A stretch of 62,404 nt of DNA, filler included, from Planctomycetota bacterium (GTDB lineage: Bacteria; Planctomycetota; Planctomycetia; JALXBF01), in NCBI GenBank assembly GCA_026991575.1. It is 8 parts of 8 records of this genome, joined end to end, with 100 filler letters (N's around TTAATTAATTAA, not from the genome) between each part and the next. Parts side by side here need not be neighbours in the genome. Positions count along the whole stretch, not along the records: positions 1 to 14,964 come from JALXBF010000129.1; 7 more parts are not named here. The stretch is one strand, 5' to 3'. The position numbers were made by a program, and so were the translations under genes. The notes under the pieces are model-generated. The model searched no databases. It was not told the DNA's origin and worked only from the letters and a program-made list of their open reading frames with translations. This document shows positions 1 to 62,404 of this stretch, one piece after another; within the stretch, counting starts at the first letter, position 1, and each line of letters begins with the position of its first letter.

Positions 1-168
1 CGACCAGAGGCGTTCGGCATTCCCGCACCCCGTCCGTCGGGCGGAAGCCACCTGTGGCTATGGGCAGCCCTGTCCGCCCTCGGACTTCTCACCGTCCTGC
101 TCGCAGCGCGCCTGCTCGCCGGGAGGCGAAGCGCCAATTCGGAGAAACAGCAGCAAGCCGGAGCATGA
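1..168 (+). CDS. C-terminal end of a membrane-anchored exported protein, paralog of 9380-10312 (5' truncated by contig edge; absent from ORF track)
   Basis: Frame 1 reads RPEAFGIPAPRPSGGSHLWLWAALSALGLLTVLLAARLLAGRRSANSEKQQQAGA*, matching the tail of 9380-10312 (SPEAFGIPSPIPEKLSRLWLWVLLALLLLLSALILARLARWR). Confidence 0.8.
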   Translation, partial: RPEAFGIPAPRPSGGSHLWLWAALSALGLLTVLLAARLLAGRRSANSEKQQQAGA

Positions 169-357
169 CCTGGATAAGCTGACGTACGTAGAGACACGTC
201 GCGGAATCCGCTGACAAGGTTCCGCAGCAGAAAACGATCGGCAACGACGGCCGTCAATCCGTTTGTTTTTCGGCATGGCACAAGGTGGCGGATCTGACTC
301 CGCGACCAGGTGGCAGCCGAAAGTAACGCGAGTATACGCTAACTGACGGGGGAAACG

Positions 358-906
358 ATGTGTGAGTCGCGGCGTGCTCTATGTAGCGGGTCGCCGGGGC
401 AAGTCGAAGTATCGTTTCAGCCTCGAACGTGGCAGCGAGGGCGAACTGTGATGTGGGCCGGAGCGCTTCTGATCACGTGGATTCTCGCAATCTCGGCCGC
501 CCGGTGGCACTGCGGTTCGTGGCGTGGGGTGTTGGAGGCGCTGAGAGGGCGGCCTGTCAGCGCCAGTGTTGTCCGCATTGAGCCTCAAGGTGACAAACAC
601 GTGGTCATCACCGTCAGATTGCGGAATCTGCTGCCGCGGACGCTGACCGTTCTGGGCGGGGACCCTGGGTGAGGCGCCCGTCTGGAAGCGGAGTTTCCGC
701 TGCGATTAGCGCCCGGAGATGAAACCAGCGTGCGGTACATTGTCCCTAACAGCTGGCTCGCAGACCGGACCCGCGATTTCGGGCCGGTGCTATACACCGA
801 TACTGGGGGCTCCTGTCTGGTGCGGGTCAACCGCCTGCCCGGGTTTAGTCGTCTGGCGCGGAGGTCACGCTCAGTCACCAGTTCCCGCAAACGATCGTCT
901 GACTGA
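358..906 (+). CDS. Candidate selenoprotein: membrane-anchored DUF1573-like Ig-fold protein with in-frame TGA at 670-672
   Basis: N-terminal TM segment, then RWHCGSW...VRLRNLLPRTLTVLGGDPG-TGA-GARLEAEFPLRLAPGDETSVRYIVPNSWL...FGPVLYTD. Aligns ungapped with the paralog at 10481-11092 on both sides of the TGA. Read-through ends at 906, 13 nt before the lnt start. Confidence 0.75.
685..702 (+). promoter_or_regulatory. Putative bacterial SECIS element
   Basis: Hairpin AGCGGA-GTT-TCCGCT (687-701) downstream of the TGA, with G in the apical loop. An outer GGCGC(673-677)/GCGCC(709-713) pairing is also possible. Confidence 0.6.
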
Positions 907-919
907 GCAGAGGTGGCGG

Positions 920-2563
920 ATGAACCCAGTGGGCACGGCGACGCACAGCCGCAAATCCGACTCCCTCAACGGGCAGTCGGGCCGCGCCGGTGCGGAACCA
1001 GGCAAACTCCTGGCCGGGCCTTGTAACGGCCGGAGGTTGCTGCGCTTGATAGCAGCCCACCTGGGATGGGCCGCGGCGACGCTTTTTGCATGGTGCGGGG
1101 TCTATCGCTGGGCCATTTTGATCGCCTCGGCCATTCTCTGGGTGCCCGTGCTAACCCAGGCCATACGGGGGCAGTGGCGCACGGGGATTGGCTTGGTGAT
1201 TGGATGCACGATCCCGACGGTGGCAGCACCGTACTTGTGGCATTTCGTGGGGTACCCGTACGGATACCTGGCCTACGCTGCAGCGTGCGCTTTAGTTGGA
1301 CTCCAGGTGGCGATAACTGCTGAGCTGTACGCGACGCTGGCCCACCGCCGTGTGCTACTGCTCACGGTGGGCCCCGCATCAGCGACCATGCTCGAGCACG
1401 GTCGTGCGTACTTTTTTGCGTGGCCCACGCTGCTGACTGCGACACCATCCGTTGGCGTCCCAGCCGGCCAGTTAGCGAGCATCGTCGGGCCGCTTGGTCT
1501 CACCTGGATCAGCTATGTGCTGCAAACGATTCTGGCCCTCGCGCTGACAGATCGCCGCAGGCGGTGGACACTGCTGGCGCTGTGGTGTGCGGCGCATGGG
1601 GTGCTAAACCTGGCGGGTGCGGCGCTTCGGCTCGAACCCGGTCAGAAGTCATTTCCCCTGCCCGCGGGCGTCTTACTTGTCCAGCCGGGCATCCGGACGA
1701 GCACCGATTCAGCAAATGCTGCCCCCGGAATCTCGGCCGCAGAGGCGGCGGCACGCATCACCGCTGCGGCACTGGAGCGGTACGAATCGCCGCTGATCGT
1801 GTGGCCAGAGACGACGCTAGGCACCGCGTACGTTCAAAGCCGTCCGGATGGGGGTCTGGAGCTGCTTGACACCGGCGGCCTGTTCTCAGTGGAACCGTAC
1901 GGCAGAATGCTCGCTCGCCGCGAAAACACCTACTTTATCGCCGGATTGTTCTTAAATTACCGCGACGCACGACTCACGAACGGGGCAGTGTCCATCGCGC
2001 CGGATGGCTCGCTGCAGTGGTACGAGAAGCGGACCCTTGTGTGGTTTCTTGAAACCATGCCGGCAGACTTTCTTTGGCTTGTACAGAGACTCAGGATCGA
2101 CACGGGGGGATTCAGGTGGCTGAGTCCGGGTTCTAGGCGGCCACCGTTCCGGTGCAACATTCACGGGCGGACAGTCGTCCTGCAGCCCGCCATCTGTCTG
2201 GAAAAGTACGTCTACTGGGGCTGGCCGGATCCGGATGAATCCGCCATCGACGCGTTTGTACACATCGGGAACGAATCGTACTTCGCCGCACATTCGTATC
2301 TGCTGATCGAACATCGCTGGGCGATACGTATGAGGGCGATCGAGTCAAGACGGTGGCAGTTCTCGGCCCAGACGTACCGCGGCTCTTGTGTCGTCGATCC
2401 GTCCGGTCGCATTCTCGCGCAGCTACCGCCGGGGCCCGGGTGGCTGTTTGTGTCGGAAAGCGGCGTAGAAACGCGGCATTTCTCGCTGGCCGAGCTGGAA
2501 GCGCTTCCCGAACCCGATGTGCACGACGAGGCCGTCAATCGTGAGCGGAGCCAAACACGTTGA
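920..2563 (+). CDS. lnt: Apolipoprotein N-acyltransferase-like protein (TM domain plus nitrilase/CN-hydrolase domain)
   Basis: Multiple TM helices, VLLVQPG, and catalytic triad motifs IVWPET (E), YEKRTLV (K), ICLE (C), plus MRAIESRR. ATG 920 preferred over the ORF-track start 719. Confidence 0.8.
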   Translation: MNPVGTATHSRKSDSLNGQSGRAGAEPGKLLAGPCNGRRLLRLIAAHLGWAAATLFAWCGVYRWAILIASAILWVPVLTQAIRGQWRTGIGLVIGCTIPTVAAPYLWHFVGYPYGYLAYAAACALVGLQVAITAELYATLAHRRVLLLTVGPASATMLEHGRAYFFAWPTLLTATPSVGVPAGQLASIVGPLGLTWISYVLQTILALALTDRRRRWTLLALWCAAHGVLNLAGAALRLEPGQKSFPLPAGVLLVQPGIRTSTDSANAAPGISAAEAAARITAAALERYESPLIVWPETTLGTAYVQSRPDGGLELLDTGGLFSVEPYGRMLARRENTYFIAGLFLNYRDARLTNGAVSIAPDGSLQWYEKRTLVWFLETMPADFLWLVQRLRIDTGGFRWLSPGSRRPPFRCNIHGRTVVLQPAICLEKYVYWGWPDPDESAIDAFVHIGNESYFAAHSYLLIEHRWAIRMRAIESRRWQFSAQTYRGSCVVDPSGRILAQLPPGPGWLFVSESGVETRHFSLAELEALPEPDVHDEAVNRERSQTR

Positions 2564-2645
2564 AACCGGCCCGGGCGCCATCGATAGCCGGCCCGGCCAG
2601 GTCAGGACGCCCACTACGTCGAGGGGTACCGGACGCGTCTGCCCC

Positions 2646-4127
2646 GTGAAGCTGTCGATCGTCATTCCTGCCTACAACGAGGACCGGCGGCTCGTTGCCC
2701 ATCTCACGCGGCTGCTCTCCGAACTCAAGCGTGTGTACGCTTCAGCCTTTGAAGTGATCATTGTGGATGACGGAAGCAGGCAGCCGGTCGAATGTGTTCT
2801 TGGGGAGCTGAGCCGGGAACCGGCCATCCGCGTCATCCGACATGCGGAGAATCGGGGCAAGGGAGCGGCGCTTCGCTCAGGATTGCTCGCTGCGAGGGGA
2901 GCCATTGTGGTCTTCGCCGACGCTGACGGCGCCACACCCCCTCCGGACCTGATCCGGCTCGCCCGTGCCATCGATCGAGGTGTTGATCTTGCCATCGGAT
3001 GCCGTGTTCGAGGTGCAGCGGCAGGCAAGGTGCACCGCCACTGGTACCGCCGCTTTGGAGGACGTCTGTTCGCTACGGTGGCGCGCTGGTTCACCGGCTG
3101 CCCCGTGGTGGATCCTCAGATCGGTTTCAAGGCGCTACACCGCGGGCGCGTCCTACCGGTGCTCCAGCAGGTCCAGGAGCGGGGCTACCTCTTCGATCTC
3201 GAGCTGCTCACCCTCGCGTGGAAGGCCGGCTTGAAGATTCGCGCGATGCCGGTGGCCTGGTCGGAATGCCCGGGCTCACGGCTCCGTTTCCTCCGCGACG
3301 GGCTTCGGATGGTTGAGCGGCTTGTCTGGCTGGGGTACCGCCTACCACGACGAGGACGGAACTACGCCGAATCGCGGAGCCGTCGGTCGGATGACGGCGA
3401 GAGCCCTGGAAGTCCGGCCCCCCAGCGACTTGCGCGATCGAAGCACCTGTTTACGGCACGGCGCTGGTGTTACGACGGTTTCCTCTTGCATCGCTGGTTT
3501 TTCCTGCCCACATACCGCGTCGCCCTCCAGCACGTCCGCTGGCCGGACCACGGATGGGTGCTCGACGTAGGCTGTGGCAATTCGGCCTTCCACCGATTCC
3601 TCACTCTGTCAACGCGCCAGCGCCTGACGTATGTCGGCCTTGATCCCGTGCCGCGCAGTGAGCACGGGCTTCTTGTCAGAGGGGAGGCAGAGCGACTGCC
3701 GTTCCGACACGACACCTTCGACGTCGTCGTGTGCTTCCATGCGGCCCACCACTTCTGGTCCGTGGGCCGCGGGTGCCATGAGATGGCACGAGTCGTTCGC
3801 GAAAACGGCGTCGTGGTCGTAGCCGACGGAGATATCAACTGCTCCTGGGGCCGAATCCTCCACAGCGGCATTGTCCGATCTATAGAGCGAGACGTTCGCT
3901 TCCTAACACATGAGCGATGGTTGCGTCTGTTCGGAAAATGTGGCCTGCAACTGGAGCAGTCGCTCGTACTTGCCGGCGCCGCACCCGTTCGGGTCTGGAT
4001 CACACGGAAGAACCCCCGAAACAGAAGGAATGAACAGGCGAAAAGCACTGATGGCACGCCGCGGACGCAGGAGGGAGAGCGGCGAGAGCCCGTCGCTGCA
4101 CTTGGCCCGAGGGGGGAAGCGAAGTGA
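2646..4127 (+). CDS. GT2 polyprenol/dolichyl-phosphate sugar synthase-like glycosyltransferase fused to a class I SAM methyltransferase
   Basis: LSIVIPAYNE, IIVDDGS, NRGKGAA, FADADG, GFK, FDLELL; C-terminal half has VLDVGCG and AERLPFRHDTFDVV. Start GTG 2646 is inferred (ORF open from 2517). Confidence 0.85.
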   Translation: MKLSIVIPAYNEDRRLVAHLTRLLSELKRVYASAFEVIIVDDGSRQPVECVLGELSREPAIRVIRHAENRGKGAALRSGLLAARGAIVVFADADGATPPPDLIRLARAIDRGVDLAIGCRVRGAAAGKVHRHWYRRFGGRLFATVARWFTGCPVVDPQIGFKALHRGRVLPVLQQVQERGYLFDLELLTLAWKAGLKIRAMPVAWSECPGSRLRFLRDGLRMVERLVWLGYRLPRRGRNYAESRSRRSDDGESPGSPAPQRLARSKHLFTARRWCYDGFLLHRWFFLPTYRVALQHVRWPDHGWVLDVGCGNSAFHRFLTLSTRQRLTYVGLDPVPRSEHGLLVRGEAERLPFRHDTFDVVVCFHAAHHFWSVGRGCHEMARVVRENGVVVVADGDINCSWGRILHSGIVRSIERDVRFLTHERWLRLFGKCGLQLEQSLVLAGAAPVRVWITRKNPRNRRNEQAKSTDGTPRTQEGERREPVAALGPRGEAK

Positions 4128-5839
4128 CGGAGAAAACCGTGTCTCCTTGCACCAGAACGTCGTGGCGACCGCTGGCCCTAGTACTGTTGGCTGCCACGTT
4201 GGCCAGGATCAATCCCTGGACGGATGACATCTGTTTCTGGAACGACGAGGCGTTTAGCTGGGCGGTCGCCTCTGCCCCCTTCGATGAGATGCTGCAGATG
4301 GTGGCAGGCGATACCCACCCTCCAGGGCACTACGTGCTCTTGCACGCGTGGATCAGGATCGCCGGCGACAGTATCTTCGCCATGCGATTCCTGTCGGGGC
4401 TGTTCTCTCTGGCAAGCGTCGTCTGCGTGTATTGGTTCACGCGGGAGGGCTTCAACGGCACTGTTGATCGTCCGACCGACCTCGCCCTCGCAGGGACGCT
4501 GCTGGCGGCAATCAATCCAGCCTGTGCGAGCACGGCCTACATGGCAAGGATGTACGCGATGCTCATGTTCGGAACGATGCTCTGCGCTCTGGGCTGCGTC
4601 ATGGTACTTCGGGGCCCCCGCAACCTGCTCTCCTGGGCCATGTGGGTCGTCGGAGCTCTGGTGGCGGTTTATTCCCACAACTATGGCATGTTCGTGCTCG
4701 CCGGGTCGGGAATCTGGCTGCTGGGCGCAAGTCTCACGGCGTGCCCATCGGAGCGGGCGATCATCTTTCGCAGGACGATCCTTGCCGGATTGCTCGTGGC
4801 GCTTTGCTACGCCCCGTGGGTACCGGTGCTGGTGTCGCAGGCCAGACGTGTAAGCGGGGGTTTCTGGATTCCCCCGATGCGTTTGGATCAGGCGGCTGGG
4901 GTTGTCGCTCAGCTGTTTAGCGAGCCGCTCAGCGCACTCACATGGGCCCCCCTGACAGGCGGGCTGCTGGCGGCAGCTGGCCTGGCCTTTGCACTCATGC
5001 TCTTGATCCCCTGGTTCGGATCAGCAGTGGAGTGGGTGTTTCTTGCGATGGCGGTGGCACACACCGTGGGCATCCTGATCGGAACCCTGGTGCTGCGTCA
5101 GAGCGTCTTTGAGTTTCGCTACCTGGTCCACCTCGTTCCGCTCGCCATGGTAGCCCTGGCAAGCCGGGCATTCGTGCTTCAACGGGGATTGCTCCGCACC
5201 CTTGTGCTGGGGGTGTTCGTCGTTATGGTCGGGTGCTCGGCGATAGCAGTTCTGCTGCAGAGGGTCCAGGTACGAGAAGCAGCAAGGGAAGCCGCAACCG
5301 AGGTTCGCAGACGTGCTATGGCCGGTGACGTCGTGCTGGGAGGCCCGGATTGCTTTTTCCGGATCAAGTATTACCTGACCCACCCTCCTGTTCCGGTTGA
5401 GTTTGCTGTTTACGCTCCGTCGCTCCGAGAGAAGGATCAGCGTCTCGTCGTATACGCGCCCGCTTTACTGCGCGAGCACTACGTGCTGGATCTCGACGCG
5501 GTGCGAGGTGATCGAGTGTGGGTGGTGGCCTCCCATTACTATGCTGGATCCCTGATGAGATTGCCCGGGTACAAGGTGCAGTGGGCCGAGTCATACACAG
5601 ACGTGGGCTGTGCCGACACCAGGCACATGATTGTCGCCCTGTTCACTCGCTCCGCACCGGTCACTGATCGTAGACCGGCAGCGGGACAAGGGGACCTTTT
5701 CGGAACGAGTGGGGAACCGGTAGGCAAGTCCCGGAAATCATCGGAGAAGAACCGGAGTACCCGCTCGGCAGCACGCACTACGTCCGTCAATCTCAGCCCC
5801 GCGTCCCCTGCCGGGCCTGGCAATCCGGACGGTCGCTGA
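4124..5839 (+). CDS. GT-C fold membrane glycosyltransferase (PMT_2/ArnT-like, GT39/GT83 type)
   Basis: WNDEAFS, DTHPPGHYVLLHAW, RFLS, ARMYAM, YSHNYG, YAPWVP and many TM helices. Start overlaps the upstream stop (GTGA). Confidence 0.85.
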   Translation: MTEKTVSPCTRTSWRPLALVLLAATLARINPWTDDICFWNDEAFSWAVASAPFDEMLQMVAGDTHPPGHYVLLHAWIRIAGDSIFAMRFLSGLFSLASVVCVYWFTREGFNGTVDRPTDLALAGTLLAAINPACASTAYMARMYAMLMFGTMLCALGCVMVLRGPRNLLSWAMWVVGALVAVYSHNYGMFVLAGSGIWLLGASLTACPSERAIIFRRTILAGLLVALCYAPWVPVLVSQARRVSGGFWIPPMRLDQAAGVVAQLFSEPLSALTWAPLTGGLLAAAGLAFALMLLIPWFGSAVEWVFLAMAVAHTVGILIGTLVLRQSVFEFRYLVHLVPLAMVALASRAFVLQRGLLRTLVLGVFVVMVGCSAIAVLLQRVQVREAAREAATEVRRRAMAGDVVLGGPDCFFRIKYYLTHPPVPVEFAVYAPSLREKDQRLVVYAPALLREHYVLDLDAVRGDRVWVVASHYYAGSLMRLPGYKVQWAESYTDVGCADTRHMIVALFTRSAPVTDRRPAAGQGDLFGTSGEPVGKSRKSSEKNRSTRSAARTTSVNLSPASPAGPGNPDGR

Positions 5840-6574
5840 CGGGGCGACCCTGTCCATGCTGGCACCGCACACGCAATAGGATCCCGCACGTCGGCAGCGC
5901 GTCGGATGAGTTGGCATTCCAGTTCTCTGTTCCTGGCCACGTGTTCGCATCCCTGACCAGTTTTGTGCAGGGTTCATTGCCTGTCTCTGACCGCCCTCGA
6001 GTTGGCCGGAGGCGGTCGAATCAGGGGAGCTGTCGCGACGCGGTCTGGGCCAGGACGGACCAGTCGTTACGCCAATCATTGCCACCTGTCCGGCGCCCAC
6101 GGCCAGCAGGGCAGCCCGGTGTGACCCGTAGCAAGTAGTTGTGCTGAGCAAACAAGACGGCGCGACAGAATCGGTTGAAGGCAGCGAAAGGACACGTCAG
6201 CCGGAGGAAGAAGCGATCAACGGTCGTGGCGGTCTGCTCCCGCGCAGCGTCCCGACAGGGTCAGAACGTCGTTGATGCTGGCAACCAGGCCGTCGGGAGG
6301 CGTCCACGCGGCGGTTCTGGCGGCAGCGTCCGCGGCTGCCAGGCTTCTGGCGTTGCCTGCCCTGTTAGCATTGCGGCAAGCACGGAAGCGCTCGAACTCC
6401 GGCATGTGAGCCAACGCTTGTACCAGCGGGAACACCCCAGCTGAGGCCAACGCGGAAGCCTGGCCAAGACCTTGGCTGGCAAGCCGAAGCCTCGATGCGT
6501 GAGGCCTTGACAAGGAGACGGAGAATCCGCTGTATCATCGAGTAAGTTGCCTGTGCCAGTTGAGCAGATACGTC

Positions 6575-6809
6575 ATGCGGTGGTTCGTACTCAGCTGCGC
6601 TCCTTTCGGACTTGGTCGGGCTGGGGCTAGTTCTGGCTGCGGCAAGTGTGGTTGCGGCAAGATCTTCAATATCACCCAACGCAGCCGTTGGCGGCTGGAA
6701 GCCCTCAAACCCGAATCCATGTGGCCTGCGCACGAATGACTGCCAGCGCCAGGGCCAGCTATCGTGTCGGTGGGATTCCACCAAGAATGAGCGCCACTGC
6801 AAGAAGTGA
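6575..6809 (+). pseudogene. Small secreted Cys-containing peptide, possibly frameshifted
   Basis: 6612-6809 encodes hydrophobic VGLGLVLAAASVVAA then C-x6-C-x7-C-x10-C, ending 25 nt before the partner gene. An upstream ATG (6575, MRWFVLSCA) is in another frame. Confidence 0.4.
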
Positions 6810-6834
6810 GAAGTGAGGACTGGAGGCAATCTTC

Positions 6835-7878
6835 GTGCACCGCATCTGCTTCCTGTCGCTGTTTGTGACGGCCGTCCTCGTACGGAGCATAGCCGCTGGC
6901 GACGAAGGAGGGGCGTGTGCCGGTATCCTCCCGAACGTCCGGCAGCACGCCAACCGGTACCTAGCGCGCCTCGAGGGGCGGGAATTCCACGTGCGGCAAC
7001 GTTGGGAGACGACCTGGCACGTCCCTCAGCGCCGCGGCACCACCGTGGAAAACGACTCGGTGGTCGAAAACGACTTCTGGGTCTGCTTCCGACTCCGGCA
7101 CCAACAGCTCCGCATTGTCAAAGAGCACCGCGATTCGGGCGAACGCCACGTTTTCCTGCTGAACGCACGGTACGCAGCCAGCCTCCGTTCTATTGCTGGT
7201 CACCAGTTCATAGTGACTCAGGTACGGGCAACGCCCCGTTGGACCGGGCCATATCCCGATTTCTACGCTACGGGACTGCCGCCGGGACGTCCGGAGGACG
7301 CTCCGCTGGCCGTACTGGCTCCGGTTGTCGCTAACGGCCTTCCGGTCGCAGTAGCACTGGAAGACACCGATGCGTTCTCCATCAGTTGCAGAAGGACACC
7401 AGACGGCCTGGTCGCAATCCGGTGCGTGACGAAGGTGGAACGTCCACAGTTCTTCGCCTGGCGTGACTCCTGGCGGCAGATTCTTCTCGATCCAAAGCAA
7501 GCCTACGCAGTTGTCCGCTCCAGGACCGTGTACAGCAACTCGGCAGAGGTCATAACCGAAGTGACGTATTCGGCCGCACGCGCGGCTGAGCCCGTCTCGT
7601 ACCGATGGGAACAAACGGTGACAACGCTCGTTGACGGCAGGAAACGTGTCCTCCAGCACGATGTGATCGACAATATGATCCTTGAGTCCAGGCCATGTTG
7701 CCACCCGGCTGAAGCGTTTTACTTGCCGTACTACGGGATTGACGAGTCGTCGATTGAGCAGACCTCCAGCGGTCGGGTGATCGCGCTGGCGGCAGGATCC
7801 GTCACCGCCCTGCTCATCGCCCTGCTGGCGCTGCTCGCACTGCGATGCGTAACGCACCGCGCGAGCAGTGAGGGTTGA
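6835..7878 (+). CDS. Exported beta-rich protein with C-terminal membrane anchor (LolA-like partner family), function unknown
   Basis: Signal peptide MHRICFLSLFVTAVLVRSIAA, ILLDPKQAYAV motif, and tail PAEAFYLPYYGI + TM + basic residues. Confidence 0.75.
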   Translation: MHRICFLSLFVTAVLVRSIAAGDEGGACAGILPNVRQHANRYLARLEGREFHVRQRWETTWHVPQRRGTTVENDSVVENDFWVCFRLRHQQLRIVKEHRDSGERHVFLLNARYAASLRSIAGHQFIVTQVRATPRWTGPYPDFYATGLPPGRPEDAPLAVLAPVVANGLPVAVALEDTDAFSISCRRTPDGLVAIRCVTKVERPQFFAWRDSWRQILLDPKQAYAVVRSRTVYSNSAEVITEVTYSAARAAEPVSYRWEQTVTTLVDGRKRVLQHDVIDNMILESRPCCHPAEAFYLPYYGIDESSIEQTSSGRVIALAAGSVTALLIALLALLALRCVTHRASSEG

Positions 7879-9117
7879 GCCTCTATTCCGGGCCGAGTAG
7901 CCCTTGCCAGGCGGAGCGCACCGGACGGTCCCAAGTCCTTCCTAATGGGGCTGCTCTGTGTGTCCGCCTTATCACTTCCGCGTCCTGGAACGCGTCCCGT
8001 TGAGCCACAGACGCTAAAGAGATAGTCTTGACTAGGAGGAGGAGGATAATAGAGTAGGCACCGCGAGCGGCCAACGGTTTCCGCACGACGGAGGGGGAAG
8101 CCGCGGACGCGATCCATGGCAACGCTGAACCGGGGGACATGCAACGCGACGGGCGCCAGTAGGCAACGCCAGGCGTGGTCAGGCAATTCCTTCCTGGCTG
8201 GCCTGCCGTGCACCAACGGCCCTACGCTGCCGTTCTCCGGGGAAGCGGTCAAGATCAACCAGCCAGCGAGGAAAGGTTCCGTTCCCGTGTCGCTCCTGGG
8301 CGGGCAACCTGCCCCACTGCCGGCGGTCCTTGCATTTGCCAGGATGGCTGCCGGCATCTGGCCCGGACCTACTCGTTCTGCTCGCGTCCTCCGTGCCTTC
8401 GCGTGGCTGTACCTCATGCTAACGGCGATGGCGCCCGGATCATTTTTCCGTGGCAACAGACCTTTCGGTTGGCCGGGTCGCTCCAGCCTACCTCCGGGAG
8501 TCCGAACGCCGGTTGACCTAGCGCTCGCCATCGGTCCAGGAACAACCAGTACGCCACCTCGGGGCTCCGCGTCCCACCTCGGGTTGGCGACGATAGCTCT
8601 TGCGCCGCTCGTTGCGGACCCAGGTCTCGTACCTGTGGATGCCTATCCCGGTCTCACCGACGCGTTGCTGGCACGGCAATCACGTGTGGCCGTAGAGTTG
8701 CCGCCGGGTACCAGCTTCCGACCGTACCTCTTCCTGGGACGACAACCTCGCACGTGCAACCCGAGTCAGAACAACCCGGTGCTCCTGTTAGGTCCAAGCG
8801 ACTGTCTCCCATGTAGACAAGTCTTAGACCTTCCCCAACCCGCTAGCCACATCGGCTGCGGGACGGTAGCATGCTGTATCGTCGGCAACGGGCAAGTTGC
8901 TAGGAATGCCATCACCGGATCCGTTGGCGCCCTTCTTGCACCTCGGGACAGCGTCATGCTCACCGGTAGCCTACCAGCCATCCTTTTGGCCACTGACGGC
9001 ACGGCCAGCGACTCTGCGATGAGCATTCGAGACTTGCTTGTTACCGGCTCAGCGTGCAGTACGATCCGCGCCATGCGCGCACGGAAGTCAGGTAGCACTT
9101 AGTGGAGGTGATGCGTG

Positions 9118-9375
9118 ATGTTGACCAGACGCCAGGTCCGCTTCGCAATCTTAGGGCTTTCGGTAGGGACGCTGCTCGGTGTGTCATTTGCCGGTTACGA
9201 CGGCGCGAATACAAGGCCAGAGTGTCAGGAAACGCTCAGGGAGTGTGTAGAAGATCCGGCCCTCCATCTTTGCAAGGACAGTGTTCACCTGAAGCGGTGC
9301 GACGCCGATATTCCGGAATGCAAGTGCCGCGATGTTGCCACGCGTCCTCCATCCTGCGTATGTCGGAGGCCATGA
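9118..9375 (+). CDS. Secreted cysteine-rich peptide precursor (8 Cys)
   Basis: RBS GGAGGT at 9104-9109; signal MLTRRQVRFAILGLSVGTLLGVSFA; mature part C-x6-C-x8-C-x8-C-x6-CxC-x9-CxC; ends 4 nt before the next gene. Confidence 0.75.
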   Translation: MLTRRQVRFAILGLSVGTLLGVSFAGYDGANTRPECQETLRECVEDPALHLCKDSVHLKRCDADIPECKCRDVATRPPSCVCRRP

Positions 9376-9379
9376 GACC

Positions 9380-10312
9380 ATGGGAAGCCGCTCCCTCGCC
9401 CTGCTCTTGCTTGTGGCGCTCTGGTCTTCCCGATTAGATGGGCCAGCCTGGTGCGACGAGGTGCCATCGCTGGACGGATATCGGGTTGCCTGGCAGCGTT
9501 TGCTCGATACCTACGGAAACGCCATTTGGACCGTCTCCGTTGAAGGCGCGTCGGAAGAGCAACGCACGATCAGATTGCTCGCGCGTTGGCCTGCGGTCCG
9601 AGTGGAATGGATGCAGCCTGGTGGCACATTCCGTACGGCAGCGGTTTTCTCGCCGCAGGCCAGCTTTAGGGTGCGCAGGATAGGCAAAGACGACAAGTTT
9701 GCTCTGGAATCCTGGTCCCAAAGCGAACAGAAGCTGGCAGAGTTCTGGACCTATCCATCCAATGACGGCTGGCTCCCCTTTGCTGCACTCTCTTGGCTGG
9801 GCGAGCCGCTCGTTGACACCTTCGTCCGTCCGGACAAGGAGATTGTTCGGACTGAGTGGGTCGATGACGCTGGAGGGCGACAGCTGTTCGTAGAGATGCG
9901 GTTTCCCCAGTGGGCGGATAGCACGGCCGCGCGAGCCCGGTTCTGGTTCGCCCCCGAAAAAGCCTGGATTTTGCGTCGCTGGGAACTGTTCGCCGAGTCC
10001 GACCCGGAATCGGGGCGGGTGTGTGAGTTCAGGTATAGGGACGACCCTCGTGGAGTGCCGCTGGTGACATGGGGCCGGTACGGAGTCCGTGGTGGCCGCA
10101 CCCTGTGGGAGGCAAAAGTGCTTGAGGCAGAGTTGTCGCCGCCTCCGGAAACAGTTTTCAGCCCTGAGGCGTTCGGCATACCCAGCCCAATCCCCGAAAA
10201 GCTCTCGCGTCTGTGGCTTTGGGTGCTTCTGGCGTTGTTACTGCTCCTGAGCGCGCTAATCTTGGCACGACTGGCGCGGTGGAGGGCGACGATGACGGAC
10301 GTGGCGGATTGA
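9380..10312 (+). CDS. Exported beta-rich protein with C-terminal membrane anchor (LolA-like partner family)
   Basis: Signal MGSRSLALLLLVALWSS, FWFAPEKAWILRRW motif, and tail PPETVFSPEAFGIP + TM + RLARWR. Confidence 0.8.
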   Translation: MGSRSLALLLLVALWSSRLDGPAWCDEVPSLDGYRVAWQRLLDTYGNAIWTVSVEGASEEQRTIRLLARWPAVRVEWMQPGGTFRTAAVFSPQASFRVRRIGKDDKFALESWSQSEQKLAEFWTYPSNDGWLPFAALSWLGEPLVDTFVRPDKEIVRTEWVDDAGGRQLFVEMRFPQWADSTAARARFWFAPEKAWILRRWELFAESDPESGRVCEFRYRDDPRGVPLVTWGRYGVRGGRTLWEAKVLEAELSPPPETVFSPEAFGIPSPIPEKLSRLWLWVLLALLLLLSALILARLARWRATMTDVAD

Positions 10313-10480
10313 TTGCTCTTATAGAGTCGAGTTCCCAGCCCCACCGCTTCGTACGCTTCGTAGCCAGGTAGACTACATTGGTTGCCACCGCGGATCCTCG
10401 TCATAGGCACGGGGCGGCATCCGCGGCAGAAAACAGGGGATGGCGCGGCGTGGTGAGTCAGCACGTGACGGAGCCTGGAT

Positions 10481-11092
10481 ATGCCACTGAACTCGCCTGA
10501 GGTGTGCGAAGGGAGAACTCGGCAGTCCAATTCAACCTGGTTGGATACGCGTTCCGCCGTTTGGCTGAGCGTCTTGGCAGTGCTGTGGGTTACGGCTATT
10601 GTTGGAGTTCGTTGGCACTGCGGCTCATGGCCTGGCGTTCTCCTGGCACTGCGGGGCGAGGCGTTCTGCGCAGACATCGTGGAGATCGAACCAGCTGGAG
10701 AAGACGTCGTCGCCGTCACCGTTGCACTACGTAATCTTCTGCTCAAGACAACCACCATTTACGGTGCCGGCACTGGTTGAGCATCCCATGTCGAAGCGGA
10801 GTTCCCGCTTCCCGTCCAACCTCGGCAGACAGTCACTTTAAGATATGTGGTCCCGACAAGGTGGCTAACGGCACCGGGGATGAGGTTCGGGTTCGTACTG
10901 TACACGGACGTCGCAGGGAGTACCCGGATCGCGGTGAGTGATCTGATCGGGCCTGAACACGAGCACCAGCTGGACGGCTTACGGCGCGGCGCAGTTCCCT
11001 CGGTGTCGGGTGCGATTAGTGCCGACCCACGGCCCGTTTCCCCGACGGCGACCCCCCTCGACGGCCAATCGAATCCATCCACCGGGCGCTAG
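10481..11092 (+). CDS. Candidate selenoprotein: DUF1573-like paralog with in-frame TGA at 10778-10780
   Basis: Track ORFs 10481-10780 and 10847-11092 are in the same frame, separated only by one TGA: ...TTIYGAGTG-TGA-ASHVEAEFPLPVQPRQTVTLRYVVPTRWL...FGFVLYTD. True start may be GTG 10502 (MCEGR vs paralog MCESR). Confidence 0.75.
10793..10811 (+). promoter_or_regulatory. Putative bacterial SECIS element
   Basis: Perfect 7-bp stem GAAGCGG-AGTTC-CCGCTTC beginning after a 12-nt spacer from the TGA, same register as in the first paralog. Confidence 0.6.
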
Positions 11093-11937
11093 GTCGGCGC
11101 GGGACAGACCGTAACGATGAGGTGACTCGGTCACCCCTCCGATCAGGTCCGCATGGCGTACCACCTGAAACACCCGCGCAAGCGTGGCGTGCAGCCGAAG
11201 TCCATGCGGCAGATGGGTCGACTCGGGGGTAAGCGTCTCGTTCCTACGGCAGTACGTGTCTATTGCGCGAAGACTCCTCGCCCCACAGACGATCCATGGC
11301 GCCGGCACGCCTAGGCTCACCAGCGGATAGCGTAGCTCTGTAGGCTGCCCCGCTCGACCGGCACTGGCTACGGACGTCCACACAGTGCGCACCGCGAGGA
11401 CGCTGACACTCCTGCGCCCTCCTCGGTCCTACACGACTGAAGCCGACCAATTCGCCCTGCCTCTCCTCCAACGCAGCCCCTGACCGGAGTGTCCGTACAC
11501 GAGGTCGAAGAGCGCCAGCCGTGATGATGCCCCCCAACAACAGCTCCGGCGGCATGTTCGCAGCGTCTTTCAGGCTACGCGCCAGCGACTAGCGAAAGCT
11601 CTCATCCCCCTAACCGTTCCCTGCAGGCATGAGGTTCCCCGACGCGCCGGCACCTGCGCGGCTGGCTGGAGCACGGCTTGGCAAGCAAGCAGTGGACTCC
11701 GTGACGGACCAGAACAGTGCCGGGGAGTGCTGAAGCGATGATGCTCCCATGTCGACCACGAAACGACGTACGCTTGCGCCCGCCGGGCCGCCCGGCGCCA
11801 CCCCGGCTGCACACGCGCACCTGTCGCCGAGAGGCAATCCGCCGACGATCGAACCAAAGATGTCACGGCGAAGCAGGCTAGCCGCATCATCCCCCTCCCT
11901 CCAGCAGCGGTAGTCTAAGGCACTGCTCGATCGACCG

Positions 11938-13299
11938 TCACGCGTCCTGTTTCCGGCGCCGCCAACGTAACCATACCAGAAACGCCACCACTGCCAAGAA
12001 CAGCGCAGCAACTGTCAGCGGAACCAAAAAACTTCCACGGCCCCCGCCCATCCGAAGGAACCACGCCATTCGGGCGCGAGCACGGGCTACCGCTTGCTTC
12101 CTGAGCCGCTCAAGCTCGTGAGGATCCCGGCGAAACGGGTATGCCACGTGCGCCCAGCCCGGCCTAAGCGGATGACGCAACCACCGAAAATCGACAACGA
12201 TTGTCCGTTCCTCGGGGACACCATCCAGAAAGAGGTTGCGTAACTCCTCCTTGCTAACCTCGCGCCACTCGGCTCTCCTCACCACGTACACCAGCGTCTC
12301 GGGTACGTTCTCCTGGTAACTGCTCCGATCATGCACTCGCCGCCAGCGGAATGGGAGCCACACGCGCTCGCCTAGTTGGCGATAGTCGGTAAACTCGTCC
12401 ACCGCGAGCAGATGCCGCTTCACTACGCAGTACCACTCTCTGCGCACCGGCAAGTAACCGTACTTCGGGGCCAGCCACAGCGTCGTCGCATCCGCCTCGA
12501 CCACGATAAGGCCGCTATCGGGCTCGACACTGATTGTCTGCGCTTCCCGGACAAGCACTGGAAGCGCGGCATCGAAGAATCTCCGGTGCACAAACCCGCG
12601 GTCTTTTCGCCTCAAGGCTCTAAGTCTGGCCGAGTGGCGCTCCTGCGACAAGAGTGGAACGGACGCATCTCCCATTGAAGGGCGTTTCCCGGGAAACCGA
12701 GGTCCGATCCAGATCGGCTCCCCATTCTCCCAGACAACGCACGCGCCAATGGCACACAGCAGCCCAGACCTGTGGTAGACCGACCTTGCCTTGTGACCCC
12801 ATAGTGGATCGCGAACGTTCGCAATGTTGAGGTTCGCGTACCTGGTTAGGGGCCTTTGCCCCTGCAACCAGGCGAGCACGTCAGCCCCTTCTGGTGGCGC
12901 ATCCTGGGCACAGACATAGTCGGCCGCAACCAACTCCCACACGGCACCGTCCAACACCATTCCTCCGCGCACGTGTGCACGGACCTTCCCTTCACGTACG
13001 CTGGCTAGCGCATACAAGGCCGCCGCGGCACTTTCTCCCGGCGCATTGAAGTAGGCGAGAAGCGACCAAGGCCTTCGGTCGGCAGCCGCCGCGACGTCCC
13101 AACCGTCCGCGATGCATGCCTCGACAATCAGACCCTCGCCCAGACGGCGGAGCGTCCGCTCTACTGCATCCGCCACGCGCTGGCGTAGTACCCCATGGTC
13201 GTCGTCACCATAAACGAAGGCTGCGGCCAACGACACCTGGCACGCTGCCAGTAGAACTCCCAACAATTGGAGGCACCGACACTCCATGAGCCACTGCAT
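11938..13299 (-). CDS. Exported protein with C-terminal membrane anchor (more distant member of the partner family)
   Basis: Signal peptide, LWLAPKYGYLPVRRE, DYRQLGERVWLP, and C-terminal TM followed by WRRRK. RBS GGGGGAG. Confidence 0.75.
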   Translation of the reverse strand: MQWLMECRCLQLLGVLLAACQVSLAAAFVYGDDDHGVLRQRVADAVERTLRRLGEGLIVEACIADGWDVAAAADRRPWSLLAYFNAPGESAAAALYALASVREGKVRAHVRGGMVLDGAVWELVAADYVCAQDAPPEGADVLAWLQGQRPLTRYANLNIANVRDPLWGHKARSVYHRSGLLCAIGACVVWENGEPIWIGPRFPGKRPSMGDASVPLLSQERHSARLRALRRKDRGFVHRRFFDAALPVLVREAQTISVEPDSGLIVVEADATTLWLAPKYGYLPVRREWYCVVKRHLLAVDEFTDYRQLGERVWLPFRWRRVHDRSSYQENVPETLVYVVRRAEWREVSKEELRNLFLDGVPEERTIVVDFRWLRHPLRPGWAHVAYPFRRDPHELERLRKQAVARARARMAWFLRMGGGRGSFLVPLTVAALFLAVVAFLVWLRWRRRKQDA

Positions 13300-14401
13300 T
13301 GATCTCCCCCACCCGGCGAACGGCCCGCTGGAGTACGAGTCCGCGCTAGCGCAGCCCCCAGCGAGCAGGTTCCCTGGAAACAGCTGCCCTCAATAAGGAT
13401 GCACAGTACGTTCCGTGCACGGGCGGCGGTTGCTGTAACCCGAACACGCCAACGCAGGAAAGCGTCGTATGGACGCACGCCACCAGTATACCTAACCCAC
13501 CGTAGCGTTGATCACACTGATCGTACGGGCATCGGCCGCCTGTCCGGTCCGGGGCAGCCTATCCGGCCGGCAACCTGTCCAGAGTAGATGTGCAATTCGA
13601 TTCCTTTGCCGCGTGCGTATGGGGCTCAATAGCGGGAACTAATTCTGGCCACCGGGCTCGTCATAGCCCACTTCTGGGAACACAACTCCTTGAGGTGACG
13701 TCTGACTGTCGGGTGCTCGTCGTCCTGCCGGTATCGCGGGGCGGTCGTCCGCGACGGTCATTCGGATGCCGTTGCGTTGGTCCGGGATCTCCCTTGCGCG
13801 GCGGAGCGTAGCTGTCCACAACGTGCTGGCTGGTCAGCACACGCCGGCAGAAGGGCCTCCTGGTGACGCTGACACGGAAACCCAGTGTTGAGCAAATGGA
13901 ATCGTGGAAGACGAGTCCAGCCGATGGCTGCAGAGGCTTGCGTCAACCGGTACGGAACGCGTACAAAGGAACGTCGCCGTTCGCGCACACGCAGCGCATA
14001 GACACATGCGGCGATGCCGTTCAAGAACGAGAGGCCCTGCTTGTGACGACAGCCAATCTTCCGGTTGATGACCGCATACCAAAACGGCCGCTTGGCCGTA
14101 GTGCTTGCCAGCTACATCTCGCAATCATACAGCAGCTGTCCCGCCGATGGCTGATGTCTGAGCAAATGGGGACACGTCCTTGCTCTCGCGTGCACATCAC
14201 GGTTCGTCTCTCATGCAGCTCGAGCAACACTTGCCTCGCACATCCTCAGAGCACACTTTCGATACGTGCGTGGTCTGATCGGCCTGCCACGAAACACGCG
14301 ATGAGGTAACAGGCTGGAGTTTTTCGCTGAAGACATCTTGCACAAAAAACGCCTCCGTGCCATAGGTTAGGAAAACCAAACCAAGAGCAGGGAGGCGAGC
14401 A

Positions 14402-14964
14402 ATGGCAAGAGAAAACTGGAAATTTTCGGACGCCTGTTGTGAGTAATTGTGGCAGTTCGCGGCGGATCTGGCAAGGCCAATTCTGAGGGAGGCGGCACGT
14501 TGGCTGGTACCGACGTTGATGCTTGGGCTTGGCCTTGCCGGTGCACCTCACCTGACGAGAGCGTTGCGCGCCCGCACTGCGTGGAGCGATGAGGACTTGA
14601 TGCGGTTGGAGAACGGAGCCTCTCGTCTGCTCCGTCAGCAGGCAAGTGATCGGGTGCCGGAGCCGCACATCGACCTAGTGATTGATCGTTACAAAAAGCT
14701 GGTGCTGAAGCAGTTACGTGAGCAGGTGCTGGTGGCGGTGGATGAGACGGATCTGTCGAAGCCGTGGACGAGACGTGTGGAGGGGTTGGGTCAGGTGAAG
14801 GACCACAGCGATCCGGCACGGGTGCTGCGTCCTGGGCACATGGCAGTGCTGGCAACGGCCGTGGAGCATGGTCGTCTGACGCCGCTGGATCTGGCTTTGT
14901 TGGCGGTGTATTCGGGTCGAGGGGACAGCGAGAACCGGGAGATGATCGCGTTTGTGCTTGGTGT
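14402..14964 (+). pseudogene. IS4-superfamily DDE transposase with premature stop, truncated by contig end
   Basis: RBS GGGAGG + ATG 14402 (MARENWKFSDACCE), in-frame TAA 14444-14446, then VAVDETDLSKPW..VEGLGQVKDHS..PGH and SENRE, typical of DDE transposase N-terminal regions. Confidence 0.7.
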
Positions 14965-15064
14965 NNNNNNNNNNNNNNNNNNNNNNNNNNNNNNNNNNNN
15001 NNNNNNNNTTAATTAATTAANNNNNNNNNNNNNNNNNNNNNNNNNNNNNNNNNNNNNNNNNNNN
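14965..15064. other. Artificial contig linker; identical linkers at 19562-19661, 24018-24117, 35216-35315, 39621-39720, 44020-44119, 58179-58278
   Basis: N-run + TTAATTAATTAA (stops in all six frames) + N-run, 100 bp each. Confidence 0.98.
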
Positions 15065-18000
15065 CACCGCGCGATGTCTCGCCAGCACATCAGCCAACGG
15101 CGGCGCCAATCGCCCAGCCGCTGCTCAACCTCCTCGGCGTCGACCCAGTACCACGGCTGGACGAGGAATGCGGGGTCCGCGTGGTCGGCTTGAGTTGGAT
15201 TGGGCAGTTGTGCGTTCCGGCGTGCAGAGAGCCCCTCATAGGTCCCGAACCGGTGGTCGTAGTGCCAGATCATCTTGGCCTCATACAGGGGCAGGTAGAG
15301 CTTGCTCCCGCGCACGTACCGGTTTCCCACACGCCGATACCCCGCCCGCTCGAGCTGAGCGGCGGTCCGGAAGAGGTGGGAGTCGTTTGCCATATCGAAC
15401 ATGCGGAGGAAACTCACCATCCAGGGATTAGTGCCATTCGCTTCATCCATTAGAACGGGCAGACGCTCATAGATTACCCTCGTTAGCTCGGCGTCCTGCC
15501 TGGTACGAAAGAGTGGCATGGTACCTGTATTCGGATTAATCAGAGAGACGTCCATGGGTGACAGGGTAAAGGTCCGGCTCGCGTCGCGTGTGTGCTCGAC
15601 ACGCGTGCAGAAAAACGCCAACCTAAAGCTCGGTTGGCCGGGCGCAGTGCCGTGCGCGGACCGCCCCATCGTGAGTAGGCAGAACCGGTAGCTCCTGTGG
15701 ACTTCCGGGAAGATTCCTTGTCGGTTTTCGAAGTCCACGAGGCTAACGAGCTCACCTTTGCCGGCCAGATCAGCGAAGAAGTGCTTGTTCGTATCGTCGG
15801 TTGCTATGCCGGTGGGGACGATAACGCCGGCGTGGCCGCCCGGGGCGAGCAAGTTTCGCATCCGTTCGGCAAACACGGAGTACGTGTTGATGTCGCCGCG
15901 TCCTGTTAACGGATAAGCCCCGGACGTACGAAGGAAGCGGCTCGTCGACTCCGATGCATGCAACGCTTGTTGGTATTCCTCCCACAACAAAGGATCTCGC
16001 TCCGGTAGGTCCTGGATCAGGCGATGCCGCTCCGCACGGTTCGCCGCACTGGCGATCTGCTCGTCACGTGTCGCAAAGAATTCCTGCTCTTGCAGCTTGA
16101 TCCGCTCCCACGGTGGATTGCCCAGGACGACGTCGAAGCCGCCCCGTTCGAAGACGGTCGGAAACTCCAGTGGCCAATGGAAGAAACGGAAGCGGCGGCT
16201 CAATTCACGGGCGGCCTCGACGGCCTGTCGTTGGTTCTGCCCCGAAAGATAAGCGACCAGCACCTCGGTTGTGATCAGGGCGTCGCGAGGCGTTTGCTCA
16301 TCCCGTCGCTGGAAGAACGCTGCCGTCCACAGGTCGCACGCGACGCGGAGCCGTTCGGCTTCCTCGGACCGCATCAAATCCTGGTACAACTCCCGCTTCC
16401 GCCGCACCTCGTCGGGCGAATCGTCCGGTGTCTGCTCCACGGCATGGACCTGCCGCGTTAGCTCTTCCGCGGCCTCGGTCAGATCGAAACCCAGCAGGCG
16501 CTGCCCCTTCTCGATGAGCTGCTTCCGTTCCTGCCGGTTCCTCTTCTTCAATTGCTGTGCGAGTTTCCTGTCATCGCCTGTGACCGGATTGAACGCCTTG
16601 TCAGGGATTCCTTGCTTCAAGACCTCCAGATCGAACACACCCACCAGCGAATCGCCGCACTTGATGTGGTGGTCCAGGAACGTCAGGGGCATGCCCCTGC
16701 AGTGGCCTTCGATCCAGAGCCCGACGCGGCACAAGTCGACCGCCAGCGGGTTGCGGTCCACCCCGTAAATGCACCGGCGGATCACCTCGCGCGTTGCCCG
16801 CCGCACCTGTTCGGCATCCGGTTCACGCTGGCCGGTGTCCACGCGAGCCAGCTCCTGTCCCAACCGACGGGCCGCGGCCAGCAGGAAATGGCCCGACCCG
16901 CACGCGGGATCGACCACGCGAATCGACAGGATCGCCTCCCGGGCCGCCTGAGCATCGCCCGCACCGTCCCGCCAGCCGGCTTCACGCAAACGCTCCTCCA
17001 GCACCGGCTCCAGCGCCGTGCGGATCAACTCCCGTACCAGCTCATCAGGCGTGTAGTACGACCCGGTCGACTTGCGCTCCGTTCCCGGCGCGAGCTGAAA
17101 CGGCGGGTGCGTGTCCAGCTCGACGACCGGCCGGTAGTCGAGCAGGCTCTCGTACACGCTGCCCAGTTCTTCCACGTCCATTCGGGCATAGTTAATCCGC
17201 CGCGGGACACGCTCCTCTTCCGGTTCAAACTGCGACAGGTGCCGGATGGCGCGCAACAGGACGGCGTTGCTCAGATGGCATTTGTCCAGCAGAAGGTTGC
17301 CCTGGAAAAGTTCGCCGTCCAGCGGGGACAACAGGAATGCTCGTGCCAGGTCCGCCGTCGCAAGAACCGCGAACAGTGTACGCAAGCCCAGCCACAGGTC
17401 GTCATGGTGCTGCTGGCCTTCCAGCTCCAGCGACTCGGCCAGCCGCCGCAGTCGCGCCACTGAGAGATTCTCCCGGTACACACGCCACAGGCGGGTCACA
17501 CGCCCGTTTTGCGACGGGTCCACCAAGCTCAGCAGCCCGCGTTCCTCGGCACAGAACAAGAACAGCAACCGGTACACGAGGTAGAGCAGCTCCCGGTAGA
17601 AGCGGTCGGCGTCGTACGTGCCGTCGGCCAGCTTCTGTCTCAACGCGCTGTTTCGCGGGTGTTCGATGAATCCGTTGGCCAGGATTTCCAACGCGTCCTT
17701 GACCGAATCGCGCAATCGATCGCGCGCACGGCTGCCCTCCTCACGCGATTCGGTGAAGTACTTTTCCAGCAGGCAGTCGGCCGGTCGCTGCCCCGGCAGC
17801 GGCAGTCGGCTGCGATGGGCCAGGCGCACCAGCAGAATGAATGCGTCGAACAGCTCATGTTCGAAGATCACTTCCAGATCGAACTGGATGTAGGTTGGAC
17901 GGGTGAAGTAGCCGGAGCTACGCAGGATGCGCAGCAGCCGCCCGTTTGTCACGACGCCCCACACATCTTCCGAATCGTTCAGGTACTCCTGCACGAGGCT

Positions 18001-18495
18001 GTGCGGTGACCGGCTGCCTCGCCCGCTGACCGGTCGCTCGCCCAGTTCCTCTTCCCAGCCGACGATGTGCACCGGGGGGGAATCTTGAAGCGGGTCAGCT
18101 CGGTGAGAGATGTCGTACGTGCGGCCGTCGAGTCGGATGGCACGCGGCTGCCGCGTCGGGTCGTAATCGAGTAACCGCAGCAATGGCACGACCCAATAGT
18201 CACGCGTTGTTGCCCGGTCCTTCGGGGAAAGCGTGCGGAATTCGGCGTAGCGTTCGCGCGCGAGCCGCCACAGGTGGGCTGCGTAATCAACAATCGATGT
18301 CCTGTCGGGGATGTCTTCCAGGCGCTGCAGCATCCGCTGCGTACGCCGGTCCCTGGGCTGGCGGCGCTCGAGGCCGCGGATCGGCTCTCTGAGGTCTTTG
18401 ACCGAGCGTTGCCCCTCCTGCTGATCGATCCGTTCCACGAGGTCGTACGACAGCAGACCGCCCTCGATGACCAGCGGCTCCGCAACAATGCGCAT
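15065..18495 (-). CDS. Large N6-adenine DNA methyltransferase of Eco57I/type IIG (DISARM DrmMI-like) type, 3' truncated
   Basis: RKSTGSYYTP, VVDPACGSGHFL (SAM binding), IYGVDRNPLAV, IKCGDSL, FHWPLEFP and GNPPW (catalytic). ATG 18495 has a GAGGG RBS. Confidence 0.9.
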
Positions 18496-18871
18496 GGATG
18501 CCCTCGGGTGAACAATCGCTGTCTGCCTGGAACAATCGACGAAGCGCGGGGATAGTGTACCAATCGGGTCTCTACCCAGCAATCCGTCGGTGGAACGTCG
18601 CTGGAGTTCGTTTCAGCTCCTACCGGGCGTTGGGGCAGCCGGGGCGGTGCTTTGACGCGGCGTCTTGGCGAGGGTTGGGGGCTCTCGCGGCATGGTGTTG
18701 GTGCCACGGGTACGTCTTATCCATTGGCCTTCTCGGCACACGCTGTGGGCCCAGCTCCTTCCGGGCGGTGCCTGCGCGCGACGGGTGCTCACCGGAGGTC
18801 AGCCGGCACGGCCGGCCAGGCGAGCGGAATTGGGGCTTTGTCGGGACGATCGGATGGACGCCACCAGCGAA

Positions 18872-19440
18872 GGCCCTGTTACCCTCCCTGTCGATGGTCA
18901 TCGGAGGTAACGGGCCGAACTCGTCGCCCAACTCGGCAAGCAGCGCTGCGCCGGTGGCGGCGCGCAGTTCGGCTTCCACCGGTCGGCCCGCAACGGGTAT
19001 GTGCCGCAGAAGATGAGCGGTGCCCGGGGTTGGCAGGGAGACCCGCCCGTGGACCATCTCCGTGCTGCCCCCTCCTACCAAGACCGGCCTGGCCGTGGTG
19101 CGGTCGATCTTCTACCGGCGGATCCCGTAGACGGCGCCGATCACATTGACGATCGTGTCAACGGCTCCGACCTCATGGAAATGGGCCTGCTCGGTTGGTT
19201 GGCCGTGCGGCGCGCTTCCGCCCCGGCCAGCCGCCGAAACACGGCCAGAGCCCTTCGGCGACTGGTTCGTCCAGGCTTCCGCCGTGACCGATCTGCTCGA
19301 TCTCCGGCAAGTGCCGACGGCGGCGTTGAGCTGGCGCCGTGACGCGAACCAGGGTGGCGACGAAGCCGACGCGACGTGGCACGACGATGAGCCGACGGAC
19401 GAACAGTTGGCCCGGAACGAAGTGCAGGGGGGAGCGGCAT
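18872..19440 (-). pseudogene. larC: larC (nickel-pincer cofactor Ni-insertase, DUF111) pseudogene fragment
   Basis: Joined across frameshifts: RHLPEIEQI...ALAVFRRLAGAEAR/HGQPTEQAHFHEVGAVDTIVNVIGA..*..VGGGSTEMVHGRVSLPTPGTAHLL...EAELRAATGAALL..FGPLPPMTI. At least two frameshifts and one TAG; C-terminal half missing. Confidence 0.75.
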
Positions 19441-19663
19441 GGCTTTGGTATGCTCTCAGCGCGAGCGATCAGCAACATCGCCTGCGGCCCAATCCCGCCG
19501 ACCGTCCTGACCGCGCGTTTCACGCACGGTGAGAACGCCGAACTGGAAGCGACCGAAAGCGNNNNNNNNNNNNNNNNNNNNNNNNNNNNNNNNNNNNNNN
19601 NNNNNTTAATTAATTAANNNNNNNNNNNNNNNNNNNNNNNNNNNNNNNNNNNNNNNNNNNNTG

Positions 19664-20347
19664 TGGACCGAGGCAGGCTTAGTTTATGAGGAGATCCTTC
19701 GTCGCTGGCCACGCGAGGGCTCGGCACTGGACCGGCTGATCCGGATCCGCTTGCAGCAGCAACGGGTGGTCGAGGCAATCAAACTCGCCCACCGATTGAA
19801 AGCCTTGCCCGGGTGGGAAGCCACCGGCTATCTGCTGCTGGGACTGCTGGAGTTCGAACGGCACCAGTTTGTCGACGCGGCCAAGTACCTGGAGCAAGCC
19901 ATCAAGCTGGTGCCGGACCTGGATCCGGAGAAGACGCACGTCGACAAGGACGTTGTGTTGCTAGCCTACGCGGAGTGCCTCTATACGCTTGGCCGATTGG
20001 AAGAGGCTATCCAACGTGCCCAGGAGGCACGTGATCTATCGAACAAGCCCGACCCGTGCTACATCCTGGGCCTGTGCTACCAGCAGAAGGGTGATACGGA
20101 GAAGGCGCGGCAGTTTTTTGAGGAAGCTGTCGCTCGCGACCCGACCCATCTGCGTTCGCTTGTTGAGTTGGGCAAGCTGGCGCTGATGGAGCGTAAGCCT
20201 GAGGAGGCGGTCAAGTGGTTTGAGAAGGCAACGGCACTTGCCCCGTCCGACGACGGTGCCTGGCAGGGGCTCATCGCCGCGTACCGCCAGATGGGCGACC
20301 ACGAAAAGGCCGAAGAGATCGCCCGTCGGCGACGGCGCCGCCGTTAG
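19664..20347 (+). CDS. Tetratricopeptide repeat protein (5' truncated)
   Basis: Repeated TPR consensus (LGLCYQQKGDTEKARQFFEEAVARDP; LGKLALMERKPEEAVKWFEKA). Frame open to the contig edge. Confidence 0.85.
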   Translation, partial: WTEAGLVYEEILRRWPREGSALDRLIRIRLQQQRVVEAIKLAHRLKALPGWEATGYLLLGLLEFERHQFVDAAKYLEQAIKLVPDLDPEKTHVDKDVVLLAYAECLYTLGRLEEAIQRAQEARDLSNKPDPCYILGLCYQQKGDTEKARQFFEEAVARDPTHLRSLVELGKLALMERKPEEAVKWFEKATALAPSDDGAWQGLIAAYRQMGDHEKAEEIARRRRRRR

Positions 20348-20400
20348 ACAGCTCAATACGCAATGGCTGGCTCATTCCACGCTTGGGGAACCTACGACGG

Positions 20401-22260
20401 ATGATGCACCGCAGTCGAACCCTCACACATCGCTTCTCCGTGCTCGCCGCACGCGGCGCCGTGCTCGGGAGCGTCGCTGCTGCCCTGTTGCTGGCGTTGC
20501 AGCTGCTGGCGGGACCGGGCTGCCTCTTCTCCGAGCGCAACGTTGCGGATGAGTCGACCGAACCGGCGGCTAGCAGAGGCGCCGATGGGGCGGCGGCACA
20601 CGCCGAGCCGGCGGCCAGCGTGCAGGACGGCGAAGCCGAACCGGCCGAATCGCCGGCCCCTCCCCGAGGTCCGATCTATTTCGAAGAAGTTGCCGGTCAG
20701 CTTGGGTTGCACTACGTCACGTTCTCCGGAACCACTGAAGAGAAGCTGTTCCCGACGGCTAACGGCAACGGGGTCGCTTTCCTCGACTACGACCAAGACG
20801 GCTGGCTGGACGTTTACTTCGCCAGTGGAGCCGAGCTTCGTACGGGCAAGAACGGCCCGCCGAATGGCCTGTTCCGTAGTCTGCACGCAGAGCGGTTCGT
20901 GGCGGTGGAACGTCAGGCACGGGCCGATTACGTTGGCTTCACCCAGGGGCTGGCTGTGGGCGACTTCAACAACGATGGCTTTCCGGACATCTACCTTGTC
21001 CGCTACGGCCCCAACATCCTGCTGGAAAACAACGGCGATGGTACGTTCAGTGACGTGACGGCAACCTCCGGCACCGGTGACCCGCGCTGGGGCACAAGCG
21101 CGGCGTTCCTTGACTTCGATAGCGACGGTGCGCCCGACTTGTACGTGTGCCACTACGGCAAGTGGGACCTTCGCTGGCATGATGAGCACCGGTGCGTGAT
21201 GGGCAATCCCCCCGAGCGGGTCTATTGCAGTCCCCGTCTGCTGGCTCCCGAAATCGATGCCCTCTGGCGCAGCGACGGCCGCGGCCGGTTCACGGACGTC
21301 TGTTCAGAGTTGGGCATCAATCGTACGGACGGCCGCGGTCAGGGGGTGGTCGTCTGCGATGTGAACAACGACGGCCTGCCAGACATCTACGTGGCCAACG
21401 ACATGACGCCGAACTTCCTTTTCCTCAACAAGGGCAACGGTCAGTACGAGGACATCACCGACACGTCACTGGCTGCGTACAACGCCGAAGGCCGTGAGGA
21501 AGCGGGTATGGGGGTGGACGCGTGCGACGTGAACGGAGACGGCCTGCCCGAACTGATCGTGACAAACTTCTACAACGAACACAACACGATCTACATGAAC
21601 CAGGGCGGAACCCTGTTCATGGACATGAGCTACCAGTGGGGAACGGCCTCCGGCAGCATGACGGTGGTGGCATGGGGCACCGGCTTTGAGGACTTGGACA
21701 ACGACGGCGATGTCGACCTGTTCGTAACCAACGGCCACGTGGACGACAACCTGGACCGGGTCAGCGAGCGGTACGAACCGTACAAGCAGAAACCTGGGCT
21801 CTGGATCAATCGTAACGGTCGCTTCCATTTCGCACCCGACACGGCCGGTCCCTATTTCCAGGGCGTCTATCCGGGCCGTGGCGCAGCGTTCGGCGACTTT
21901 GACAACGACGGGGACGTTGACATCGTCGTCTCCTACAAGGACGAGCCGGCCTCATTGCTCCGCAATGTCTCGGACCAGCCGCACCATTGGATACAGCTGC
22001 AGTTGGTTGGCACGATCGCCCTGCGCGACGCCATTGGTGCACGGGTCGAACTGGTCGCCGGGGACACGAAGATCGTCCGGCACCTGCGCGGTGGTCGCAG
22101 CTACGCCTCGGCACATGACTACCGCCTCACCATCGGGCTCGGCCCGGCCGAGAAGGTCGATACGTTGACGATCTACTGGCCCGGCGGGGGCAGGCAGACG
22201 CTGGAGAACCTAGCCGTGAATCGGCGCTATCGCATCGTCCAGGAGTTCCCTGGCCCATGA
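20401..22260 (+). CDS. CRTAC1-family FG-GAP repeat protein with C-terminal ASPIC/UnbV domain
   Basis: Repeated DYDQDGWLD / DFNNDGFPD / DVNNDGLPD / DLDNDGDVD motifs, GRGAAFGD, DAIGARV, GRSYAS, and GLG...IYWPGG. Confidence 0.9.
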   Translation: MMHRSRTLTHRFSVLAARGAVLGSVAAALLLALQLLAGPGCLFSERNVADESTEPAASRGADGAAAHAEPAASVQDGEAEPAESPAPPRGPIYFEEVAGQLGLHYVTFSGTTEEKLFPTANGNGVAFLDYDQDGWLDVYFASGAELRTGKNGPPNGLFRSLHAERFVAVERQARADYVGFTQGLAVGDFNNDGFPDIYLVRYGPNILLENNGDGTFSDVTATSGTGDPRWGTSAAFLDFDSDGAPDLYVCHYGKWDLRWHDEHRCVMGNPPERVYCSPRLLAPEIDALWRSDGRGRFTDVCSELGINRTDGRGQGVVVCDVNNDGLPDIYVANDMTPNFLFLNKGNGQYEDITDTSLAAYNAEGREEAGMGVDACDVNGDGLPELIVTNFYNEHNTIYMNQGGTLFMDMSYQWGTASGSMTVVAWGTGFEDLDNDGDVDLFVTNGHVDDNLDRVSERYEPYKQKPGLWINRNGRFHFAPDTAGPYFQGVYPGRGAAFGDFDNDGDVDIVVSYKDEPASLLRNVSDQPHHWIQLQLVGTIALRDAIGARVELVAGDTKIVRHLRGGRSYASAHDYRLTIGLGPAEKVDTLTIYWPGGGRQTLENLAVNRRYRIVQEFPGP

Positions 22261-22422
22261 GCCCCTTTCCGAGCAGGCCTCTGCCGCCGTGGGCCGACAC
22301 CCTCCCATTGACCAACTGCAACCAGTTGAACTGGCCAGACGAAGTCAGTATCCTTGCGCTGTGCTCTGTGTCTGGGTAGTTATGCATGTGGTGCGGAGTT
22401 ATCCCGTATCGGAGGCTTCGTC

Positions 22423-23289
22423 ATGCAGCTGCTGGCTGCGTTCTCCTTCGACTTGTCTGACCCGATGACGTGGTCGGTGTTGATCGCGGCCGTAGCCGCC
22501 GTGCTCGTACTGCTGACCTTCCCCGCCGCCAAACTTGGTGCCCAAAAAGTGCAGATTCCCATATGGGTACCGATTGCCATTGCGGTGATCGCTTTTCTCG
22601 GTGCCGGCGCGGGCGCTTGGGTGTACATCACCAAGCCGATCGAGTTGGAACGTTCGCCATATGAGTACAGCGAGGAAGCAATGGTGGTCCAAGCAGAGGG
22701 AATGTCTGAAGCAGAGCTACCGGGCGGCGGTGGCATGGGGATGATGGGCATGGGGATGCCGGCGCCAGGCGGCGCGCCGGGCGGTTATCCGGGTATGGAC
22801 CAACGCCCTCCCGGCGGCGAAGGGGCTGGCGGCGGCCGGTTCGCCCGGTTTCGCTTGATTGGTACGCTGCGCACGCTCCAACAGCTCGTAGCCAGCGGCG
22901 AGCTGAAGCTGACCGACGACCAGAAGGCCAAGCTCGTCGAACTCCTTCAGCCTATCGCCCAAAAGGAAGAGCTCACCGATGACGACATCCGGAAAGCCAC
23001 CGAGACGATCACGGCCGCGTTGACCGAAGAGCAGCGGAACGGGCTGCGGCAGGCCGTTCGCCAGCGGCGTGCGGCCGCACGCAAGGGGGCACCGCGCAAA
23101 GGTCGTCGGCCAAGGGTCAGCATCCAGGAACTCGCCACCCAACTGATCAACGCCTTGCAGGGCCAGGTGCCCGCAGATTCAGCGGAACAGGAAGCGGCGA
23201 AGAAGCAGGAACGCGCAAGCGAGTCTACAACTAAGTCGGCGCCGTCATCGAAGCAGCAGCAGTCTGCTCCGGAAAAACCCGAGCAGTAG
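22423..23289 (+). CDS. Hypothetical membrane protein with Gly/Met-rich linker and helical C-terminal domain
   Basis: Two TM segments, GGGGMGMMGMGMP linker, LKLTDDQK and LTEEQR repeats. RBS GGAGG. Confidence 0.7.
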   Translation: MQLLAAFSFDLSDPMTWSVLIAAVAAVLVLLTFPAAKLGAQKVQIPIWVPIAIAVIAFLGAGAGAWVYITKPIELERSPYEYSEEAMVVQAEGMSEAELPGGGGMGMMGMGMPAPGGAPGGYPGMDQRPPGGEGAGGGRFARFRLIGTLRTLQQLVASGELKLTDDQKAKLVELLQPIAQKEELTDDDIRKATETITAALTEEQRNGLRQAVRQRRAAARKGAPRKGRRPRVSIQELATQLINALQGQVPADSAEQEAAKKQERASESTTKSAPSSKQQQSAPEKPEQ

Positions 23290-23407
23290 CGCTCGCCGTT
23301 CCACCGCCGGTTTGCGCCTCGCCCGTTGCATCCACCTACTGTCCTCACCGGCAACGGGTCAAGCGGATCGTCCCTGAACCCGAAGCTCAACCGTCCAGTC
23401 CGTGCCC

Positions 23408-24017
23408 ATGACAATCAGCTCGTCCCGAGTACGTATCTTCGCTCTGGCCGTCCTTCTGGTGGCTGGCCTGTCCGCAGCAGCCATCCTGGTCAGCGTCTCG
23501 CGGCGGGCGGTCCAAACGAACCTAAACCCGCTTGGCTTCCGCAACCTGTCCGGAAACGTTGGCTACGTCGGGGACCGTGCGTGTGCCTCTTGCCACGAGA
23601 GCATCGCGGAGACATATGCCCGCACCGGAATGGCACGCTCCTGGCAACCGCTTGCGTCGGCGGAACTCATCGAACAGACCAGCGACAAACCGATCGTTGT
23701 GCCCGATCCCAGGACCGGTCTGCAGTACGAGGTGCATCGGGAAGAGGGTCGCTTGGAAGTGGTCGAGTTTCGCGAATCGGATGAGGGCAGGAGATGGCAT
23801 GAATTGAGAGTGATCGCCAGCTATGTGCTCGGGTCAGGCCATAAGGGCCGGAGCTACGTCGCAGACTTCGGCGGCTACTTGCAGTTGCTGCCGGTTTCGT
23901 GGTACAGCTATCCGCAGCAGTGGGCACTCAGCCCGGGTTATCGCTATAAGAACCACCGCTTTGGTCGGCCGGTCATTCCGCGGTGCATGGCTTGCCACAA
24001 CAACTACGCGGACTACG
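23408..24017 (+). CDS. Exported multiheme cytochrome c (c554-like), 3' truncated
   Basis: N-terminal TM; YVGDRACASCHE and CMACHN (two CxxCH motifs); GSGHKGRSY and WALSPGY. Confidence 0.8.
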
Positions 24018-24117
24018 NNNNNNNNNNNNNNNNNNNNNNNNNNNNNNNNNNNNNNNNNNNNTTAATTAATTAANNNNNNNNNNNNNNNNNNNNNNNNNNN
24101 NNNNNNNNNNNNNNNNN

Positions 24118-25314
24118 CGGGCTGTCGACCGGATGACGGGCGAAACGGCGGCCGTTAAGGTGCTGCGGCAACGCTGGAGTAGCGACCCGGCGTCGATCGA
24201 GGCGTTCAAGCATGAGGCCAGGGTTGGGTTGATGCTGCGGCATCCGAACATCGTGCGGGTGGATGAGGTCGGCGAAGCCGACGGGCAGTATTACATTGGT
24301 ATGGAGTTTGTCGAGGGGGGGAACTTGCGCCAGTTCCTGAAGATCCGCGGCCGGCTCAGTGAACAGGAGGCGCTGCCGTTGATGGTCGACATGCTGCGCG
24401 GCATGGCCTATGCATTCGACAAGGGCGTCACGCACCGCGACCTGAAGCTCACCAACGTGCTGATTTCGGCAAAGGGGACCGCGAAGCTGGTCGATTTCGG
24501 ACTGGCCACACTGCACGTCAGCGAGCAGCGTGCTGAGGAGGCTCACGGACAGCGCACCGTCGAGTACGCCCGGCTGGAGAAGATGACCAACGCGCCGGCG
24601 GGTGATCCACGCAGCGACATCTTCTTCCTGGGGTGCATCTTTTACCAGATGGTGACCGGAATGCCGCCGATCCCGGAGAAGAAGGGCCGAGCCGCTCGGA
24701 TGCTTCGCACCCGGCTCGATAACATCCGGCCGGTACTAGAAGTCGAGCCGACCGTCAACAAGGATCTGGCGCGGATCATCGACCGAATGATGGTGCTGAA
24801 CCCGGATCTGCGTTACCAGACGCCGCACGCCGTGCTCGAAGACCTGCGGGTGCTGGGCAAGCTAGAGACGCTGCCCGAGGTGGAGCAGCACAGCCAGCAG
24901 GTGCGCAGCGCAGCATCGGGCGATCAGAAGCCGACGGTGCTCTGGATGGAACGGGACGGCCGGCTGCAGGTGGCCGTGCGCGAGCGGCTTCAGAAGGTGG
25001 GCTATCGAGTGCTGGTCATCGGGGATCCGCAGCGTGCGCTGCGCCGGTATCGGGAAACAGAACTGGACGGCGTCATCATCGACTGCGAAACCGAAGGGCG
25101 TGCCGGGTTCGAGGCCGGTCTGGAAATGCTACGTCATGCCGACAGCGTAGGTCGGAAGCTGGCTGCCGTGTTCCTGCTGGGACCAGACCAGGCGTCGTGG
25201 CGGGAAGAGCTCAAGGCCATGAGGACCGCGCGGGTCATCCAGAAGCCGGCCTCGTGGAAGGATCTGAAGGCGGTGATCACGACCTTGCTGCCGGTGGCCC
25301 AGACCGCTCAGTAG
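24118..25314 (+). CDS. Hanks-type Ser/Thr protein kinase with C-terminal receiver-like domain (5' truncated)
   Basis: AVKVL, HPNIV, MEFVEGGNL, HRDLKLTN, DFG, SDIFFLG; tail VLWMERD..GYRV..VIIDC..IQKP. Confidence 0.9.
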   Translation, partial: RAVDRMTGETAAVKVLRQRWSSDPASIEAFKHEARVGLMLRHPNIVRVDEVGEADGQYYIGMEFVEGGNLRQFLKIRGRLSEQEALPLMVDMLRGMAYAFDKGVTHRDLKLTNVLISAKGTAKLVDFGLATLHVSEQRAEEAHGQRTVEYARLEKMTNAPAGDPRSDIFFLGCIFYQMVTGMPPIPEKKGRAARMLRTRLDNIRPVLEVEPTVNKDLARIIDRMMVLNPDLRYQTPHAVLEDLRVLGKLETLPEVEQHSQQVRSAASGDQKPTVLWMERDGRLQVAVRERLQKVGYRVLVIGDPQRALRRYRETELDGVIIDCETEGRAGFEAGLEMLRHADSVGRKLAAVFLLGPDQASWREELKAMRTARVIQKPASWKDLKAVITTLLPVAQTAQ

Positions 25315-25347
25315 CCGCCATAGCGGGGCGGGTGTGCCGGGGGGTGG

Positions 25348-26076
25348 TCAGGACGGGAACGGCCAGTCCTTGCCCAGAGCTTTTCGCTGCACGGCCGTTA
25401 GCTGCTCGATGCCGCGGCGTGCGAGACGGAGCATCTCATTGAGTTCCTTCTGATGAAACGGTGCCGTCTCACCCGTGCCCTGAAGTTCGACGAAACGACC
25501 GGTGCCGGTCAGCACAAGGTTGAAGTCCACAGCGGCCTGGGCGTCCTCCTCATAGTTCAGATCCAGCAAGCATTCGCCGTTGACCAACCCAACGCTGACT
25601 GCCGCAACGCTGTCGGTCAACAGGTCGGCGGGGCGGGTCCCGCGGGGTAGGATCTGCTTCAAAGCGTCCACCAGCGCGATGAAGGCTCCGGTGATGCTCA
25701 ACGTTCTCGTCCCGCCGTCGGCCTCCAGCACGTCGCAGTCCACCCAGAGCGTGGTCTCGCCCAGGCGGTCCAGCCGCACAATGGCACGCAGGCTACGGCC
25801 GATAAGGCGTTGGATTTCAACCGTTCGCCCGTCCACCCGGCCGCGGTCGCGCGAACGGCGCGGCGTTGTGGAACCGGGAAGCATGCCGTATTCGGCCGTC
25901 AGCCATCCCTGGCCGCTGCCTTGCAACCAGGGCGGGACCCCTTCGACGGCCGAGACGGTACACAGGACGGTGGTGCGGCCGGCGCTGATCAGGACGCTGC
26001 CGGCGGCCATTCTCGTAAACCGGCGACGCACCTTCACGGGGCGTAGTTCATCAGCCGCTCTGCCGTCGCTTCGCAT
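25348..26076 (-). CDS. rph: Ribonuclease PH
   Basis: RSDGRAADELRPV, GWLTAEYGMLP, EIQRLIGRSLRA, DGGTRT, ELQGTGE. Confidence 0.97.
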   Translation of the reverse strand: MRSDGRAADELRPVKVRRRFTRMAAGSVLISAGRTTVLCTVSAVEGVPPWLQGSGQGWLTAEYGMLPGSTTPRRSRDRGRVDGRTVEIQRLIGRSLRAIVRLDRLGETTLWVDCDVLEADGGTRTLSITGAFIALVDALKQILPRGTRPADLLTDSVAAVSVGLVNGECLLDLNYEEDAQAAVDFNLVLTGTGRFVELQGTGETAPFHQKELNEMLRLARRGIEQLTAVQRKALGKDWPFPS

Positions 26077-26082
26077 GACCGG

Positions 26083-27054
26083 CTACAACTCCGTGCTTGC
26101 CGTAGTACGGCTGCGCCTCGTCCGGCGCCGGCTTGTTGACCGCTGCCGTGAGCCGGCAAACAACCAGGCCAGCAGTCCTTTCTGCGCGTGCAGACGATTC
26201 TCCGCTTGCTGCAACACCGCGCTCTGAGGCCCGTCGAGCACCTCATCGGTGATTTCTTCGCCGCGGTGCGCGGGCAGGCAGTGCATGACACGGCAGTGCT
26301 CCGGCGCGCGCGCCAACAAGGCGGCATTGACCTGGAACGCTCGGAACGCACGCTTTCGCTGCCGACTTTCTCGTTCCTGTCCCATGCTCGTCCACACGTC
26401 CGTGTAGATCACATCGGCATCGGCTACTGCGCTGGCCGGATCGGACGACACTTCCACCGTGCCTTGGCCGGGCAGCTGCTCCAGGCGGCGGAGGAATGCG
26501 TCATCGAACCGGTAGCGGTCCGGTGCGCAGAGCCGGAAGCGCCAGCCGAGGTACTTGCACGCAATGGCCAGCGAGCGGGCCACGTTGTTGCCGTCGCCGA
26601 CGAAGACAACCGTTGGGCGTGCCCGAAGGCCGAACAGCTCCACGATTGTCAGCGCATCGCCCAGCGCCTGGCATGGGTGGGCCAGGTCGGAGAGTCCGTT
26701 GATGAGCGGGACCTGGAGGTGTTGGGCCAGCTCTTCCAGCAGCTCGTGGCGGTACACCCGTAGCACCAGCGCGTCGACGTACAGCCCGCTGACTCGGCCA
26801 AAGTCCGCCAGCGACTCACGCGTGCCGAGGCCCACGTCGCCGGCGGAGACGTACGTTGCCGCGCCACCGAGCTGCGCGACAGCTGCCTCAAAGCTAAGCC
26901 GCGTCCGCAGTGAGGGCTTCTCGAACAGCAAGGCGACGAAGCGGCCGCGAAGCGGCTGGGCATGCGCACGGGATCGCTTCAGCTCTGCTGCACGCCGCAG
27001 AATGACGCGGAGCTCCCGGGGGGTCAGACTATCGACATCCAGCAGGTGACGCAC
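26083..27054 (-). CDS. argF: Ornithine carbamoyltransferase
   Basis: FEKPSLRTR, HPCQAL, GDGNNV, TDVWTSMG, MHCLPAHRG, QAENRLH. Start GTG 27054 inferred. Confidence 0.95.
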   Translation of the reverse strand: MRHLLDVDSLTPRELRVILRRAAELKRSRAHAQPLRGRFVALLFEKPSLRTRLSFEAAVAQLGGAATYVSAGDVGLGTRESLADFGRVSGLYVDALVLRVYRHELLEELAQHLQVPLINGLSDLAHPCQALGDALTIVELFGLRARPTVVFVGDGNNVARSLAIACKYLGWRFRLCAPDRYRFDDAFLRRLEQLPGQGTVEVSSDPASAVADADVIYTDVWTSMGQERESRQRKRAFRAFQVNAALLARAPEHCRVMHCLPAHRGEEITDEVLDGPQSAVLQQAENRLHAQKGLLAWLFAGSRQRSTSRRRTRRSRTTASTEL

Positions 27055-27071
27055 CGACCCGGACGGCGCAG

Positions 27072-28268
27072 CTAGTGTAGTCTGGCGATCGCTTCGCACA
27101 GTACCTCGCATCCTTCCTCTGCCTGTTCCTCGCTCAGGTTCAGCGCCGGCAGAAGCCGTATCACAGTACCGGCTGTGCAGTTGATCAGCACTCGTCGACG
27201 AAAGCATTCCTCCACCACCGGGGAACCGTCCACGTAGAGCTCGACGCCGATCATGACCCCCCGGATGCGGACCTCCTTCACCACCTCGCACTGTTCACAC
27301 AGCGCCTCCAGACGGCTGCGGAAGTAGTCAGCGAGCCGCCCAACATGATCCAGGAGGTTTTCCTCCTCGATGGTCTCGATTGTCGCTAGAGCGGCTGCGC
27401 AGGCGATCGGGTTGCCGCCAAAAGTTGACGCATGCGTGCCGGGCTGCAGCGCGGCAGCCACCTCAGAACGGGCAATCAGGGCGCCACAAGCGACGCCACC
27501 GGCCAGGCCCTTGGCCAGTGTGATCGCGTCCGGCACGACGTCTTCCCACTGGAACGCGAACCATTTACCCGTGCGGCCCAACCCGGTCTGAACCTCGTCC
27601 AGGATGAGCAACACGCCCGTTTCGTCACAAAGGGCCCGGAGGGCGCGCAGGTAACCGTCGGGAGGCACCCGGACCCCTCCCTCGCCCTGGATGGGTTCCA
27701 CAAGCACCGCGGCCGTCTCGTCATCGATAGCCGCGCGCACCGCGTCCACGTCGCCGTACGGCACGTAGCGAAAGCCGGGCACCAGCGGTTCAAAGCCCTG
27801 GTGATACTTCGGCTGTCCCGTGGCCGTCAACGCGCCGAACGTGCGACCATGGAAGCTCTGTTCGCACGTGATGATCTTGTACCGGTTCGCGCCCCGGCTG
27901 CGGCCGTATGCGCGGGCGAGCTTCAAGGCAGCTTCCACCGCTTCGGCACCCGAGTTGCAGAAGAAGCACTGCGCGCCGTCAAAGGCCCGCTCTGCCAGCG
28001 CCTGCGCCAGCCTCCCCTGTGGTTCCATGTACCAGGTGTTTGGCACGTGGATCAGCTCACCCACCTGACGGCGGACCGCTTCGACCACCCGAGGGGGGCA
28101 GTGACCGAGCAGACCGCAGCCCCAGCCGGGAAACAGATCCAAGTACCGCCGGCCGTCCGCGTCCCACACATAGGATCCCTCGCCGCGGACCAGCACCACC
28201 GGGTACCGCCGGTAGTTCGGGATCACATAGCGGTCGAACAGGGCGATGATCTCATCCGAACCGGGCAT
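27072..28268 (-). CDS. argD: Acetylornithine aminotransferase
   Basis: CNSGAEAVE, SFHGRT, EPIQGEGG, DEVQTGLGRTG, LAKGLAGG, HASTFGGNP; lies between argB and argF. Confidence 0.93.
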   Translation of the reverse strand: MPGSDEIIALFDRYVIPNYRRYPVVLVRGEGSYVWDADGRRYLDLFPGWGCGLLGHCPPRVVEAVRRQVGELIHVPNTWYMEPQGRLAQALAERAFDGAQCFFCNSGAEAVEAALKLARAYGRSRGANRYKIITCEQSFHGRTFGALTATGQPKYHQGFEPLVPGFRYVPYGDVDAVRAAIDDETAAVLVEPIQGEGGVRVPPDGYLRALRALCDETGVLLILDEVQTGLGRTGKWFAFQWEDVVPDAITLAKGLAGGVACGALIARSEVAAALQPGTHASTFGGNPIACAAALATIETIEEENLLDHVGRLADYFRSRLEALCEQCEVVKEVRIRGVMIGVELYVDGSPVVEECFRRRVLINCTAGTVIRLLPALNLSEEQAEEGCEVLCEAIARLH

Positions 28269-28295
28269 CGTGGCTCCTCACGCCAGAAAACGATC

Positions 28296-29231
28296 TCAGT
28301 CCGGGACAATCTCCGTACCCACGCCACGTTGGGTGTAGATTTCCAACAGTAGGCTGTGCCGCACCCGTCCGTCGACGATGTGCGTCTTGCGTACGCCCGC
28401 TTCCAGACAGCGCAGGCAGGCTTCCACCTTGGGCACCATGCCTGCGTCGATTACCCCTTGTTCAATGAGCGCACGGCACTCGCGCGCACTGAGGCTGTCG
28501 GCCAGCGAAGCCGGATCGCCCCGGTCACGCAACACGCCGCCTGTGTCGGTGAGCACCACCAGCTTCTCTGCCCGCAACGCGGCGGCAACGGCTGCGGCCG
28601 CTGTGTCCGCATTCACGTTCAGCAGCTGGTCCACGTCGCCTGCATAAGATGGGCTGCCCTCCTGCAGTGCGATCGGGGGCACGATCGGCACCACGCCCGC
28701 CTCGCACAGTCGCGACAACACAGCCGTCTCGACCCGTACCACCTCGCCCACACGTCCCAGATCGATCCGCTGACCGTGCTCATCCGTCAGCGTCAATGGT
28801 CGTGCAAAGAGCACGGGCGTCGTGCGAAAGTGCAGCCCTACGGCCAGTCCCCCCAACTGCTCAATGGCGTGCACCAACTGCCGATTGATCTCATCGACCA
28901 GCACGCGGGCGACAATCCGCAGCGTTTCCAGATCGGTGTACCGGCGGCCCCGAACGAACCGTGGTTCCAGACCGGCTGCTGCCATGGCACGCGAGATTGC
29001 CTTGCCACCCCCGTGCACGACGACCGGCCTCATGCCAACCGTTTCCATGAACACGATGTCTTCCAGCGTGTCGCGCAAGGCGGCGGGATTGTCCATGTAC
29101 GAGCCGCCGATCTTGATGACGCTAATCTTTCCCCGGAAGGCGCGGATGTAGTGCAGTGCCTCGATCAGCACTTCGGCCTTCCGGATTGCTTCGGCCACCG
29201 CCGCTTGTCGTTTGCCCGTTTCCGCTGCCAA
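28296..29231 (-). CDS. argB: Acetylglutamate kinase
   Basis: VIKIGGS, VVHGGG, NVNADTAA, GMVPKVEAC, HIVDGRVRHSLLLE. Confidence 0.95.
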   Translation of the reverse strand: MAAETGKRQAAVAEAIRKAEVLIEALHYIRAFRGKISVIKIGGSYMDNPAALRDTLEDIVFMETVGMRPVVVHGGGKAISRAMAAAGLEPRFVRGRRYTDLETLRIVARVLVDEINRQLVHAIEQLGGLAVGLHFRTTPVLFARPLTLTDEHGQRIDLGRVGEVVRVETAVLSRLCEAGVVPIVPPIALQEGSPSYAGDVDQLLNVNADTAAAAVAAALRAEKLVVLTDTGGVLRDRGDPASLADSLSARECRALIEQGVIDAGMVPKVEACLRCLEAGVRKTHIVDGRVRHSLLLEIYTQRGVGTEIVPD

Positions 29232-29581
29232 AGTTGCCTTACCCAGTGATCTTGCTGTCGTGAGGAACCATTAAGTTTAGGAAGTTGACAAGCGCCTGCG
29301 TAGCGGCAGCGGTTCTGTCAGGGACGACGGGCCAGCCGATCCAAGCGCGAACGCCGCCTCTGGAGCCTCTGCCCGCTACGGCCTTCGTCTCTCTTCGGTG
29401 CCGCCCCCCGCGGGCCGGTGTTCTCCATCCTGCTGGCCCGCGCGCCAGTGCGGCTGCTGGCACCAGCGCCGCCGTGCCGTGCAGCGCCTCAAGCTGTACA
29501 CCTTCGCGGTGGTGGCGACAACATGTGCCCTGGTGGCTGCCCTTGACGGGACGGTGCGGCTGAGGTATCTGCTAGTCGGTC

Positions 29582-30556
29582 ATGGCAAGCCACCTCGCAC
29601 GAGCGTGTGCGGTCAGTTCCAGCCAGGTCGGAGGGCGAACCGTGAGATCGGCCAGTGTCATCCTCACGTTGGCCACGGCAATCGTTGCGCTTGCTGCCTC
29701 GGACGCATGGGCTCAGGCACGTAACGGTAGTAGCACGAAGCGGCGGCTCTTCGAGTTGCCATCCCTGTCGATCGGCAAACGGCGGCCGCAGACAAGCACC
29801 GGCTATGAGCTGACACGACAAAACGGTCCTTACATGGTTCTGGTAACCACGTTCCTGGGACCGTCGGCCAGGGCCAACGCTTTGAGGCTGGCCAGGGAGC
29901 TGCGCCAGGACTATGGCATCGACGCGTACATCTACGAATGGACCGGCAACAAGGCTACCTCTCAACTCATGCCCAAACGCCTCGGGTGGTTCAGCCGGTT
30001 GAACCAGGTAGCCGTTCTCGCCGGCAACTTTCAGTCGATGGATGGCGCTGCCCAGCGGGCCCTGCGCCGGATTAAACGCCTCCAGCCGAAGACACTCAAG
30101 GACCAGGGACCGTTCCCCCTGCGCGGTGCCATCCTGGTGTACAACCCGCTCATTCCCCCCAGCCTGCGGCCGAAGCGGAAGCAACGGGACGAGCTGTTGG
30201 CCAAGATCAACCAGGGGCCGTACAACATCATTCACTGCAAAGGCAAGTACACGATCCAGGTTGCTGTCTGGACCGGACAGGTGCTGGTCGGCCCAGAGGC
30301 AGATAAAGAGCTGAAGCCGTCCCAGAAACTGTACGAAGCGGCCTCCAACGCCGAAGAGCTCGTGCGGCTGCTGCGCAAGGCCGGCTACGAGGCGTACGTC
30401 TACCACGGCCGTCAGGTTAGTGCCGTTACGGTCGGTTCATTCGACCGCACCGATGATCCACAGATCGGTGCGCTGATCCAGGAGCTGGCCGGCAAGAAGT
30501 TCGGCAAGCACCGGCTTCTGAAGCTACCGGTCCTCGTGCACACGCCGGAGATCTGA
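29582..30556 (+). CDS. Exported hypothetical protein with two SPOR-like domains
   Basis: Signal peptide; YMVLVTTFLG..ANALRLARELR and YTIQVAVW..AEELVRLLRKAGYEAY..VTVGSF. Start uncertain. Confidence 0.6.
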   Translation: MASHLARACAVSSSQVGGRTVRSASVILTLATAIVALAASDAWAQARNGSSTKRRLFELPSLSIGKRRPQTSTGYELTRQNGPYMVLVTTFLGPSARANALRLARELRQDYGIDAYIYEWTGNKATSQLMPKRLGWFSRLNQVAVLAGNFQSMDGAAQRALRRIKRLQPKTLKDQGPFPLRGAILVYNPLIPPSLRPKRKQRDELLAKINQGPYNIIHCKGKYTIQVAVWTGQVLVGPEADKELKPSQKLYEAASNAEELVRLLRKAGYEAYVYHGRQVSAVTVGSFDRTDDPQIGALIQELAGKKFGKHRLLKLPVLVHTPEI

Positions 30557-31243
30557 GCAGTTCTTCTTCGGCTGCGAGCCGACTTCTTCCGGCTGACACC
30601 ACCGGTAGCAACAGTCGCTACCTTCCACGGCGACACCGCGCCGCTTGAGCTCGTCCCAGACGAGCTTGCCCAACGGATTGGTGCCTCGGCTCAAGTAATC
30701 GGCCAGGTGAGCATGCAGGCACTTGACGTGCTCGGGCCGGGTGATGCCGGCCAGTCCGGTCTGGAACAGGATCCACCGCTGGCGGGCCAGCGACGGATCC
30801 TGTTCCAACCTTGCCCGCCAGCATGACGGCAGCAACGCGCGGCGCAGCGAACAGATCTCCGCATGAACCCGCTCCAGCTGCGACCGTAATCGTTCGTCCC
30901 GGCTGACCTCTTCCTCGAGCCGTTGGATCCAGCCTTTGGCCTCCAGTTCGTCAACGGCACGGACGAGCAGCGGACAACTCAACCAGAAGACCGAACTCTC
31001 CGCCGCGATTGTCTGGTCGACGATTCGCAGGGGGGTGCAGAGAAACGCCTGCGGGTAGCCGTGACGGCAACGACGCGTGATGCCCAGCATGAACGTTGCG
31101 CGGTGCCGGAGCTGCTTCCGCTCAACCACCTCGCGGTCCAGTTCGCTCGGTACCTCGAACGGAATCGGCCGCTGTTGCGGTGGCGGCGGGCTGTCGGGCA
31201 CGACACGATACTCGTGCGGTCGCTGGGGACGCTTGCCGGTCAT
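30524..31243 (-). CDS. DUF501-family protein
   Basis: RCRHGYP, FWLSCPLL..VDELEAKGWI, GLAG...VKCLHAHLADYL, NPLG. Confidence 0.75.
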   Translation of the reverse strand: MTGKRPQRPHEYRVVPDSPPPPQQRPIPFEVPSELDREVVERKQLRHRATFMLGITRRCRHGYPQAFLCTPLRIVDQTIAAESSVFWLSCPLLVRAVDELEAKGWIQRLEEEVSRDERLRSQLERVHAEICSLRRALLPSCWRARLEQDPSLARQRWILFQTGLAGITRPEHVKCLHAHLADYLSRGTNPLGKLVWDELKRRGVAVEGSDCCYRWCQPEEVGSQPKKNCSDLRRVHEDR

Positions 31244-31357
31244 CTGCGTTGTCCTGAGTCACGGTCCAGAAGAAACGCGGATCGCCGAGCCGACCGGCCC
31301 GTGCTGTAACAATGAATGCTACTGTCTTGGTCTGGGCACCGTTGTGGAGGAACGGAC

Positions 31358-31969
31358 GTGACCATCGTGCTGGCGACCAGAAACCGCAAGAAAGCCGAGG
31401 AGTTGCTGGACCACCTCGCTGACTTGCCGATCACGTTCCGAACGTTGGCCGAGTATGCGGATGCTCCGCAGGTGGTTGAGGATGGCGACTCCTTCGGGGC
31501 GAACGCACGCAAGAAGGCGATCACGGTCGCCAGGGCGCTGGGGCTGTATGCGCTCGGGGAGGACAGCGGTCTGGCAGTCGACGCACTCGGCGGTCGCCCC
31601 GGGATCTACTCGGCGCGGTACGCCGGTCCCGACGCGAGCGACGATCAGAACAACGCGAAGTTGCTCGAGGAGCTACGCGGTGTGCCGCTGTCCAAGCGCA
31701 CGGCGCACTACGTATGCCACATCGCCGTCGCTGCGCCGGATGGTACGGTGGTGGCGGAGGCGGAAGGGCGCTGCCATGGCCTGATCGGTGTTGAGCTCCG
31801 CGGCACGCAGGGCTTTGGCTATGACCCGTTGTTCATCATTCCGGAGTACCACAAGACATTCGGCGAGCTGGGCCTGACGGTGAAACGCTGGCTCAGTCAC
31901 CGGGCACGAGCGTGTGAACGGATTCGTCCGAAGTTGCTGCGGTTGGCGTCACGTGCCAGCGATCCGTGA
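31358..31969 (+). CDS. rdgB: Non-canonical purine NTP pyrophosphatase (RdgB/HAM1)
   Basis: LATRNRKK, NARKKA, EDSGLAVDALGGRPGIYSARYAG, GFGYDPLF, SHRARA. RBS GGAGGA. Confidence 0.95.
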   Translation: MTIVLATRNRKKAEELLDHLADLPITFRTLAEYADAPQVVEDGDSFGANARKKAITVARALGLYALGEDSGLAVDALGGRPGIYSARYAGPDASDDQNNAKLLEELRGVPLSKRTAHYVCHIAVAAPDGTVVAEAEGRCHGLIGVELRGTQGFGYDPLFIIPEYHKTFGELGLTVKRWLSHRARACERIRPKLLRLASRASDP

Positions 31970-31974
31970 CCGCG

Positions 31975-32781
31975 CTACTCCGGAACGCGGCGACCATAGC
32001 GGAGCGACAAGGGGACTTCTAGCCCGTGTTTCTCCATGAGCCTTTCATCCCCCAGCAGTTCCTCGGCCGGTCCGTCGGCAAACAGCCGGCCGTGATCCAG
32101 CACCAGCACACGCTCGCAGAGCTCGAGCACGAGTTCCAGGTCATGGGTCGCAATTAGCGTGGTGCGCTCTAGCGAGCGGATCAGCTCGATGAACTGGCGA
32201 CGGGCGCGGGGGTCCAGGTTGCTTGTCGGCTCGTCCAACGCGACGATCTTCGGATCACACGCCAGCACGCCGGCAAGGCACACCCGTTTGCGCTCGCCAA
32301 AACTGAGATGCTGTGGCAAGCGGTCCTCGTAGCCTTCCAGGCCGACGGCTGCCAGTGCCTCGCGTGCGATCCGGACCGCTTCCTCCGTACTGTAGCCCAG
32401 ATTCCGGGGACCAAAGGCGACGTCCTCCAGGACCGTCGGACAGAAGAGCTGGTCGTCCGGATCCTGGAACAGCAACCCGACCATGCGGCGCACTTCAGGG
32501 TAGTTAGCCTCCACCACGGGTGTCTCGTACACCCAGACACGTGGCTCGTCCGTGTGCTGGTGCTCTGGGACCGGAAAGTCATGACTGTGTGCGTAGCGAC
32601 GACGTCCGGGCAGCACGCCGTTAAGGTGAAGTAACAAGGTTGATTTGCCGGCCCCGTTCGGCCCGATGATAGCCACCGATTCTCCTTCGGTGATTTCGAA
32701 CGAAATCGACTCCAGGGCCATGCGGCCGTCTGGGTAGTGGAACGTAAGATCCGATACGCGGAGGGCCAGCGGTCTAGTCAT
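31975..32781 (-). CDS. cbiO: ECF transporter ATPase (NikO/CbiO)
   Basis: GPNGAGKST, FQDPDDQLF, DVAFGPRN, LSFGERKR, LDEPT, ATHD. Confidence 0.9.
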   Translation of the reverse strand: MTRPLALRVSDLTFHYPDGRMALESISFEITEGESVAIIGPNGAGKSTLLLHLNGVLPGRRRYAHSHDFPVPEHQHTDEPRVWVYETPVVEANYPEVRRMVGLLFQDPDDQLFCPTVLEDVAFGPRNLGYSTEEAVRIAREALAAVGLEGYEDRLPQHLSFGERKRVCLAGVLACDPKIVALDEPTSNLDPRARRQFIELIRSLERTTLIATHDLELVLELCERVLVLDHGRLFADGPAEELLGDERLMEKHGLEVPLSLRYGRRVPE

Positions 32782-33457
32782 GGGTGCTCGGTGTATTCTC
32801 CCCACCAGGCTTGCGGCCGGCTGCTGTCACCATTCGTGGCGCGATCGGTTCCGGCCAGCCGTTCTCTGGCTGCCAGCCGCGGGCGATCATGGCAGCGTAG
32901 ACCCGCTCACTGCGTTCAAACGCTCGCACCACCAGCACGGCGAGGAACCATCCCATGTCGCGCAGCTCAGCGAACAGGTTCGGATGAAAACTCCGGCACT
33001 CCCGGGCTCGTCTCATGCGCTGGAGTTCATCCACGAAGACCGACCCATAGCGGTGCATGAATGCGGCGGTGGCCAGCAGCAGCGAGGGCAGGCCAAGCCG
33101 ACCGAGGGCATGGAGCAGTGCCGGCACCGGCGTGGTCGCGGTCAGGACAAAGACAACCGCGACGGCCAGCGTAATCCGTACTGCAAGTTCGACGGCCTTA
33201 AGCCAGCCGGCCTGAAACCCGCTGGAAAGCAGGAACAAGAGGGCAAAACCGAGGATGGCCGGCAGCACGACGAGCCACCGCTTCAGGAACTGGAGCAAAC
33301 TCAGCTGGCTGTACCACCACAGTACTGCCACGACCAAAGCCACGCCGGCCAGGAGCCACCAGCGCTGGAAGGTGCCTGCTGAGACGGCAATCAGGCCGAT
33401 CAGCGCAAGGCACACGCGCCAGCGAGCATCCTGTCGGTGAACCATCACCGATATCAC
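32774..33457 (-). CDS. cbiQ: ECF transporter T component (NikQ/CbiQ)
   Basis: TM helices, TATTP, RYGSV, MRRARECR, RAFERSERVYAAMIARG. Start uncertain (33457 or 33445). Confidence 0.88.
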   Translation of the reverse strand: MISVMVHRQDARWRVCLALIGLIAVSAGTFQRWWLLAGVALVVAVLWWYSQLSLLQFLKRWLVVLPAILGFALLFLLSSGFQAGWLKAVELAVRITLAVAVVFVLTATTPVPALLHALGRLGLPSLLLATAAFMHRYGSVFVDELQRMRRARECRSFHPNLFAELRDMGWFLAVLVVRAFERSERVYAAMIARGWQPENGWPEPIAPRMVTAAGRKPGGENTPSTHD

Positions 33458-33482
33458 AGGTTGTGTGCGTCCAACCGGAGGA

Positions 33483-34433
33483 TCAATGGTGACTCGTCGG
33501 ACCTTCCAGCCGGCGGGCGCGGACGGCGAGGATAGAGGCGAGGGCAAAGGTGAGCAAGACCCCGACGGCCGATGCGATAGCGCCCCCAATGGCCGCATTC
33601 TGGAACACGGCCAGCGAGTAGTCCGGCATCGGGGCCGGGATCAGCGGCTCGTCTGCTTGCGGTTCGACTGACAGACGCGCCATCGTTGCCTCCAGACCAT
33701 CAGGGAGTGTCGAGGCGAACGGGGCCAGGATGATGGCGACTGTTAGGGCCACGATCAGACCTACTGCAATTACCTGGCCGGCCCGTTGCAACCGGCGTAG
33801 CGGCTGGCCCTGATAAATCAGGTCAGGCCGCAGCGTGGCCAGATAGCCGACTGCCAGGCCTGTGACCAGCGCTTCACCCACGCCGATGATCGCGTGCAAC
33901 AGGAGCATGGGGCCGAGCACCTGGCTCAAGGCAACGTCGGGTCGGGTGGCAAGTTCGACCGCGCATGCGAAAGCGCCCAGGAACAGCGACAGCCAACCTG
34001 CCAGCGTGGCGCCGGCGACCAGGCCAGCCCGGCCCGGGATCCGGCGGCGCGTTTCGTCCATTACCAGGTACGCCACCGCGCAGCCAATGACGGCAACGTT
34101 CAGCAGATTGGCGCCCAGTGCCAGCACGCCACCGTCCTGAAACACCAGCGCCTGCACCGCGAGCACGACCCCCATGACGACCATACCCCCCCAGGGGCCA
34201 ACGACCGCTGCGGTCAGCGCCGCGCCGAGCGGATGGCCCGAGACGCCTGCCGCGATCGGGAAGTTGAGCATTTGAATGGCGAAGACACAGGCGGCGAGCA
34301 CGCCCAGCAGGGGGGCAACGCGCTCGCCCAACTCCCGGCGCACCCTTACGGTCGCGTAACCGAGCGCTGTTGCTGACACGGCTGCAGTAGCAGCCAGGGT
34401 GGCAGGGGGAAGGACCGTTTCAGGTATGTGCAT
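33483..34433 (-). CDS. cbiM: ECF S component NikM/CbiM fused to PDGLE (NikN-like) domain
   Basis: N-terminal MHIPE metal-binding motif, QMLNFP, SGH, QALVFQDGG..LGAN, IGVGEA, ASTLPDGLE. Confidence 0.9.
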   Translation of the reverse strand: MHIPETVLPPATLAATAAVSATALGYATVRVRRELGERVAPLLGVLAACVFAIQMLNFPIAAGVSGHPLGAALTAAVVGPWGGMVVMGVVLAVQALVFQDGGVLALGANLLNVAVIGCAVAYLVMDETRRRIPGRAGLVAGATLAGWLSLFLGAFACAVELATRPDVALSQVLGPMLLLHAIIGVGEALVTGLAVGYLATLRPDLIYQGQPLRRLQRAGQVIAVGLIVALTVAIILAPFASTLPDGLEATMARLSVEPQADEPLIPAPMPDYSLAVFQNAAIGGAIASAVGVLLTFALASILAVRARRLEGPTSHH

Positions 34434-34512
34434 AGTCGCGATCTCCGCCCCAGGGATACCGATGCACGCTGCCGAACCGAGCGCGGCGGGTCCGCTCACA
34501 TCGCCGCTTATT

Positions 34513-35214
34513 CTATTCCTGCGCGATGCCGGTCAGCTTGCTCAAGAACGAGAGTACCTCCTGCCAGCGGCTGGCGGCTTGCTCGAAATCCACCGCCATG
34601 GCCTTCACCGTGCGGCTGTCGAAGAACAGATGCCCTTCAGGTGGGGTGCTGTTGGCCTGCGGGCGACGCAACGGGATGTGGCCGCTGGGCCCCTCAGCCA
34701 GGGCTGCTTCCACTTCGGGCCGCAGGAGATAGCGGACCAGCTGCACGGCTTCCGATCGGTGTGGGGCCTGTTTGATCAGGGCGACGGTGGTCGGAATAAA
34801 CAGTGTGCCCACGCCCTGCTGATCGGGGAACACGATCTCGACCGGTGCCCCACGACGGATCTGTCCAAGGGCGTCGTCGGTGTCGGTCAGCCCGACCGGG
34901 ACCCGGCCGGCAGCTACCGCCTCGGCCACGTGACGATTGCCTGGAACCACCATCGGCTCGTTCTGCCAGAGTTGCTCAAGCCAGTCGCGTGCCTGTTGTG
35001 GTCCCATCTGTTCGAAGAGGCACACCATGTGGGTGGCGGTCGTTCCGAACAGCGGATTGGCTATCGCAAAGCGTCCCCGCCAGCGGGGCTCAGCCAGTTC
35101 GACGACGGTCTGCGGGTATTCATCCCGGGTCAGCAGCCTGGTGTTTACCAACAGGATGCGGGCGCGCGCGCCCAGGGCGTGCCAGGTTGCGTCCGAGGCG
35201 CGGAACGTGTCAGG
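34513..35214 (-). CDS. ABC transporter substrate-binding protein, Fe3+ (AfuA/FutA)-like (5' truncated)
   Basis: ARARILLVN, WRGRFAIANPLFGTTATH, GLTDTDDA, FPDQ..GTL.IP. Confidence 0.8.
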   Translation of the reverse strand, partial: PDTFRASDATWHALGARARILLVNTRLLTRDEYPQTVVELAEPRWRGRFAIANPLFGTTATHMVCLFEQMGPQQARDWLEQLWQNEPMVVPGNRHVAEAVAAGRVPVGLTDTDDALGQIRRGAPVEIVFPDQQGVGTLFIPTTVALIKQAPHRSEAVQLVRYLLRPEVEAALAEGPSGHIPLRRPQANSTPPEGHLFFDSRTVKAMAVDFEQAASRWQEVLSFLSKLTGIAQE

Positions 35215-35316
35215 ANNNNNNNNNNNNNNNNNNNNNNNNNNNNNNNNNNNNNNNNNNNNTTAATTAATTAANNNNNNNNNNNNNNNNNNNNNNNNNNNNN
35301 NNNNNNNNNNNNNNNG

Positions 35317-36615
35317 GACTACCGCAACCGGCTGACGTCGGTGGTGCACAAGGATGGCCAGGGCAATGTGCTGTGGACTGAGACGTACGTCTACGATGCG
35401 TTCAACCGCCGGATCGCCTTCTACGAGGACCCCGACGGCCCGGCTGGCCCTGAGCCGGAGCGGTTCACGTTTGTGCTGCATGACCTGGCTCAGCCTCCGA
35501 CGGCCGAGCAGGTCGCCCAGGGCGGGCTTGCCCCGTATGTGGATGGCATCTACGAGAGCGCGATCTTCGCGGCCAACCCGATTGCCGACTTCACGGACCC
35601 GGACACTTCGGACGGCATCACCCCACAGCTCACCGAGCGCCGCCTCTACGCCGCCGCCATCGACTCCCTCCTTGCCCGCGAAGACGCACTGGGCGAAATC
35701 ACCTTCGACCTCACCGACTACCTGGGCAGCGTACGCGCGTGGACCGATTCCTCAGGCGCGATCCTGGAGAGCGTTGCCTATGAGGCCTTCGGCCTACCGA
35801 TTGGCGGCTGGTCAAGCAGCTCGCGGTTCGGGTACAGTGCAAGAGAACGGCTAGTGCCGGGGAAGTGGCACCTTAGAGCGCGTGCATTGGATGCGCGCTC
35901 GGGAAGGTTCAGCACTGCTGATCCCCTCGGTTTGCCCATTGTTGAAAAAGGTTGCGGCGAGTACACACACCTTCCTGAGGCCAACCGATACAGGTACGCC
36001 CTGAACAGACCAGCGGACACAGTCGACCGTACTGGACTAGCGCCCACCCATGTGCCAGGGTACGATATCCCAATCGCTCCTACGTTGAGCGCCGCTGTGG
36101 CCCCTCGCTACACCGTCGTGTTGGACGGCGGCGGCTTCTGGCAGCGCCTGCTGCGGTTCCTTGGGCTGGGTCCGAAGGACAAACCTGGCCCGAAGCCGAA
36201 GCCTACCAGCAAGCCAAGCAAAGGAGAGATTGCGGCGAAAGCCGGTGCAACGGCGGTAGAGACCGTATTCGCTCCGCCTGGTACGAGTGAGGCAAAGGGC
36301 GCACTGGAGGTGGCGGCCGAAACGGTCGATGCGCTCAAACCGCATTTCTGGCGACAAAGACGCGCGGAGGCGCTCGCGAAGTGCGCGGATCGGGTGTACC
36401 CGACAGACTGTTTTGGGCTCATTGCCGACTGGGTCAACTCAGCTCAGGCAACGGGCAAATGGGAACCTCGTCCAGATGTCTGCAAGTGTCTACGGCGAAT
36501 TCGAGACGACCTAGCCCGAGGAGACCGAAGCTGCGGGCTAAGCGGCTTGGCTGGAGCCGAGACAGGAAAGTGGCTCGCGGTCTTGGAGGCCCGGGCGTGT
36601 GGGCGCGCCCGTTAG
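35317..36615 (+). CDS. Rhs/YD-repeat polymorphic toxin, C-terminal part with variable tip (5' truncated)
   Basis: DYRNRLT, YDAFNRRI, TDYLGSVR, YEAFG, RFGYSARE, SGRFSTADPLG, NRYRYALNRPADTVDRTGL, followed by a tip of about 190 aa. Confidence 0.9.
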   Translation, partial: DYRNRLTSVVHKDGQGNVLWTETYVYDAFNRRIAFYEDPDGPAGPEPERFTFVLHDLAQPPTAEQVAQGGLAPYVDGIYESAIFAANPIADFTDPDTSDGITPQLTERRLYAAAIDSLLAREDALGEITFDLTDYLGSVRAWTDSSGAILESVAYEAFGLPIGGWSSSSRFGYSARERLVPGKWHLRARALDARSGRFSTADPLGLPIVEKGCGEYTHLPEANRYRYALNRPADTVDRTGLAPTHVPGYDIPIAPTLSAAVAPRYTVVLDGGGFWQRLLRFLGLGPKDKPGPKPKPTSKPSKGEIAAKAGATAVETVFAPPGTSEAKGALEVAAETVDALKPHFWRQRRAEALAKCADRVYPTDCFGLIADWVNSAQATGKWEPRPDVCKCLRRIRDDLARGDRSCGLSGLAGAETGKWLAVLEARACGRAR

Positions 36616-36662
36616 TGACGTGCGAACCCGAAGGCTGCGAGCTCTCGGCAGAGGATTGGTCG

Positions 36663-38720
36663 ATGGCAGCGAAGATGAGTATCAGTGGCGCCGTTGCGAC
36701 CGGGGCGGCGGCAATCTTAGCTGGTGCTGCGCTTGTGGCGACGCACTCTAGCCGGCCGTTCCTTCACGCTAAGCTCGTTTGCCGAGTCACCCTTCCGGAG
36801 CAACGTATCTACCGCCTATCGCCAGATACGGCCCTCCTGGAGGCTCCGGGAGCTTCATCACTTAGTCCTGGGCCGTACTGGCTCGTCCGGAACGCCACAG
36901 CCTGCGAGGTCCGAGTCTCCGTGGAGGCACCAGACAGAGAGCTCATCGACCTCTACCCGCTCGCCTTGCTCTCGACAAACCCGGCCACGCTGCTAGTGGC
37001 CGGTGACGGCGAGTTCTACGCGGACCAGATTGACGATGGCGTCCTTACGCTGAGCGAAGATACTCGAATTTCTTTGTCTCTACCGGAAGACCAATCTACG
37101 CCCTCGGCGCCCATATCTGAGCGTCGGGCATTCGCTGCCGCGCCGCTAAGCGACGGGCGATACCTGGGCATCCTTTTTGGGTTTGACGAGACGACGGTTT
37201 TCGCCGCTTACAAGCGACAGGACGGCAGGAGATATACTCTTGTTGAGTGGGCCCGCGTACCCTTCGGCCACTGGGTCTGGCCAGTAGACAGGGACAAGCC
37301 AGCCTGGATGGTCTTGGGTAAAGACGGGCGGCTCAGCGTGTTCCGCGCAGAAATCGGGAGCGAGCTGACGCTTCACCTCGGCGAGGCGGTGTGGCACGCC
37401 AGCTACGACCGGTCGTCATCACGTCTTGCCTGGCTAAATGCCAGAGGCGAACTCCGCCTTGCAGTGGTGAGCGACACCGTTGTGAGGAGAATGCTCGTGC
37501 CCCGGCTGCGCGGGATTGCCTTGCTGCTCGGCGCCGGGCGGCTTGCGCTGGTCAACTCGACAGGGGCTATAACTGCATACCAGCTCCCGGATTTTTCCAC
37601 GATGTGGACTCATCAGCTGCAGGTTTCAGCCCCCACGCTTGTGACGCCGATAACGTGGTCGGCGGAAACTCGGGTGGTACTAGTCGAGCGAGGGAAACGG
37701 GCGACACGCGTGACCATCTTGCCCGACGACGAGGAGATAGGGCTGTCCTTGCCAATTGGACGCGGCGTGGCCGCATTCTCCATCACGCCGTCCCCCTTTG
37801 ATCGTGACGCCGTCTTGCTGGGGTTGCAGCAGTACGGGTACGTACTGTGGTCGCCTAACAGCAATCTCCTTCGAACGACGCCGTACATGTCTCTGCTTGG
37901 CACGTATCCGACGTTCTACCTTGGAAGAGAGCGGCTATGCTTCATGGATCCCGCCCGTGGGAGCTGGGAGGAATGCGCCCCAACAGTCGTGAGCCGGCCA
38001 TTGGCGCTCTCCCCCGGCCTGAGAAGAGCCCTGTTGGAGTGGAAGGAACCCATGCACAGCGGGCAGAACAGCGTGCAAAAGCAGTTCCTCCTTGCATGGG
38101 ACATTCCCACATGGCGAGTGCTCGACTGCGTGCAGGTGAGGTGGTACCGTTTGCGTGATGCTAAACGTGCCCGCGCCGGTTCCAACTACGACTGCTGTTG
38201 GTTGGATGATCAGAAGCTAGCATACATGGACGTGCGCGTTCCAGCATCGAGCCCGAGGGCGCGACAACTTGAGGGCACTTTGAGGCTATTCTCCTTTGAC
38301 GACAAACGGCTCGTTGACATCCAGGAGTGTGGCAAGTTCCGCGTCGCGGAGCCGTCGGGCCCTAGTCGGCTGCTCGCGCGGGTGGACTCCCGGACCCTGG
38401 CGGTGGCCACATTGACCGGGCTCTTTACTGTAACGGTTGATGGTGGAAAACACAGGGTGCGATTAGTGGAAACCGGGGCCTTCACGGGTGTGTACGCACC
38501 GGCAGCCGGGAACAGCCTCCTGGCGGTCGGGCCCACACGTGACGGGGGTGAGCGGGTTGTCCTACTCCATGCTGAGGACAAGGGAGGCCCCAACGGGCGT
38601 TGGGAAATCAATGTTCGACCAGGCTACTTCTCCACGGCGGGATGGACTCAGAATGGCAGGTATGTAGCCATTGGCACCAGCCGCGAAGTCCGACTGTACC
38701 ACGTCCGACTTGAACGTTGA
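36663..38720 (+). CDS. Large exported beta-propeller-like protein directly downstream of Rhs
   Basis: Hydrophobic N-terminus, WD40/TolB-like blades (PLALSPG, LLAWD, AGWTQNGRYVAIGT..VRLY). Alternative GTG 36615 overlaps the Rhs stop (TAGTG). Confidence 0.7.
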   Translation: MAAKMSISGAVATGAAAILAGAALVATHSSRPFLHAKLVCRVTLPEQRIYRLSPDTALLEAPGASSLSPGPYWLVRNATACEVRVSVEAPDRELIDLYPLALLSTNPATLLVAGDGEFYADQIDDGVLTLSEDTRISLSLPEDQSTPSAPISERRAFAAAPLSDGRYLGILFGFDETTVFAAYKRQDGRRYTLVEWARVPFGHWVWPVDRDKPAWMVLGKDGRLSVFRAEIGSELTLHLGEAVWHASYDRSSSRLAWLNARGELRLAVVSDTVVRRMLVPRLRGIALLLGAGRLALVNSTGAITAYQLPDFSTMWTHQLQVSAPTLVTPITWSAETRVVLVERGKRATRVTILPDDEEIGLSLPIGRGVAAFSITPSPFDRDAVLLGLQQYGYVLWSPNSNLLRTTPYMSLLGTYPTFYLGRERLCFMDPARGSWEECAPTVVSRPLALSPGLRRALLEWKEPMHSGQNSVQKQFLLAWDIPTWRVLDCVQVRWYRLRDAKRARAGSNYDCCWLDDQKLAYMDVRVPASSPRARQLEGTLRLFSFDDKRLVDIQECGKFRVAEPSGPSRLLARVDSRTLAVATLTGLFTVTVDGGKHRVRLVETGAFTGVYAPAAGNSLLAVGPTRDGGERVVLLHAEDKGGPNGRWEINVRPGYFSTAGWTQNGRYVAIGTSREVRLYHVRLER

Positions 38721-38920
38721 AGGTCGGTGGTCCCCACAGCTGCGTTTCAGTCTTTGTGCCGGCTGTAGCGGTGGGGCGTTTGCTGCATGTGCCGGCCGGA
38801 CGATGATGGAAAAGCTCGCTATGCCAGCGGTGCGTTTCCCGGATTCAGAGGCTCTTGGGTCGAACCGCTTGCTGCGACCGGAGGGGAAGGCCTAATGTGC
38901 CCCACTCGGTACACGTAAGA

Positions 38921-39620
38921 GCGCGCCCGTTCCGGGTCATGGAAGTCCTCGCCAGGGTTTGGTCTGGCCCCTGTACCGAAGGTAACTGCGTCCTCGTGAG
39001 GGGGCGTGGAGAGCAACCGGAGGCGAACGAGTAGTCCGTACGAGAGAAACCCGATTCGGCCTGACGTCGTGGCGAGCCTGCCGGGTACTGGCGAAGCCCA
39101 AGATGCTTTGACGGGAACCAAGGTCAGCATCCGCGGGAAAACAGACCGATTCGGATGGCGACGTGGGGTGGTTGGGGGCGGAATGCTCGGAAGGTCCGAC
39201 GACGTGAATGACGGAGGCCTGATGGGCACAGGACGCGAAGAACCTGCGGTACATCAGGGTATAGGGTGGGCCCTGTAAGATGTCCCCCGGCCAGCCGCTT
39301 GGTGCTCGGCGGACTGGGGCGAACCAGAGCACCGAACCGACAAGAGAAGCGGCCCATCAGGAGTCAGAGGGTCGCAAGGAAGCCAGGAAGCGGGGTAATG
39401 CCCGTACAGCGAAGGGACCCAGGAAGGCGGAGACGACTGGAAGGTGGAGCGGCAGACGAGCACCACCGTGAGTGCCCGCGGAGGGCTAGACAGGGTGGAG
39501 AAGCTGGAGCGAGGCTCTGGCGGAAGCCGTGAAGCTGGAGGTTGTCTGCCGGCGGCCCTGGCGACGGGGTGTGGGACGGAGGTCCCAGCCTGGTGTGGGT
39601 TGTTGAGCCTGGAGGCAGCC
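38921..39620 (+). mobile_element. 5' part of a degenerate group II intron (domains I-III and decayed start of RT), cut by contig end
   Basis: Starts GCGCGCCCGTT (canonical GTGCG..), DI-like CGAAGGTAACTGCGTCCTCGTGAGGGGGCGTGGAGAGCAACCGGAGGCGAA, DIII-like GAGTCAGAGGGTCG..GAAGCGGGGTAATGCCCGTACAGCGAAGGGACCC, then frameshifted RT-like DRVEKLER..AWRQ. Confidence 0.7.
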
Positions 39621-39720
39621 NNNNNNNNNNNNNNNNNNNNNNNNNNNNNNNNNNNNNNNNNNNNTTAATTAATTAANNNNNNNNNNNNNNNNNNNNNNNN
39701 NNNNNNNNNNNNNNNNNNNN

Positions 39721-40320
39721 AAACCGACACTGCGCGGCGAGGCAGCGGAGGGCAAGCAGTACCGTGAAGACTGGGGCTGGGTGAAGAATGCGAAGCGGCA
39801 GGCCTATGTGCGCCGCCTTGTCGAAATGACGCCCGATGGCAGCAAGGACGGAACTGCACTGGTCACAACACTGCTCGACGCGGAGCAGCATCCGGGAGCG
39901 GATCTGTTATGGGCGTATCAGAAGCGTTGGAAGCTCGATCCGCTCATAGGTAAGATCACCGAAGCGTATCGTCTGGGTCCCATGCTCGGGATCGGACACC
40001 GGGCGACCATGTTCCAGGCCGCGTTCTGCTTCGTCTTCTACAACGCATTGCAGATGCTCCTGCACCTCGCTGCGTGGATCAACGGCTGGGCTCCACAGGC
40101 CGTGGCGCTGGAGAAGCTGTACCACCGAATCATGATGGAGCTCACAGGTTGGACCCGGCTGATCTCTCGAGACCACACCACCCAACGCTTCGCCAACACG
40201 GCCGGGGCAAGGGAAATCCTTGCCCTATCCCTTGGCCTACGTGAGGAGGAACGCTATCACAAGTATTGGCTGAAAGAGAGCTGGTGTCAGGTGTACAAGA
40301 GTGCAAGCGCTGAACGCTAG
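39721..40320 (+). CDS. IS4-like transposase-derived protein, copy 1 (5' truncated)
   Basis: QYREDWGWV..YVRRLV..LVTTLLDAEQHPGADLLWAYQKRWKLD..FQAAFCFVFYNAL. Confidence 0.8.
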   Translation, partial: KPTLRGEAAEGKQYREDWGWVKNAKRQAYVRRLVEMTPDGSKDGTALVTTLLDAEQHPGADLLWAYQKRWKLDPLIGKITEAYRLGPMLGIGHRATMFQAAFCFVFYNALQMLLHLAAWINGWAPQAVALEKLYHRIMMELTGWTRLISRDHTTQRFANTAGAREILALSLGLREEERYHKYWLKESWCQVYKSASAER

Positions 40321-40680
40321 GGCAGTCGACCGGGAACCCCACCCTGCTCGGGTGTAGGAACACTTGGAAAGCCGCCTGGGGCCCAGACGCGCAGACCGGC
40401 GATTTCTCGCGCGTCCAGCGGCAGGGTAACGGCCCCCCCTGCCTGCACGCCAGACCCGCGCTGGAACACGACGTTCGTAGCCACGGAGATCGCCGGCACA
40501 TGGCAGACGGGGCGGACGTGGCCGGTATGGACCAGCGCCCTGGGCAACTGCGTGAACCGGGTCGCCTCCTGCCGATGCGGACGGTGTTGGGAAGCAACCT
40601 CGTTAAGCTGTTGCGAGCTATGGTCACAGACTGAGGTACGGCTATCCAGGGAGAGTCAATGCGTTACTTGGGAGGCTCCC

Positions 40681-42018
40681 ATGTCCCAGACGTCGATGGA
40701 ACAGATCAAACAGTTCCTTGAGAGAGCTCCGCTGGGGCACAGTCTTCTGCTCGCGCTGCAGCACGTGTGGCGGGAATCTCAACTGGCAGCAGATCTCGGC
40801 ACGCGCTGGCGCGAATCGTACCACCCTTTGGTTCACGCGACACTCCTGGCCAATCTCGCTCTGGACGGTCACCATGAGCTGCGCGGGTACTCCCCTGACG
40901 AGAGTGACGGCAATTACTGGTCTCTTTTCGAAGAGGAGCGTCCGAAGCGGCTGGTCGAACCGATGGAGGCTGCGTACGACCAGCTCCGGCGCACGCCCCT
41001 ACCGCTTATGGCATCGCTTGTACAAGATTCCGCTGACGTGCTCGGGCGATTCCTGCCACCGCAAACTCCCGAAGGCACGATCCCTCAATCCCTGCAGGAC
41101 TACGCGGTCATCGTACTCCATACCAGGAGAATAAAGTCCACCTCGTGGCGCCGCAAGGCGCCGGCGGGCAAAGGCGCCGTAGCGCTCGACGGCGTCAGTG
41201 GCTTGGTGCTGGCAATGGGAGCGAACCAGCCTGGGCCCGGAGACACGACGGATCGGTTGCCTGCCGTCGTCGACCAACTGCGCGAGCGGAGGACGTCCCG
41301 ACCCGTGCTGTACATCACTGAGGGTAAACGCTGCACTGTGCGCCAGCTCCTGGAGTTCACCGATCACGCGGAGGACTTCCTGGCTCGCTACCGTAGTCTG
41401 GTGACATTTGAGGCAGACCAACAACGGCCTGCACGGCTGGGTGAAACAGAGGATGGGCACCAGTACAGAGAAGAATGGGGTTGGCTGCGGGGGACCAAAG
41501 GCCAGGTCTACGTCCGGCGTATCGTGGAGACCCTGCCAGATGCGACCAACGAACTGGCACTGGTCAGCAGCCTCGTGGATCCGGACCAGTATCCGGCCGT
41601 CGACCTGCTAACCGCGTACCATCAACGTTGGAAAATCGATCCGATCATGAGAGAAATCGCAGGACACTATCGATTGGGTATTCTGATCGGAACCGGACAA
41701 CGAGCAGCAATTGTTCAGGAGGCCTTCTGGCTCGTGTTTTACAATGCCCTGCTTCTGTTGGCACATGTGATCGCTGCGGTCAAGGGCTGGCATGTGCGAA
41801 TGGTGTCGTTGCATACCATTTATCACGAGACTTGCTGTGATTTGCGGATGCAGAAGCGCAACGTGCATCGAAGTCGCATCATGTGGCTGCTAGGTGAGGA
41901 GGCGGACCGAGGCGAGTCGCCCGTTGCTGGCGCGACCCGCGCAGCTGAGCTTTGGCGTAAGGCCTGGCTTAAGGGACAGTACCTCGAAGCTCTCCGGCGT
42001 GGCCGTTCCAACGTGTAG
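40681..42018 (+). CDS. IS4-like transposase-derived protein, copy 2, catalytic residues altered
   Basis: RBS GGGAGG; DFLARY, QYREEWGWL, YVRRI, LVSSLVDPDQYPAVDLLTAYHQRWKID, FYNAL. Confidence 0.8.
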   Translation: MSQTSMEQIKQFLERAPLGHSLLLALQHVWRESQLAADLGTRWRESYHPLVHATLLANLALDGHHELRGYSPDESDGNYWSLFEEERPKRLVEPMEAAYDQLRRTPLPLMASLVQDSADVLGRFLPPQTPEGTIPQSLQDYAVIVLHTRRIKSTSWRRKAPAGKGAVALDGVSGLVLAMGANQPGPGDTTDRLPAVVDQLRERRTSRPVLYITEGKRCTVRQLLEFTDHAEDFLARYRSLVTFEADQQRPARLGETEDGHQYREEWGWLRGTKGQVYVRRIVETLPDATNELALVSSLVDPDQYPAVDLLTAYHQRWKIDPIMREIAGHYRLGILIGTGQRAAIVQEAFWLVFYNALLLLAHVIAAVKGWHVRMVSLHTIYHETCCDLRMQKRNVHRSRIMWLLGEEADRGESPVAGATRAAELWRKAWLKGQYLEALRRGRSNV

Positions 42019-42328
42019 CAACGATCCGTCTTCTTGACCGGTCACGGGGGGACGGCGCGCTTGCCGGTCGCCTGGATTGGCCGTCAGACGCTCTAAACGG
42101 GCCGAATCGGCAGTGGCTACCACGATCACTGCCATTGAATCTCTGGCCCCACTCGGTACAGAATACAACGCTCTCGCAAGCGTGCAGGGTTCGGCTCGGC
42201 CGGTCGTCCGGATCGGCTGCTCGCGTCATCACGCAGCAAACGTTCGGGAATCCTCGCGACCGCTGGGACTGTGCCGACCCTTTTGTCGCAAGAACGGACA
42301 CTGCCCGGGCATTTGTCGGGAGGTGCCG

Positions 42329-43645
42329 ATGCCAGGGACCTGGGATGGAATCGAACAAGACGTCGTCGCAGAGTGGCCGGTGGTGAAGGCCTTTCTGGTG
42401 GCGTTGCAGCACGCTTGGCTTAACTCGCGGCTGGCAAGAGACGTCGCCACACGATGGGACGAGGCGTACGATCCTGCAGTCCACGCATCGCTGCTGAGTC
42501 TTCTGGCCTTGGACGGTGGTAGCTTTGCTTACGACAACGAGGCGTGGGACCCCTTGGCGAGGAGGAACAAGTTGAGCGGAGTGCTCCGATCGATCGCCGC
42601 TGGCTACGACCAGCTGCGCCGGTCCCCCACCCCACTGACAGCGTCGCTGGTGCAGGAGTCTGCTCAGGTACTCGGACCGTTCTTGCCCACACGACACGGA
42701 AAGGAACCGATCCCTTCGTGCCTACAGGACCGCGCTGTCATGGTTCTGCAAAACAAGTGGCTGAAGTCGCCTTCGCGACAACGCAAGGCACCCGTTGGCG
42801 AGGTAGTAGCGGCCGTCGACGGGCACACGGGCATGGTGCTGGCAATCGGATCGGCTAAGTCGGGCGACCCCCACGCCGAGCCGTTGCCGGAAACCATCGA
42901 ACAGGTCCGGACCCAGACGGCCGGACAGCCTGTGGTATACATCGGTGAAGGCGGCTTCTGCGATTGGAGGTACATCCTGGACTTTACCGAGCACGGAGAG
43001 GACTTCCTGGTTCGCTACCGCCGCGCGGTGAGATTCGAAAAAGATGGCAATCGCCCGGTGCGGCAGGGCAAAACGGACGACGGACAACAGTATACGGAAG
43101 AATGGGGCTGGCTGCGACGAGCGAAAAGCCGCGTTGCTGTTCGTCGGATCGTGGCGGCGTCAGAAAACGGCGAGTCGGCAGTGACGCTGGTTAGCAGCCT
43201 GGTGGATCCCGACCGCTATCCAGTCGGAGAGCTGTTGACGGCATACCATCAGCGCTGGAAGGTCGAAGCCGTGTTGACGGATATTGCAGACACCTATCGA
43301 CTTGGTGGCTTGCTGGGCTATACCTACCGCGTCACTGTTCTCCAGGCGGCATCGTGTTTCGTGTTTTACAACGCGCTGCATTTGCTGGGTCAGCAGGTTG
43401 CGGCAGTCAGGAGATGGCCGCCGCGGGCGGTGTCGCTTAACGCGATGTTCCGCCACATCCTGTTCGGAATGGATGAGTGGGAGTTCGTCTTGGGGCGGGA
43501 GCAAATCATGCGATTCCTCTGCGACGCGTTGGCCAACGGGGAGGTCCCCTCCGTGCCCCCGGACTTTCTGTCCGGCCAATGGGTCACGAGCTGGCTAAAG
43601 ATGCAATGGCTGCGCGAATTCCAAGGTCAGCCTGCGAACGGGTAG
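42329..43645 (+). CDS. IS4-like transposase-derived protein, copy 3, catalytic residues altered
   Basis: RBS GGGAGGT; DFLVRY, QYTEEWGWL, VRRI, LVSSLVDPDRYPVGELLTAYHQRWKVE, FYNAL. Confidence 0.8.
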   Translation: MPGTWDGIEQDVVAEWPVVKAFLVALQHAWLNSRLARDVATRWDEAYDPAVHASLLSLLALDGGSFAYDNEAWDPLARRNKLSGVLRSIAAGYDQLRRSPTPLTASLVQESAQVLGPFLPTRHGKEPIPSCLQDRAVMVLQNKWLKSPSRQRKAPVGEVVAAVDGHTGMVLAIGSAKSGDPHAEPLPETIEQVRTQTAGQPVVYIGEGGFCDWRYILDFTEHGEDFLVRYRRAVRFEKDGNRPVRQGKTDDGQQYTEEWGWLRRAKSRVAVRRIVAASENGESAVTLVSSLVDPDRYPVGELLTAYHQRWKVEAVLTDIADTYRLGGLLGYTYRVTVLQAASCFVFYNALHLLGQQVAAVRRWPPRAVSLNAMFRHILFGMDEWEFVLGREQIMRFLCDALANGEVPSVPPDFLSGQWVTSWLKMQWLREFQGQPANG

Positions 43646-44119
43646 AGTAGATGGTGTCCTGGGGCATGGCCTGCCCCATGGTCCTGGCTGCAATCCTTGG
43701 GTAAGACCAGGGGGCCAATTCATGGTCCGGCGCACGCAACCAGCCCGATCGTGTGGATTCGACGCGGTAGCGTAGGGCCAGTTGTCCGGACAGCCCGTTT
43801 CTGCCATCGCTGAGGAGTCCGACGCGAACCGGCCGGTGTCTGCAATGGGTTCGCCGGCGAATGCAAAGCCAGATTGCGACTTGCAAGGCCAACTAGTGCC
43901 GTTTCAAGTTGAGAAGTTTCCCCTTCTTGGTGGTCGCTTGGGATCGGGGCGAGTCTGGTTCGCGCGTTGTCCGGTGCGGGGTTTGCCGCAGGCAATCGGC
44001 CGTTCGCCGTTATGCCATGNNNNNNNNNNNNNNNNNNNNNNNNNNNNNNNNNNNNNNNNNNNNTTAATTAATTAANNNNNNNNNNNNNNNNNNNNNNNNN
44101 NNNNNNNNNNNNNNNNNNN

Positions 44120-44427
44120 CCCTTCTCCCCTCCCCCGACAACCAGCACCACCCCGAACTGGGCACCGACAGGCACTGTGCGTGGAAACAGCTTGCGAACC
44201 TGGTGCGGCCGTGCATTGGTGGCAACGTCATAATCGATCGGGTCCTGCCCCATGAGCAGGTCACGCACACAGCCTCCGGCCCACACCGCCTGAAAGCCGG
44301 CCCGTTGCAACGTGGCGACGACTTCGCGCGCAAACTCCGCCTTTGGGGTGTTCGGCACCGGCAGGCGGATCAGCTCGCCTGGAGCCGGTTCATTCTGCCC
44401 GGCCCGCTTGCTCTGCTGAGGACACAT
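44120..44427 (-). CDS. cca: CCA tRNA nucleotidyltransferase / poly(A) polymerase family, N-terminus (3' truncated)
   Basis: AGFQAVWAGGCVRDLLMGQDPIDYDVATNARP, VGAQFG. Confidence 0.85.
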
Positions 44428-45022
44428 GCTCTCCGTCCTTCCCGCCGCCCCGCATGCTCAAGCGGCACACCGCATTGCGTACCTGGCCATAGCTACGCAC
44501 GTCCCAGTGCTGGCCGGCGGGCAACAGTGCGGCGTCAGTCTTGCGATCCAGTTGCACAACGACAATGCTATCATCGGGCAGGCGTTGTACAAGCCTCTGC
44601 CACAATTCGACCACCAGCGGCATTCGGTCACGGTACAGTGCGTACGGGGGAGCGACGAAGACCAGCAGTGGCCGGTTCGCTGGCCAGATGTCATCGCGCC
44701 GAACCCAGCGGAACACGTCCCCCCGCACGACCTCTGCCCGGTCGCGGAAGCCGAGCCGTTCGATGTTCTCGCGGAGCGTTCGCACCACGGCTGGATCGCG
44801 CTCCACAAACACGGCCCGCTCCGCGCCCCGGCTGAGCGCCTCCAGCCCCAGGGCTCCGGAACCGGCAAACAGATCCCAAACCGGCCGGCCCACAACATCC
44901 TCTGCCAGCATGTTGAAGACCGCCTCACGGGCACGATCGATCATCGGCCGCACCTTCTGTCCGGGCGGCACGCGAATGCGATGTCCTCGTTTCTGGCCAC
45001 CGATGATTCGAATCGAGCCCAT
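44390..45022 (-). CDS. rsmD: 16S rRNA m2G966 methyltransferase
   Basis: IRIIGG, VRP..DRAREAVFN, DLFAGSGALGLEALSRGA, FVE, APPY, RSYG. Confidence 0.9.
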   Translation of the reverse strand: MGSIRIIGGQKRGHRIRVPPGQKVRPMIDRAREAVFNMLAEDVVGRPVWDLFAGSGALGLEALSRGAERAVFVERDPAVVRTLRENIERLGFRDRAEVVRGDVFRWVRRDDIWPANRPLLVFVAPPYALYRDRMPLVVELWQRLVQRLPDDSIVVVQLDRKTDAALLPAGQHWDVRSYGQVRNAVCRLSMRGGGKDGEHVSSAEQAGRAE

Positions 45023-45178
45023 TACAATGAGCCTATTCGGTCCAGACCGCTTGCTTCAGACACGCAACCAGACGCACCGCGAAAGCAACCAACACGCACT
45101 CGGCGGCCGGGCCACGACGGGCCCGGTAGGACTGCCCGGTCTGCTACCGGACAGACAGAATCTCCTGGGAGCGACACC

Positions 45179-46729
45179 ATGGTGAAGATGGCCAAGGTCG
45201 CCGGCGCACTCTGGGTGGCTCTTCTGGCCGGCTGCACTACCAAGACGCCTGACCGACCGACCATCCGGGTGGCAGTTTATGCCAGTGGCCCCCGCGGGGC
45301 CATCAGCGGACCGCTGCATTATTGGAAGAACCGCTGGGAGGAAGAAACCGGCGCTACCCTGGAAATCGCTGAGATCCCGTTTGCCGAGCTGCACGACAAA
45401 GTGTTCGCCGACCTGCGTGCCGGCACCGGGCAGTACGACGGTATCATCGGCCCCGCTTGGTTCTACGGCGATTATCTGCTTGGCAACTACATCCTGCCCA
45501 TCGACGACTTCATCCAGCGTGGCAAGAACGGGGAGTTCCCGTTCTGGGATCCGCAGACCGTCGTGCCAGCGCTGCGTGAGCTTCATCGCTGGAACGGTCG
45601 CTGGTATGGTGTTCCCAACGACGGCGACGCTCATGTGCTCTATTACCGCAAGGACGTGCTGGCCGATCCGAAGTGGCAGGACGCGTACCGTAAGGCCACG
45701 GGCAAGCCACTGCGCGTGCCCGAGACCTGGGAGGAACTGGCCGAGATCGCCGAGTTCTTCCACGGTAAGGACTGGAACGGGGACGGTGAGCCCGACTACG
45801 GCATCACGATGCATCTGGCTGTCGGCGGCCAGGGATTCTTCCACTACATGTCCCTGTCGGCCGCGTACACGGTGCTGCCCGGTCCGCAGAAGGACCGCTA
45901 CCACAATGTCTACTGGTTTGACCCAGAGACCATGGAGCCGCTCATCAACACGCCGGGTCACCGGCGGGCCTTGGCCATGCTCCGACGGCTGCAGAAGGCC
46001 GGGCCGCGCGGGCAAACCGACTGGCAGCTCAAGGAAGCATGGGATCGATTCTTGAACGGCAAAGCGGTGTTCTGCTACTCCTGGGGGGACGTCGGCTCAC
46101 TGGCCCAGGATGAGAGCCAGTCACGCATCAAGGGCAAGCTGGGCTGTACCGCCCTGCCAGGCACAATGGAGGTCTGGGATCGTGAGCACAACCGCTGGGT
46201 TCGATTCGAGCGGCCAAACCGAGTGGGAAATACCGTCGGGGCGAGCTGGCACGGCGTGATCACGCGTCAAAGCAAACACCCGGAGCTCGTCTATCACCTG
46301 TTCGCTTTCCATGCCCAAAAGGAGATCAACATGTTCCACTGCGCCACCGGCTGGACAGGCATCGACCCTGGCCGGACGTTTCATTTCCTGCAGCCCCGCG
46401 GTGAAGCAACGTTGGAGACGTACACCTCCGCCGGCTGGCATCCGGAGGACGCACGGCAATACACGGAAGCGTTCTACCAGAACTACTACGAGTCCACGGC
46501 ATTCCTCGACTACTTGCGGATCCCGGGCACGATGGAACTGTGGCGCCAGCTGGATCGGAGGCTACACGAGGCGGTCGTGGACCACAGCATCGCGGAGGAA
46601 GAGATTCTCGCGCGCATCGAAGCGGACTGGCGTCGCACTCTGGAACGCATCAGTAACGAAATCGGCCCCGACCGGCTTAAGCAGCTGTACCAGCGTTCCA
46701 TCGGCTATGGTCAGCGGGTCCAACCATGA
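45179..46729 (+). CDS. Carbohydrate ABC transporter substrate-binding lipoprotein
   Basis: Lipobox LLAGC, GTGQYD, DGDAHVLYYRKD, PETWEE, WGDVG. Confidence 0.9.
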   Translation: MVKMAKVAGALWVALLAGCTTKTPDRPTIRVAVYASGPRGAISGPLHYWKNRWEEETGATLEIAEIPFAELHDKVFADLRAGTGQYDGIIGPAWFYGDYLLGNYILPIDDFIQRGKNGEFPFWDPQTVVPALRELHRWNGRWYGVPNDGDAHVLYYRKDVLADPKWQDAYRKATGKPLRVPETWEELAEIAEFFHGKDWNGDGEPDYGITMHLAVGGQGFFHYMSLSAAYTVLPGPQKDRYHNVYWFDPETMEPLINTPGHRRALAMLRRLQKAGPRGQTDWQLKEAWDRFLNGKAVFCYSWGDVGSLAQDESQSRIKGKLGCTALPGTMEVWDREHNRWVRFERPNRVGNTVGASWHGVITRQSKHPELVYHLFAFHAQKEINMFHCATGWTGIDPGRTFHFLQPRGEATLETYTSAGWHPEDARQYTEAFYQNYYESTAFLDYLRIPGTMELWRQLDRRLHEAVVDHSIAEEEILARIEADWRRTLERISNEIGPDRLKQLYQRSIGYGQRVQP

Positions 46730-47622
46730 GAACGTTGCGGGGTTACCTGTGGGTTGCGCCAGCACTTGTCTGGACGCTGGCAATCTCTCTCGGCCCAACG
46801 CTGTACATGGTGGTCCATGCGTTCCTGGCGCCGCGGTTCGATCCGGCAGCAGGTAGGCCGCGGTTGCGCTGGGTCGGGTTCGAGAACTTCGCACGGTTCG
46901 TTGCCGACGACCAGCTGCTGCACAGCGTGTGGTGGACCGTCGGCGTGGCCTGCACCGCCGTGGTGTTGGAAGTGGTCCTAGGCCTGGCGTTGGCTTTGGC
47001 CGCGTGGTCGCTGACTGGTCGCGCGGCGCGGGTGGCCGGTGGTTTGTTGACGATGCCCATGCTCATGGCCCCCGTCGCGGTGGCGTACCTGGCCACTACG
47101 GTCTTTGCCCAGGACGTTGGCCTGATCAACGGCAGCCTCGCTCGGTGGCTTGGCGTCCCGCCGGAGCGACTGCCAAACTGGCGAAGTGATCCGGTGTGGG
47201 CCACGGTGGCAATCCTGCTGGTTGAAGTCTGGCAGTGGACCCCGTTCTGCTTTGCGGTGTTGCTGGCCGGACTGGCAAGCCAGCCAAGCGAGCTATACGA
47301 AGCAGCCAGGATCGACGGCGCCGCCGGGTGGTCGTTGCTCCGGCACGTCACGCTGCCGCTGCTGCGGCCGGTACTGGTCGTCGTGGTGCTCATCCGGCTG
47401 GTCGAGAGCCTGAAACTGTTCGATGTCCCATACGGTCTGACCCGCGGCGGACCGGGCACAGCAACGCAGAGCTACAGCATGTGGATCAAGGAAATCGGCC
47501 TAACGCGCTACGACGTGGGACTGGCCAGTGCCATGGGGTTGCTGTTGCTGGTAGTGCTTGCCAGCAGTGGAACGATGGCGTTATGGCTCAGCAAACGGGC
47601 TCGTTCAGTCACACAGGGTTGA
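46726..47622 (+). CDS. Carbohydrate ABC transporter permease (MalF type)
   Basis: VGFENF, EVWQWTPF, EAA motif ELYEAARIDGA, GGPGTAT. Confidence 0.92.
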   Translation: MRTLRGYLWVAPALVWTLAISLGPTLYMVVHAFLAPRFDPAAGRPRLRWVGFENFARFVADDQLLHSVWWTVGVACTAVVLEVVLGLALALAAWSLTGRAARVAGGLLTMPMLMAPVAVAYLATTVFAQDVGLINGSLARWLGVPPERLPNWRSDPVWATVAILLVEVWQWTPFCFAVLLAGLASQPSELYEAARIDGAAGWSLLRHVTLPLLRPVLVVVVLIRLVESLKLFDVPYGLTRGGPGTATQSYSMWIKEIGLTRYDVGLASAMGLLLLVVLASSGTMALWLSKRARSVTQG

Positions 47623-48449
47623 CGCCGCAACGGTGGCTCGCCGCAGTGGGCTTCTACCTGGCGGTGGGCGTGTGGATTATCGTGCCCGGTTGTTGGACGG
47701 TGGCGCAGGCGTTCAAACAACCCCGCGATGTGCATAGCCTGCGCTGGATTCCTTGGCTGGAGTACCAGCCGACGCTGGCTAGTTGGCGTGAGACGCTGGC
47801 CGATCCGCAGCTACGCCGTACGCTGCGCAACAGTGTGATCGTCTCCGTCGGCGCAACCACGCTGGCGTTGCTGTTGGGCTGCCCGGCTGCCTATGCCCTG
47901 GCTCGCTTCCGGCTGCGACCGCTCGGTGCCGAGGATACCCTGCTTGTCTTTCTTTCCCAGAGATTCTTGCCGCCGGTTGTCGTCGCGGTACCTCTGGCGC
48001 TGATGGCACAGCGCGTCGGTCTGTACGACCGGCTCGTGGCCCTCATCGTCGTGCACACCGCGTTCGTGCTGCCGCTGGTGGTGCTGATCACCCGCAGCGC
48101 GTTCCTGGACGTGCCGCCGGAACTGGAGCAGGCGGCCCGGCTGGACGGATGCACCATGGTTGGAGCATTTGTGCGCGTCGCGCTACCGCTGGCGGCTCCA
48201 GGTGTCGCCGCGGCAGGTCTGATCGCCTTCGGGTTTTCCTGGAACGAGTTTGTCGCCGCGCTGATGCTCACTCAGTACCGGGCTCAGACGCTGCCGCTTT
48301 TCGTAGCAAGCAGCGAGGACACCTGGGGACTGGACATGGGCCGTGTGGCGGTGCGCTGTCTGATCGCAGTGCTTCCACCTCTGGCCGCCGGCGTCGCGGT
48401 CCAGAGATTCTTCATTCGCGGACTCACGTTGGGGGCCGTGAAGGGCTAG
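47619..48449 (+). CDS. Carbohydrate ABC transporter permease (MalG type)
   Basis: NSVIVS, AAYALARF, VPPELEQAARLDGC, FSWNEF, TLP. TTG start overlaps the upstream TGA. Confidence 0.92.
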   Translation: MTPQRWLAAVGFYLAVGVWIIVPGCWTVAQAFKQPRDVHSLRWIPWLEYQPTLASWRETLADPQLRRTLRNSVIVSVGATTLALLLGCPAAYALARFRLRPLGAEDTLLVFLSQRFLPPVVVAVPLALMAQRVGLYDRLVALIVVHTAFVLPLVVLITRSAFLDVPPELEQAARLDGCTMVGAFVRVALPLAAPGVAAAGLIAFGFSWNEFVAALMLTQYRAQTLPLFVASSEDTWGLDMGRVAVRCLIAVLPPLAAGVAVQRFFIRGLTLGAVKG

Positions 48450-48631
48450 CGAACTGGTGCCTGCCCCCCCAATGAATTGCTGACGCTGCCCTGACACGAA
48501 CCGGTGCCGCCTGACCGCTCGCGGCGCAGTTCGCTCCGGCGCGCAGATGTTCGCTCGCCGCACTTCTACGTGCACCCCTCTCTGTGGCCAACGCCCCTGT
48601 TCCGGCACCGCACCTAGCAAGTTGGTCGCGA

Positions 48632-50068
48632 TCAGTGCACCTCATGCACGACCACCATGTCGTGTCTGGTCGAGGTCCAGTGCGTGCTGCCCAGCACTAC
48701 GATTCGATCGCCTGTCCGGAGCGGCTGCGCGTAGCGCTCGGCGTACTGCTCGACGTAGCGGATCGTGTCGTACGAGGAACGAAATTCGGGCACGAGCACG
48801 GGGCGTGCCCCCCAGCACAGGGTCAGCATGCGCCAGGTCCGTTCATCGTCGGTCAGCGCCAACGTGGGTTGAAAACAGCGCTCCTTCGCAAGCACGAACG
48901 CGCTGTAGCCGGTCTTGGTGGTCACAACCAGGTAGCTTGCTTGGAGCGCTTCGCCGATAGAGGCAGCTGCGGAGGCAAGCGATTCGATCGGTCTGGCCCG
49001 GCCGGTCGGACGCACACCGGACAGCAGTGCCTGATCGCGTCGCAGCAGGGCCTCCGCCTCGGCTACGATCCGGCGCATCGTCTGGACAACGAGCACCGGA
49101 TGCTTGCCCACGGCCGTCTCACCGGACAGCATCAACGCATCGGTTCCGTCCAGGACGGCGTTGGCGACATCGGTCGCTTCGGCCCGCGTCGGCAGCGGAC
49201 TGGTCCTCATGCTCTCCAGCATCTGTGTGGCCGTGATCACGGGCAAGCGATGATCACGGGCGGCACGGAGAATCTCCTTTTGCAACACGGCCATGCGGGC
49301 AATATCGACTTCGACGCCGAGATCGCCTCGGGCAATCATCAGCGCGTCGGAGACCTCTAGCAGGCCTTGCAGGTTGTCCACGGCCGCCTTCCGCTCGATC
49401 TTGGTCACAATCCGGGCGGGAATATGCCGATCACTCAGCGCCTGCCGTAGGTTCAGGACATCCTCGGGCGTCGCCGCGTAGCTGAGCCCGACGAAGTCAA
49501 CATCGATTGCCTTCAGATGATCTAGCAGGTGGAGGTCTTCGTCAGTCAGCGCCTGGAGTCCTCGGCTGACCCCGGGCACATGCACGCCGGAGCGACTACG
49601 AATCTCTCCGGGCTTCTCCACGACGCATTCCGCACGCCCCGGTCGCCGCTCGACCACCCGCCAGCCCACGGTCCCATCAGCCAGCAGCACGGGATCGCCT
49701 ACGTTCAGCAGCTCGGTCAACCCCGGCCAGCTCACGGTCACCTCGTGCACGTCCTGCGGCTCGCGGCCTTCCACGATCGCGAACCGATCACCGACCTGGC
49801 AATAGATCGGACTCTGCACCAGGTCACCGAGGCGGATCTTCGGACCCGGCAGGTCCGCTAGGATTCCAACGGCACGCGCCTTGGCCTGTTCCAGGGCCCG
49901 GATCGTGCGGGCAACCGACAGATGGTGCTCCGGGTCTCCGTGGGTCAGGTTCAAGCGAAAGACGTCCACGCCCGCATCCATGAGGGCAGCCAGCTGGTCC
50001 TGACTGTCGCACGCCGGGCCTACGGTCGCTACAATCTTGCTCTGGATCGACAGCCGTTCCTCGACCAT
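48632..50068 (-). CDS. pyk: Pyruvate kinase
   Basis: KIVATVGPA, FRLNLTHG, DLPGPKIR, KIE, MIARGDLGVE, ATQMLESM, PTRAE, MLSGETA. Confidence 0.97.
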   Translation of the reverse strand: MVEERLSIQSKIVATVGPACDSQDQLAALMDAGVDVFRLNLTHGDPEHHLSVARTIRALEQAKARAVGILADLPGPKIRLGDLVQSPIYCQVGDRFAIVEGREPQDVHEVTVSWPGLTELLNVGDPVLLADGTVGWRVVERRPGRAECVVEKPGEIRSRSGVHVPGVSRGLQALTDEDLHLLDHLKAIDVDFVGLSYAATPEDVLNLRQALSDRHIPARIVTKIERKAAVDNLQGLLEVSDALMIARGDLGVEVDIARMAVLQKEILRAARDHRLPVITATQMLESMRTSPLPTRAEATDVANAVLDGTDALMLSGETAVGKHPVLVVQTMRRIVAEAEALLRRDQALLSGVRPTGRARPIESLASAAASIGEALQASYLVVTTKTGYSAFVLAKERCFQPTLALTDDERTWRMLTLCWGARPVLVPEFRSSYDTIRYVEQYAERYAQPLRTGDRIVVLGSTHWTSTRHDMVVVHEVH

Positions 50069-50138
50069 GAAGCTCCTCCTTCGTCGATGGGCTCGCCACG
50101 GAACCATCCAGTTTAACGGCCAAAGGAGTGTGTCTGAC

Positions 50139-50657
50139 GTGTCCGAACAGCAAGACGACTCCAGGCATAGGCAGGTCGGCTGGCGTTTGTTGTTCTGGCC
50201 GCTACTGGTCGTGCTGGTGGCAGCCGCTCTCTGGCTCCTGCCACGGCTGACCGGGCCGAGAGCGGAGTTGGTTACCGAGGAACTGTTGCGTGCGAAGCGA
50301 AGCCAGTGGCGGGCGGCCGGGATTGACAGCTACGAGATCGAGGTGGAGGTCAGCGGCGCGCAGCGCGGCCATTACCGCGTGGTGGTTCGGGACAGCCGCG
50401 TCGTATCGGCCAGCTTCGACGGCCGACCGCTTGACCAGAAGCGGGCGCGGTACTGGACGGTACACGGCCAGTTCGGTCAGATCGAACGGGAGCTGCGAAA
50501 TGCCCGATCGGGCAAGACGTGGCCCGAAGGGGTGCGCGTCCGCATCTGGGCGTCGTTTGACCCGACCACCGGACGACCGCTCTGGTGGCAGCGGCAGGTG
50601 CAGGGCGGCAGTCAGACGGTGACCGTCCGCACCGTCGCTTTCCGTCGGCTGGACTAG
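50139..50657 (+). CDS. DUF6174-like membrane-anchored protein
   Basis: TM segment, WRAAGIDSYEIEV, TVHGQFGQI, FDPTTGRP. RBS AAGGAG. Confidence 0.6.
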   Translation: MSEQQDDSRHRQVGWRLLFWPLLVVLVAAALWLLPRLTGPRAELVTEELLRAKRSQWRAAGIDSYEIEVEVSGAQRGHYRVVVRDSRVVSASFDGRPLDQKRARYWTVHGQFGQIERELRNARSGKTWPEGVRVRIWASFDPTTGRPLWWQRQVQGGSQTVTVRTVAFRRLD

Positions 50658-50700
50658 CTAGATTGGCTCGCGCGCCCGGTGCACTAGTGCATAGCCCCCC

Positions 50701-52473
50701 TCAGATTTCTAGCCGTTCGAAATGCCGGATCCCCATCCGCATAGGGATCACGGTGACCAAATAGCCAATGACGGCCGCACCGGTCATGGACAGGCCTACC
50801 CAGAAGCGGAACTGACTCAGCGACCAGACCGCGCGGCCATAGCGACCGGACTCCAGACCGGCAAGGTAGAGGTGACAAGGGATTGCCATCATGGCAACGA
50901 TTACCAGGATGAACACCATGCTGAGCACGAGGTTCAGCGTACCGCCAAAGCCGGCCGCAATTCGGGACGGATCGCTCTCGCGCAGATTCGGCAACCTGGC
51001 GCCGAGCCCCACCGACAGGCCACTGAGTCCCAGGCACAGGATCAACACGGTCGCAGCGTGCAGCCCAATCATCCACCAGGCCAGCTTCAGCATGACATCA
51101 CTTAAGATGACCAGCAGCTCGCTGGCGATCACCGAAACGGTCACCGAGTATGCGAACTTGCTCCATAGGATCGTTTCCCGCGGCACAGGCAACAGCCCGA
51201 GGATCCAGAACTTCTTTCCCTCTAGGCTGACCAGCGGAAAGACGAATCGGCTCGTGAACGTAGCCAGGATCAAGGCGGCCACGGTGAGGTTCAGGAAGCT
51301 GATCGCATTGCGCCAATAGAGCGCCTGCTGTTCGTACCGCAAGCTTCGGACATTGACAAAGTAGAGGGCAAGCAGGCCAAAGAACACGAGCAACTGGGAC
51401 CATTGAGCCGGATCGCGCACGAAGGTTCGTAAGTCCTTCAAGAACAGCAACCGTGCGGTGCGGTCCGTGTACCAGAACCCAGTGTGGACGATCTTGTCGA
51501 ACCAACTAGCCGAGCGGGGCAGGCGTCGATCCTGGTGTGAGTGCGCCCGGCTGTAGGCGGTGCGATACGTGGCCGCAGCGAGCTGAACCACCACGACATA
51601 TAGCATTGCGGCGTTCGCTGCCACGACGGCCAGGAAGAAACCGTAGCGGCGCAGGTCACCGGCCAGCAAAGCCAGCAACTGTTCCGCTACCCAGTAGCTG
51701 GGCATCAGCGGCTGCTGACAGAACCGCATACGTGCGATCAGCGCCTCGAGCCAGTCCGGCGTGAACGTCGTTCCGGGCGTGTTGACCACGACGCGGTATG
51801 CCCACACGGCCCCGGCGATCGTTGCCGAGCCGATCAGCACCACGCCGAACCGCAGCGCGTGCCGTGGGATCGCCCGGACCAGCAGCAGTGCGCCGGCCAC
51901 TCCGATTGCCGCGGGAATGGTAACAAACAGCACCAGCGACAGCGGGAACAGGAAGTAGAAATACCAGGGCGCGAGTTTGTTGAGCCCGCAGGCGATCATC
52001 ATCGGGCTGGACAGCAGCAGAAAGCCCCATGAGCTCAGCAGCATCGCCGCCTGGTACTTGTAGATGAAGACGCGTGCATCCGGCAGCGGTGTCTGCAGCA
52101 GCCACTCGGTTTCCGGTGAGCGGAACAGGCCGTGGAAGCCGATCACGCCGGCGGAAAAGATGAGCATGACGGTTAGTGTCATGAAGAAGACGTGGAACAG
52201 GTATGCGGTGAGGTCGGGCCCGATGCGCACGCGGTGCTCGAGAAAATGAAACGCCTCGAAGAAGATCCCGAACAGCAACAACCACAGGATCACACCGAAG
52301 ACGGTGATCATGAAGAGCCGCAGCCGCGACTCACGCAGCCACTGGCCCACCGTGTTCCGCAGATGGCAGCCTCGCAGCCACCACAGCACCAACGGCCGAT
52401 CAAACCGGCGCGGATCGACCGTCGCTTGCTCCAGAACGGTTTCCAACGCGCTATGTGCTAGTGCGTTGCTCAT
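50701..52473 (-). CDS. Putative ABC-2 type exporter permease
   Basis: About 12 TM helices, LFRSPETEWLLQTP, KDLRTFVRDPAQW, RFVFPLVSLEG, KF; follows the ATPase gene. Confidence 0.85.
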   Translation of the reverse strand: MSNALAHSALETVLEQATVDPRRFDRPLVLWWLRGCHLRNTVGQWLRESRLRLFMITVFGVILWLLLFGIFFEAFHFLEHRVRIGPDLTAYLFHVFFMTLTVMLIFSAGVIGFHGLFRSPETEWLLQTPLPDARVFIYKYQAAMLLSSWGFLLLSSPMMIACGLNKLAPWYFYFLFPLSLVLFVTIPAAIGVAGALLLVRAIPRHALRFGVVLIGSATIAGAVWAYRVVVNTPGTTFTPDWLEALIARMRFCQQPLMPSYWVAEQLLALLAGDLRRYGFFLAVVAANAAMLYVVVVQLAAATYRTAYSRAHSHQDRRLPRSASWFDKIVHTGFWYTDRTARLLFLKDLRTFVRDPAQWSQLLVFFGLLALYFVNVRSLRYEQQALYWRNAISFLNLTVAALILATFTSRFVFPLVSLEGKKFWILGLLPVPRETILWSKFAYSVTVSVIASELLVILSDVMLKLAWWMIGLHAATVLILCLGLSGLSVGLGARLPNLRESDPSRIAAGFGGTLNLVLSMVFILVIVAMMAIPCHLYLAGLESGRYGRAVWSLSQFRFWVGLSMTGAAVIGYLVTVIPMRMGIRHFERLEI

Positions 52474-53221
52474 GCTGTTGGGCTTCAGTTTCTTCGGCGA
52501 TTAATGTCAGGAACAGATCTTCCAAACGCGCGTCGGTTTGCCGCTCGCGGCGCAGCTGCTCGATCGTACCACACCAGATCAGCCGGCCCCGGTTCAGGAT
52601 CCCGATCCGGTCGGCCACCTCCTCGGCCACCGACAGCGTGTGGGTCGACATGAAGACAGTGCCACCGTGCCGTGTGCGCTGTTTCAGCAGGTCCTTGACC
52701 AGTCGTGCCGTGGGCGGGTCAAGCCCCACGAGCGGTTCATCGACGACCAGCACTTCCGGATCGCGCAGCAGCGCGGCGGCAAACACGACACGTTGCTTCA
52801 TGCCGTGCGAGTAGGTCTCGGCCAAGTAGTCGATGTAGCCCGCCATATCGAACAGATCCACGAGCTCCTCGATACGCCGCTTGCCCGTCAGCTCATCCAT
52901 GCCGTAGAGGCGGTAGACCAACGTGAGGAACTCGCGACCGGTGAGCTTCTCGTACAGGTACGGTTCGTCCGCCACGTACGCCAGCGACCGGCGAGCCAAC
53001 TCCCCCTGACGAACAACGTCGTAGCCAAGGACGCGGACCGTGCCCGACGTCGGGCGAAGGAGACCGCAGATCAGCTTGATCGTGGTCGTTTTGCCCGCGC
53101 CATTCGGGCCAAGGAAAGCAAACAGCTCCCCCCGGCGCACGGTCAGGCACAGATTGTCAACAGCTATCTTCGTGCCGTAGCACTTCGTGACGTGGTCTAA
53201 CTCAACGGCCGGAAACTCCAT
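52451..53221 (-). CDS. ABC exporter ATP-binding protein
   Basis: GPNGAGKTT, YSHGMKQR, VVDEP, STH. Confidence 0.93.
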   Translation of the reverse strand: MEFPAVELDHVTKCYGTKIAVDNLCLTVRRGELFAFLGPNGAGKTTTIKLICGLLRPTSGTVRVLGYDVVRQGELARRSLAYVADEPYLYEKLTGREFLTLVYRLYGMDELTGKRRIEELVDLFDMAGYIDYLAETYSHGMKQRVVFAAALLRDPEVLVVDEPLVGLDPPTARLVKDLLKQRTRHGGTVFMSTHTLSVAEEVADRIGILNRGRLIWCGTIEQLRRERQTDARLEDLFLTLIAEETEAQQHEQRTST

Positions 53222-54035
53222 TGGGAATCCACGCATCCCGGTACCGGGCTTGTCTAGGAAGCCGGACCACCGTGTAGGTCGCCCAGCCAAACGGCACCTC
53301 CTGGCGCAGAATCGTACCGTCCAGCGCCACCAGGCTACGAGTCTTCATGCCACCGTAGTCCTGCTCGACGATGTACGCACGCAGCGACTGACCGGCCCAG
53401 GGTACCTGGCGCGCCCCGACGACACGACAGCGCACCAGGCCTGGCGTCCCGCGAATCGGATCGACAACCTTCCAGCTCCAGCTCATTCCAGGTCGCAGTC
53501 GACTCAGACGGTCCATAGGCACCAGGCCGCTGGACCACACGGCCGTCGAGTCGTAGTAGAAGGACAGCCGCTGGCGAAACCGGTCCACGCGGACCGTGAC
53601 ATCAAGCCGGTCGCCGCGACGTACCCCGTCGACGCTTGCCAGCAGCGTCCGGTGGGCTAGTAGCAGTTCGGTATCGAAACGGATCAGTTCGCCGTCGTCG
53701 GTCACGTAGGTGGCCGAGCGAACTGTGAGTGGCTCATGGGTTTGGAGCTTGCCAAACAGTGTTACCAGCGGACTTTGCCACAGCACCACCACGGCGCGCG
53801 ACACTGCTCCTTCCGGGGCAAGCTCCCACCACATCCGGGCGCGCCCCACCGCCTTGCCTGAACGGTAGATCATCCAGTGACTTGGTCCCTCCGCGATCAA
53901 GGACCGGACATCGGGCACGACCGGACGGGGCACCTCCGTAGCACGCCAGCGCGGCAAGACCTCCTGCCGCACCAGCAAAGCCATCGTCGTACACCAGAAA
54001 ATCACGATCAGGACCGTGGACCACCGTCCAGGCAT
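53202..54035 (-). CDS. Membrane-anchored hypothetical protein in the ABC operon
   Basis: N-terminal TM (IVIFWCTTMALL) with beta-rich body; overlaps the ATPase start. Confidence 0.7.
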   Translation of the reverse strand: MPGRWSTVLIVIFWCTTMALLVRQEVLPRWRATEVPRPVVPDVRSLIAEGPSHWMIYRSGKAVGRARMWWELAPEGAVSRAVVVLWQSPLVTLFGKLQTHEPLTVRSATYVTDDGELIRFDTELLLAHRTLLASVDGVRRGDRLDVTVRVDRFRQRLSFYYDSTAVWSSGLVPMDRLSRLRPGMSWSWKVVDPIRGTPGLVRCRVVGARQVPWAGQSLRAYIVEQDYGGMKTRSLVALDGTILRQEVPFGWATYTVVRLPRQARYRDAWIPNGVSGR

Positions 54036-54230
54036 ACACGCTCCCGCTGAACAATCACCGGCGAGCAACCACTGCATCCTACCTGTATTGTGACGACTGG
54101 AGCCGCCGCCGTCGACCGAACCCCCCGGCAGCCCACCGCTCGGCTACCACCTCGCAGCACGATCGGCCTGGGCGGCGCCTGGCATCGGTCAAGCTTGACC
54201 ACGACGGCCGCTTGGCGATAATCGGCCCAG

Positions 54231-56045
54231 ATGACCCGTAGGCTCGGTTCGAACGGGCCGCTTATGGCAGGAGGCCAACCCGTGAGCCATACGACAACCT
54301 GCAACGGGCGCGGCCAACAAACCATCCCGGTGCCCGGTGCCATCGTCGCCGCTATGGTGCTTGCTGCCGTCCAGGTTGCCGCAGTTGCGCAAAGCGAAAC
54401 GGCTGGCGACACGTGGGAACAGGCACAGCAATTGTTCTCGGCCCGGAACTACAGTGAATGCATCCGACTGCTGGAACGTCCAGGGCCGGCCGCGGCGACT
54501 TCGGCACGGAAGCTAACGCTGCTGTGTGCCGCTTATCGTGAACTCATCAAGCAGGCCCTGCGCGACGGTGATCAGGCACGCGTCGCACAGCTGGTCGAAC
54601 GGCTCCGCCAGCACGAACGCGTGCTTCTGCGGCTCGAGTCGCGCAGGCTTGGCATGAGCTCTGCCAGCGAAAACGCTCGCAGCAGTGCACCTGGTCGGCC
54701 CCCCACGTCGGACGACGCCAACAGGCCGGCCGAGCAGTTCACCCGGGACCGCGGCGGCTGGCGGCCGCGGCGACAGCCCCCGGCACGCAAACCTGCGGCC
54801 CGCGACCGGCAGGTCACAGCCGTGGCCGATGCCCGTCCGGTCCAGCAGCCTACCCCTCCCACGACCTCCGGCCAACCCGTACAACTACTCCATCAGGCGA
54901 ACGCGGCGTTCGCCCGGAAGGATTACGCCACTGCCAGTAAGCTCTACCGGACCATCCACCGCAAGGGGCCACAGTACCTTTCGTCCGCGGCACTAAGGCG
55001 ATGGGCTTACTGCAGGCTGACAGAGGTGGTCAACCTGGTGAACCGCGGCCCGCGCAGCGAAGCGGAGTGGCGAGCAGCAGAGGCAGAGCTGAACGACGTC
55101 CTCAACTTGCTGCTGCAGCGCGGCAGTCAGGAGCCGGAGAAGGACCCACTGGTCCGGTACACGCGTTTCCTGCTCGGTGTGGTCAAAGAGCGCCAGGGGC
55201 CGCAGCGGAAGTCGCCCGAAATGATCCGAGCCGCCGAGCCGGAGTCATCGTCGAACCGTCCACGTTTGCTGGAACGCTTCCGTAGGCCATACCCGCCTGC
55301 GACGGTCGACCTGACGAGCCCTCGCCACCGCGCGCAGGCTGGCGGCGCGGCGCTCCACCGGCTGCGCACGCGGAACTTCGTTGTGCTGGGCATGGACCCG
55401 TACGCGCTGCAACACGTAGCGCCCGTCCTCGAAAAGGCCAGACAGGACGTGGCGGCGCGCCTGCCACTGCCAGGGCTTCAGATCACGCCATGGGATCCCC
55501 CCTGTGTCGTGCGGTTCCATGTGGCCGCCACCGGTCCGGCACCGGCCGTCTCCACCATTCAGCTTGATGCCGGTCGGGTGACGGCACGTGTGATTGACGT
55601 CTATCCGGACGCGGCTGACAACCTGGAAGCTGTACTGCGACATGAACTGGCCCACGTGTGGATCTCCAGCACGTACCGGCCTGCCCCGGCACCGGCTTGG
55701 CTCGATGAAGGTCTGGCCATTCTGGTGGAGCCGCCAGACCGTTTCGCCGCCCACCTGCGCAACCTGCGTCGCTACGAGAACGCCGGCCTGGTAACCGCCG
55801 GAGCTCTTCTGGGCAAAGACCGCCAGCTACCTCAGGCTGTGCACTACGCGGCCAGTGCCTCGCTGTGCCGCTTTCTGCTAGAGCGGTACGGCGGGGATGG
55901 GCTGCTTCGCTTCGCGCACGCAGCCCAGCAGGTTGGACCGGATCGAGCGGCGCACGAGGTGTTGGGGCTTGATGGCATCGTGGGCCTGGAGCGCGCGTGG
56001 CAATCCGCCCGCGCTGCGCAGTACGTGTACGTGGGGCTCCGCTGA
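54231..56045 (+). CDS. Exported TPR-like protein with C-terminal clan MA (gluzincin) metallopeptidase domain
   Basis: Signal-like AMVLAAVQVAAVAQ, TRNFVV, LRHELAHV (HExxH) and PAWLDEGLA. Start probably downstream of 54231. Confidence 0.75.
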   Translation: MTRRLGSNGPLMAGGQPVSHTTTCNGRGQQTIPVPGAIVAAMVLAAVQVAAVAQSETAGDTWEQAQQLFSARNYSECIRLLERPGPAAATSARKLTLLCAAYRELIKQALRDGDQARVAQLVERLRQHERVLLRLESRRLGMSSASENARSSAPGRPPTSDDANRPAEQFTRDRGGWRPRRQPPARKPAARDRQVTAVADARPVQQPTPPTTSGQPVQLLHQANAAFARKDYATASKLYRTIHRKGPQYLSSAALRRWAYCRLTEVVNLVNRGPRSEAEWRAAEAELNDVLNLLLQRGSQEPEKDPLVRYTRFLLGVVKERQGPQRKSPEMIRAAEPESSSNRPRLLERFRRPYPPATVDLTSPRHRAQAGGAALHRLRTRNFVVLGMDPYALQHVAPVLEKARQDVAARLPLPGLQITPWDPPCVVRFHVAATGPAPAVSTIQLDAGRVTARVIDVYPDAADNLEAVLRHELAHVWISSTYRPAPAPAWLDEGLAILVEPPDRFAAHLRNLRRYENAGLVTAGALLGKDRQLPQAVHYAASASLCRFLLERYGGDGLLRFAHAAQQVGPDRAAHEVLGLDGIVGLERAWQSARAAQYVYVGLR

Positions 56046-56149
56046 AGCCAGCAGTCTGCCTCGCTGGGTCGGCCGGCGCGCAACCGGGCGCAGTCCCGGG
56101 CCGCGGCCTGGCGCCGATGCCAGCCCTCCGCGCGGCCCACAGGCGGCGA

Positions 56150-57532
56150 TCAAGGCCAGATGCCGCGCTCCAGTGTTACGTGGGCCACCCGGTCCAGGGC
56201 CAATGCGAGCGCCGCTGTTCGCAGGTCCGGTGGGCCGAGCGACTCGGCGTCCGGTCCATAGCGCTCCTGGCGGCTGCGATTGATCTGGTCCAGGTTCTCG
56301 GTAAGCCGCTTCTGTTGCCGCATCACGTCGTCCGTGGCCCGCTCCATCTTGGAGCGTAGCTTAGCGTTGACCTCGTCCTCTGGCCACCGCTCGTTCTCGA
56401 TGTTCTGCACCCACTCGAAGTAACTCACCGTCACGCCGCCCGCGTTAGCGAGGATGTCCGGGATGACGACCACGCCACGCTCGCGCAAGATCAGGTCAGC
56501 CCGTGGGGTCGTTGGCCCGTTGGCCGCTTCGGCCACCAGTCTGGCCTGGATGCGTGCGGCGTTCTTGCTGGTGATCTGTTTCTCGAATGCAGCGGGGATC
56601 AAGATGTCGCAGGGAAGCTCGAGCAGCTCGGCATTCGTGATCGTCCGTGCCCCGGGAAAATCGATCACCGAACCGGTCCGCTGTTTATGCTCCAGCACGG
56701 CCTCTGGATCCAGGCCACGCTCGTTGACGATCCCCCCCTTGCTGTCACTGACCGCCACGATGCATGCCCCCCGCTCTGCCAGCAGACGGGCGGCAATGCT
56801 ACCGACATTACCGTAGCCCTGGATCACTACGGATGCGCCGCGGAGCACGTCCCGGTCGGGCAGTACGCGATACGCCAACGTCCGCTCGATGACGAAGACA
56901 CAGCCGCGAGCCGTTGCTTCGCGTCGCCCGAGCGACCCGCCGATATCGACCGGTTTGCCCGTGACGACCGGCAGGTTGTTTCGGCCCGGGTGCATCATGT
57001 CGTACGTATCGTAGATCCAGGCCATGGTCTGTTCATCGGTGTACAGGTCGGGAGCAGGGATGTCGGTATGGGGACCGATCAGATCGCCCAGTTCGGTGAT
57101 ATAGCGGCGGGTGATCTGCCGCAGCACTTTCTTGGACAGCTCCTTCGGGTTACAGATCACGCCGCCCTTGGCACCCCCGAACGGCACGTCGACGATGGCA
57201 CATTTCCAGGTCATCCACGACGCCAGTGCCCGCACCTCCTGCTCACTCACCTCAGGGTGATACCGGATGCCGCCCTTGCCCGGGCCGCGCACCCGGCTGT
57301 GCAGGATCCGGTAGCCAACGAACGTGCGCACGCTGCCGTCCTCAACCTCCACGGGAAACTCCACCGTCACCGTGCGCACGCAGTGGCTGAGGAACTCCAG
57401 CAGGCCCTGCTTCACGTGAGGCAAGTACTGGGCCGCCGTGTAGAACTGGTAGCGTGAGATCGTGTATAGATCGGCGTCATCGGATGGTACCTCCAGCGGT
57501 CTGGACAGGGTCTCCGCGATGCTCACGGCCAT
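56150..57532 (-). CDS. gdhA: Glu/Leu/Phe/Val dehydrogenase (glutamate dehydrogenase)
   Basis: GPGKGGIRYHP, MTWKCA, FGGAKGG, DIPAPD, VTGKP, QGYGNVG, EAANGPTT, NAGGVTVSYFEW. Confidence 0.93.
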   Translation of the reverse strand: MAVSIAETLSRPLEVPSDDADLYTISRYQFYTAAQYLPHVKQGLLEFLSHCVRTVTVEFPVEVEDGSVRTFVGYRILHSRVRGPGKGGIRYHPEVSEQEVRALASWMTWKCAIVDVPFGGAKGGVICNPKELSKKVLRQITRRYITELGDLIGPHTDIPAPDLYTDEQTMAWIYDTYDMMHPGRNNLPVVTGKPVDIGGSLGRREATARGCVFVIERTLAYRVLPDRDVLRGASVVIQGYGNVGSIAARLLAERGACIVAVSDSKGGIVNERGLDPEAVLEHKQRTGSVIDFPGARTITNAELLELPCDILIPAAFEKQITSKNAARIQARLVAEAANGPTTPRADLILRERGVVVIPDILANAGGVTVSYFEWVQNIENERWPEDEVNAKLRSKMERATDDVMRQQKRLTENLDQINRSRQERYGPDAESLGPPDLRTAALALALDRVAHVTLERGIWP

Positions 57533-57715
57533 GCCCCACTTCTCCACTTCGTTCGCCCGGTGCGAAACGGACTGGACGATCAGGATAAACGCCGCACACG
57601 CCGAAATCAATAACCCACCCTGCCGGCAATCGGGCGTCCTGCCGGCCAGGGGTCGGTAACATTAGGTAGCGTCTCGAGACGTGCCTGTCACCGGAGCCGG
57701 CATGTAGGGCCTTCG

Positions 57716-58178
57716 ATGAACGCTTCGCCGCAGACGGAACAAGGCGCGGTCTTCTGCTTCGTGGCACTCGGCTGTGCCAAGAACCTGGTCGACTCTGAGC
57801 GGATCCTGGGCGAGCTCGCCTCGGAAGGATTCGTGCTCAGTCATGAGCCGGACGGGGCCGATTTCGTTGTGGTTAACACTTGCGGCTTCATCCAGGCGGC
57901 CCGGGACGAATCGCTTGGCGTCCTGCGCGAGATGGCCGCGCTGAAGCGCGCCGGCCGCATCGGGGCGCTGTTCGTGGCCGGGTGCTTGGCCGAGCGGTTG
58001 CGCGAGCGGCTTCTGGAAGAGGTCCCCGAGATCGACGGCATGGTCGGCGTGTTCAGCCGCGACGAGCTGGTGCGACTCGTGCGCCGCCATCTGGCCGGGC
58101 TGCGCGAACAACGGCTACTATTTCGGCCCGCGCCGGCTCGTCCGCTCGACGATCGCGTCCGGCTGAGAATCACGCCCA
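57716..58178 (+). CDS. rimO: Ribosomal protein S12 methylthiotransferase (3' truncated)
   Basis: LGCAKNLVDSE, VNTCGFI..A.DES, VAGCLAER. Confidence 0.9.
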
Positions 58179-58278
58179 NNNNNNNNNNNNNNNNNNNNNN
58201 NNNNNNNNNNNNNNNNNNNNNNTTAATTAATTAANNNNNNNNNNNNNNNNNNNNNNNNNNNNNNNNNNNNNNNNNNNN

Positions 58279-59713
58279 CACCGTGACGGCGAAGGATCCG
58301 AACCAACTCCGCCACGACCTCCCGACGCTTGTCTGCAAGATTCACCGTCTCCCATGGGTCAGTGAGGTAGTCGTACAGCTCGTACTCGGCCGTCTCCAGA
58401 GGTGCCCCAAACGGTCGCCATTCCACTAGCCTGTATCGCTCCGTGCGAACCGCCCGTCCGAGGCGTCCGCCACGCGGATAGCAGTGGTACACGTGGTCCT
58501 TGACGCGCCGCGTTGGATTACGCAGGACCGGCACGAGCGAAACGCCATCCATCGGCTGTGGCCCGCTCGGAGGAGGCAGGCCGGCCAGCTCGCACAGCGT
58601 TGGATAAATGTCTACCGTGGCCGCCAAGGCGCGGGTCACGGTGCCCGGGCGTGTCACGCCCGGGGCAACGATGGCCAATGGAATGCGTGTGGCCTGCTCA
58701 TAGTTGGTGTGCTTGGTCCACATGCCGTGGTCGCCGAGATGGTAGCCATGGTCCCCCCAGAGCACAATGATTGTCCGCTCGGCCAACCCAAGACGGTCCA
58801 GCTCATCCAGAACCTTGCCAATCTGGGCATCCACATACGAGACTGCCGCATAGTAGCCATGGATCAGGCGGCGCACCAGCCAATCCGGCACCGGCGGCTC
58901 CACCGGCACGGGCCGATACTGGTTCAGCTCGCCGAGCTTCTTCACAGCGTACGGCGGAGCCCCCCGTGGTGGCACTGTCACCACGGGCATCGGCAAGCTG
59001 GCCGGATCGTACAACCGCCAGTAACGCTCCGGAACACAGAATGGCAGGTGAGGTTTCACAAAGCCGATTGCCAGGAAAAACGGCCGGGACATGGTGGCGT
59101 ACTGCCGCAAGCGGCGTACGGCCTCTGCTGCGATTCGCCCATCGGCGTATGCCTCATCCGGCAACTCGGCACGCTCCCAAGCCGGTCCGCGGGGCAGGCC
59201 TCGGGCCGGCCGATTCGCAAACAAAGCCTCCTCCCGTGTCAGACGCCCGCCGGTACTGTCAGGCAGGGCGTACTCCACAACCTTCTCCGGGTGAAACGGG
59301 ACGCTCCAGGAACGCGGATCGTCATGATTGCCGTGCCCGATGTGAAACACTTTGCCGATCCCGGCAGTTAGGTAGCCGTGAGCCTTGAAGTACTGCGGCA
59401 GCGTCACCGCCTCTGGCTCCGCACGGCGGAAGAAGGTGCCCAGGTCGTAGATCCCGAGCGACGTCGACCGGGAACCGACCAACAGATTGTTTCGCGACGG
59501 CGCGCACACGGCCTGGTTGCAGTAGGCGTGCTCAAAGCGGATGCCACGACCACAGAGCCGGTCCAGGTTGGGCGAGCGCACCCAGGTATCACCGTAAGCG
59601 CCGAAGGAGGGCTTCAGATCGTCGACGATGATGAGCAGCACGTTAGGGCGCGGCTGAGCCGAGGCTGCCGCGGCGATCAGCAGAACGACCGCCAGGCTAA
59701 GCGGATGCACCAT
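58279..59713 (-). CDS. Formylglycine-dependent sulfatase (iduronate-2-sulfatase-like), 3' truncated
   Basis: Signal peptide, PNVLLIIVDDL, CAPSR (CxPxR), GKVFH, GFVKPHLPF, GDHGYHLG. Confidence 0.93.
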
Positions 59714-59763
59714 GAGGACGCCTCCTGGTCGCGACAATAAAGCCAGCGTCGACGCCTGCCCGG

Positions 59764-61116
59764 TTATCCGACCACCTCGATGCGGCTCAGCATCGTCAGG
59801 CCGTTCTTGACCGGCAGCCGGTTGGCAAACCGAACAGCCGGCTTGCTCGTGGCCGGGTCCACCACGCCCAGGCCGAGTTCGTACAGCCCGGGCACATCGG
59901 GGGCAGTCAAGCGTGCCCGCACGACGTGCTCGCCTGGCAACCATCGTCGAACATCAACTGCGAGCTCCTGCCAGCGGGCGATTCGACCGCCGGGCGTTAA
60001 CAGAGCAAGCACAACGGGCCAGCGGTAGTAGAACGGAGCAACGCCTCGGTTCCGCACCGCGATGGCAACGGGAAGCTCCGCGGTAACCCGTACCTGTCGC
60101 GGCGCCTCTACCCAACTCAACCGGAACTCATAACCCAGCATGCGTACCAGGGCACGGGCGCGGCGTTGGAAGAGTTCGTTTGGCGGCTTCTCCAGTGCCG
60201 GACAATAGGGACCGAGCCAGCTGAAGTGCCCCATTCGCACGGCCTGCACCGTGCGGCCGTATTTCTTGCCCAGGTAGAGCCGTGCCTGGTTCGGAACCAT
60301 CTCGCCAGCGATCGGTGCCCGGCGCCAGTTCTGCAGCCGGTCGCTGGTACGAAGCGCTTCCAGAAACCCCCACGGGACGCCGTACGTGTCCTCGGGAAAC
60401 ATGTCGTCATGGTAGCCGAGCCAGTCTTGCTGTCCGGCGTAGCCGCGCGGGTAGCGGGCCAACAGCAGTGTTTGCTTGAACGCTCGCCGGTAAGCGTTGA
60501 TCACGCGGCGTTCAAGCCGCTCATCCGCGTACAGTTGCTCCTCGGGCCACGTGTGCCACTCCCCCCAGAACCCCAGCAGCCCCAACTGAATGAACGCTAC
60601 CCGAGGGTGGCCATCGTAGCGGTCACCCAACGCAGCAATGAGACGTTCCAGGCCAGCTGCGAGCGCGGGATGTGAGTAGTCGGGAGACCAGCCGCCACCG
60701 TGCGCCGTGTACCGGCGCAGCTGCACACCGCGCCGCAGCAACCAGTCGGGCACACCGGTTGGGAGCTTCGGGTAGTCCAGATAGACGCGGAAAACAATCC
60801 GCTTGCCCTGTGCTGCCGGGCGCTGCCAGTCCTGCTGTTCCCACTCCTCGAAGGCATACCTCCCCTCGGCCGGTTCCAGTCGCCGCCACGGAACGTAGAG
60901 GAACACCATGCTGTAGGGCTGGTGGATAGGCCCGGCATCGGTGTAGGGACACCAGCCCTTGAGGGGATTATCCAGCGGGCCGGCTGCGGGCGGCAGTCGC
61001 GTCCGGTTCGCTCCGTTGACGGGCCGGATCGCGGCAAACGGCACCGCAACTGCCGACGCTAACCACTGGCGCCGCGTGCAGCAGCCGCTTCGGTGCCCGT
61101 CGTGTGCAGGCAACAT
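59764..61116 (-). CDS. Tat-exported DUF4832-type, glycoside hydrolase clan A-like protein
   Basis: TRRQWL Tat-like motif, DNPLKG, WRRLEPAEGRYAF, GLLGFWGEWH, GYHDD, MLGYEF, NRGVAPFYY. Confidence 0.75.
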   Translation of the reverse strand: MLPAHDGHRSGCCTRRQWLASAVAVPFAAIRPVNGANRTRLPPAAGPLDNPLKGWCPYTDAGPIHQPYSMVFLYVPWRRLEPAEGRYAFEEWEQQDWQRPAAQGKRIVFRVYLDYPKLPTGVPDWLLRRGVQLRRYTAHGGGWSPDYSHPALAAGLERLIAALGDRYDGHPRVAFIQLGLLGFWGEWHTWPEEQLYADERLERRVINAYRRAFKQTLLLARYPRGYAGQQDWLGYHDDMFPEDTYGVPWGFLEALRTSDRLQNWRRAPIAGEMVPNQARLYLGKKYGRTVQAVRMGHFSWLGPYCPALEKPPNELFQRRARALVRMLGYEFRLSWVEAPRQVRVTAELPVAIAVRNRGVAPFYYRWPVVLALLTPGGRIARWQELAVDVRRWLPGEHVVRARLTAPDVPGLYELGLGVVDPATSKPAVRFANRLPVKNGLTMLSRIEVVG

Positions 61117-61187
61117 GCTGTTGCCCGCGCGGTGCGCGGGGGATGCAGCATCGGGCACGGCCAGTCTAGTGCTTGAACGCACGTGTC

Positions 61188-62264
61188 TCAGGCTATCGTG
61201 ATCCGCGGCTCCAGGTAAACATCCTGGATGGCGTGCAACAAGGCAATGCCTTCCTCAAGCGGCCGCTGGAACGCCTTCCGACCGGAAATCAGCCCCATGC
61301 CACCCGCTCGCTTGTTGATCACTGCTGTGCGAACGGCCTGCCTGAGGTCGTCCTTGCCGAAGGAGGGCCCGCCGGAGTTGATCAGCCCGACGCGGCCCAT
61401 GTAGCAGTTGGCAACCTGGTAACGGCACAGGTCGATCGGATGGTCCGTGACCAGCCGGTCGTAATCGGGAATCGTGTTCTTGTCGAAGCCGAGATCCACG
61501 AAGCCGCGTTTCGACGAGGGTAGCTTCTGCTTCACAATGTCCGCCTCAATCGTCACTCCCAGATGATTCGCCTGTGCCGTCAGGTCAAACGCGTCGTGGT
61601 AGTCCTGTCCTTCCTTCTTGAAGTTCGAGTTCCGCAGGTAGCACCACAGAATGGTGGCCATACCCAGCTCGTGCGCCCGGTGGAACGCTTCGCTGACCTC
61701 GATGATCTGCCGGTTGGACTGTTCGGAACCGAAGTAGATCGTGGCCCCAACGGCCGCAGCCCCCATGTCAAACGCCTGCTCAACCTGAGCGAAGAAGATC
61801 TGATCGTACTTCTTCGGGTAGGTCAACAGCTCATTGTGGTTCAGCTTGACCACGAACGGGATCTTGTGGGCGTACTTCCGCGCAACCGCGCCGTGCACAC
61901 CGAGGGTCGTCGAGACCGCGTTGCAGCCCCCTTCGATCGCCAACCGCATGATGTTTTCCGGGTCAAAGTAGTCTGGGTTCGGGGCAAAGCGTGCTCCGGC
62001 GGAATGCTCGATGCCCTGGTCGACGGGCAGGATATTGATGTAGCCGGTACCGGCGAGGCGGCCGTGGTTGAAGATCCGTTGCAGGTTGACCAGCACGGCG
62101 GGCTTCCGGTCTGAGGGCAGGTACACCCGGTCGACGAAGTCCGGCCCGGGTAGGTGTAGCCGTGAGGCGGGGATCTTTTCGCAGACGTGGTTCAGGAGGC
62201 TGTCGGCTTCTTCGCCAAGAATATCCACGATCTGTTCGTACGAAAAACGACGCTCCACGCTCAT
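61188..62264 (-). CDS. fbaB: Class I fructose-bisphosphate aldolase
   Basis: [52 protein letters not shown]. Confidence 0.96.
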
Positions 62265-62404
62265 TGTTCTCACTCCCTGCTATCGATCCGCCTGGCGGCA
62301 CGACGAGCTCAACAGCGATTCTGTGCGGTTCGTACCGCCGAGTCAATGGGGTTGGCCTTCACGAGCCCGGCTCAGCCGTTGTCGGGTGGGCGGCCAGGGA
62401 AGGA

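What the first reader, a model, noticed from the sequence alone, without database searches (positions are those of the whole stretch)
1..13530. Repeated cassette: Cys-rich secreted peptide + anchored partner + Sec protein, around an acylation/glycosylation operon
Seen: four related units on one contig. A: partner tail 1-168, then Sec gene 358-906. B: peptide 6575-6809, then partner 6835-7878. C: peptide 9118-9375, partner 9380-10312, Sec gene 10481-11092. D (inverted): probable peptide remnant near 13310-13530, then partner 11938-13299. Unit A runs directly into lnt-like, GT2-methyltransferase and GT-C genes. Inference: a diversifying system that exports disulfide-rich peptides, folds them with a selenol redox catalyst, handles them with a cognate partner (chaperone, receptor or immunity) and possibly acylates or glycosylates them. 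I know of no described pathway with this composition.
Basis: partly seen in the sequence, partly recalled or inferred. Interest (0 to 1): 0.85.

Follow-up and report, generated by a model that had tools for sequence, protein, structure and literature searches.

The report
Repeat-switched cysteine-rich peptide cassettes
This planctomycete carries many gene cassettes that pair a small secreted cysteine-rich peptide with a membrane-anchored partner protein and with enzymes for disulfide bonding, sugar and lipid attachment, and many sit behind promoters with slippery DNA repeats, which suggests an undescribed system for randomly switching the cell's outer-envelope components.

Summary
Mostly real, and larger than reported. 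The window is the right end of a ~36 kb array (contig C63 overlaps it by 112 nt) of secreted Cys-rich peptides, each followed by a LolA-fold, C-terminally anchored partner, with Lnt-like, GT2-methyltransferase and GT-C genes present twice. The UGA genes are genuine selenoprotein candidates: UGA replaces a conserved Cys, with SECIS-like hairpins, purifying selection downstream and full Sec machinery. But DUF1573 is an already listed selenoprotein family. First, a MauE/thioredoxin disulfide-forming gene; across Planctomycetia, DUF1573 (15 of 40 MauE-fused) is directly followed by a Cys-rich secreted peptide in 32 of 40 loci (control 1.7%). Second, all 17 simple repeats anchored at a -35 box in this genome head such cassettes, 15 of 17 a whole number of repeats from a 17-bp spacer: a phase-variation signature (8 of 40 elsewhere, against 0 of 250 control genes). 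Unit D's peptide is unsupported (IS debris); peptide B is frameshifted. Best reading: a phase-variable repertoire of disulfide-folded, probably glycosylated or acylated envelope modules. Binding, modification and switching are inferred, not shown. No earlier scan note or paper describing it was found.

The parts
1..168 (+). C-terminal end (linker + transmembrane anchor) of a C-class partner whose gene begins on contig C63
   Evidence: 112-nt exact overlap with C63
358..906 (+). TM + DUF1573-like gene A with in-frame UGA (670-672) at the first Cys of the family CxC motif; start may be 451
685..701 (+). SECIS-like hairpin, loop 19 nt after the UGA; same stem-loop sequence in gene C, G001 and L152
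920..2563 (+). Lnt-like membrane acyltransferase paralogue (nitrilase fold; Glu, Lys and Cys of the triad invariant in 3 of 3 aligned); below the TIGR00546 cut-off; housekeeping lnt is on C50
   Evidence: triad positions recalled from E. coli Lnt
2517..4127 (+). GT2 (polyprenyl-phosphate glycosyltransferase-like) fused to a class I methyltransferase; probable start 2646
4124..5839 (+). GT-C membrane glycosyltransferase (PMT_2-like, below cut-off)
6507..6538 (+). promoter-like site before peptide B with a degenerate AGG tract, spacer 20
6575..6809 (+). peptide B, frameshifted in its signal region; Cys-rich part open from 6612; 4 Cys against 6 in paralogues
6835..7878 (+). B-class partner: signal, LolA-like domain (model pLDDT 61), C-terminal TM anchor; 4 paralogues on C63
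8028..8050 (+). -35 box, (AGG)4 tract, -10-like box: repeat-spacer promoter heading unit C (an alternative -10 at spacer 16 also exists)
8116..9102 (+). degenerate MauE-thioredoxin-like gene: MauE CGC loop lost, CxxC kept
9118..9375 (+). peptide C: signal peptide + 8-Cys mature region; 7 Cys columns invariant in 8 homologues from 3 organisms
9380..10312 (+). C-class partner: signal, LolA/LolB-superfamily domain (model pLDDT 85), C-terminal TM anchor
10481..11092 (+). TM + DUF1573-like gene C with in-frame UGA (10778-10780) and SECIS-like hairpin 10793-10811
11125..11523 (.). multi-copy, probably IS-derived remnant (not part of the cassette); family label recalled, not confirmed by Pfam
11938..13299 (-). 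orphan D-class partner (44-49% identical to three C74 partners, two of which follow their own peptide and AGG promoter)
14313..14964 (.). multi-copy DDE transposase fragment at the contig end

Best explanation
The locus is part of a multi-copy, phase-variable repertoire of envelope modules. Each cassette has a promoter whose -35/-10 spacer contains a simple repeat; replication slippage turns it on (about 17 bp) or off (inferred from anatomy). An ON cassette exports one Cys-rich peptide and one cognate LolA-fold protein anchored in the membrane by a C-terminal helix (genes, pairing and fold shown; export inferred from signal sequences). A dedicated oxidative-folding relay, MauE to thioredoxin-like CxxC and/or membrane-anchored DUF1573 CxC, forms and shuffles the peptide's disulfides. 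In this lineage five of six single-domain DUF1573 copies use one selenocysteine instead of CxC (recoding strongly supported; relay inferred). Linked GT2/GT-C enzymes, plus a methyltransferase and Lnt-like acyltransferase in this lineage, build a polyprenyl-linked sugar and attach sugar and acyl groups outside the cytoplasm, probably to the peptide or partner; the LolA-like cavity would hold the lipid-modified product (inferred, substrate unknown). The outcome would be stochastic cell-to-cell variation of surface or periplasmic components, as in contingency loci. Rough odds per step: Sec recoding 0.9; conserved module 0.95; repeat-driven switching 0.8; MauE/DUF1573 folding the peptide 0.7; peptide binds partner 0.45; peptide or partner is the glycosylated/acylated target 0.4.
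For: Linkage: 32 of 40 DUF1573 loci from 32 other Planctomycetia genomes are directly followed by a signal-bearing peptide with 6 or more Cys, against 268 of 16000 random positions; 15 of 40 are MauE-fused; 4 of 4 long homologues tested are MauE+DUF1573 fusions. The same operon order occurs in G001, another genus, and part of it in L152. Sec: UGA at the same column in 7 genes of 3 organisms; Cys there in 142 of 149 relatives; pN below pS after the UGA in 9 of 9 pairs, with 60-103 open codons; selA, selB, selD and tRNA-Sec present. Switching: 17 TTGAC-anchored repeat tracts against 2.7 expected; all 17 head cassettes of this kind; 15 of 17 are whole repeats from spacer 17, including 8 of 8 dinucleotide tracts; paralogous promoters with 12 and 4 repeats have flanks 59/60 and 86/90 identical; 8 of 40 against 0 of 250 in other genomes; also in G001 and L152. 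Fold: LolA/LolB superfamily for partners C and B.
Against: No expression data and no direct view of repeat-length variation within a population (one search had contigs only). Only 1 of 17 promoters is at spacer 17, and the window's own has an alternative -10 at spacer 16. The seven AGG promoters are homologous, so not independent. The -10 boxes were chosen by my own score. The window's copies are partly decayed (peptide B frameshift, MauE without its CGC loop, orphan D). Mature peptides do not begin with Cys, so they are not canonical Lnt substrates. The Lnt/GT2-MT/GT-C operon was found only in this lineage (1 locus; 4 proteins); most other Planctomycetia cassettes have DUF1559 pilin-like genes instead (32 of 43 loci). 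32 of 40 foreign loci had no anchored repeat in the 600 nt examined. The 40 loci were picked by me from top hits on long contigs, and kin are not independent.
Confidence: 0.55

Rival explanations
1. The peptides are structural accessory subunits (tip or minor components) of pilus-like fibres built from DUF1559 prepilin-like proteins, and the LolA-fold partner or DUF1559 protein, not the peptide, is the variable glycosylated surface antigen.
For: DUF1559 in 32 of 43 loci, usually right after the peptide, and in four G000 cassettes. Within arrays peptides are 72-93% identical while the N-terminal two thirds of partners are 49-71% identical.
Against: No DUF1559 gene seen in the C63+C129 array, in G001's L012 or on C74. 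That DUF1559 proteins are pilins is recalled from their N-terminal motif; PMC10632474 calls them of unknown function.
Confidence: 0.2
2. Bacteriocin/immunity arrays: disulfide-rich antimicrobial peptides, possibly glyco- or lipo-modified, each followed by its cognate membrane-anchored immunity protein.
For: Peptide-then-partner order and class-matched pairing; mosaic partners with conserved C-termini; MauE/MauD clusters with Cys-rich precursors were proposed as RiPP candidates (PMC7794033); C39-like genes on C74.
Against: Near-identical peptides pair with much more divergent partners, which lock-and-key immunity does not predict. No transporter gene in the array. Co-switching toxin and immunity off (16 of 17 promoters away from 17 bp) would leave siblings unprotected. 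No dN above dS seen.
Confidence: 0.12
3. Peptide signal and receptor pairs, with the partner acting like RseB/MucB as a periplasmic sensor.
For: RseB and MucB are among the fold matches; one receptor-like protein per peptide.
Against: RseB/MucB rank far below LolA-type matches; the cytoplasmic tail is only about 10-25 residues; no sigma, anti-sigma or kinase gene in the array.
Confidence: 0.07
4. Metal-binding (metallothionein-like) peptides with DUF1573 CxC/U as metallochaperone, an adaptation to a vent habitat.
For: High Cys density and CxC motifs; the probable source run is a hydrothermal vent metagenome.
Against: Linked to a disulfide oxidase; Cys lost as a pair in peptide B; present class-wide; repeat-switched promoters and glycosyltransferases are unexplained.
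Confidence: 0.06

Closest known systems
MauE-centred disulfide-formation pathway (bioRxiv 10.64898/2026.03.05.709764) and MauE/MauD of methylamine dehydrogenase maturation
   Same: MauE with CGC loop, often fused to a thioredoxin-like CxxC domain; placed beside a small disulfide-rich exported polypeptide
   Different: Here MauE is often fused or linked to DUF1573 and dedicated to hypervariable peptides; the paper has no hit for 'Planctomycet', 'DUF' or 'cysteine-rich'. The window's copy has lost the CGC loop.
MauE(+MauD) candidate RiPP clusters of Streptomyces (decRiPPter, PMC7794033)
   Same: MauE beside a precursor with many Cys; disulfide maturation proposed
   Different: Other phylum; the passages read mention no LolA-fold partners, DUF1573, Sec, GT-C or repeat-switched promoters
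DUF1573 selenoprotein family (PF07610, UGC motif; PMC9312934, PMC13188914)
   Same: Sec replaces the first Cys of the CxC motif
   Different: Second Cys lost in all 7 UGA copies seen; N-terminal TM single-domain form; embedded in peptide cassettes; five copies in one genome
SSR contingency promoters (Neisseria porA/opc/fetA; Haemophilus fimbriae) and Mycoplasma gallisepticum vlhA (GAA)n family
   Same: Repeat between -35 and -10 as in porA/opc/fetA (PMC2791445); a multigene family each with its own repeat promoter as in vlhA (PMC6258824)
   Different: Free-living planctomycete; six different repeat units in one genome converge on one cassette family; whole peptide+partner+enzyme operons are switched; vlhA repeats lie upstream of the core promoter
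Lnt + Ppm1 + Pmt lipoprotein acylation/O-mannosylation of Actinobacteria and Lol trafficking (recalled)
   Same: Lnt-like, Dpm1-like GT2, GT-C and LolA-fold proteins together
   Different: Extra paralogues beside a housekeeping lnt; peptides lack an N-terminal Cys; GT2 fused to a methyltransferase; LolA-fold proteins C-terminally anchored and hypervariable

Membership tests
Bacterial selenoprotein gene | In-frame UGA aligned to a conserved Cys of homologues | tested here: met
   Cys in 142 of 149 relatives; the other 7 end at that point
Bacterial selenoprotein gene | SECIS-like hairpin just 3' of the UGA | tested here: met
   hairpin with G-U in the loop 19-27 nt downstream; that hairpin is absent in the Cys paralogue; consensus criteria recalled; no shuffle control run
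Bacterial selenoprotein gene | selA, selB, selC, selD in the genome | tested here: met
Bacterial selenoprotein gene | Coding conservation after the UGA | tested here: met
   pN below pS in 9 of 9 pairs (dS often saturated; near parity for A vs G001 once the SECIS codons are removed)
Bacterial selenoprotein gene | Selenium incorporated in the protein | not testable with these tools
   needs 75Se labelling or MS
DUF1573 (PF07610) | Pfam match above gathering score | tested here: inconclusive
   window proteins: no hit; Cys paralogue type E 0.002, below cut-off; 21 of 21 single-domain relatives tested hit, 11 above cut-off
DUF1573 selenoprotein (UGC motif) | U-x-C motif | tested here: not met
   second Cys absent in all 7 UGA copies
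MauE disulfide oxidase | CxC loop between helices 3 and 4 | tested here: not met
   window 8116-9102 lacks it; met in the C63, C28 and G001 copies; Pfam MauE hits G001 and (below cut-off) C28, not the C63 or window copies
Lnt apolipoprotein N-acyltransferase (TIGR00546) | Score above equivalog cut-off 132.9 | tested here: not met
   94.6 bits; true lnt on C50 at 256 bits
Lnt apolipoprotein N-acyltransferase (TIGR00546) | Glu-Lys-Cys triad | tested here: met
   E297, K370, C426 invariant in 3 of 3; triad identity recalled
LolA/LolB superfamily | Half-barrel fold | tested here: met
   (E 7e-7 and 1e-5; TM about 0.3-0.46 by query); partner D not modelled
LolA/LolB superfamily | Binds acyl chains or lipoproteins | not testable with these tools
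   none
SSR phase-variable promoter | Repeat tract between -35 and -10 able to give a 17-bp spacer | tested here: met
   15 of 17
SSR phase-variable promoter | Tract length varies, reversibly, and changes expression | tested here: inconclusive
   varies between near-identical paralogues; no reads or RNA available
RiPP/bacteriocin with double-glycine leader and C39-ABC exporter | GG leader and peptidase-containing ABC transporter | tested here: not met
   window and C63 peptides carry ordinary signal peptides and no transporter gene was seen; a C39 domain occurs on C74

The most novel reading that the evidence does not exclude
Planctomycetia carry a class-wide, undescribed 'envelope identity' system: dozens of independently switchable cassettes each make a disulfide-knotted peptide that is folded by a private MauE-DUF1573 (Cys or Sec) relay, glyco- and/or lipo-modified outside the cytoplasm, and displayed on a cognate LolA-fold or pilin-like partner. 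Single cells would express different combinations, as antigenically variable pathogens do, to vary phage, predator or kin recognition.
Probability: 0.35. Interest if true: 0.9.

Novelty: new variant of a known kind. Interest (0 to 1): 0.78.

Why it matters
It would give a function to DUF1573 (a redox partner of MauE, supported by fusions and Cys/Sec exchange), reveal a large reservoir of bacterial disulfide-rich peptides with a dedicated folding machine, and place part of the unexplained DUF1559 expansion of planctomycetes in a defined operon. It would also show pathogen-style promoter phase variation, arising with several repeat units, focused on one gene family in a free-living phylum. The repeat promoters make it directly testable: they predict which cassette is on, and cultured Planctomycetia carry the cassettes.

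Tried and rejected
Word-index homologue search with the read-through protein found nothing (474 candidates); the partner-C profile found only 3 proteins. The search for related loci with the wide DUF1573 alignment could not run. The five-sequence profile over 401 phylum genomes was insensitive (9 matched). Complex prediction of peptide C with partner C gave no verdict (scores 0.00 and 0.01) and is not used as evidence either way. No RNA holder was listed for 6400-11200; run X2 covered too little to show strain differences at the repeat or UGA. The metagenome promoter pattern was too loose: scan stopped at 120 rows, and 1 locus (L152) was homologous. The AGG-promoter pattern was not found in G001-G004 or G016 (0 of 5). 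The Atlas gave no usable hit for peptide C. Rejected: UGA as a shared nonsense mutation (conserved frame, hairpin and selection after it); TGA stops flagged in other genomes as Sec (68 of 78 domain hits have CxC, 10 unresolved, none with a stop in the motif); the D peptide remnant; positive selection on partners (dN below dS). Pfam did not confirm the 11125-11523 element (3 frames of a C61 copy tested). Gene labels for cassettes on C6, C33, C39, C64, C104, C118, C122, C139 and C151 rest, my own DUF1573 profile and reading of translations; they were not scanned gene by gene against Pfam, which leaves those labels provisional. Literature searches that found no description of the system.
Full report
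Setting. The window is a chain of N-joined contigs; the finding lies on G000:C129 (1-14964). The genome is 97.8% complete. Its only same-family relative found, G001, is a Planctomycetota MAG; I call the class Planctomycetia from recall and gene content, as no call names it. Contig C63 overlaps window 1-112 exactly, and proteins of both contigs are listed on a 35,776-nt contig elsewhere, so the locus is probably about 36 kb: four B-type peptide+partner pairs, MauE-thioredoxin, a Cys-type DUF1573 gene, lnt-like, GT2-methyltransferase, GT-C, a MauE remnant, five C-type partners (three with intact peptides), then the window: UGA gene A, a second lnt/GT2-MT/GT-C set (48-56% identical to the first), unit B, a degenerate MauE-thioredoxin, unit C with UGA gene C, and inverted partner D.

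Checking the observation. Peptide B as given is not one frame and has lost two of six Cys. Logan contigs of the probable source run agree letter for letter over 102-7815 and 7786-14300 (not an independent sample). The D peptide remnant is not supported: no match to the real D-type peptides on C74, and 13428-13525 resembles the 5' end of an IS4/5-family element. Partner classes B, C and D are not detectably homologous in sequence, but models of C (pLDDT 85) and B (pLDDT 61) both match the LolA/LolB superfamily best. Look-alikes of partner C are unnamed Planctomycetota clusters (30 hits, best 0.97).

The selenoprotein. The UGA falls on the first Cys of the CxC motif of a Cys paralogue on C63. 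A profile found 1455 representatives; of the best 150, 149 aligned: 142 have Cys there (139 CxC) and 7 end at that point (several of the 7 are this genome, G001, L152 or close strains, and I did not see DNA for the rest). G000 has five UGA copies and one Cys copy of this single-domain form; G001 and metagenome locus L152 have one each. All carry a hairpin 19-27 nt downstream with G-U in the loop, of the same sequence in A, C, G001 and L152 (SECIS criteria recalled, no shuffle control). After the UGA, 60-103 codons stay open and pN is below pS in 9 of 9 pairs. selA, selB, selD (itself with UGA) and tRNA-Sec are present. Relatives match DUF1573 (21 of 21 single-domain tested, 11 above cut-off), though the window proteins do not. 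DUF1573 is already listed as a selenoprotein family with a UGC motif (table passages of PMC9312934 and PMC13188914). So Sec is well supported but not new; the loss of the second Cys and the context are. No Sec form was seen outside this lineage (68 of 78 hits CxC, 10 unresolved).

The conserved core. A 128-sequence profile matched 250 of 251 class genomes, which includes ordinary multi-domain DUF1573. I fetched 40 of the strongest hits, chosen for long contigs, from 32 genomes. In 32 of 40 the next gene is a signal-bearing peptide with 6 or more Cys in its last 60 residues, against 268 of 16000 random positions; 15 of 40 carry the MauE motif in the same frame, and 4 of 4 long homologues tested are Pfam MauE+DUF1573 fusions. 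DUF1559 genes occur in 32 of 43 loci, GT-C and GT2 in a minority. MauE replaces DsbB in E. coli through a CXC loop (bioRxiv 10.64898/2026.03.05.709764; abstract, passages and section 6 read; supplements not seen). MauE clusters with Cys-rich precursors were noted as RiPP candidates in Streptomyces (PMC7794033, passages; supplements not read). The window's 8116-9102 is a MauE-thioredoxin copy without the CGC loop. The Lnt-like clade is narrow: one other locus in the genome collection and 4 proteins in the protein search. G001 keeps the order MauE-Trx, three peptide+partner pairs, UGA gene, lnt, GT2-MT, GT-C. A housekeeping lnt exists separately.

The switch. All 8 (AGG)4+ tracts listed lie between a -35 box and a -10-like box (one search shows one further GAG-phase tract, on C58, that does not). 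Of 212 simple-repeat tracts, 17 begin at a TTGAC box, against 2.7 expected. All 17 head cassettes with some of peptide, anchored partner, DUF1573-like, MauE, DUF1559, C39 or GT-C genes (labels on other contigs partly by eye). With the best -10 chosen by score, spacers run from 7 to 35 and 15 of 17 are a whole number of repeats from 17, including 8 of 8 dinucleotide tracts; only one is at 17; the window's own promoter is one of the two exceptions because of an alternative -10 at spacer 16. Duplicated promoters differ in repeat number (12 vs 4; 10 vs 5) while flanks stay nearly identical. G001 has two (GA)n promoters before DUF1573-like or MauE genes, and L152 an (AGG)5 promoter before MauE. In the 40 foreign loci an anchored tract, always a homopolymer, lies upstream in 8, against 0 of 250 other genes. 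This is the architecture of porA/opc/fetA phase variation (PMC2791445, passages) and recalls the vlhA family (PMC6258824, abstract). Switching itself was not observed: no RNA holder and no raw reads were available.

Evolution of the arrays. Peptides are 72-93% identical within arrays and partner C-terminal thirds 66-95%, while partner N-terminal two thirds are 49-71% with high dS and dN below dS: mosaic cassettes with homogenised flanks and old, retained variable domains. The partner is at least as much the variable element as the peptide, which weakens a simple toxin/immunity reading.

Mechanism and verdict. Shown: genes, linkage, folds, UGA/Cys exchange, repeat promoters. Inferred: MauE-DUF1573 folding of the peptide, sugar and acyl transfer to peptide or partner, peptide-partner binding, stochastic switching, and a role in envelope variation (0.55 overall). 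Rivals are a pilin-accessory role, bacteriocin/immunity, signalling and metal binding. Each part has a known analogue, but searches for DUF1573, MauE with planctomycetes, DUF1559, phase variation in planctomycetes, secreted Cys-rich clusters and NVEALA (listings, plus passages of PMC10632474 and PMC2754498) found no description of the combination; the library lacks most subscription papers. Earlier scan notes had nothing like it. I file it as a new variant of a known kind (MauE-linked disulfide-peptide clusters under contingency promoters), interest 0.78.

Noticed in passing
G000:C54:1952-1964: An (AG)6 tract runs into the contig end just upstream of a DUF1573 gene; the assembly may have broken at a length-variable promoter repeat.
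   Followed up: no
G000:C33 (L224), C122:4100-5150, C139:4650-5800: Three repeat promoters are followed by divergent DUF1573-like genes with an adjacent-Cys motif in place of CxC, then DUF1559 genes.
   Followed up: partly
L010 (G000:C74:5000-20361): D-type cassette: WD40-like beta-propeller gene, three D partners, two peptides with a GA-ended leader-like stretch, two C39-like fusion proteins and a GT-C.
   Followed up: partly
G000:C118:58570-58800 (minus strand): One Sec-containing cassette has a non-repeat promoter-like site with a 17-bp spacer, possibly constitutive.
   Followed up: no
G000:C184:25019-29791: selD (with in-frame UGA and hairpin), selB, selA and tRNA-Sec form one cluster.
   Followed up: yes
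P0028: A homologue ends just after the first Cys of the motif, so the second position might be recoded; DNA not seen.
   Followed up: no
G000:C63 reverse strand 15451-15900: A frameshifted C-type peptide remnant lies between two partners, so decay of individual peptides recurs in the array.
   Followed up: no
window 15013-18582 (minus, next contig): 1189-aa ORF with NPPW/FHW motifs, recalled as a type IIG restriction-modification (Eco57I-like) protein; separate contig, unrelated to the finding.
   Followed up: no
L063, L069, L070, L071, L077, L096: Several foreign cassettes hold a second, degenerate DUF1573-like gene without a recognisable CxC.
   Followed up: no

Follow-up and report, generated by a model that had tools for sequence, protein, structure and literature searches.

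Two related genes in one stretch of bacterial DNA are each interrupted at the same codon by an in-frame TGA, and the question that they raise is whether this codon ends them or is read as selenocysteine (Sec). The window, by which we mean the whole stretch analysed (62,404 nucleotides, filler included, of a Planctomycetota bacterium), had been interpreted in a preliminary description as carrying a candidate family of unannotated selenoproteins. On the evidence of sequence comparison, each locus is very probably one genuine gene with UGA recoded as Sec, and the two represent not a new family but a divergent Planctomycetota subfamily of the known DUF1573 selenoproteins, missed by Pfam and NCBIfam. 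The features concerned are collected in Table 1.

Table 1. Positions in the window of the two candidate selenoprotein genes, their recoding signals and their neighbours
Feature	Position	Strand	Remarks
Family X gene, 3' end	1..168	+	Cut by contig start; C-terminal TM anchor; directly upstream of copy 1
Candidate selenoprotein gene, copy 1	358..906	+	N-terminal TM helix, HCGSW motif, DUF1573-like Ig domain
In-frame TGA, copy 1	670..672	+	Codon 105; same column as the first Cys of CxC, which is invariant; probably read as Sec
SECIS-like hairpin, copy 1	685..703	+	GAAGCGG-AGUUU-CCGCUGC; starts 12 nt past UGA; encodes EAEFPL
Lnt-like gene	920..2563	+	Directly downstream of copy 1; CN_hydrolase 40.8 bits
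Family-2 glycosyltransferase + SAM-methyltransferase domain fusion	2517..4127	+	
Polytopic membrane protein	4124..5839	+	Weak PMT_2 (GT-C mannosyltransferase-like) match, 21.6 bits, under cut-off 26.1
Family X gene	9332..10312	+	326 aa; C-terminal TM anchor; directly upstream of copy 2
Candidate selenoprotein gene, copy 2	10481..11092	+	203 aa; architecture as copy 1
In-frame TGA, copy 2	10778..10780	+	Codon 100; probably read as Sec
SECIS-like hairpin, copy 2	10793..10811	+	GAAGCGG-AGUUC-CCGCUUC; 7 bp, 5-nt loop; starts 12 nt past UGA

Read through its TGA, copy 1 comprises 183 codons (358-906) and gives 182 residues from the ATG at 358, with an alternative ATG at 451 and a terminating TGA at 904-906; the tail of copy 2 is rich in Pro, Ser and Thr and is modelled with low confidence. 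BLASTP aligns the two read-through products without gaps (66/139 identical, E 3e-44) and places both TGAs in the same column, as the preliminary description had it, and a recount returned exactly its figures of 32/56 identities from RWHCGSW to the TGA and 22/47 past it. Codon positions 1, 2 and 3 are identical in 65, 72 and 37 of the 104 gapless core codons, a pattern typical of coding sequence on either side of the TGA. The argument for protein-level conservation past the TGA, first built on the VLYTD codons of both copies (which a re-reading of the sequence returned unchanged), is borne out by this coding pattern and by the family motifs kept there; dN/dS in this segment is 0.19-0.60 where computable, a rough value only, since dS is saturated.

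A search of the genome for selA, selB, selD and tRNA-Sec found all of them, clustered on one contig: tRNA-Sec scores 73.3 bits (Rfam) and is called tRNA-SeC(tca) by ARAGORN, SelA matches with 484 bits, the SelB wing domain with 70.7 bits, and selD with 358.5 bits and one in-frame TGA of its own. A tRNA-Sec is also present in two other genomes (G001 and G310). TGA otherwise serves as a normal stop, as had been stated: it ends both upstream genes (166-168, 10310-10312) as well as copy 1, and among genomic open frames 400 codons or longer it is the commonest terminator (TGA 851, TAG 677, TAA 309).

Just past each TGA lies a candidate hairpin that fits the bacterial SECIS consensus, as given in section 5 of PMC13188914, in all four full-length Sec genes. 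In each of the four, a stem of 5-7 bp, beginning 12 nt past the UGA, carries an (A)GUU(U/C) apical loop 19-20 nt past the UGA with G at loop position 1 or 2, and the first 40 nt have an MFE of -11.3 to -12.7 kcal/mol; in copy 1, a lower stem, GGCGC/GCGCC, stretches the structure to about 673-714. The genome (4.96 Mb) has only two occurrences of the hairpin core AGCGGAGTTYCCGCT, one just past the TGA of each copy. Synonymous sites of the hairpin region are unusually conserved, in that identical amino acids have identical codons in 25/33 cases within EAEFPL, compared with 42/148 before the TGA and 18/60 after. Conservation at EAEFPL is partly a matter of the protein, because one Cys homolog (P0014, SCCCQVEAEFPV) keeps EAEFP. 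Among the four Sec genes, none of the 6 pairs shows a compensatory change, the core being identical in all of them, and the folding energy of 66-nt windows is no different from that of shuffles (z -0.18 to -1.15) in this genome of 64% GC.

Bacterial Sec insertion competes with termination, and this might lead one to think that the UGA is mostly a stop, with the selenoprotein a minor product, or that it is decoded by a non-Sec tRNA (Cys, Trp or Gly; near-cognate or suppressor). Such an outcome is quite improbable, however, in that the genome has a complete Sec system, which selD itself uses, the hairpin fits a SelB-type consensus, and UGA is not generally reassigned, since TGA is the commonest ordinary stop. 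Our knowledge of Sec decoding itself is unchanged by these genes.

The TGA recurs well beyond the two copies, being found at the same column in both of the 2 genomes of the family, including the same-family MAG of another genus (G001), and in a metagenome contig (L050). Among 1.84 billion representatives, 6 of the 7 best matches are fragments ending one residue before the TGA (P0006-P0010, P0012), and the clusters P0009 and P0012 count among the TGA-containing orthologs outside the genome; P0011, P0022 and P0026 are C-terminal fragments wholly past the TGA, the latter two starting four codons beyond it. At the TGA, automatic gene calls either break off or set in, which bears out the suspicion that gene callers split these genes. 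Because G001 and L050 have the TGA column in common and gene-caller fragments from further assemblies break there, chance is excluded. A vent metagenome of another study holds a contig about 94% alike over positions 300-1300, with no listed change at 670-672.

Termination by the callers is also what one would see if each copy were a pseudogene killed by a nonsense mutation, but this is highly improbable: paralogs that share just 47% of their residues have TGA at this one codon, as do G001, L050 and the further fragment clusters, coding pattern and family motifs persist past it, and the stop is always TGA, always at the invariant Cys column, and always followed by the SECIS-like hairpin.

The identity of that column emerges from an alignment of 61 sequences, 4 Sec forms and 57 Cys homologs (A3), in which the U column is Cys in all 57 Cys homologs and not Trp or Arg, as the proposal of Sec had demanded; the only invariant columns, this one included, are N85, G95, C100 and P109. 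A third paralog in the same genome has GAQASCNC at the Sec site. In the AlphaFold model (mean pLDDT 83.6, with blocks of 90-97 across residues 31-150), a single predicted Ig-like domain spans the TGA, with strands on either side, and profile comparison by hhalign of the Sec subfamily (A4) with DUF1573 Cys proteins (A5; 8 proteins, all of which pass the Pfam cut-off for PF07610) gives 98.1% and E 7e-14 over 111 columns crossing the TGA. It is scarcely credible that each locus holds two genes, one for a TM-anchored N-terminal part and another for a C-terminal part translated on its own, as the GTG chosen by callers in P0022 and P0026 might suggest, because the window genes and G001 have CTG, GTC or ACC where that GTG stands, which leaves no conserved start past the TGA, and because the TGA lies inside one predicted beta-sandwich (pLDDT >90) at a point where 57/57 aligned Cys homologs are uninterrupted.

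The link to DUF1573 and its CxC position drawn in the preliminary description is thus right at the superfamily level by profile comparison, whereas Pfam itself misses both window proteins. PF07610 gives no match to them (P0001, P0002) at E<=10 and only 13.3 bits for the G001 protein (P0003), under the gathering score of 26.1 bits, and its genome-wide scan passes over both loci, while the same genome has 10 DUF1573 domains above the Pfam cut-off and one paralog at 22.5 bits. NF041425, the NCBIfam selenoprotein model with a curated cut-off of 100 bits, has no match at E<=1 to P0001, P0002 or P0003 and scores 23.3 bits against P0004, from an unrelated lineage. Automatic annotation fragments real genes that neither model would rescue, and selenoproteome counts for this Planctomycetota lineage are therefore too low.

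The earlier caveat that Sec forms of DUF1573 might already be known was well placed, as they were published in 2007/2008 as OS_HP2, with a UxC motif, and are modelled by NF041425. The first report of OS_HP2 came from metagenomes of Olavius symbionts (PMC1976440); the GOS study counts 2 Sec sequences and 354 Cys homologs under the entry 'OS_HP2 pfam07610 UxC' (PMC2398784), and two reviews give its motif as 'UGC' (PMC9312934, PMC13188914). Like the window proteins, OS_HP2 (PF07610, NF041425) has, in these sources, an Ig-like DUF1573-type domain and many Cys homologs. Its Sec takes the first CxC position, and the predicted Sec of the window proteins falls in the first-Cys column of the DUF1573 motif. 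Judged by the NF041425 model and the published motif, the window proteins differ in that the second Cys is replaced: the CxC motif is absent from all 4 Sec forms, which read U-G-A, U-A-S, U-Q-Q and U-G-V from the Sec onward. Other differences are a membrane helix at the N-terminus, accompanied by an HCGSW motif that never varies, and a conserved neighbourhood. Within the same bacterial class, Cys-form DUF1573 proteins share with the Sec forms the TM helix, a GS..LRGE linker, the Ig domain and the invariant N/G/C/P, but have Cys, usually as CxC, and no TGA; 11 of the 14 Cys homologs scanned pass the Pfam threshold. The two genes give this selenoprotein family a diverged branch, with a lone Sec in place of the usual UxC pair.

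The predicted fold is a PapD-like/ASH-type Ig-like beta-sandwich. The best VIA structural matches of the model are the Ig-like domains of ASH, MSP, HYDIN and VesC (Z 7.6-8.6), generic neighbours without functional weight, and Pfam HYDIN_VesB_CFA65-like_Ig co-matches in Cys homologs. As to location, the claim of a membrane-anchored extracytoplasmic protein holds for the N-terminal TM helix; the extracytoplasmic side is inferred only, from the single helix and a moderate positive-inside bias (K+R more frequent upstream than downstream of the helix in 38/61 sequences, the reverse in 11/61, equal in 12/61).

In the mechanism that we propose, SelB would bind the hairpin-type element and deliver Sec-tRNA(Sec) to the UGA, and the product would be a single-pass N-in/C-out membrane protein with its beta-sandwich facing the periplasm. 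The selenol would probably sit in the loop between strands E91-97 and E103-105, and would work alone or with the His-Cys of the HCGSW motif, which lies beside the membrane helix and is invariant in the Sec subfamily. Our leading guess for its activity, by analogy and at about an even chance, is that it serves as a redox-active nucleophile within a thiol/selenol relay of the envelope. What suggests this is that Cys relatives frequently have a MauE-type membrane protein, with CxC of its own, as a fusion partner or neighbour. Of the 14 Cys homologs scanned, 4 carry a MauE fusion, and MauE matches lie about 1 kb or less from DUF1573 matches on two contigs of the same genome (C104, C151); L050 has, 1 kb downstream, an ORF with a MauE-like CGCFG motif (by eye). 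The Sec forms, unlike some Cys forms, have no MauE fusion, and the contig of the window copies has no MauE neighbour. With the second Cys gone, the obvious resolving partner is missing, and a simple CxC-type redox reading is therefore weakened.

The gene neighbourhood (X, Lnt-like, glycosyltransferases) and the MauE fusions seen among Cys relatives jointly provide the first contextual handles on the role of DUF1573. An X homolog lies upstream of the Sec gene in 4/4 loci; the full-length X of the window has no match in Pfam or NCBIfam and a hydrophobic N-terminus, likely a signal peptide (by eye). Separately, protein X gives a weak LolA/RseB-like lead. A Lnt-like/glycosyltransferase operon follows the Sec gene in 3/4 loci, and in G001 the Lnt-like and GT2-methyltransferase genes come in the same order, followed by an ORF homologous to 4124..5839. 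The Lnt-like gene scores 94.6 bits against TIGR00546 lnt, under the cut-off of 132.9; its longest ORF begins at 719, overlapping copy 1, with ATG 920 as the likely start.

The Sec protein would then cooperate with the upstream anchored protein X, and one copy would act inside the Lnt-like/GT2/GT-C-like envelope-modification operon. A speculative extension, which we regard as doubtful, is that a lineage-specific extracytoplasmic single-selenol protein, X and the Lnt-like, GT2-methyltransferase and GT-C-like genes serve selenium-dependent maturation of envelope lipoproteins or glycoproteins. The protein would here form an obligate pair with X, and its resolving partner would lie outside the CxC motif, either in the juxtamembrane His-Cys or in the Cys that directly precedes Sec in one relative. 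Such a role is not described for any selenoprotein in the literature compared here.

As an alternative to redox activity, the lone selenol might form a soft-metal (Cu/Hg-type) binding site, an unlikely but by no means negligible prospect that again draws on analogy. The PCuAC-type Cu(I) chaperone domains (PmoF1/2, AccA, Streptomyces ECuC) are small periplasmic beta-sandwiches, as the window proteins would be, and the likeness of the predicted model to them is a lead for the metal-binding reading only, without functional weight, being weak and indistinguishable from that to other Ig-like folds (VIA Z 7.5 for 3zk0 versus 8.6 for unrelated ASH/MSP domains). The best Foldseek matches are of this PCuAC type (6p1g_B, E 4.1e-4, TM 0.51 by target).

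That the in-frame UGA of two genes, copy 1 and copy 2, is read as selenocysteine (Sec) is strongly supported by four lines of evidence that agree: the Sec machinery of the genome, the absence of a general reassignment of TGA, a column of Cys at the TGA position in relatives, and a hairpin after the TGA. Window positions 1-14,964 belong to a single contig (C129), and the remainder consists of other contigs with runs of N between them; the genome itself is a 4.96-Mb draft with 64% GC and 97.8% completeness. The read-through products of the two genes are identical at 66 of 139 positions in a gapless alignment (E 3e-44) that places both TGAs in one column, and the counts of identical residues in the preliminary description, 32/56 before the TGA and 22/47 after it, were reproduced exactly. 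Identity by codon position between the two copies is 65, 72, and 37 of 104, which argues for coding sequence on either side of the TGA; dN/dS was computed by NG86, with dS saturated or undefined for many pairs. In copy 2, the residues around Sec are ...GAGTG-U-ASHVEAEFPLPVQPR.

Positions of the Sec genes and of the genes for X, a family of membrane-anchored proteins encoded upstream of them
Feature	Location	In-frame TGA	Product length	Basis
Copy 1	window 358-906 (+)	codon 105, nt 670-672		read-through translation
Copy 2	window 10481-11092 (+)	codon 100, nt 10778-10780	203 residues	read-through translation
X	window 1-168 (fragment), 9332-10312			homology
X	L047 (matched DNA locus) 69-707, 900-2285, 2840-3736			homology
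X	L050 (metagenome contig) 51-653, 1163-2158			homology

The reading of TGA as an ordinary stop elsewhere, as originally proposed, holds for the genome as a whole, where it is the commonest terminator among long open frames (851 TGA, 677 TAG, and 309 TAA). It also terminates neighbouring genes and copy 1 itself, so TGA is not generally reassigned. A search for sel genes and tRNA-Sec found the machinery clustered on contig C184, which carries a tRNA-Sec (73.3 bits in Rfam; called by ARAGORN as tRNA-SeC, anticodon tca), SelA (484 bits), the C-terminal wing domain of SelB (70.7 bits), and selD (358.5 bits), the last having one in-frame TGA of its own in the context CAG-U-AGK. A profile of three Sec forms (read-through products) gave 68 matches at E<=1e-3 among 1.84 billion representatives. 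Of these, 57 full-length matches were aligned with the four Sec forms, namely those of copy 1, copy 2, G001 (a MAG of the same family), and L050, giving a 61-sequence alignment (A3) from which nine fragments, P0032 (799 aa), and P0046 (284 aa) were omitted. Cys occupies the TGA position in the 57 homologs, and this column is one of only four that are invariant across the alignment (N85, G95, C100, and P109). A third paralog in the same genome, on contig C63, reads GAQASCNC at the TGA position and has no stop.

In both window genes, G001, and L050, the sequence (G/C)AAGCGG-AGUU(U/C)-CCGCU.. starts after twelve bases 3' of the UGA. The apical loop begins 20 nt after the UGA with a G at loop position one or two, and the first 40 nt have a fold energy of -11.3 to -12.7 kcal/mol in the four genes. 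The bacterial SECIS consensus, as stated in section 5 of one review, consists of a loop of 3-9 nt, a stem of 4-16 bp, a G in the first two loop positions, a spacing of 16-37 nt, and an MFE of <= -7.5 (PMC13188914), and the hairpin after the TGA fits it in all four genes. The 15-nt hairpin core occurs twice in the whole genome, each time behind one of these TGAs, and the lower-stem extension differs from gene to gene. The hairpin codes for the motif EAEFPL, within which identical amino acids use the same codon in 25/33 cases, versus 42/148 before the TGA and 18/60 after it; synonymous sites in EAEFPL are therefore constrained, as expected of an RNA element. Three points weaken this line of evidence. 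Covariation was not found (0/6 pairs), the hairpin core being identical in the four genes, and RNAalifold on three genes recovered the 6-bp hairpin without compensatory change. Fold energies of 66-nt windows after the TGA are no better than those of shuffles in this GC-rich DNA. The Cys homolog P0014 retains EAEFP at the protein level (SCCCQVEAEFPV).

The possibility that the part after the TGA is a separate gene was weighed against the predicted structure, the profile alignment, and the start codons, all of which indicate a single gene. The AlphaFold2 model built on the 61-sequence alignment (mean pLDDT 83.6, with 10-residue blocks of 90-97 across residues 31-150) predicts a membrane helix at 23-47, a short helix at 50-57, and a beta-sandwich at 62-151 with strands on either side of residue 100. 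When the profile of the four Sec forms was compared with that of eight Cys proteins which all pass the Pfam DUF1573 cut-off, the match had a probability of 98.1% and E 7e-14 over 111 columns; this alignment also crosses the TGA, pairing U with the first Cys of CxC. A conserved start codon after the TGA was found nowhere across the Sec genes compared. It was also anticipated that gene callers split these genes, and the database fragments indeed end at the TGA or lie after it. Six of the seven best matches (P0006-P0010 and P0012) are proteins of 73-111 residues whose last residue stands just before the TGA, and the seventh best, P0011, together with the weaker P0022 and P0026, are C-terminal fragments entirely past the TGA, two of which start four codons beyond it. 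Fragment P0012 ends ...LGTHTC right before its stop, and this member may thus have a Cys immediately before Sec, forming a vicinal C-U pair.

The suggested relation to DUF1573 is borne out by the Cys relatives: 11 of the 14 scanned pass the Pfam threshold, with scores of up to 43.7 bits, and four of the 14 are fused to an N-terminal MauE domain. In the genome itself, 10 DUF1573 matches exceed the cut-off, and all of them are free of stops. For the window proteins, no Pfam match at E<=10 and no NCBIfam match at E<=1 was found; the G001 protein scores 13.3 bits against Pfam DUF1573 and likewise has no NCBIfam match at E<=1. The Sec forms are too diverged for the Pfam and NCBIfam models. OS_HP2, one of six new selenoprotein families from Olavius symbiont metagenomes (PMC1976440), is listed in the GOS analysis under pfam07610 as UxC with 2 selenoproteins and 354 Cys homologs (PMC2398784), and a "DUF1573 domain-containing protein, UGC" stands in tables of two reviews (PMC9312934, PMC13188914). 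Because Sec-containing DUF1573 proteins are in print and have an NCBIfam model (NF041425, "OS_HP2 family (seleno)protein"), this kind of protein is already known. The preliminary proposal was right in its Sec reading; the window genes represent a diverged form of a selenoprotein family that is already catalogued and not a new family. The available text of PMC9312934 and PMC13188914 yielded no passage that sets Planctomycetes beside DUF1573 selenoproteins, and "Planctomyc" has 0 occurrences in that of the latter.

There are also differences from the catalogued proteins. The window subfamily has diverged beyond both family models, OS_HP2 and DUF1573, and, unlike the UxC of OS_HP2, the Sec forms have lost the second Cys (U-G-A, U-A-S, U-Q-Q, and U-G-V). 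Where the membrane helix ends, an HCGSW motif is invariant in the Sec subfamily and also present in at least one Cys homolog (P0015), and the gene neighbourhood sets the subfamily further apart. The finding is relevant to annotation and places a domain of unknown function in some context. In addition, a DUF1573 protein from another family in the class (L024:1246-1815; genome G310, contig C71) has a TGA at the second motif Cys (S-C-G-TGA). It scores 28.6 bits against PF07610 and 23.3 bits against NF041425, and G310 has a tRNA-Sec (69.7 bits). Its TGA is not followed by any convincing small hairpin, and a check of 61 genomes from the order of G310 revealed no ortholog of this C-G-U candidate with a TGA. 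The gene may be broken, or it may encode a selenoprotein variant with a C-G-U motif.

The Sec gene lies directly downstream of an X gene in 4/4 loci. X proteins are of ~300 aa, often occur as tandem copies, and have a C-terminal membrane anchor behind an FGIP-type motif. BLASTP shows homology (E 1e-7 to 1e-48) among the X genes of the window, the three tandem copies of G001, and the two copies of L050. No Pfam or NCBIfam match was found for X; its Atlas neighbours are Planctomycetota hypotheticals, the nearest named clusters being LolA/TP_0789-like at only about 0.82, and the AlphaFold model of X, with a pLDDT of 55.1, is of too low quality for a structure search. The genes that follow copy 1 and the G001 gene come in one order: an Lnt-like CN-hydrolase membrane protein, a GT2 glycosyltransferase-methyltransferase fusion, and a polytopic protein that matches PMT_2 weakly. 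In L050, an Lnt-like ORF (called by eye) likewise lies downstream and is followed by one with a MauE-like CGCFG motif. For copy 2, the upstream X is the sole conserved neighbour, so X and the Sec gene form the minimal conserved unit.

Several minor features of these loci should be noted. The longest ORF for the Lnt-like gene (719-2563) would run, in a different frame, over the 3' third of copy 1; ATG 920, immediately past the copy 1 stop, is the more likely start, and an annotation ending copy 1 at the internal TGA could favour an over-long call. A small Cys-rich ORF of 114 aa (L050:712-1056) lies between the two X copies of L050 and has no window counterpart. A short block, TCCGCRGCAGAAAAC, is common to window 221-235 and 10424-10438, upstream of both Sec genes, in otherwise unalignable intergenic sequence; it may serve the duplicated cassette as promoter or operator.

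With copy 2 as query, a gene with one TGA was found in both genomes of the GTDB family. The class-wide search gave a match at E<=0.01 in 25 of 401 genomes, with a TGA at the Sec column only in the present genome and G001. Six of the class-wide matches (L023, L032, L034, L036, L041, and L044) were set aside because their translations show no family motif, and L025 was rejected as a TGA-containing member, its TGA being an ordinary stop. In a scan of genome contigs, that of G001 was the only member found; the matches L048 (a Gammaproteobacteria MAG) and L049 (Nocardia) were short and weak. A scan of metagenomes added one new contig, L050. The public runs that contain the stretch bear the label of hydrothermal vent metagenomes; its own source run may be among them, and no RNA runs are listed. 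A contig ~94% alike (62 differences, one gap) in another study's run covers 300-1300; the differences listed leave 670-672 unchanged, 34 further differences lying outside that list, and its A>C at 662 agrees with P0008 (..GGAPG), a fragment ending at the TGA. The match of two other contigs is confined to 663-701, the TGA and hairpin, and contains 5 differences. Translation of the sequence flanking it gives the tail of fragment P0009 (..PTGVTVYGA) on the near side and ..RLHPGQSITV beyond the hairpin; this is a further member whose coding sequence continues past the TGA.

Overall, the strongly supported mechanism is site-specific UGA recoding by SelB and a SECIS element, at the position of the invariant Cys in a DUF1573-like domain. 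Of the 61 family members, 56 have a strongly hydrophobic segment near the N-terminus, and K+R are more numerous on its upstream side in 38 of the 61 (on its downstream side in 11, equal in 12). We infer an N-in/C-out topology, by which the selenol would lie on the periplasmic side, in the model within the loop preceding strand 103-105. The predicted fold itself is a generic PapD/ASH/MSP-type Ig-like sandwich without functional weight (VIA Z up to 8.6 over 83-91 residues), and a search by sequence found no solved DUF1573 structure, the best match being a ciliary ASH-domain protein (E 0.0058). The favoured functional reading, for which the chances seem about even, is a putative redox-active selenol in an envelope thiol relay; it is suggested by the CxC ancestry and by Cys relatives being repeatedly fused to, or found next to, MauE proteins bearing their own CxC. 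A putative soft-metal site is a rather improbable second reading, drawn from the His-Cys motif and from a resemblance to PCuAC copper-chaperone domains. These are the best Foldseek matches (E 4e-4, TM 0.51), a resemblance too weak to carry functional weight. Finally, MauE (PF07291) and DUF1573 (PF07610) matches lie within ~1 kb of each other at two places in the present genome (G000:C104:26897-28068 and G000:C151:855-2135); with the MauE fusions of the four Cys homologs from other genomes, this recurrent link may point to the function of DUF1573.
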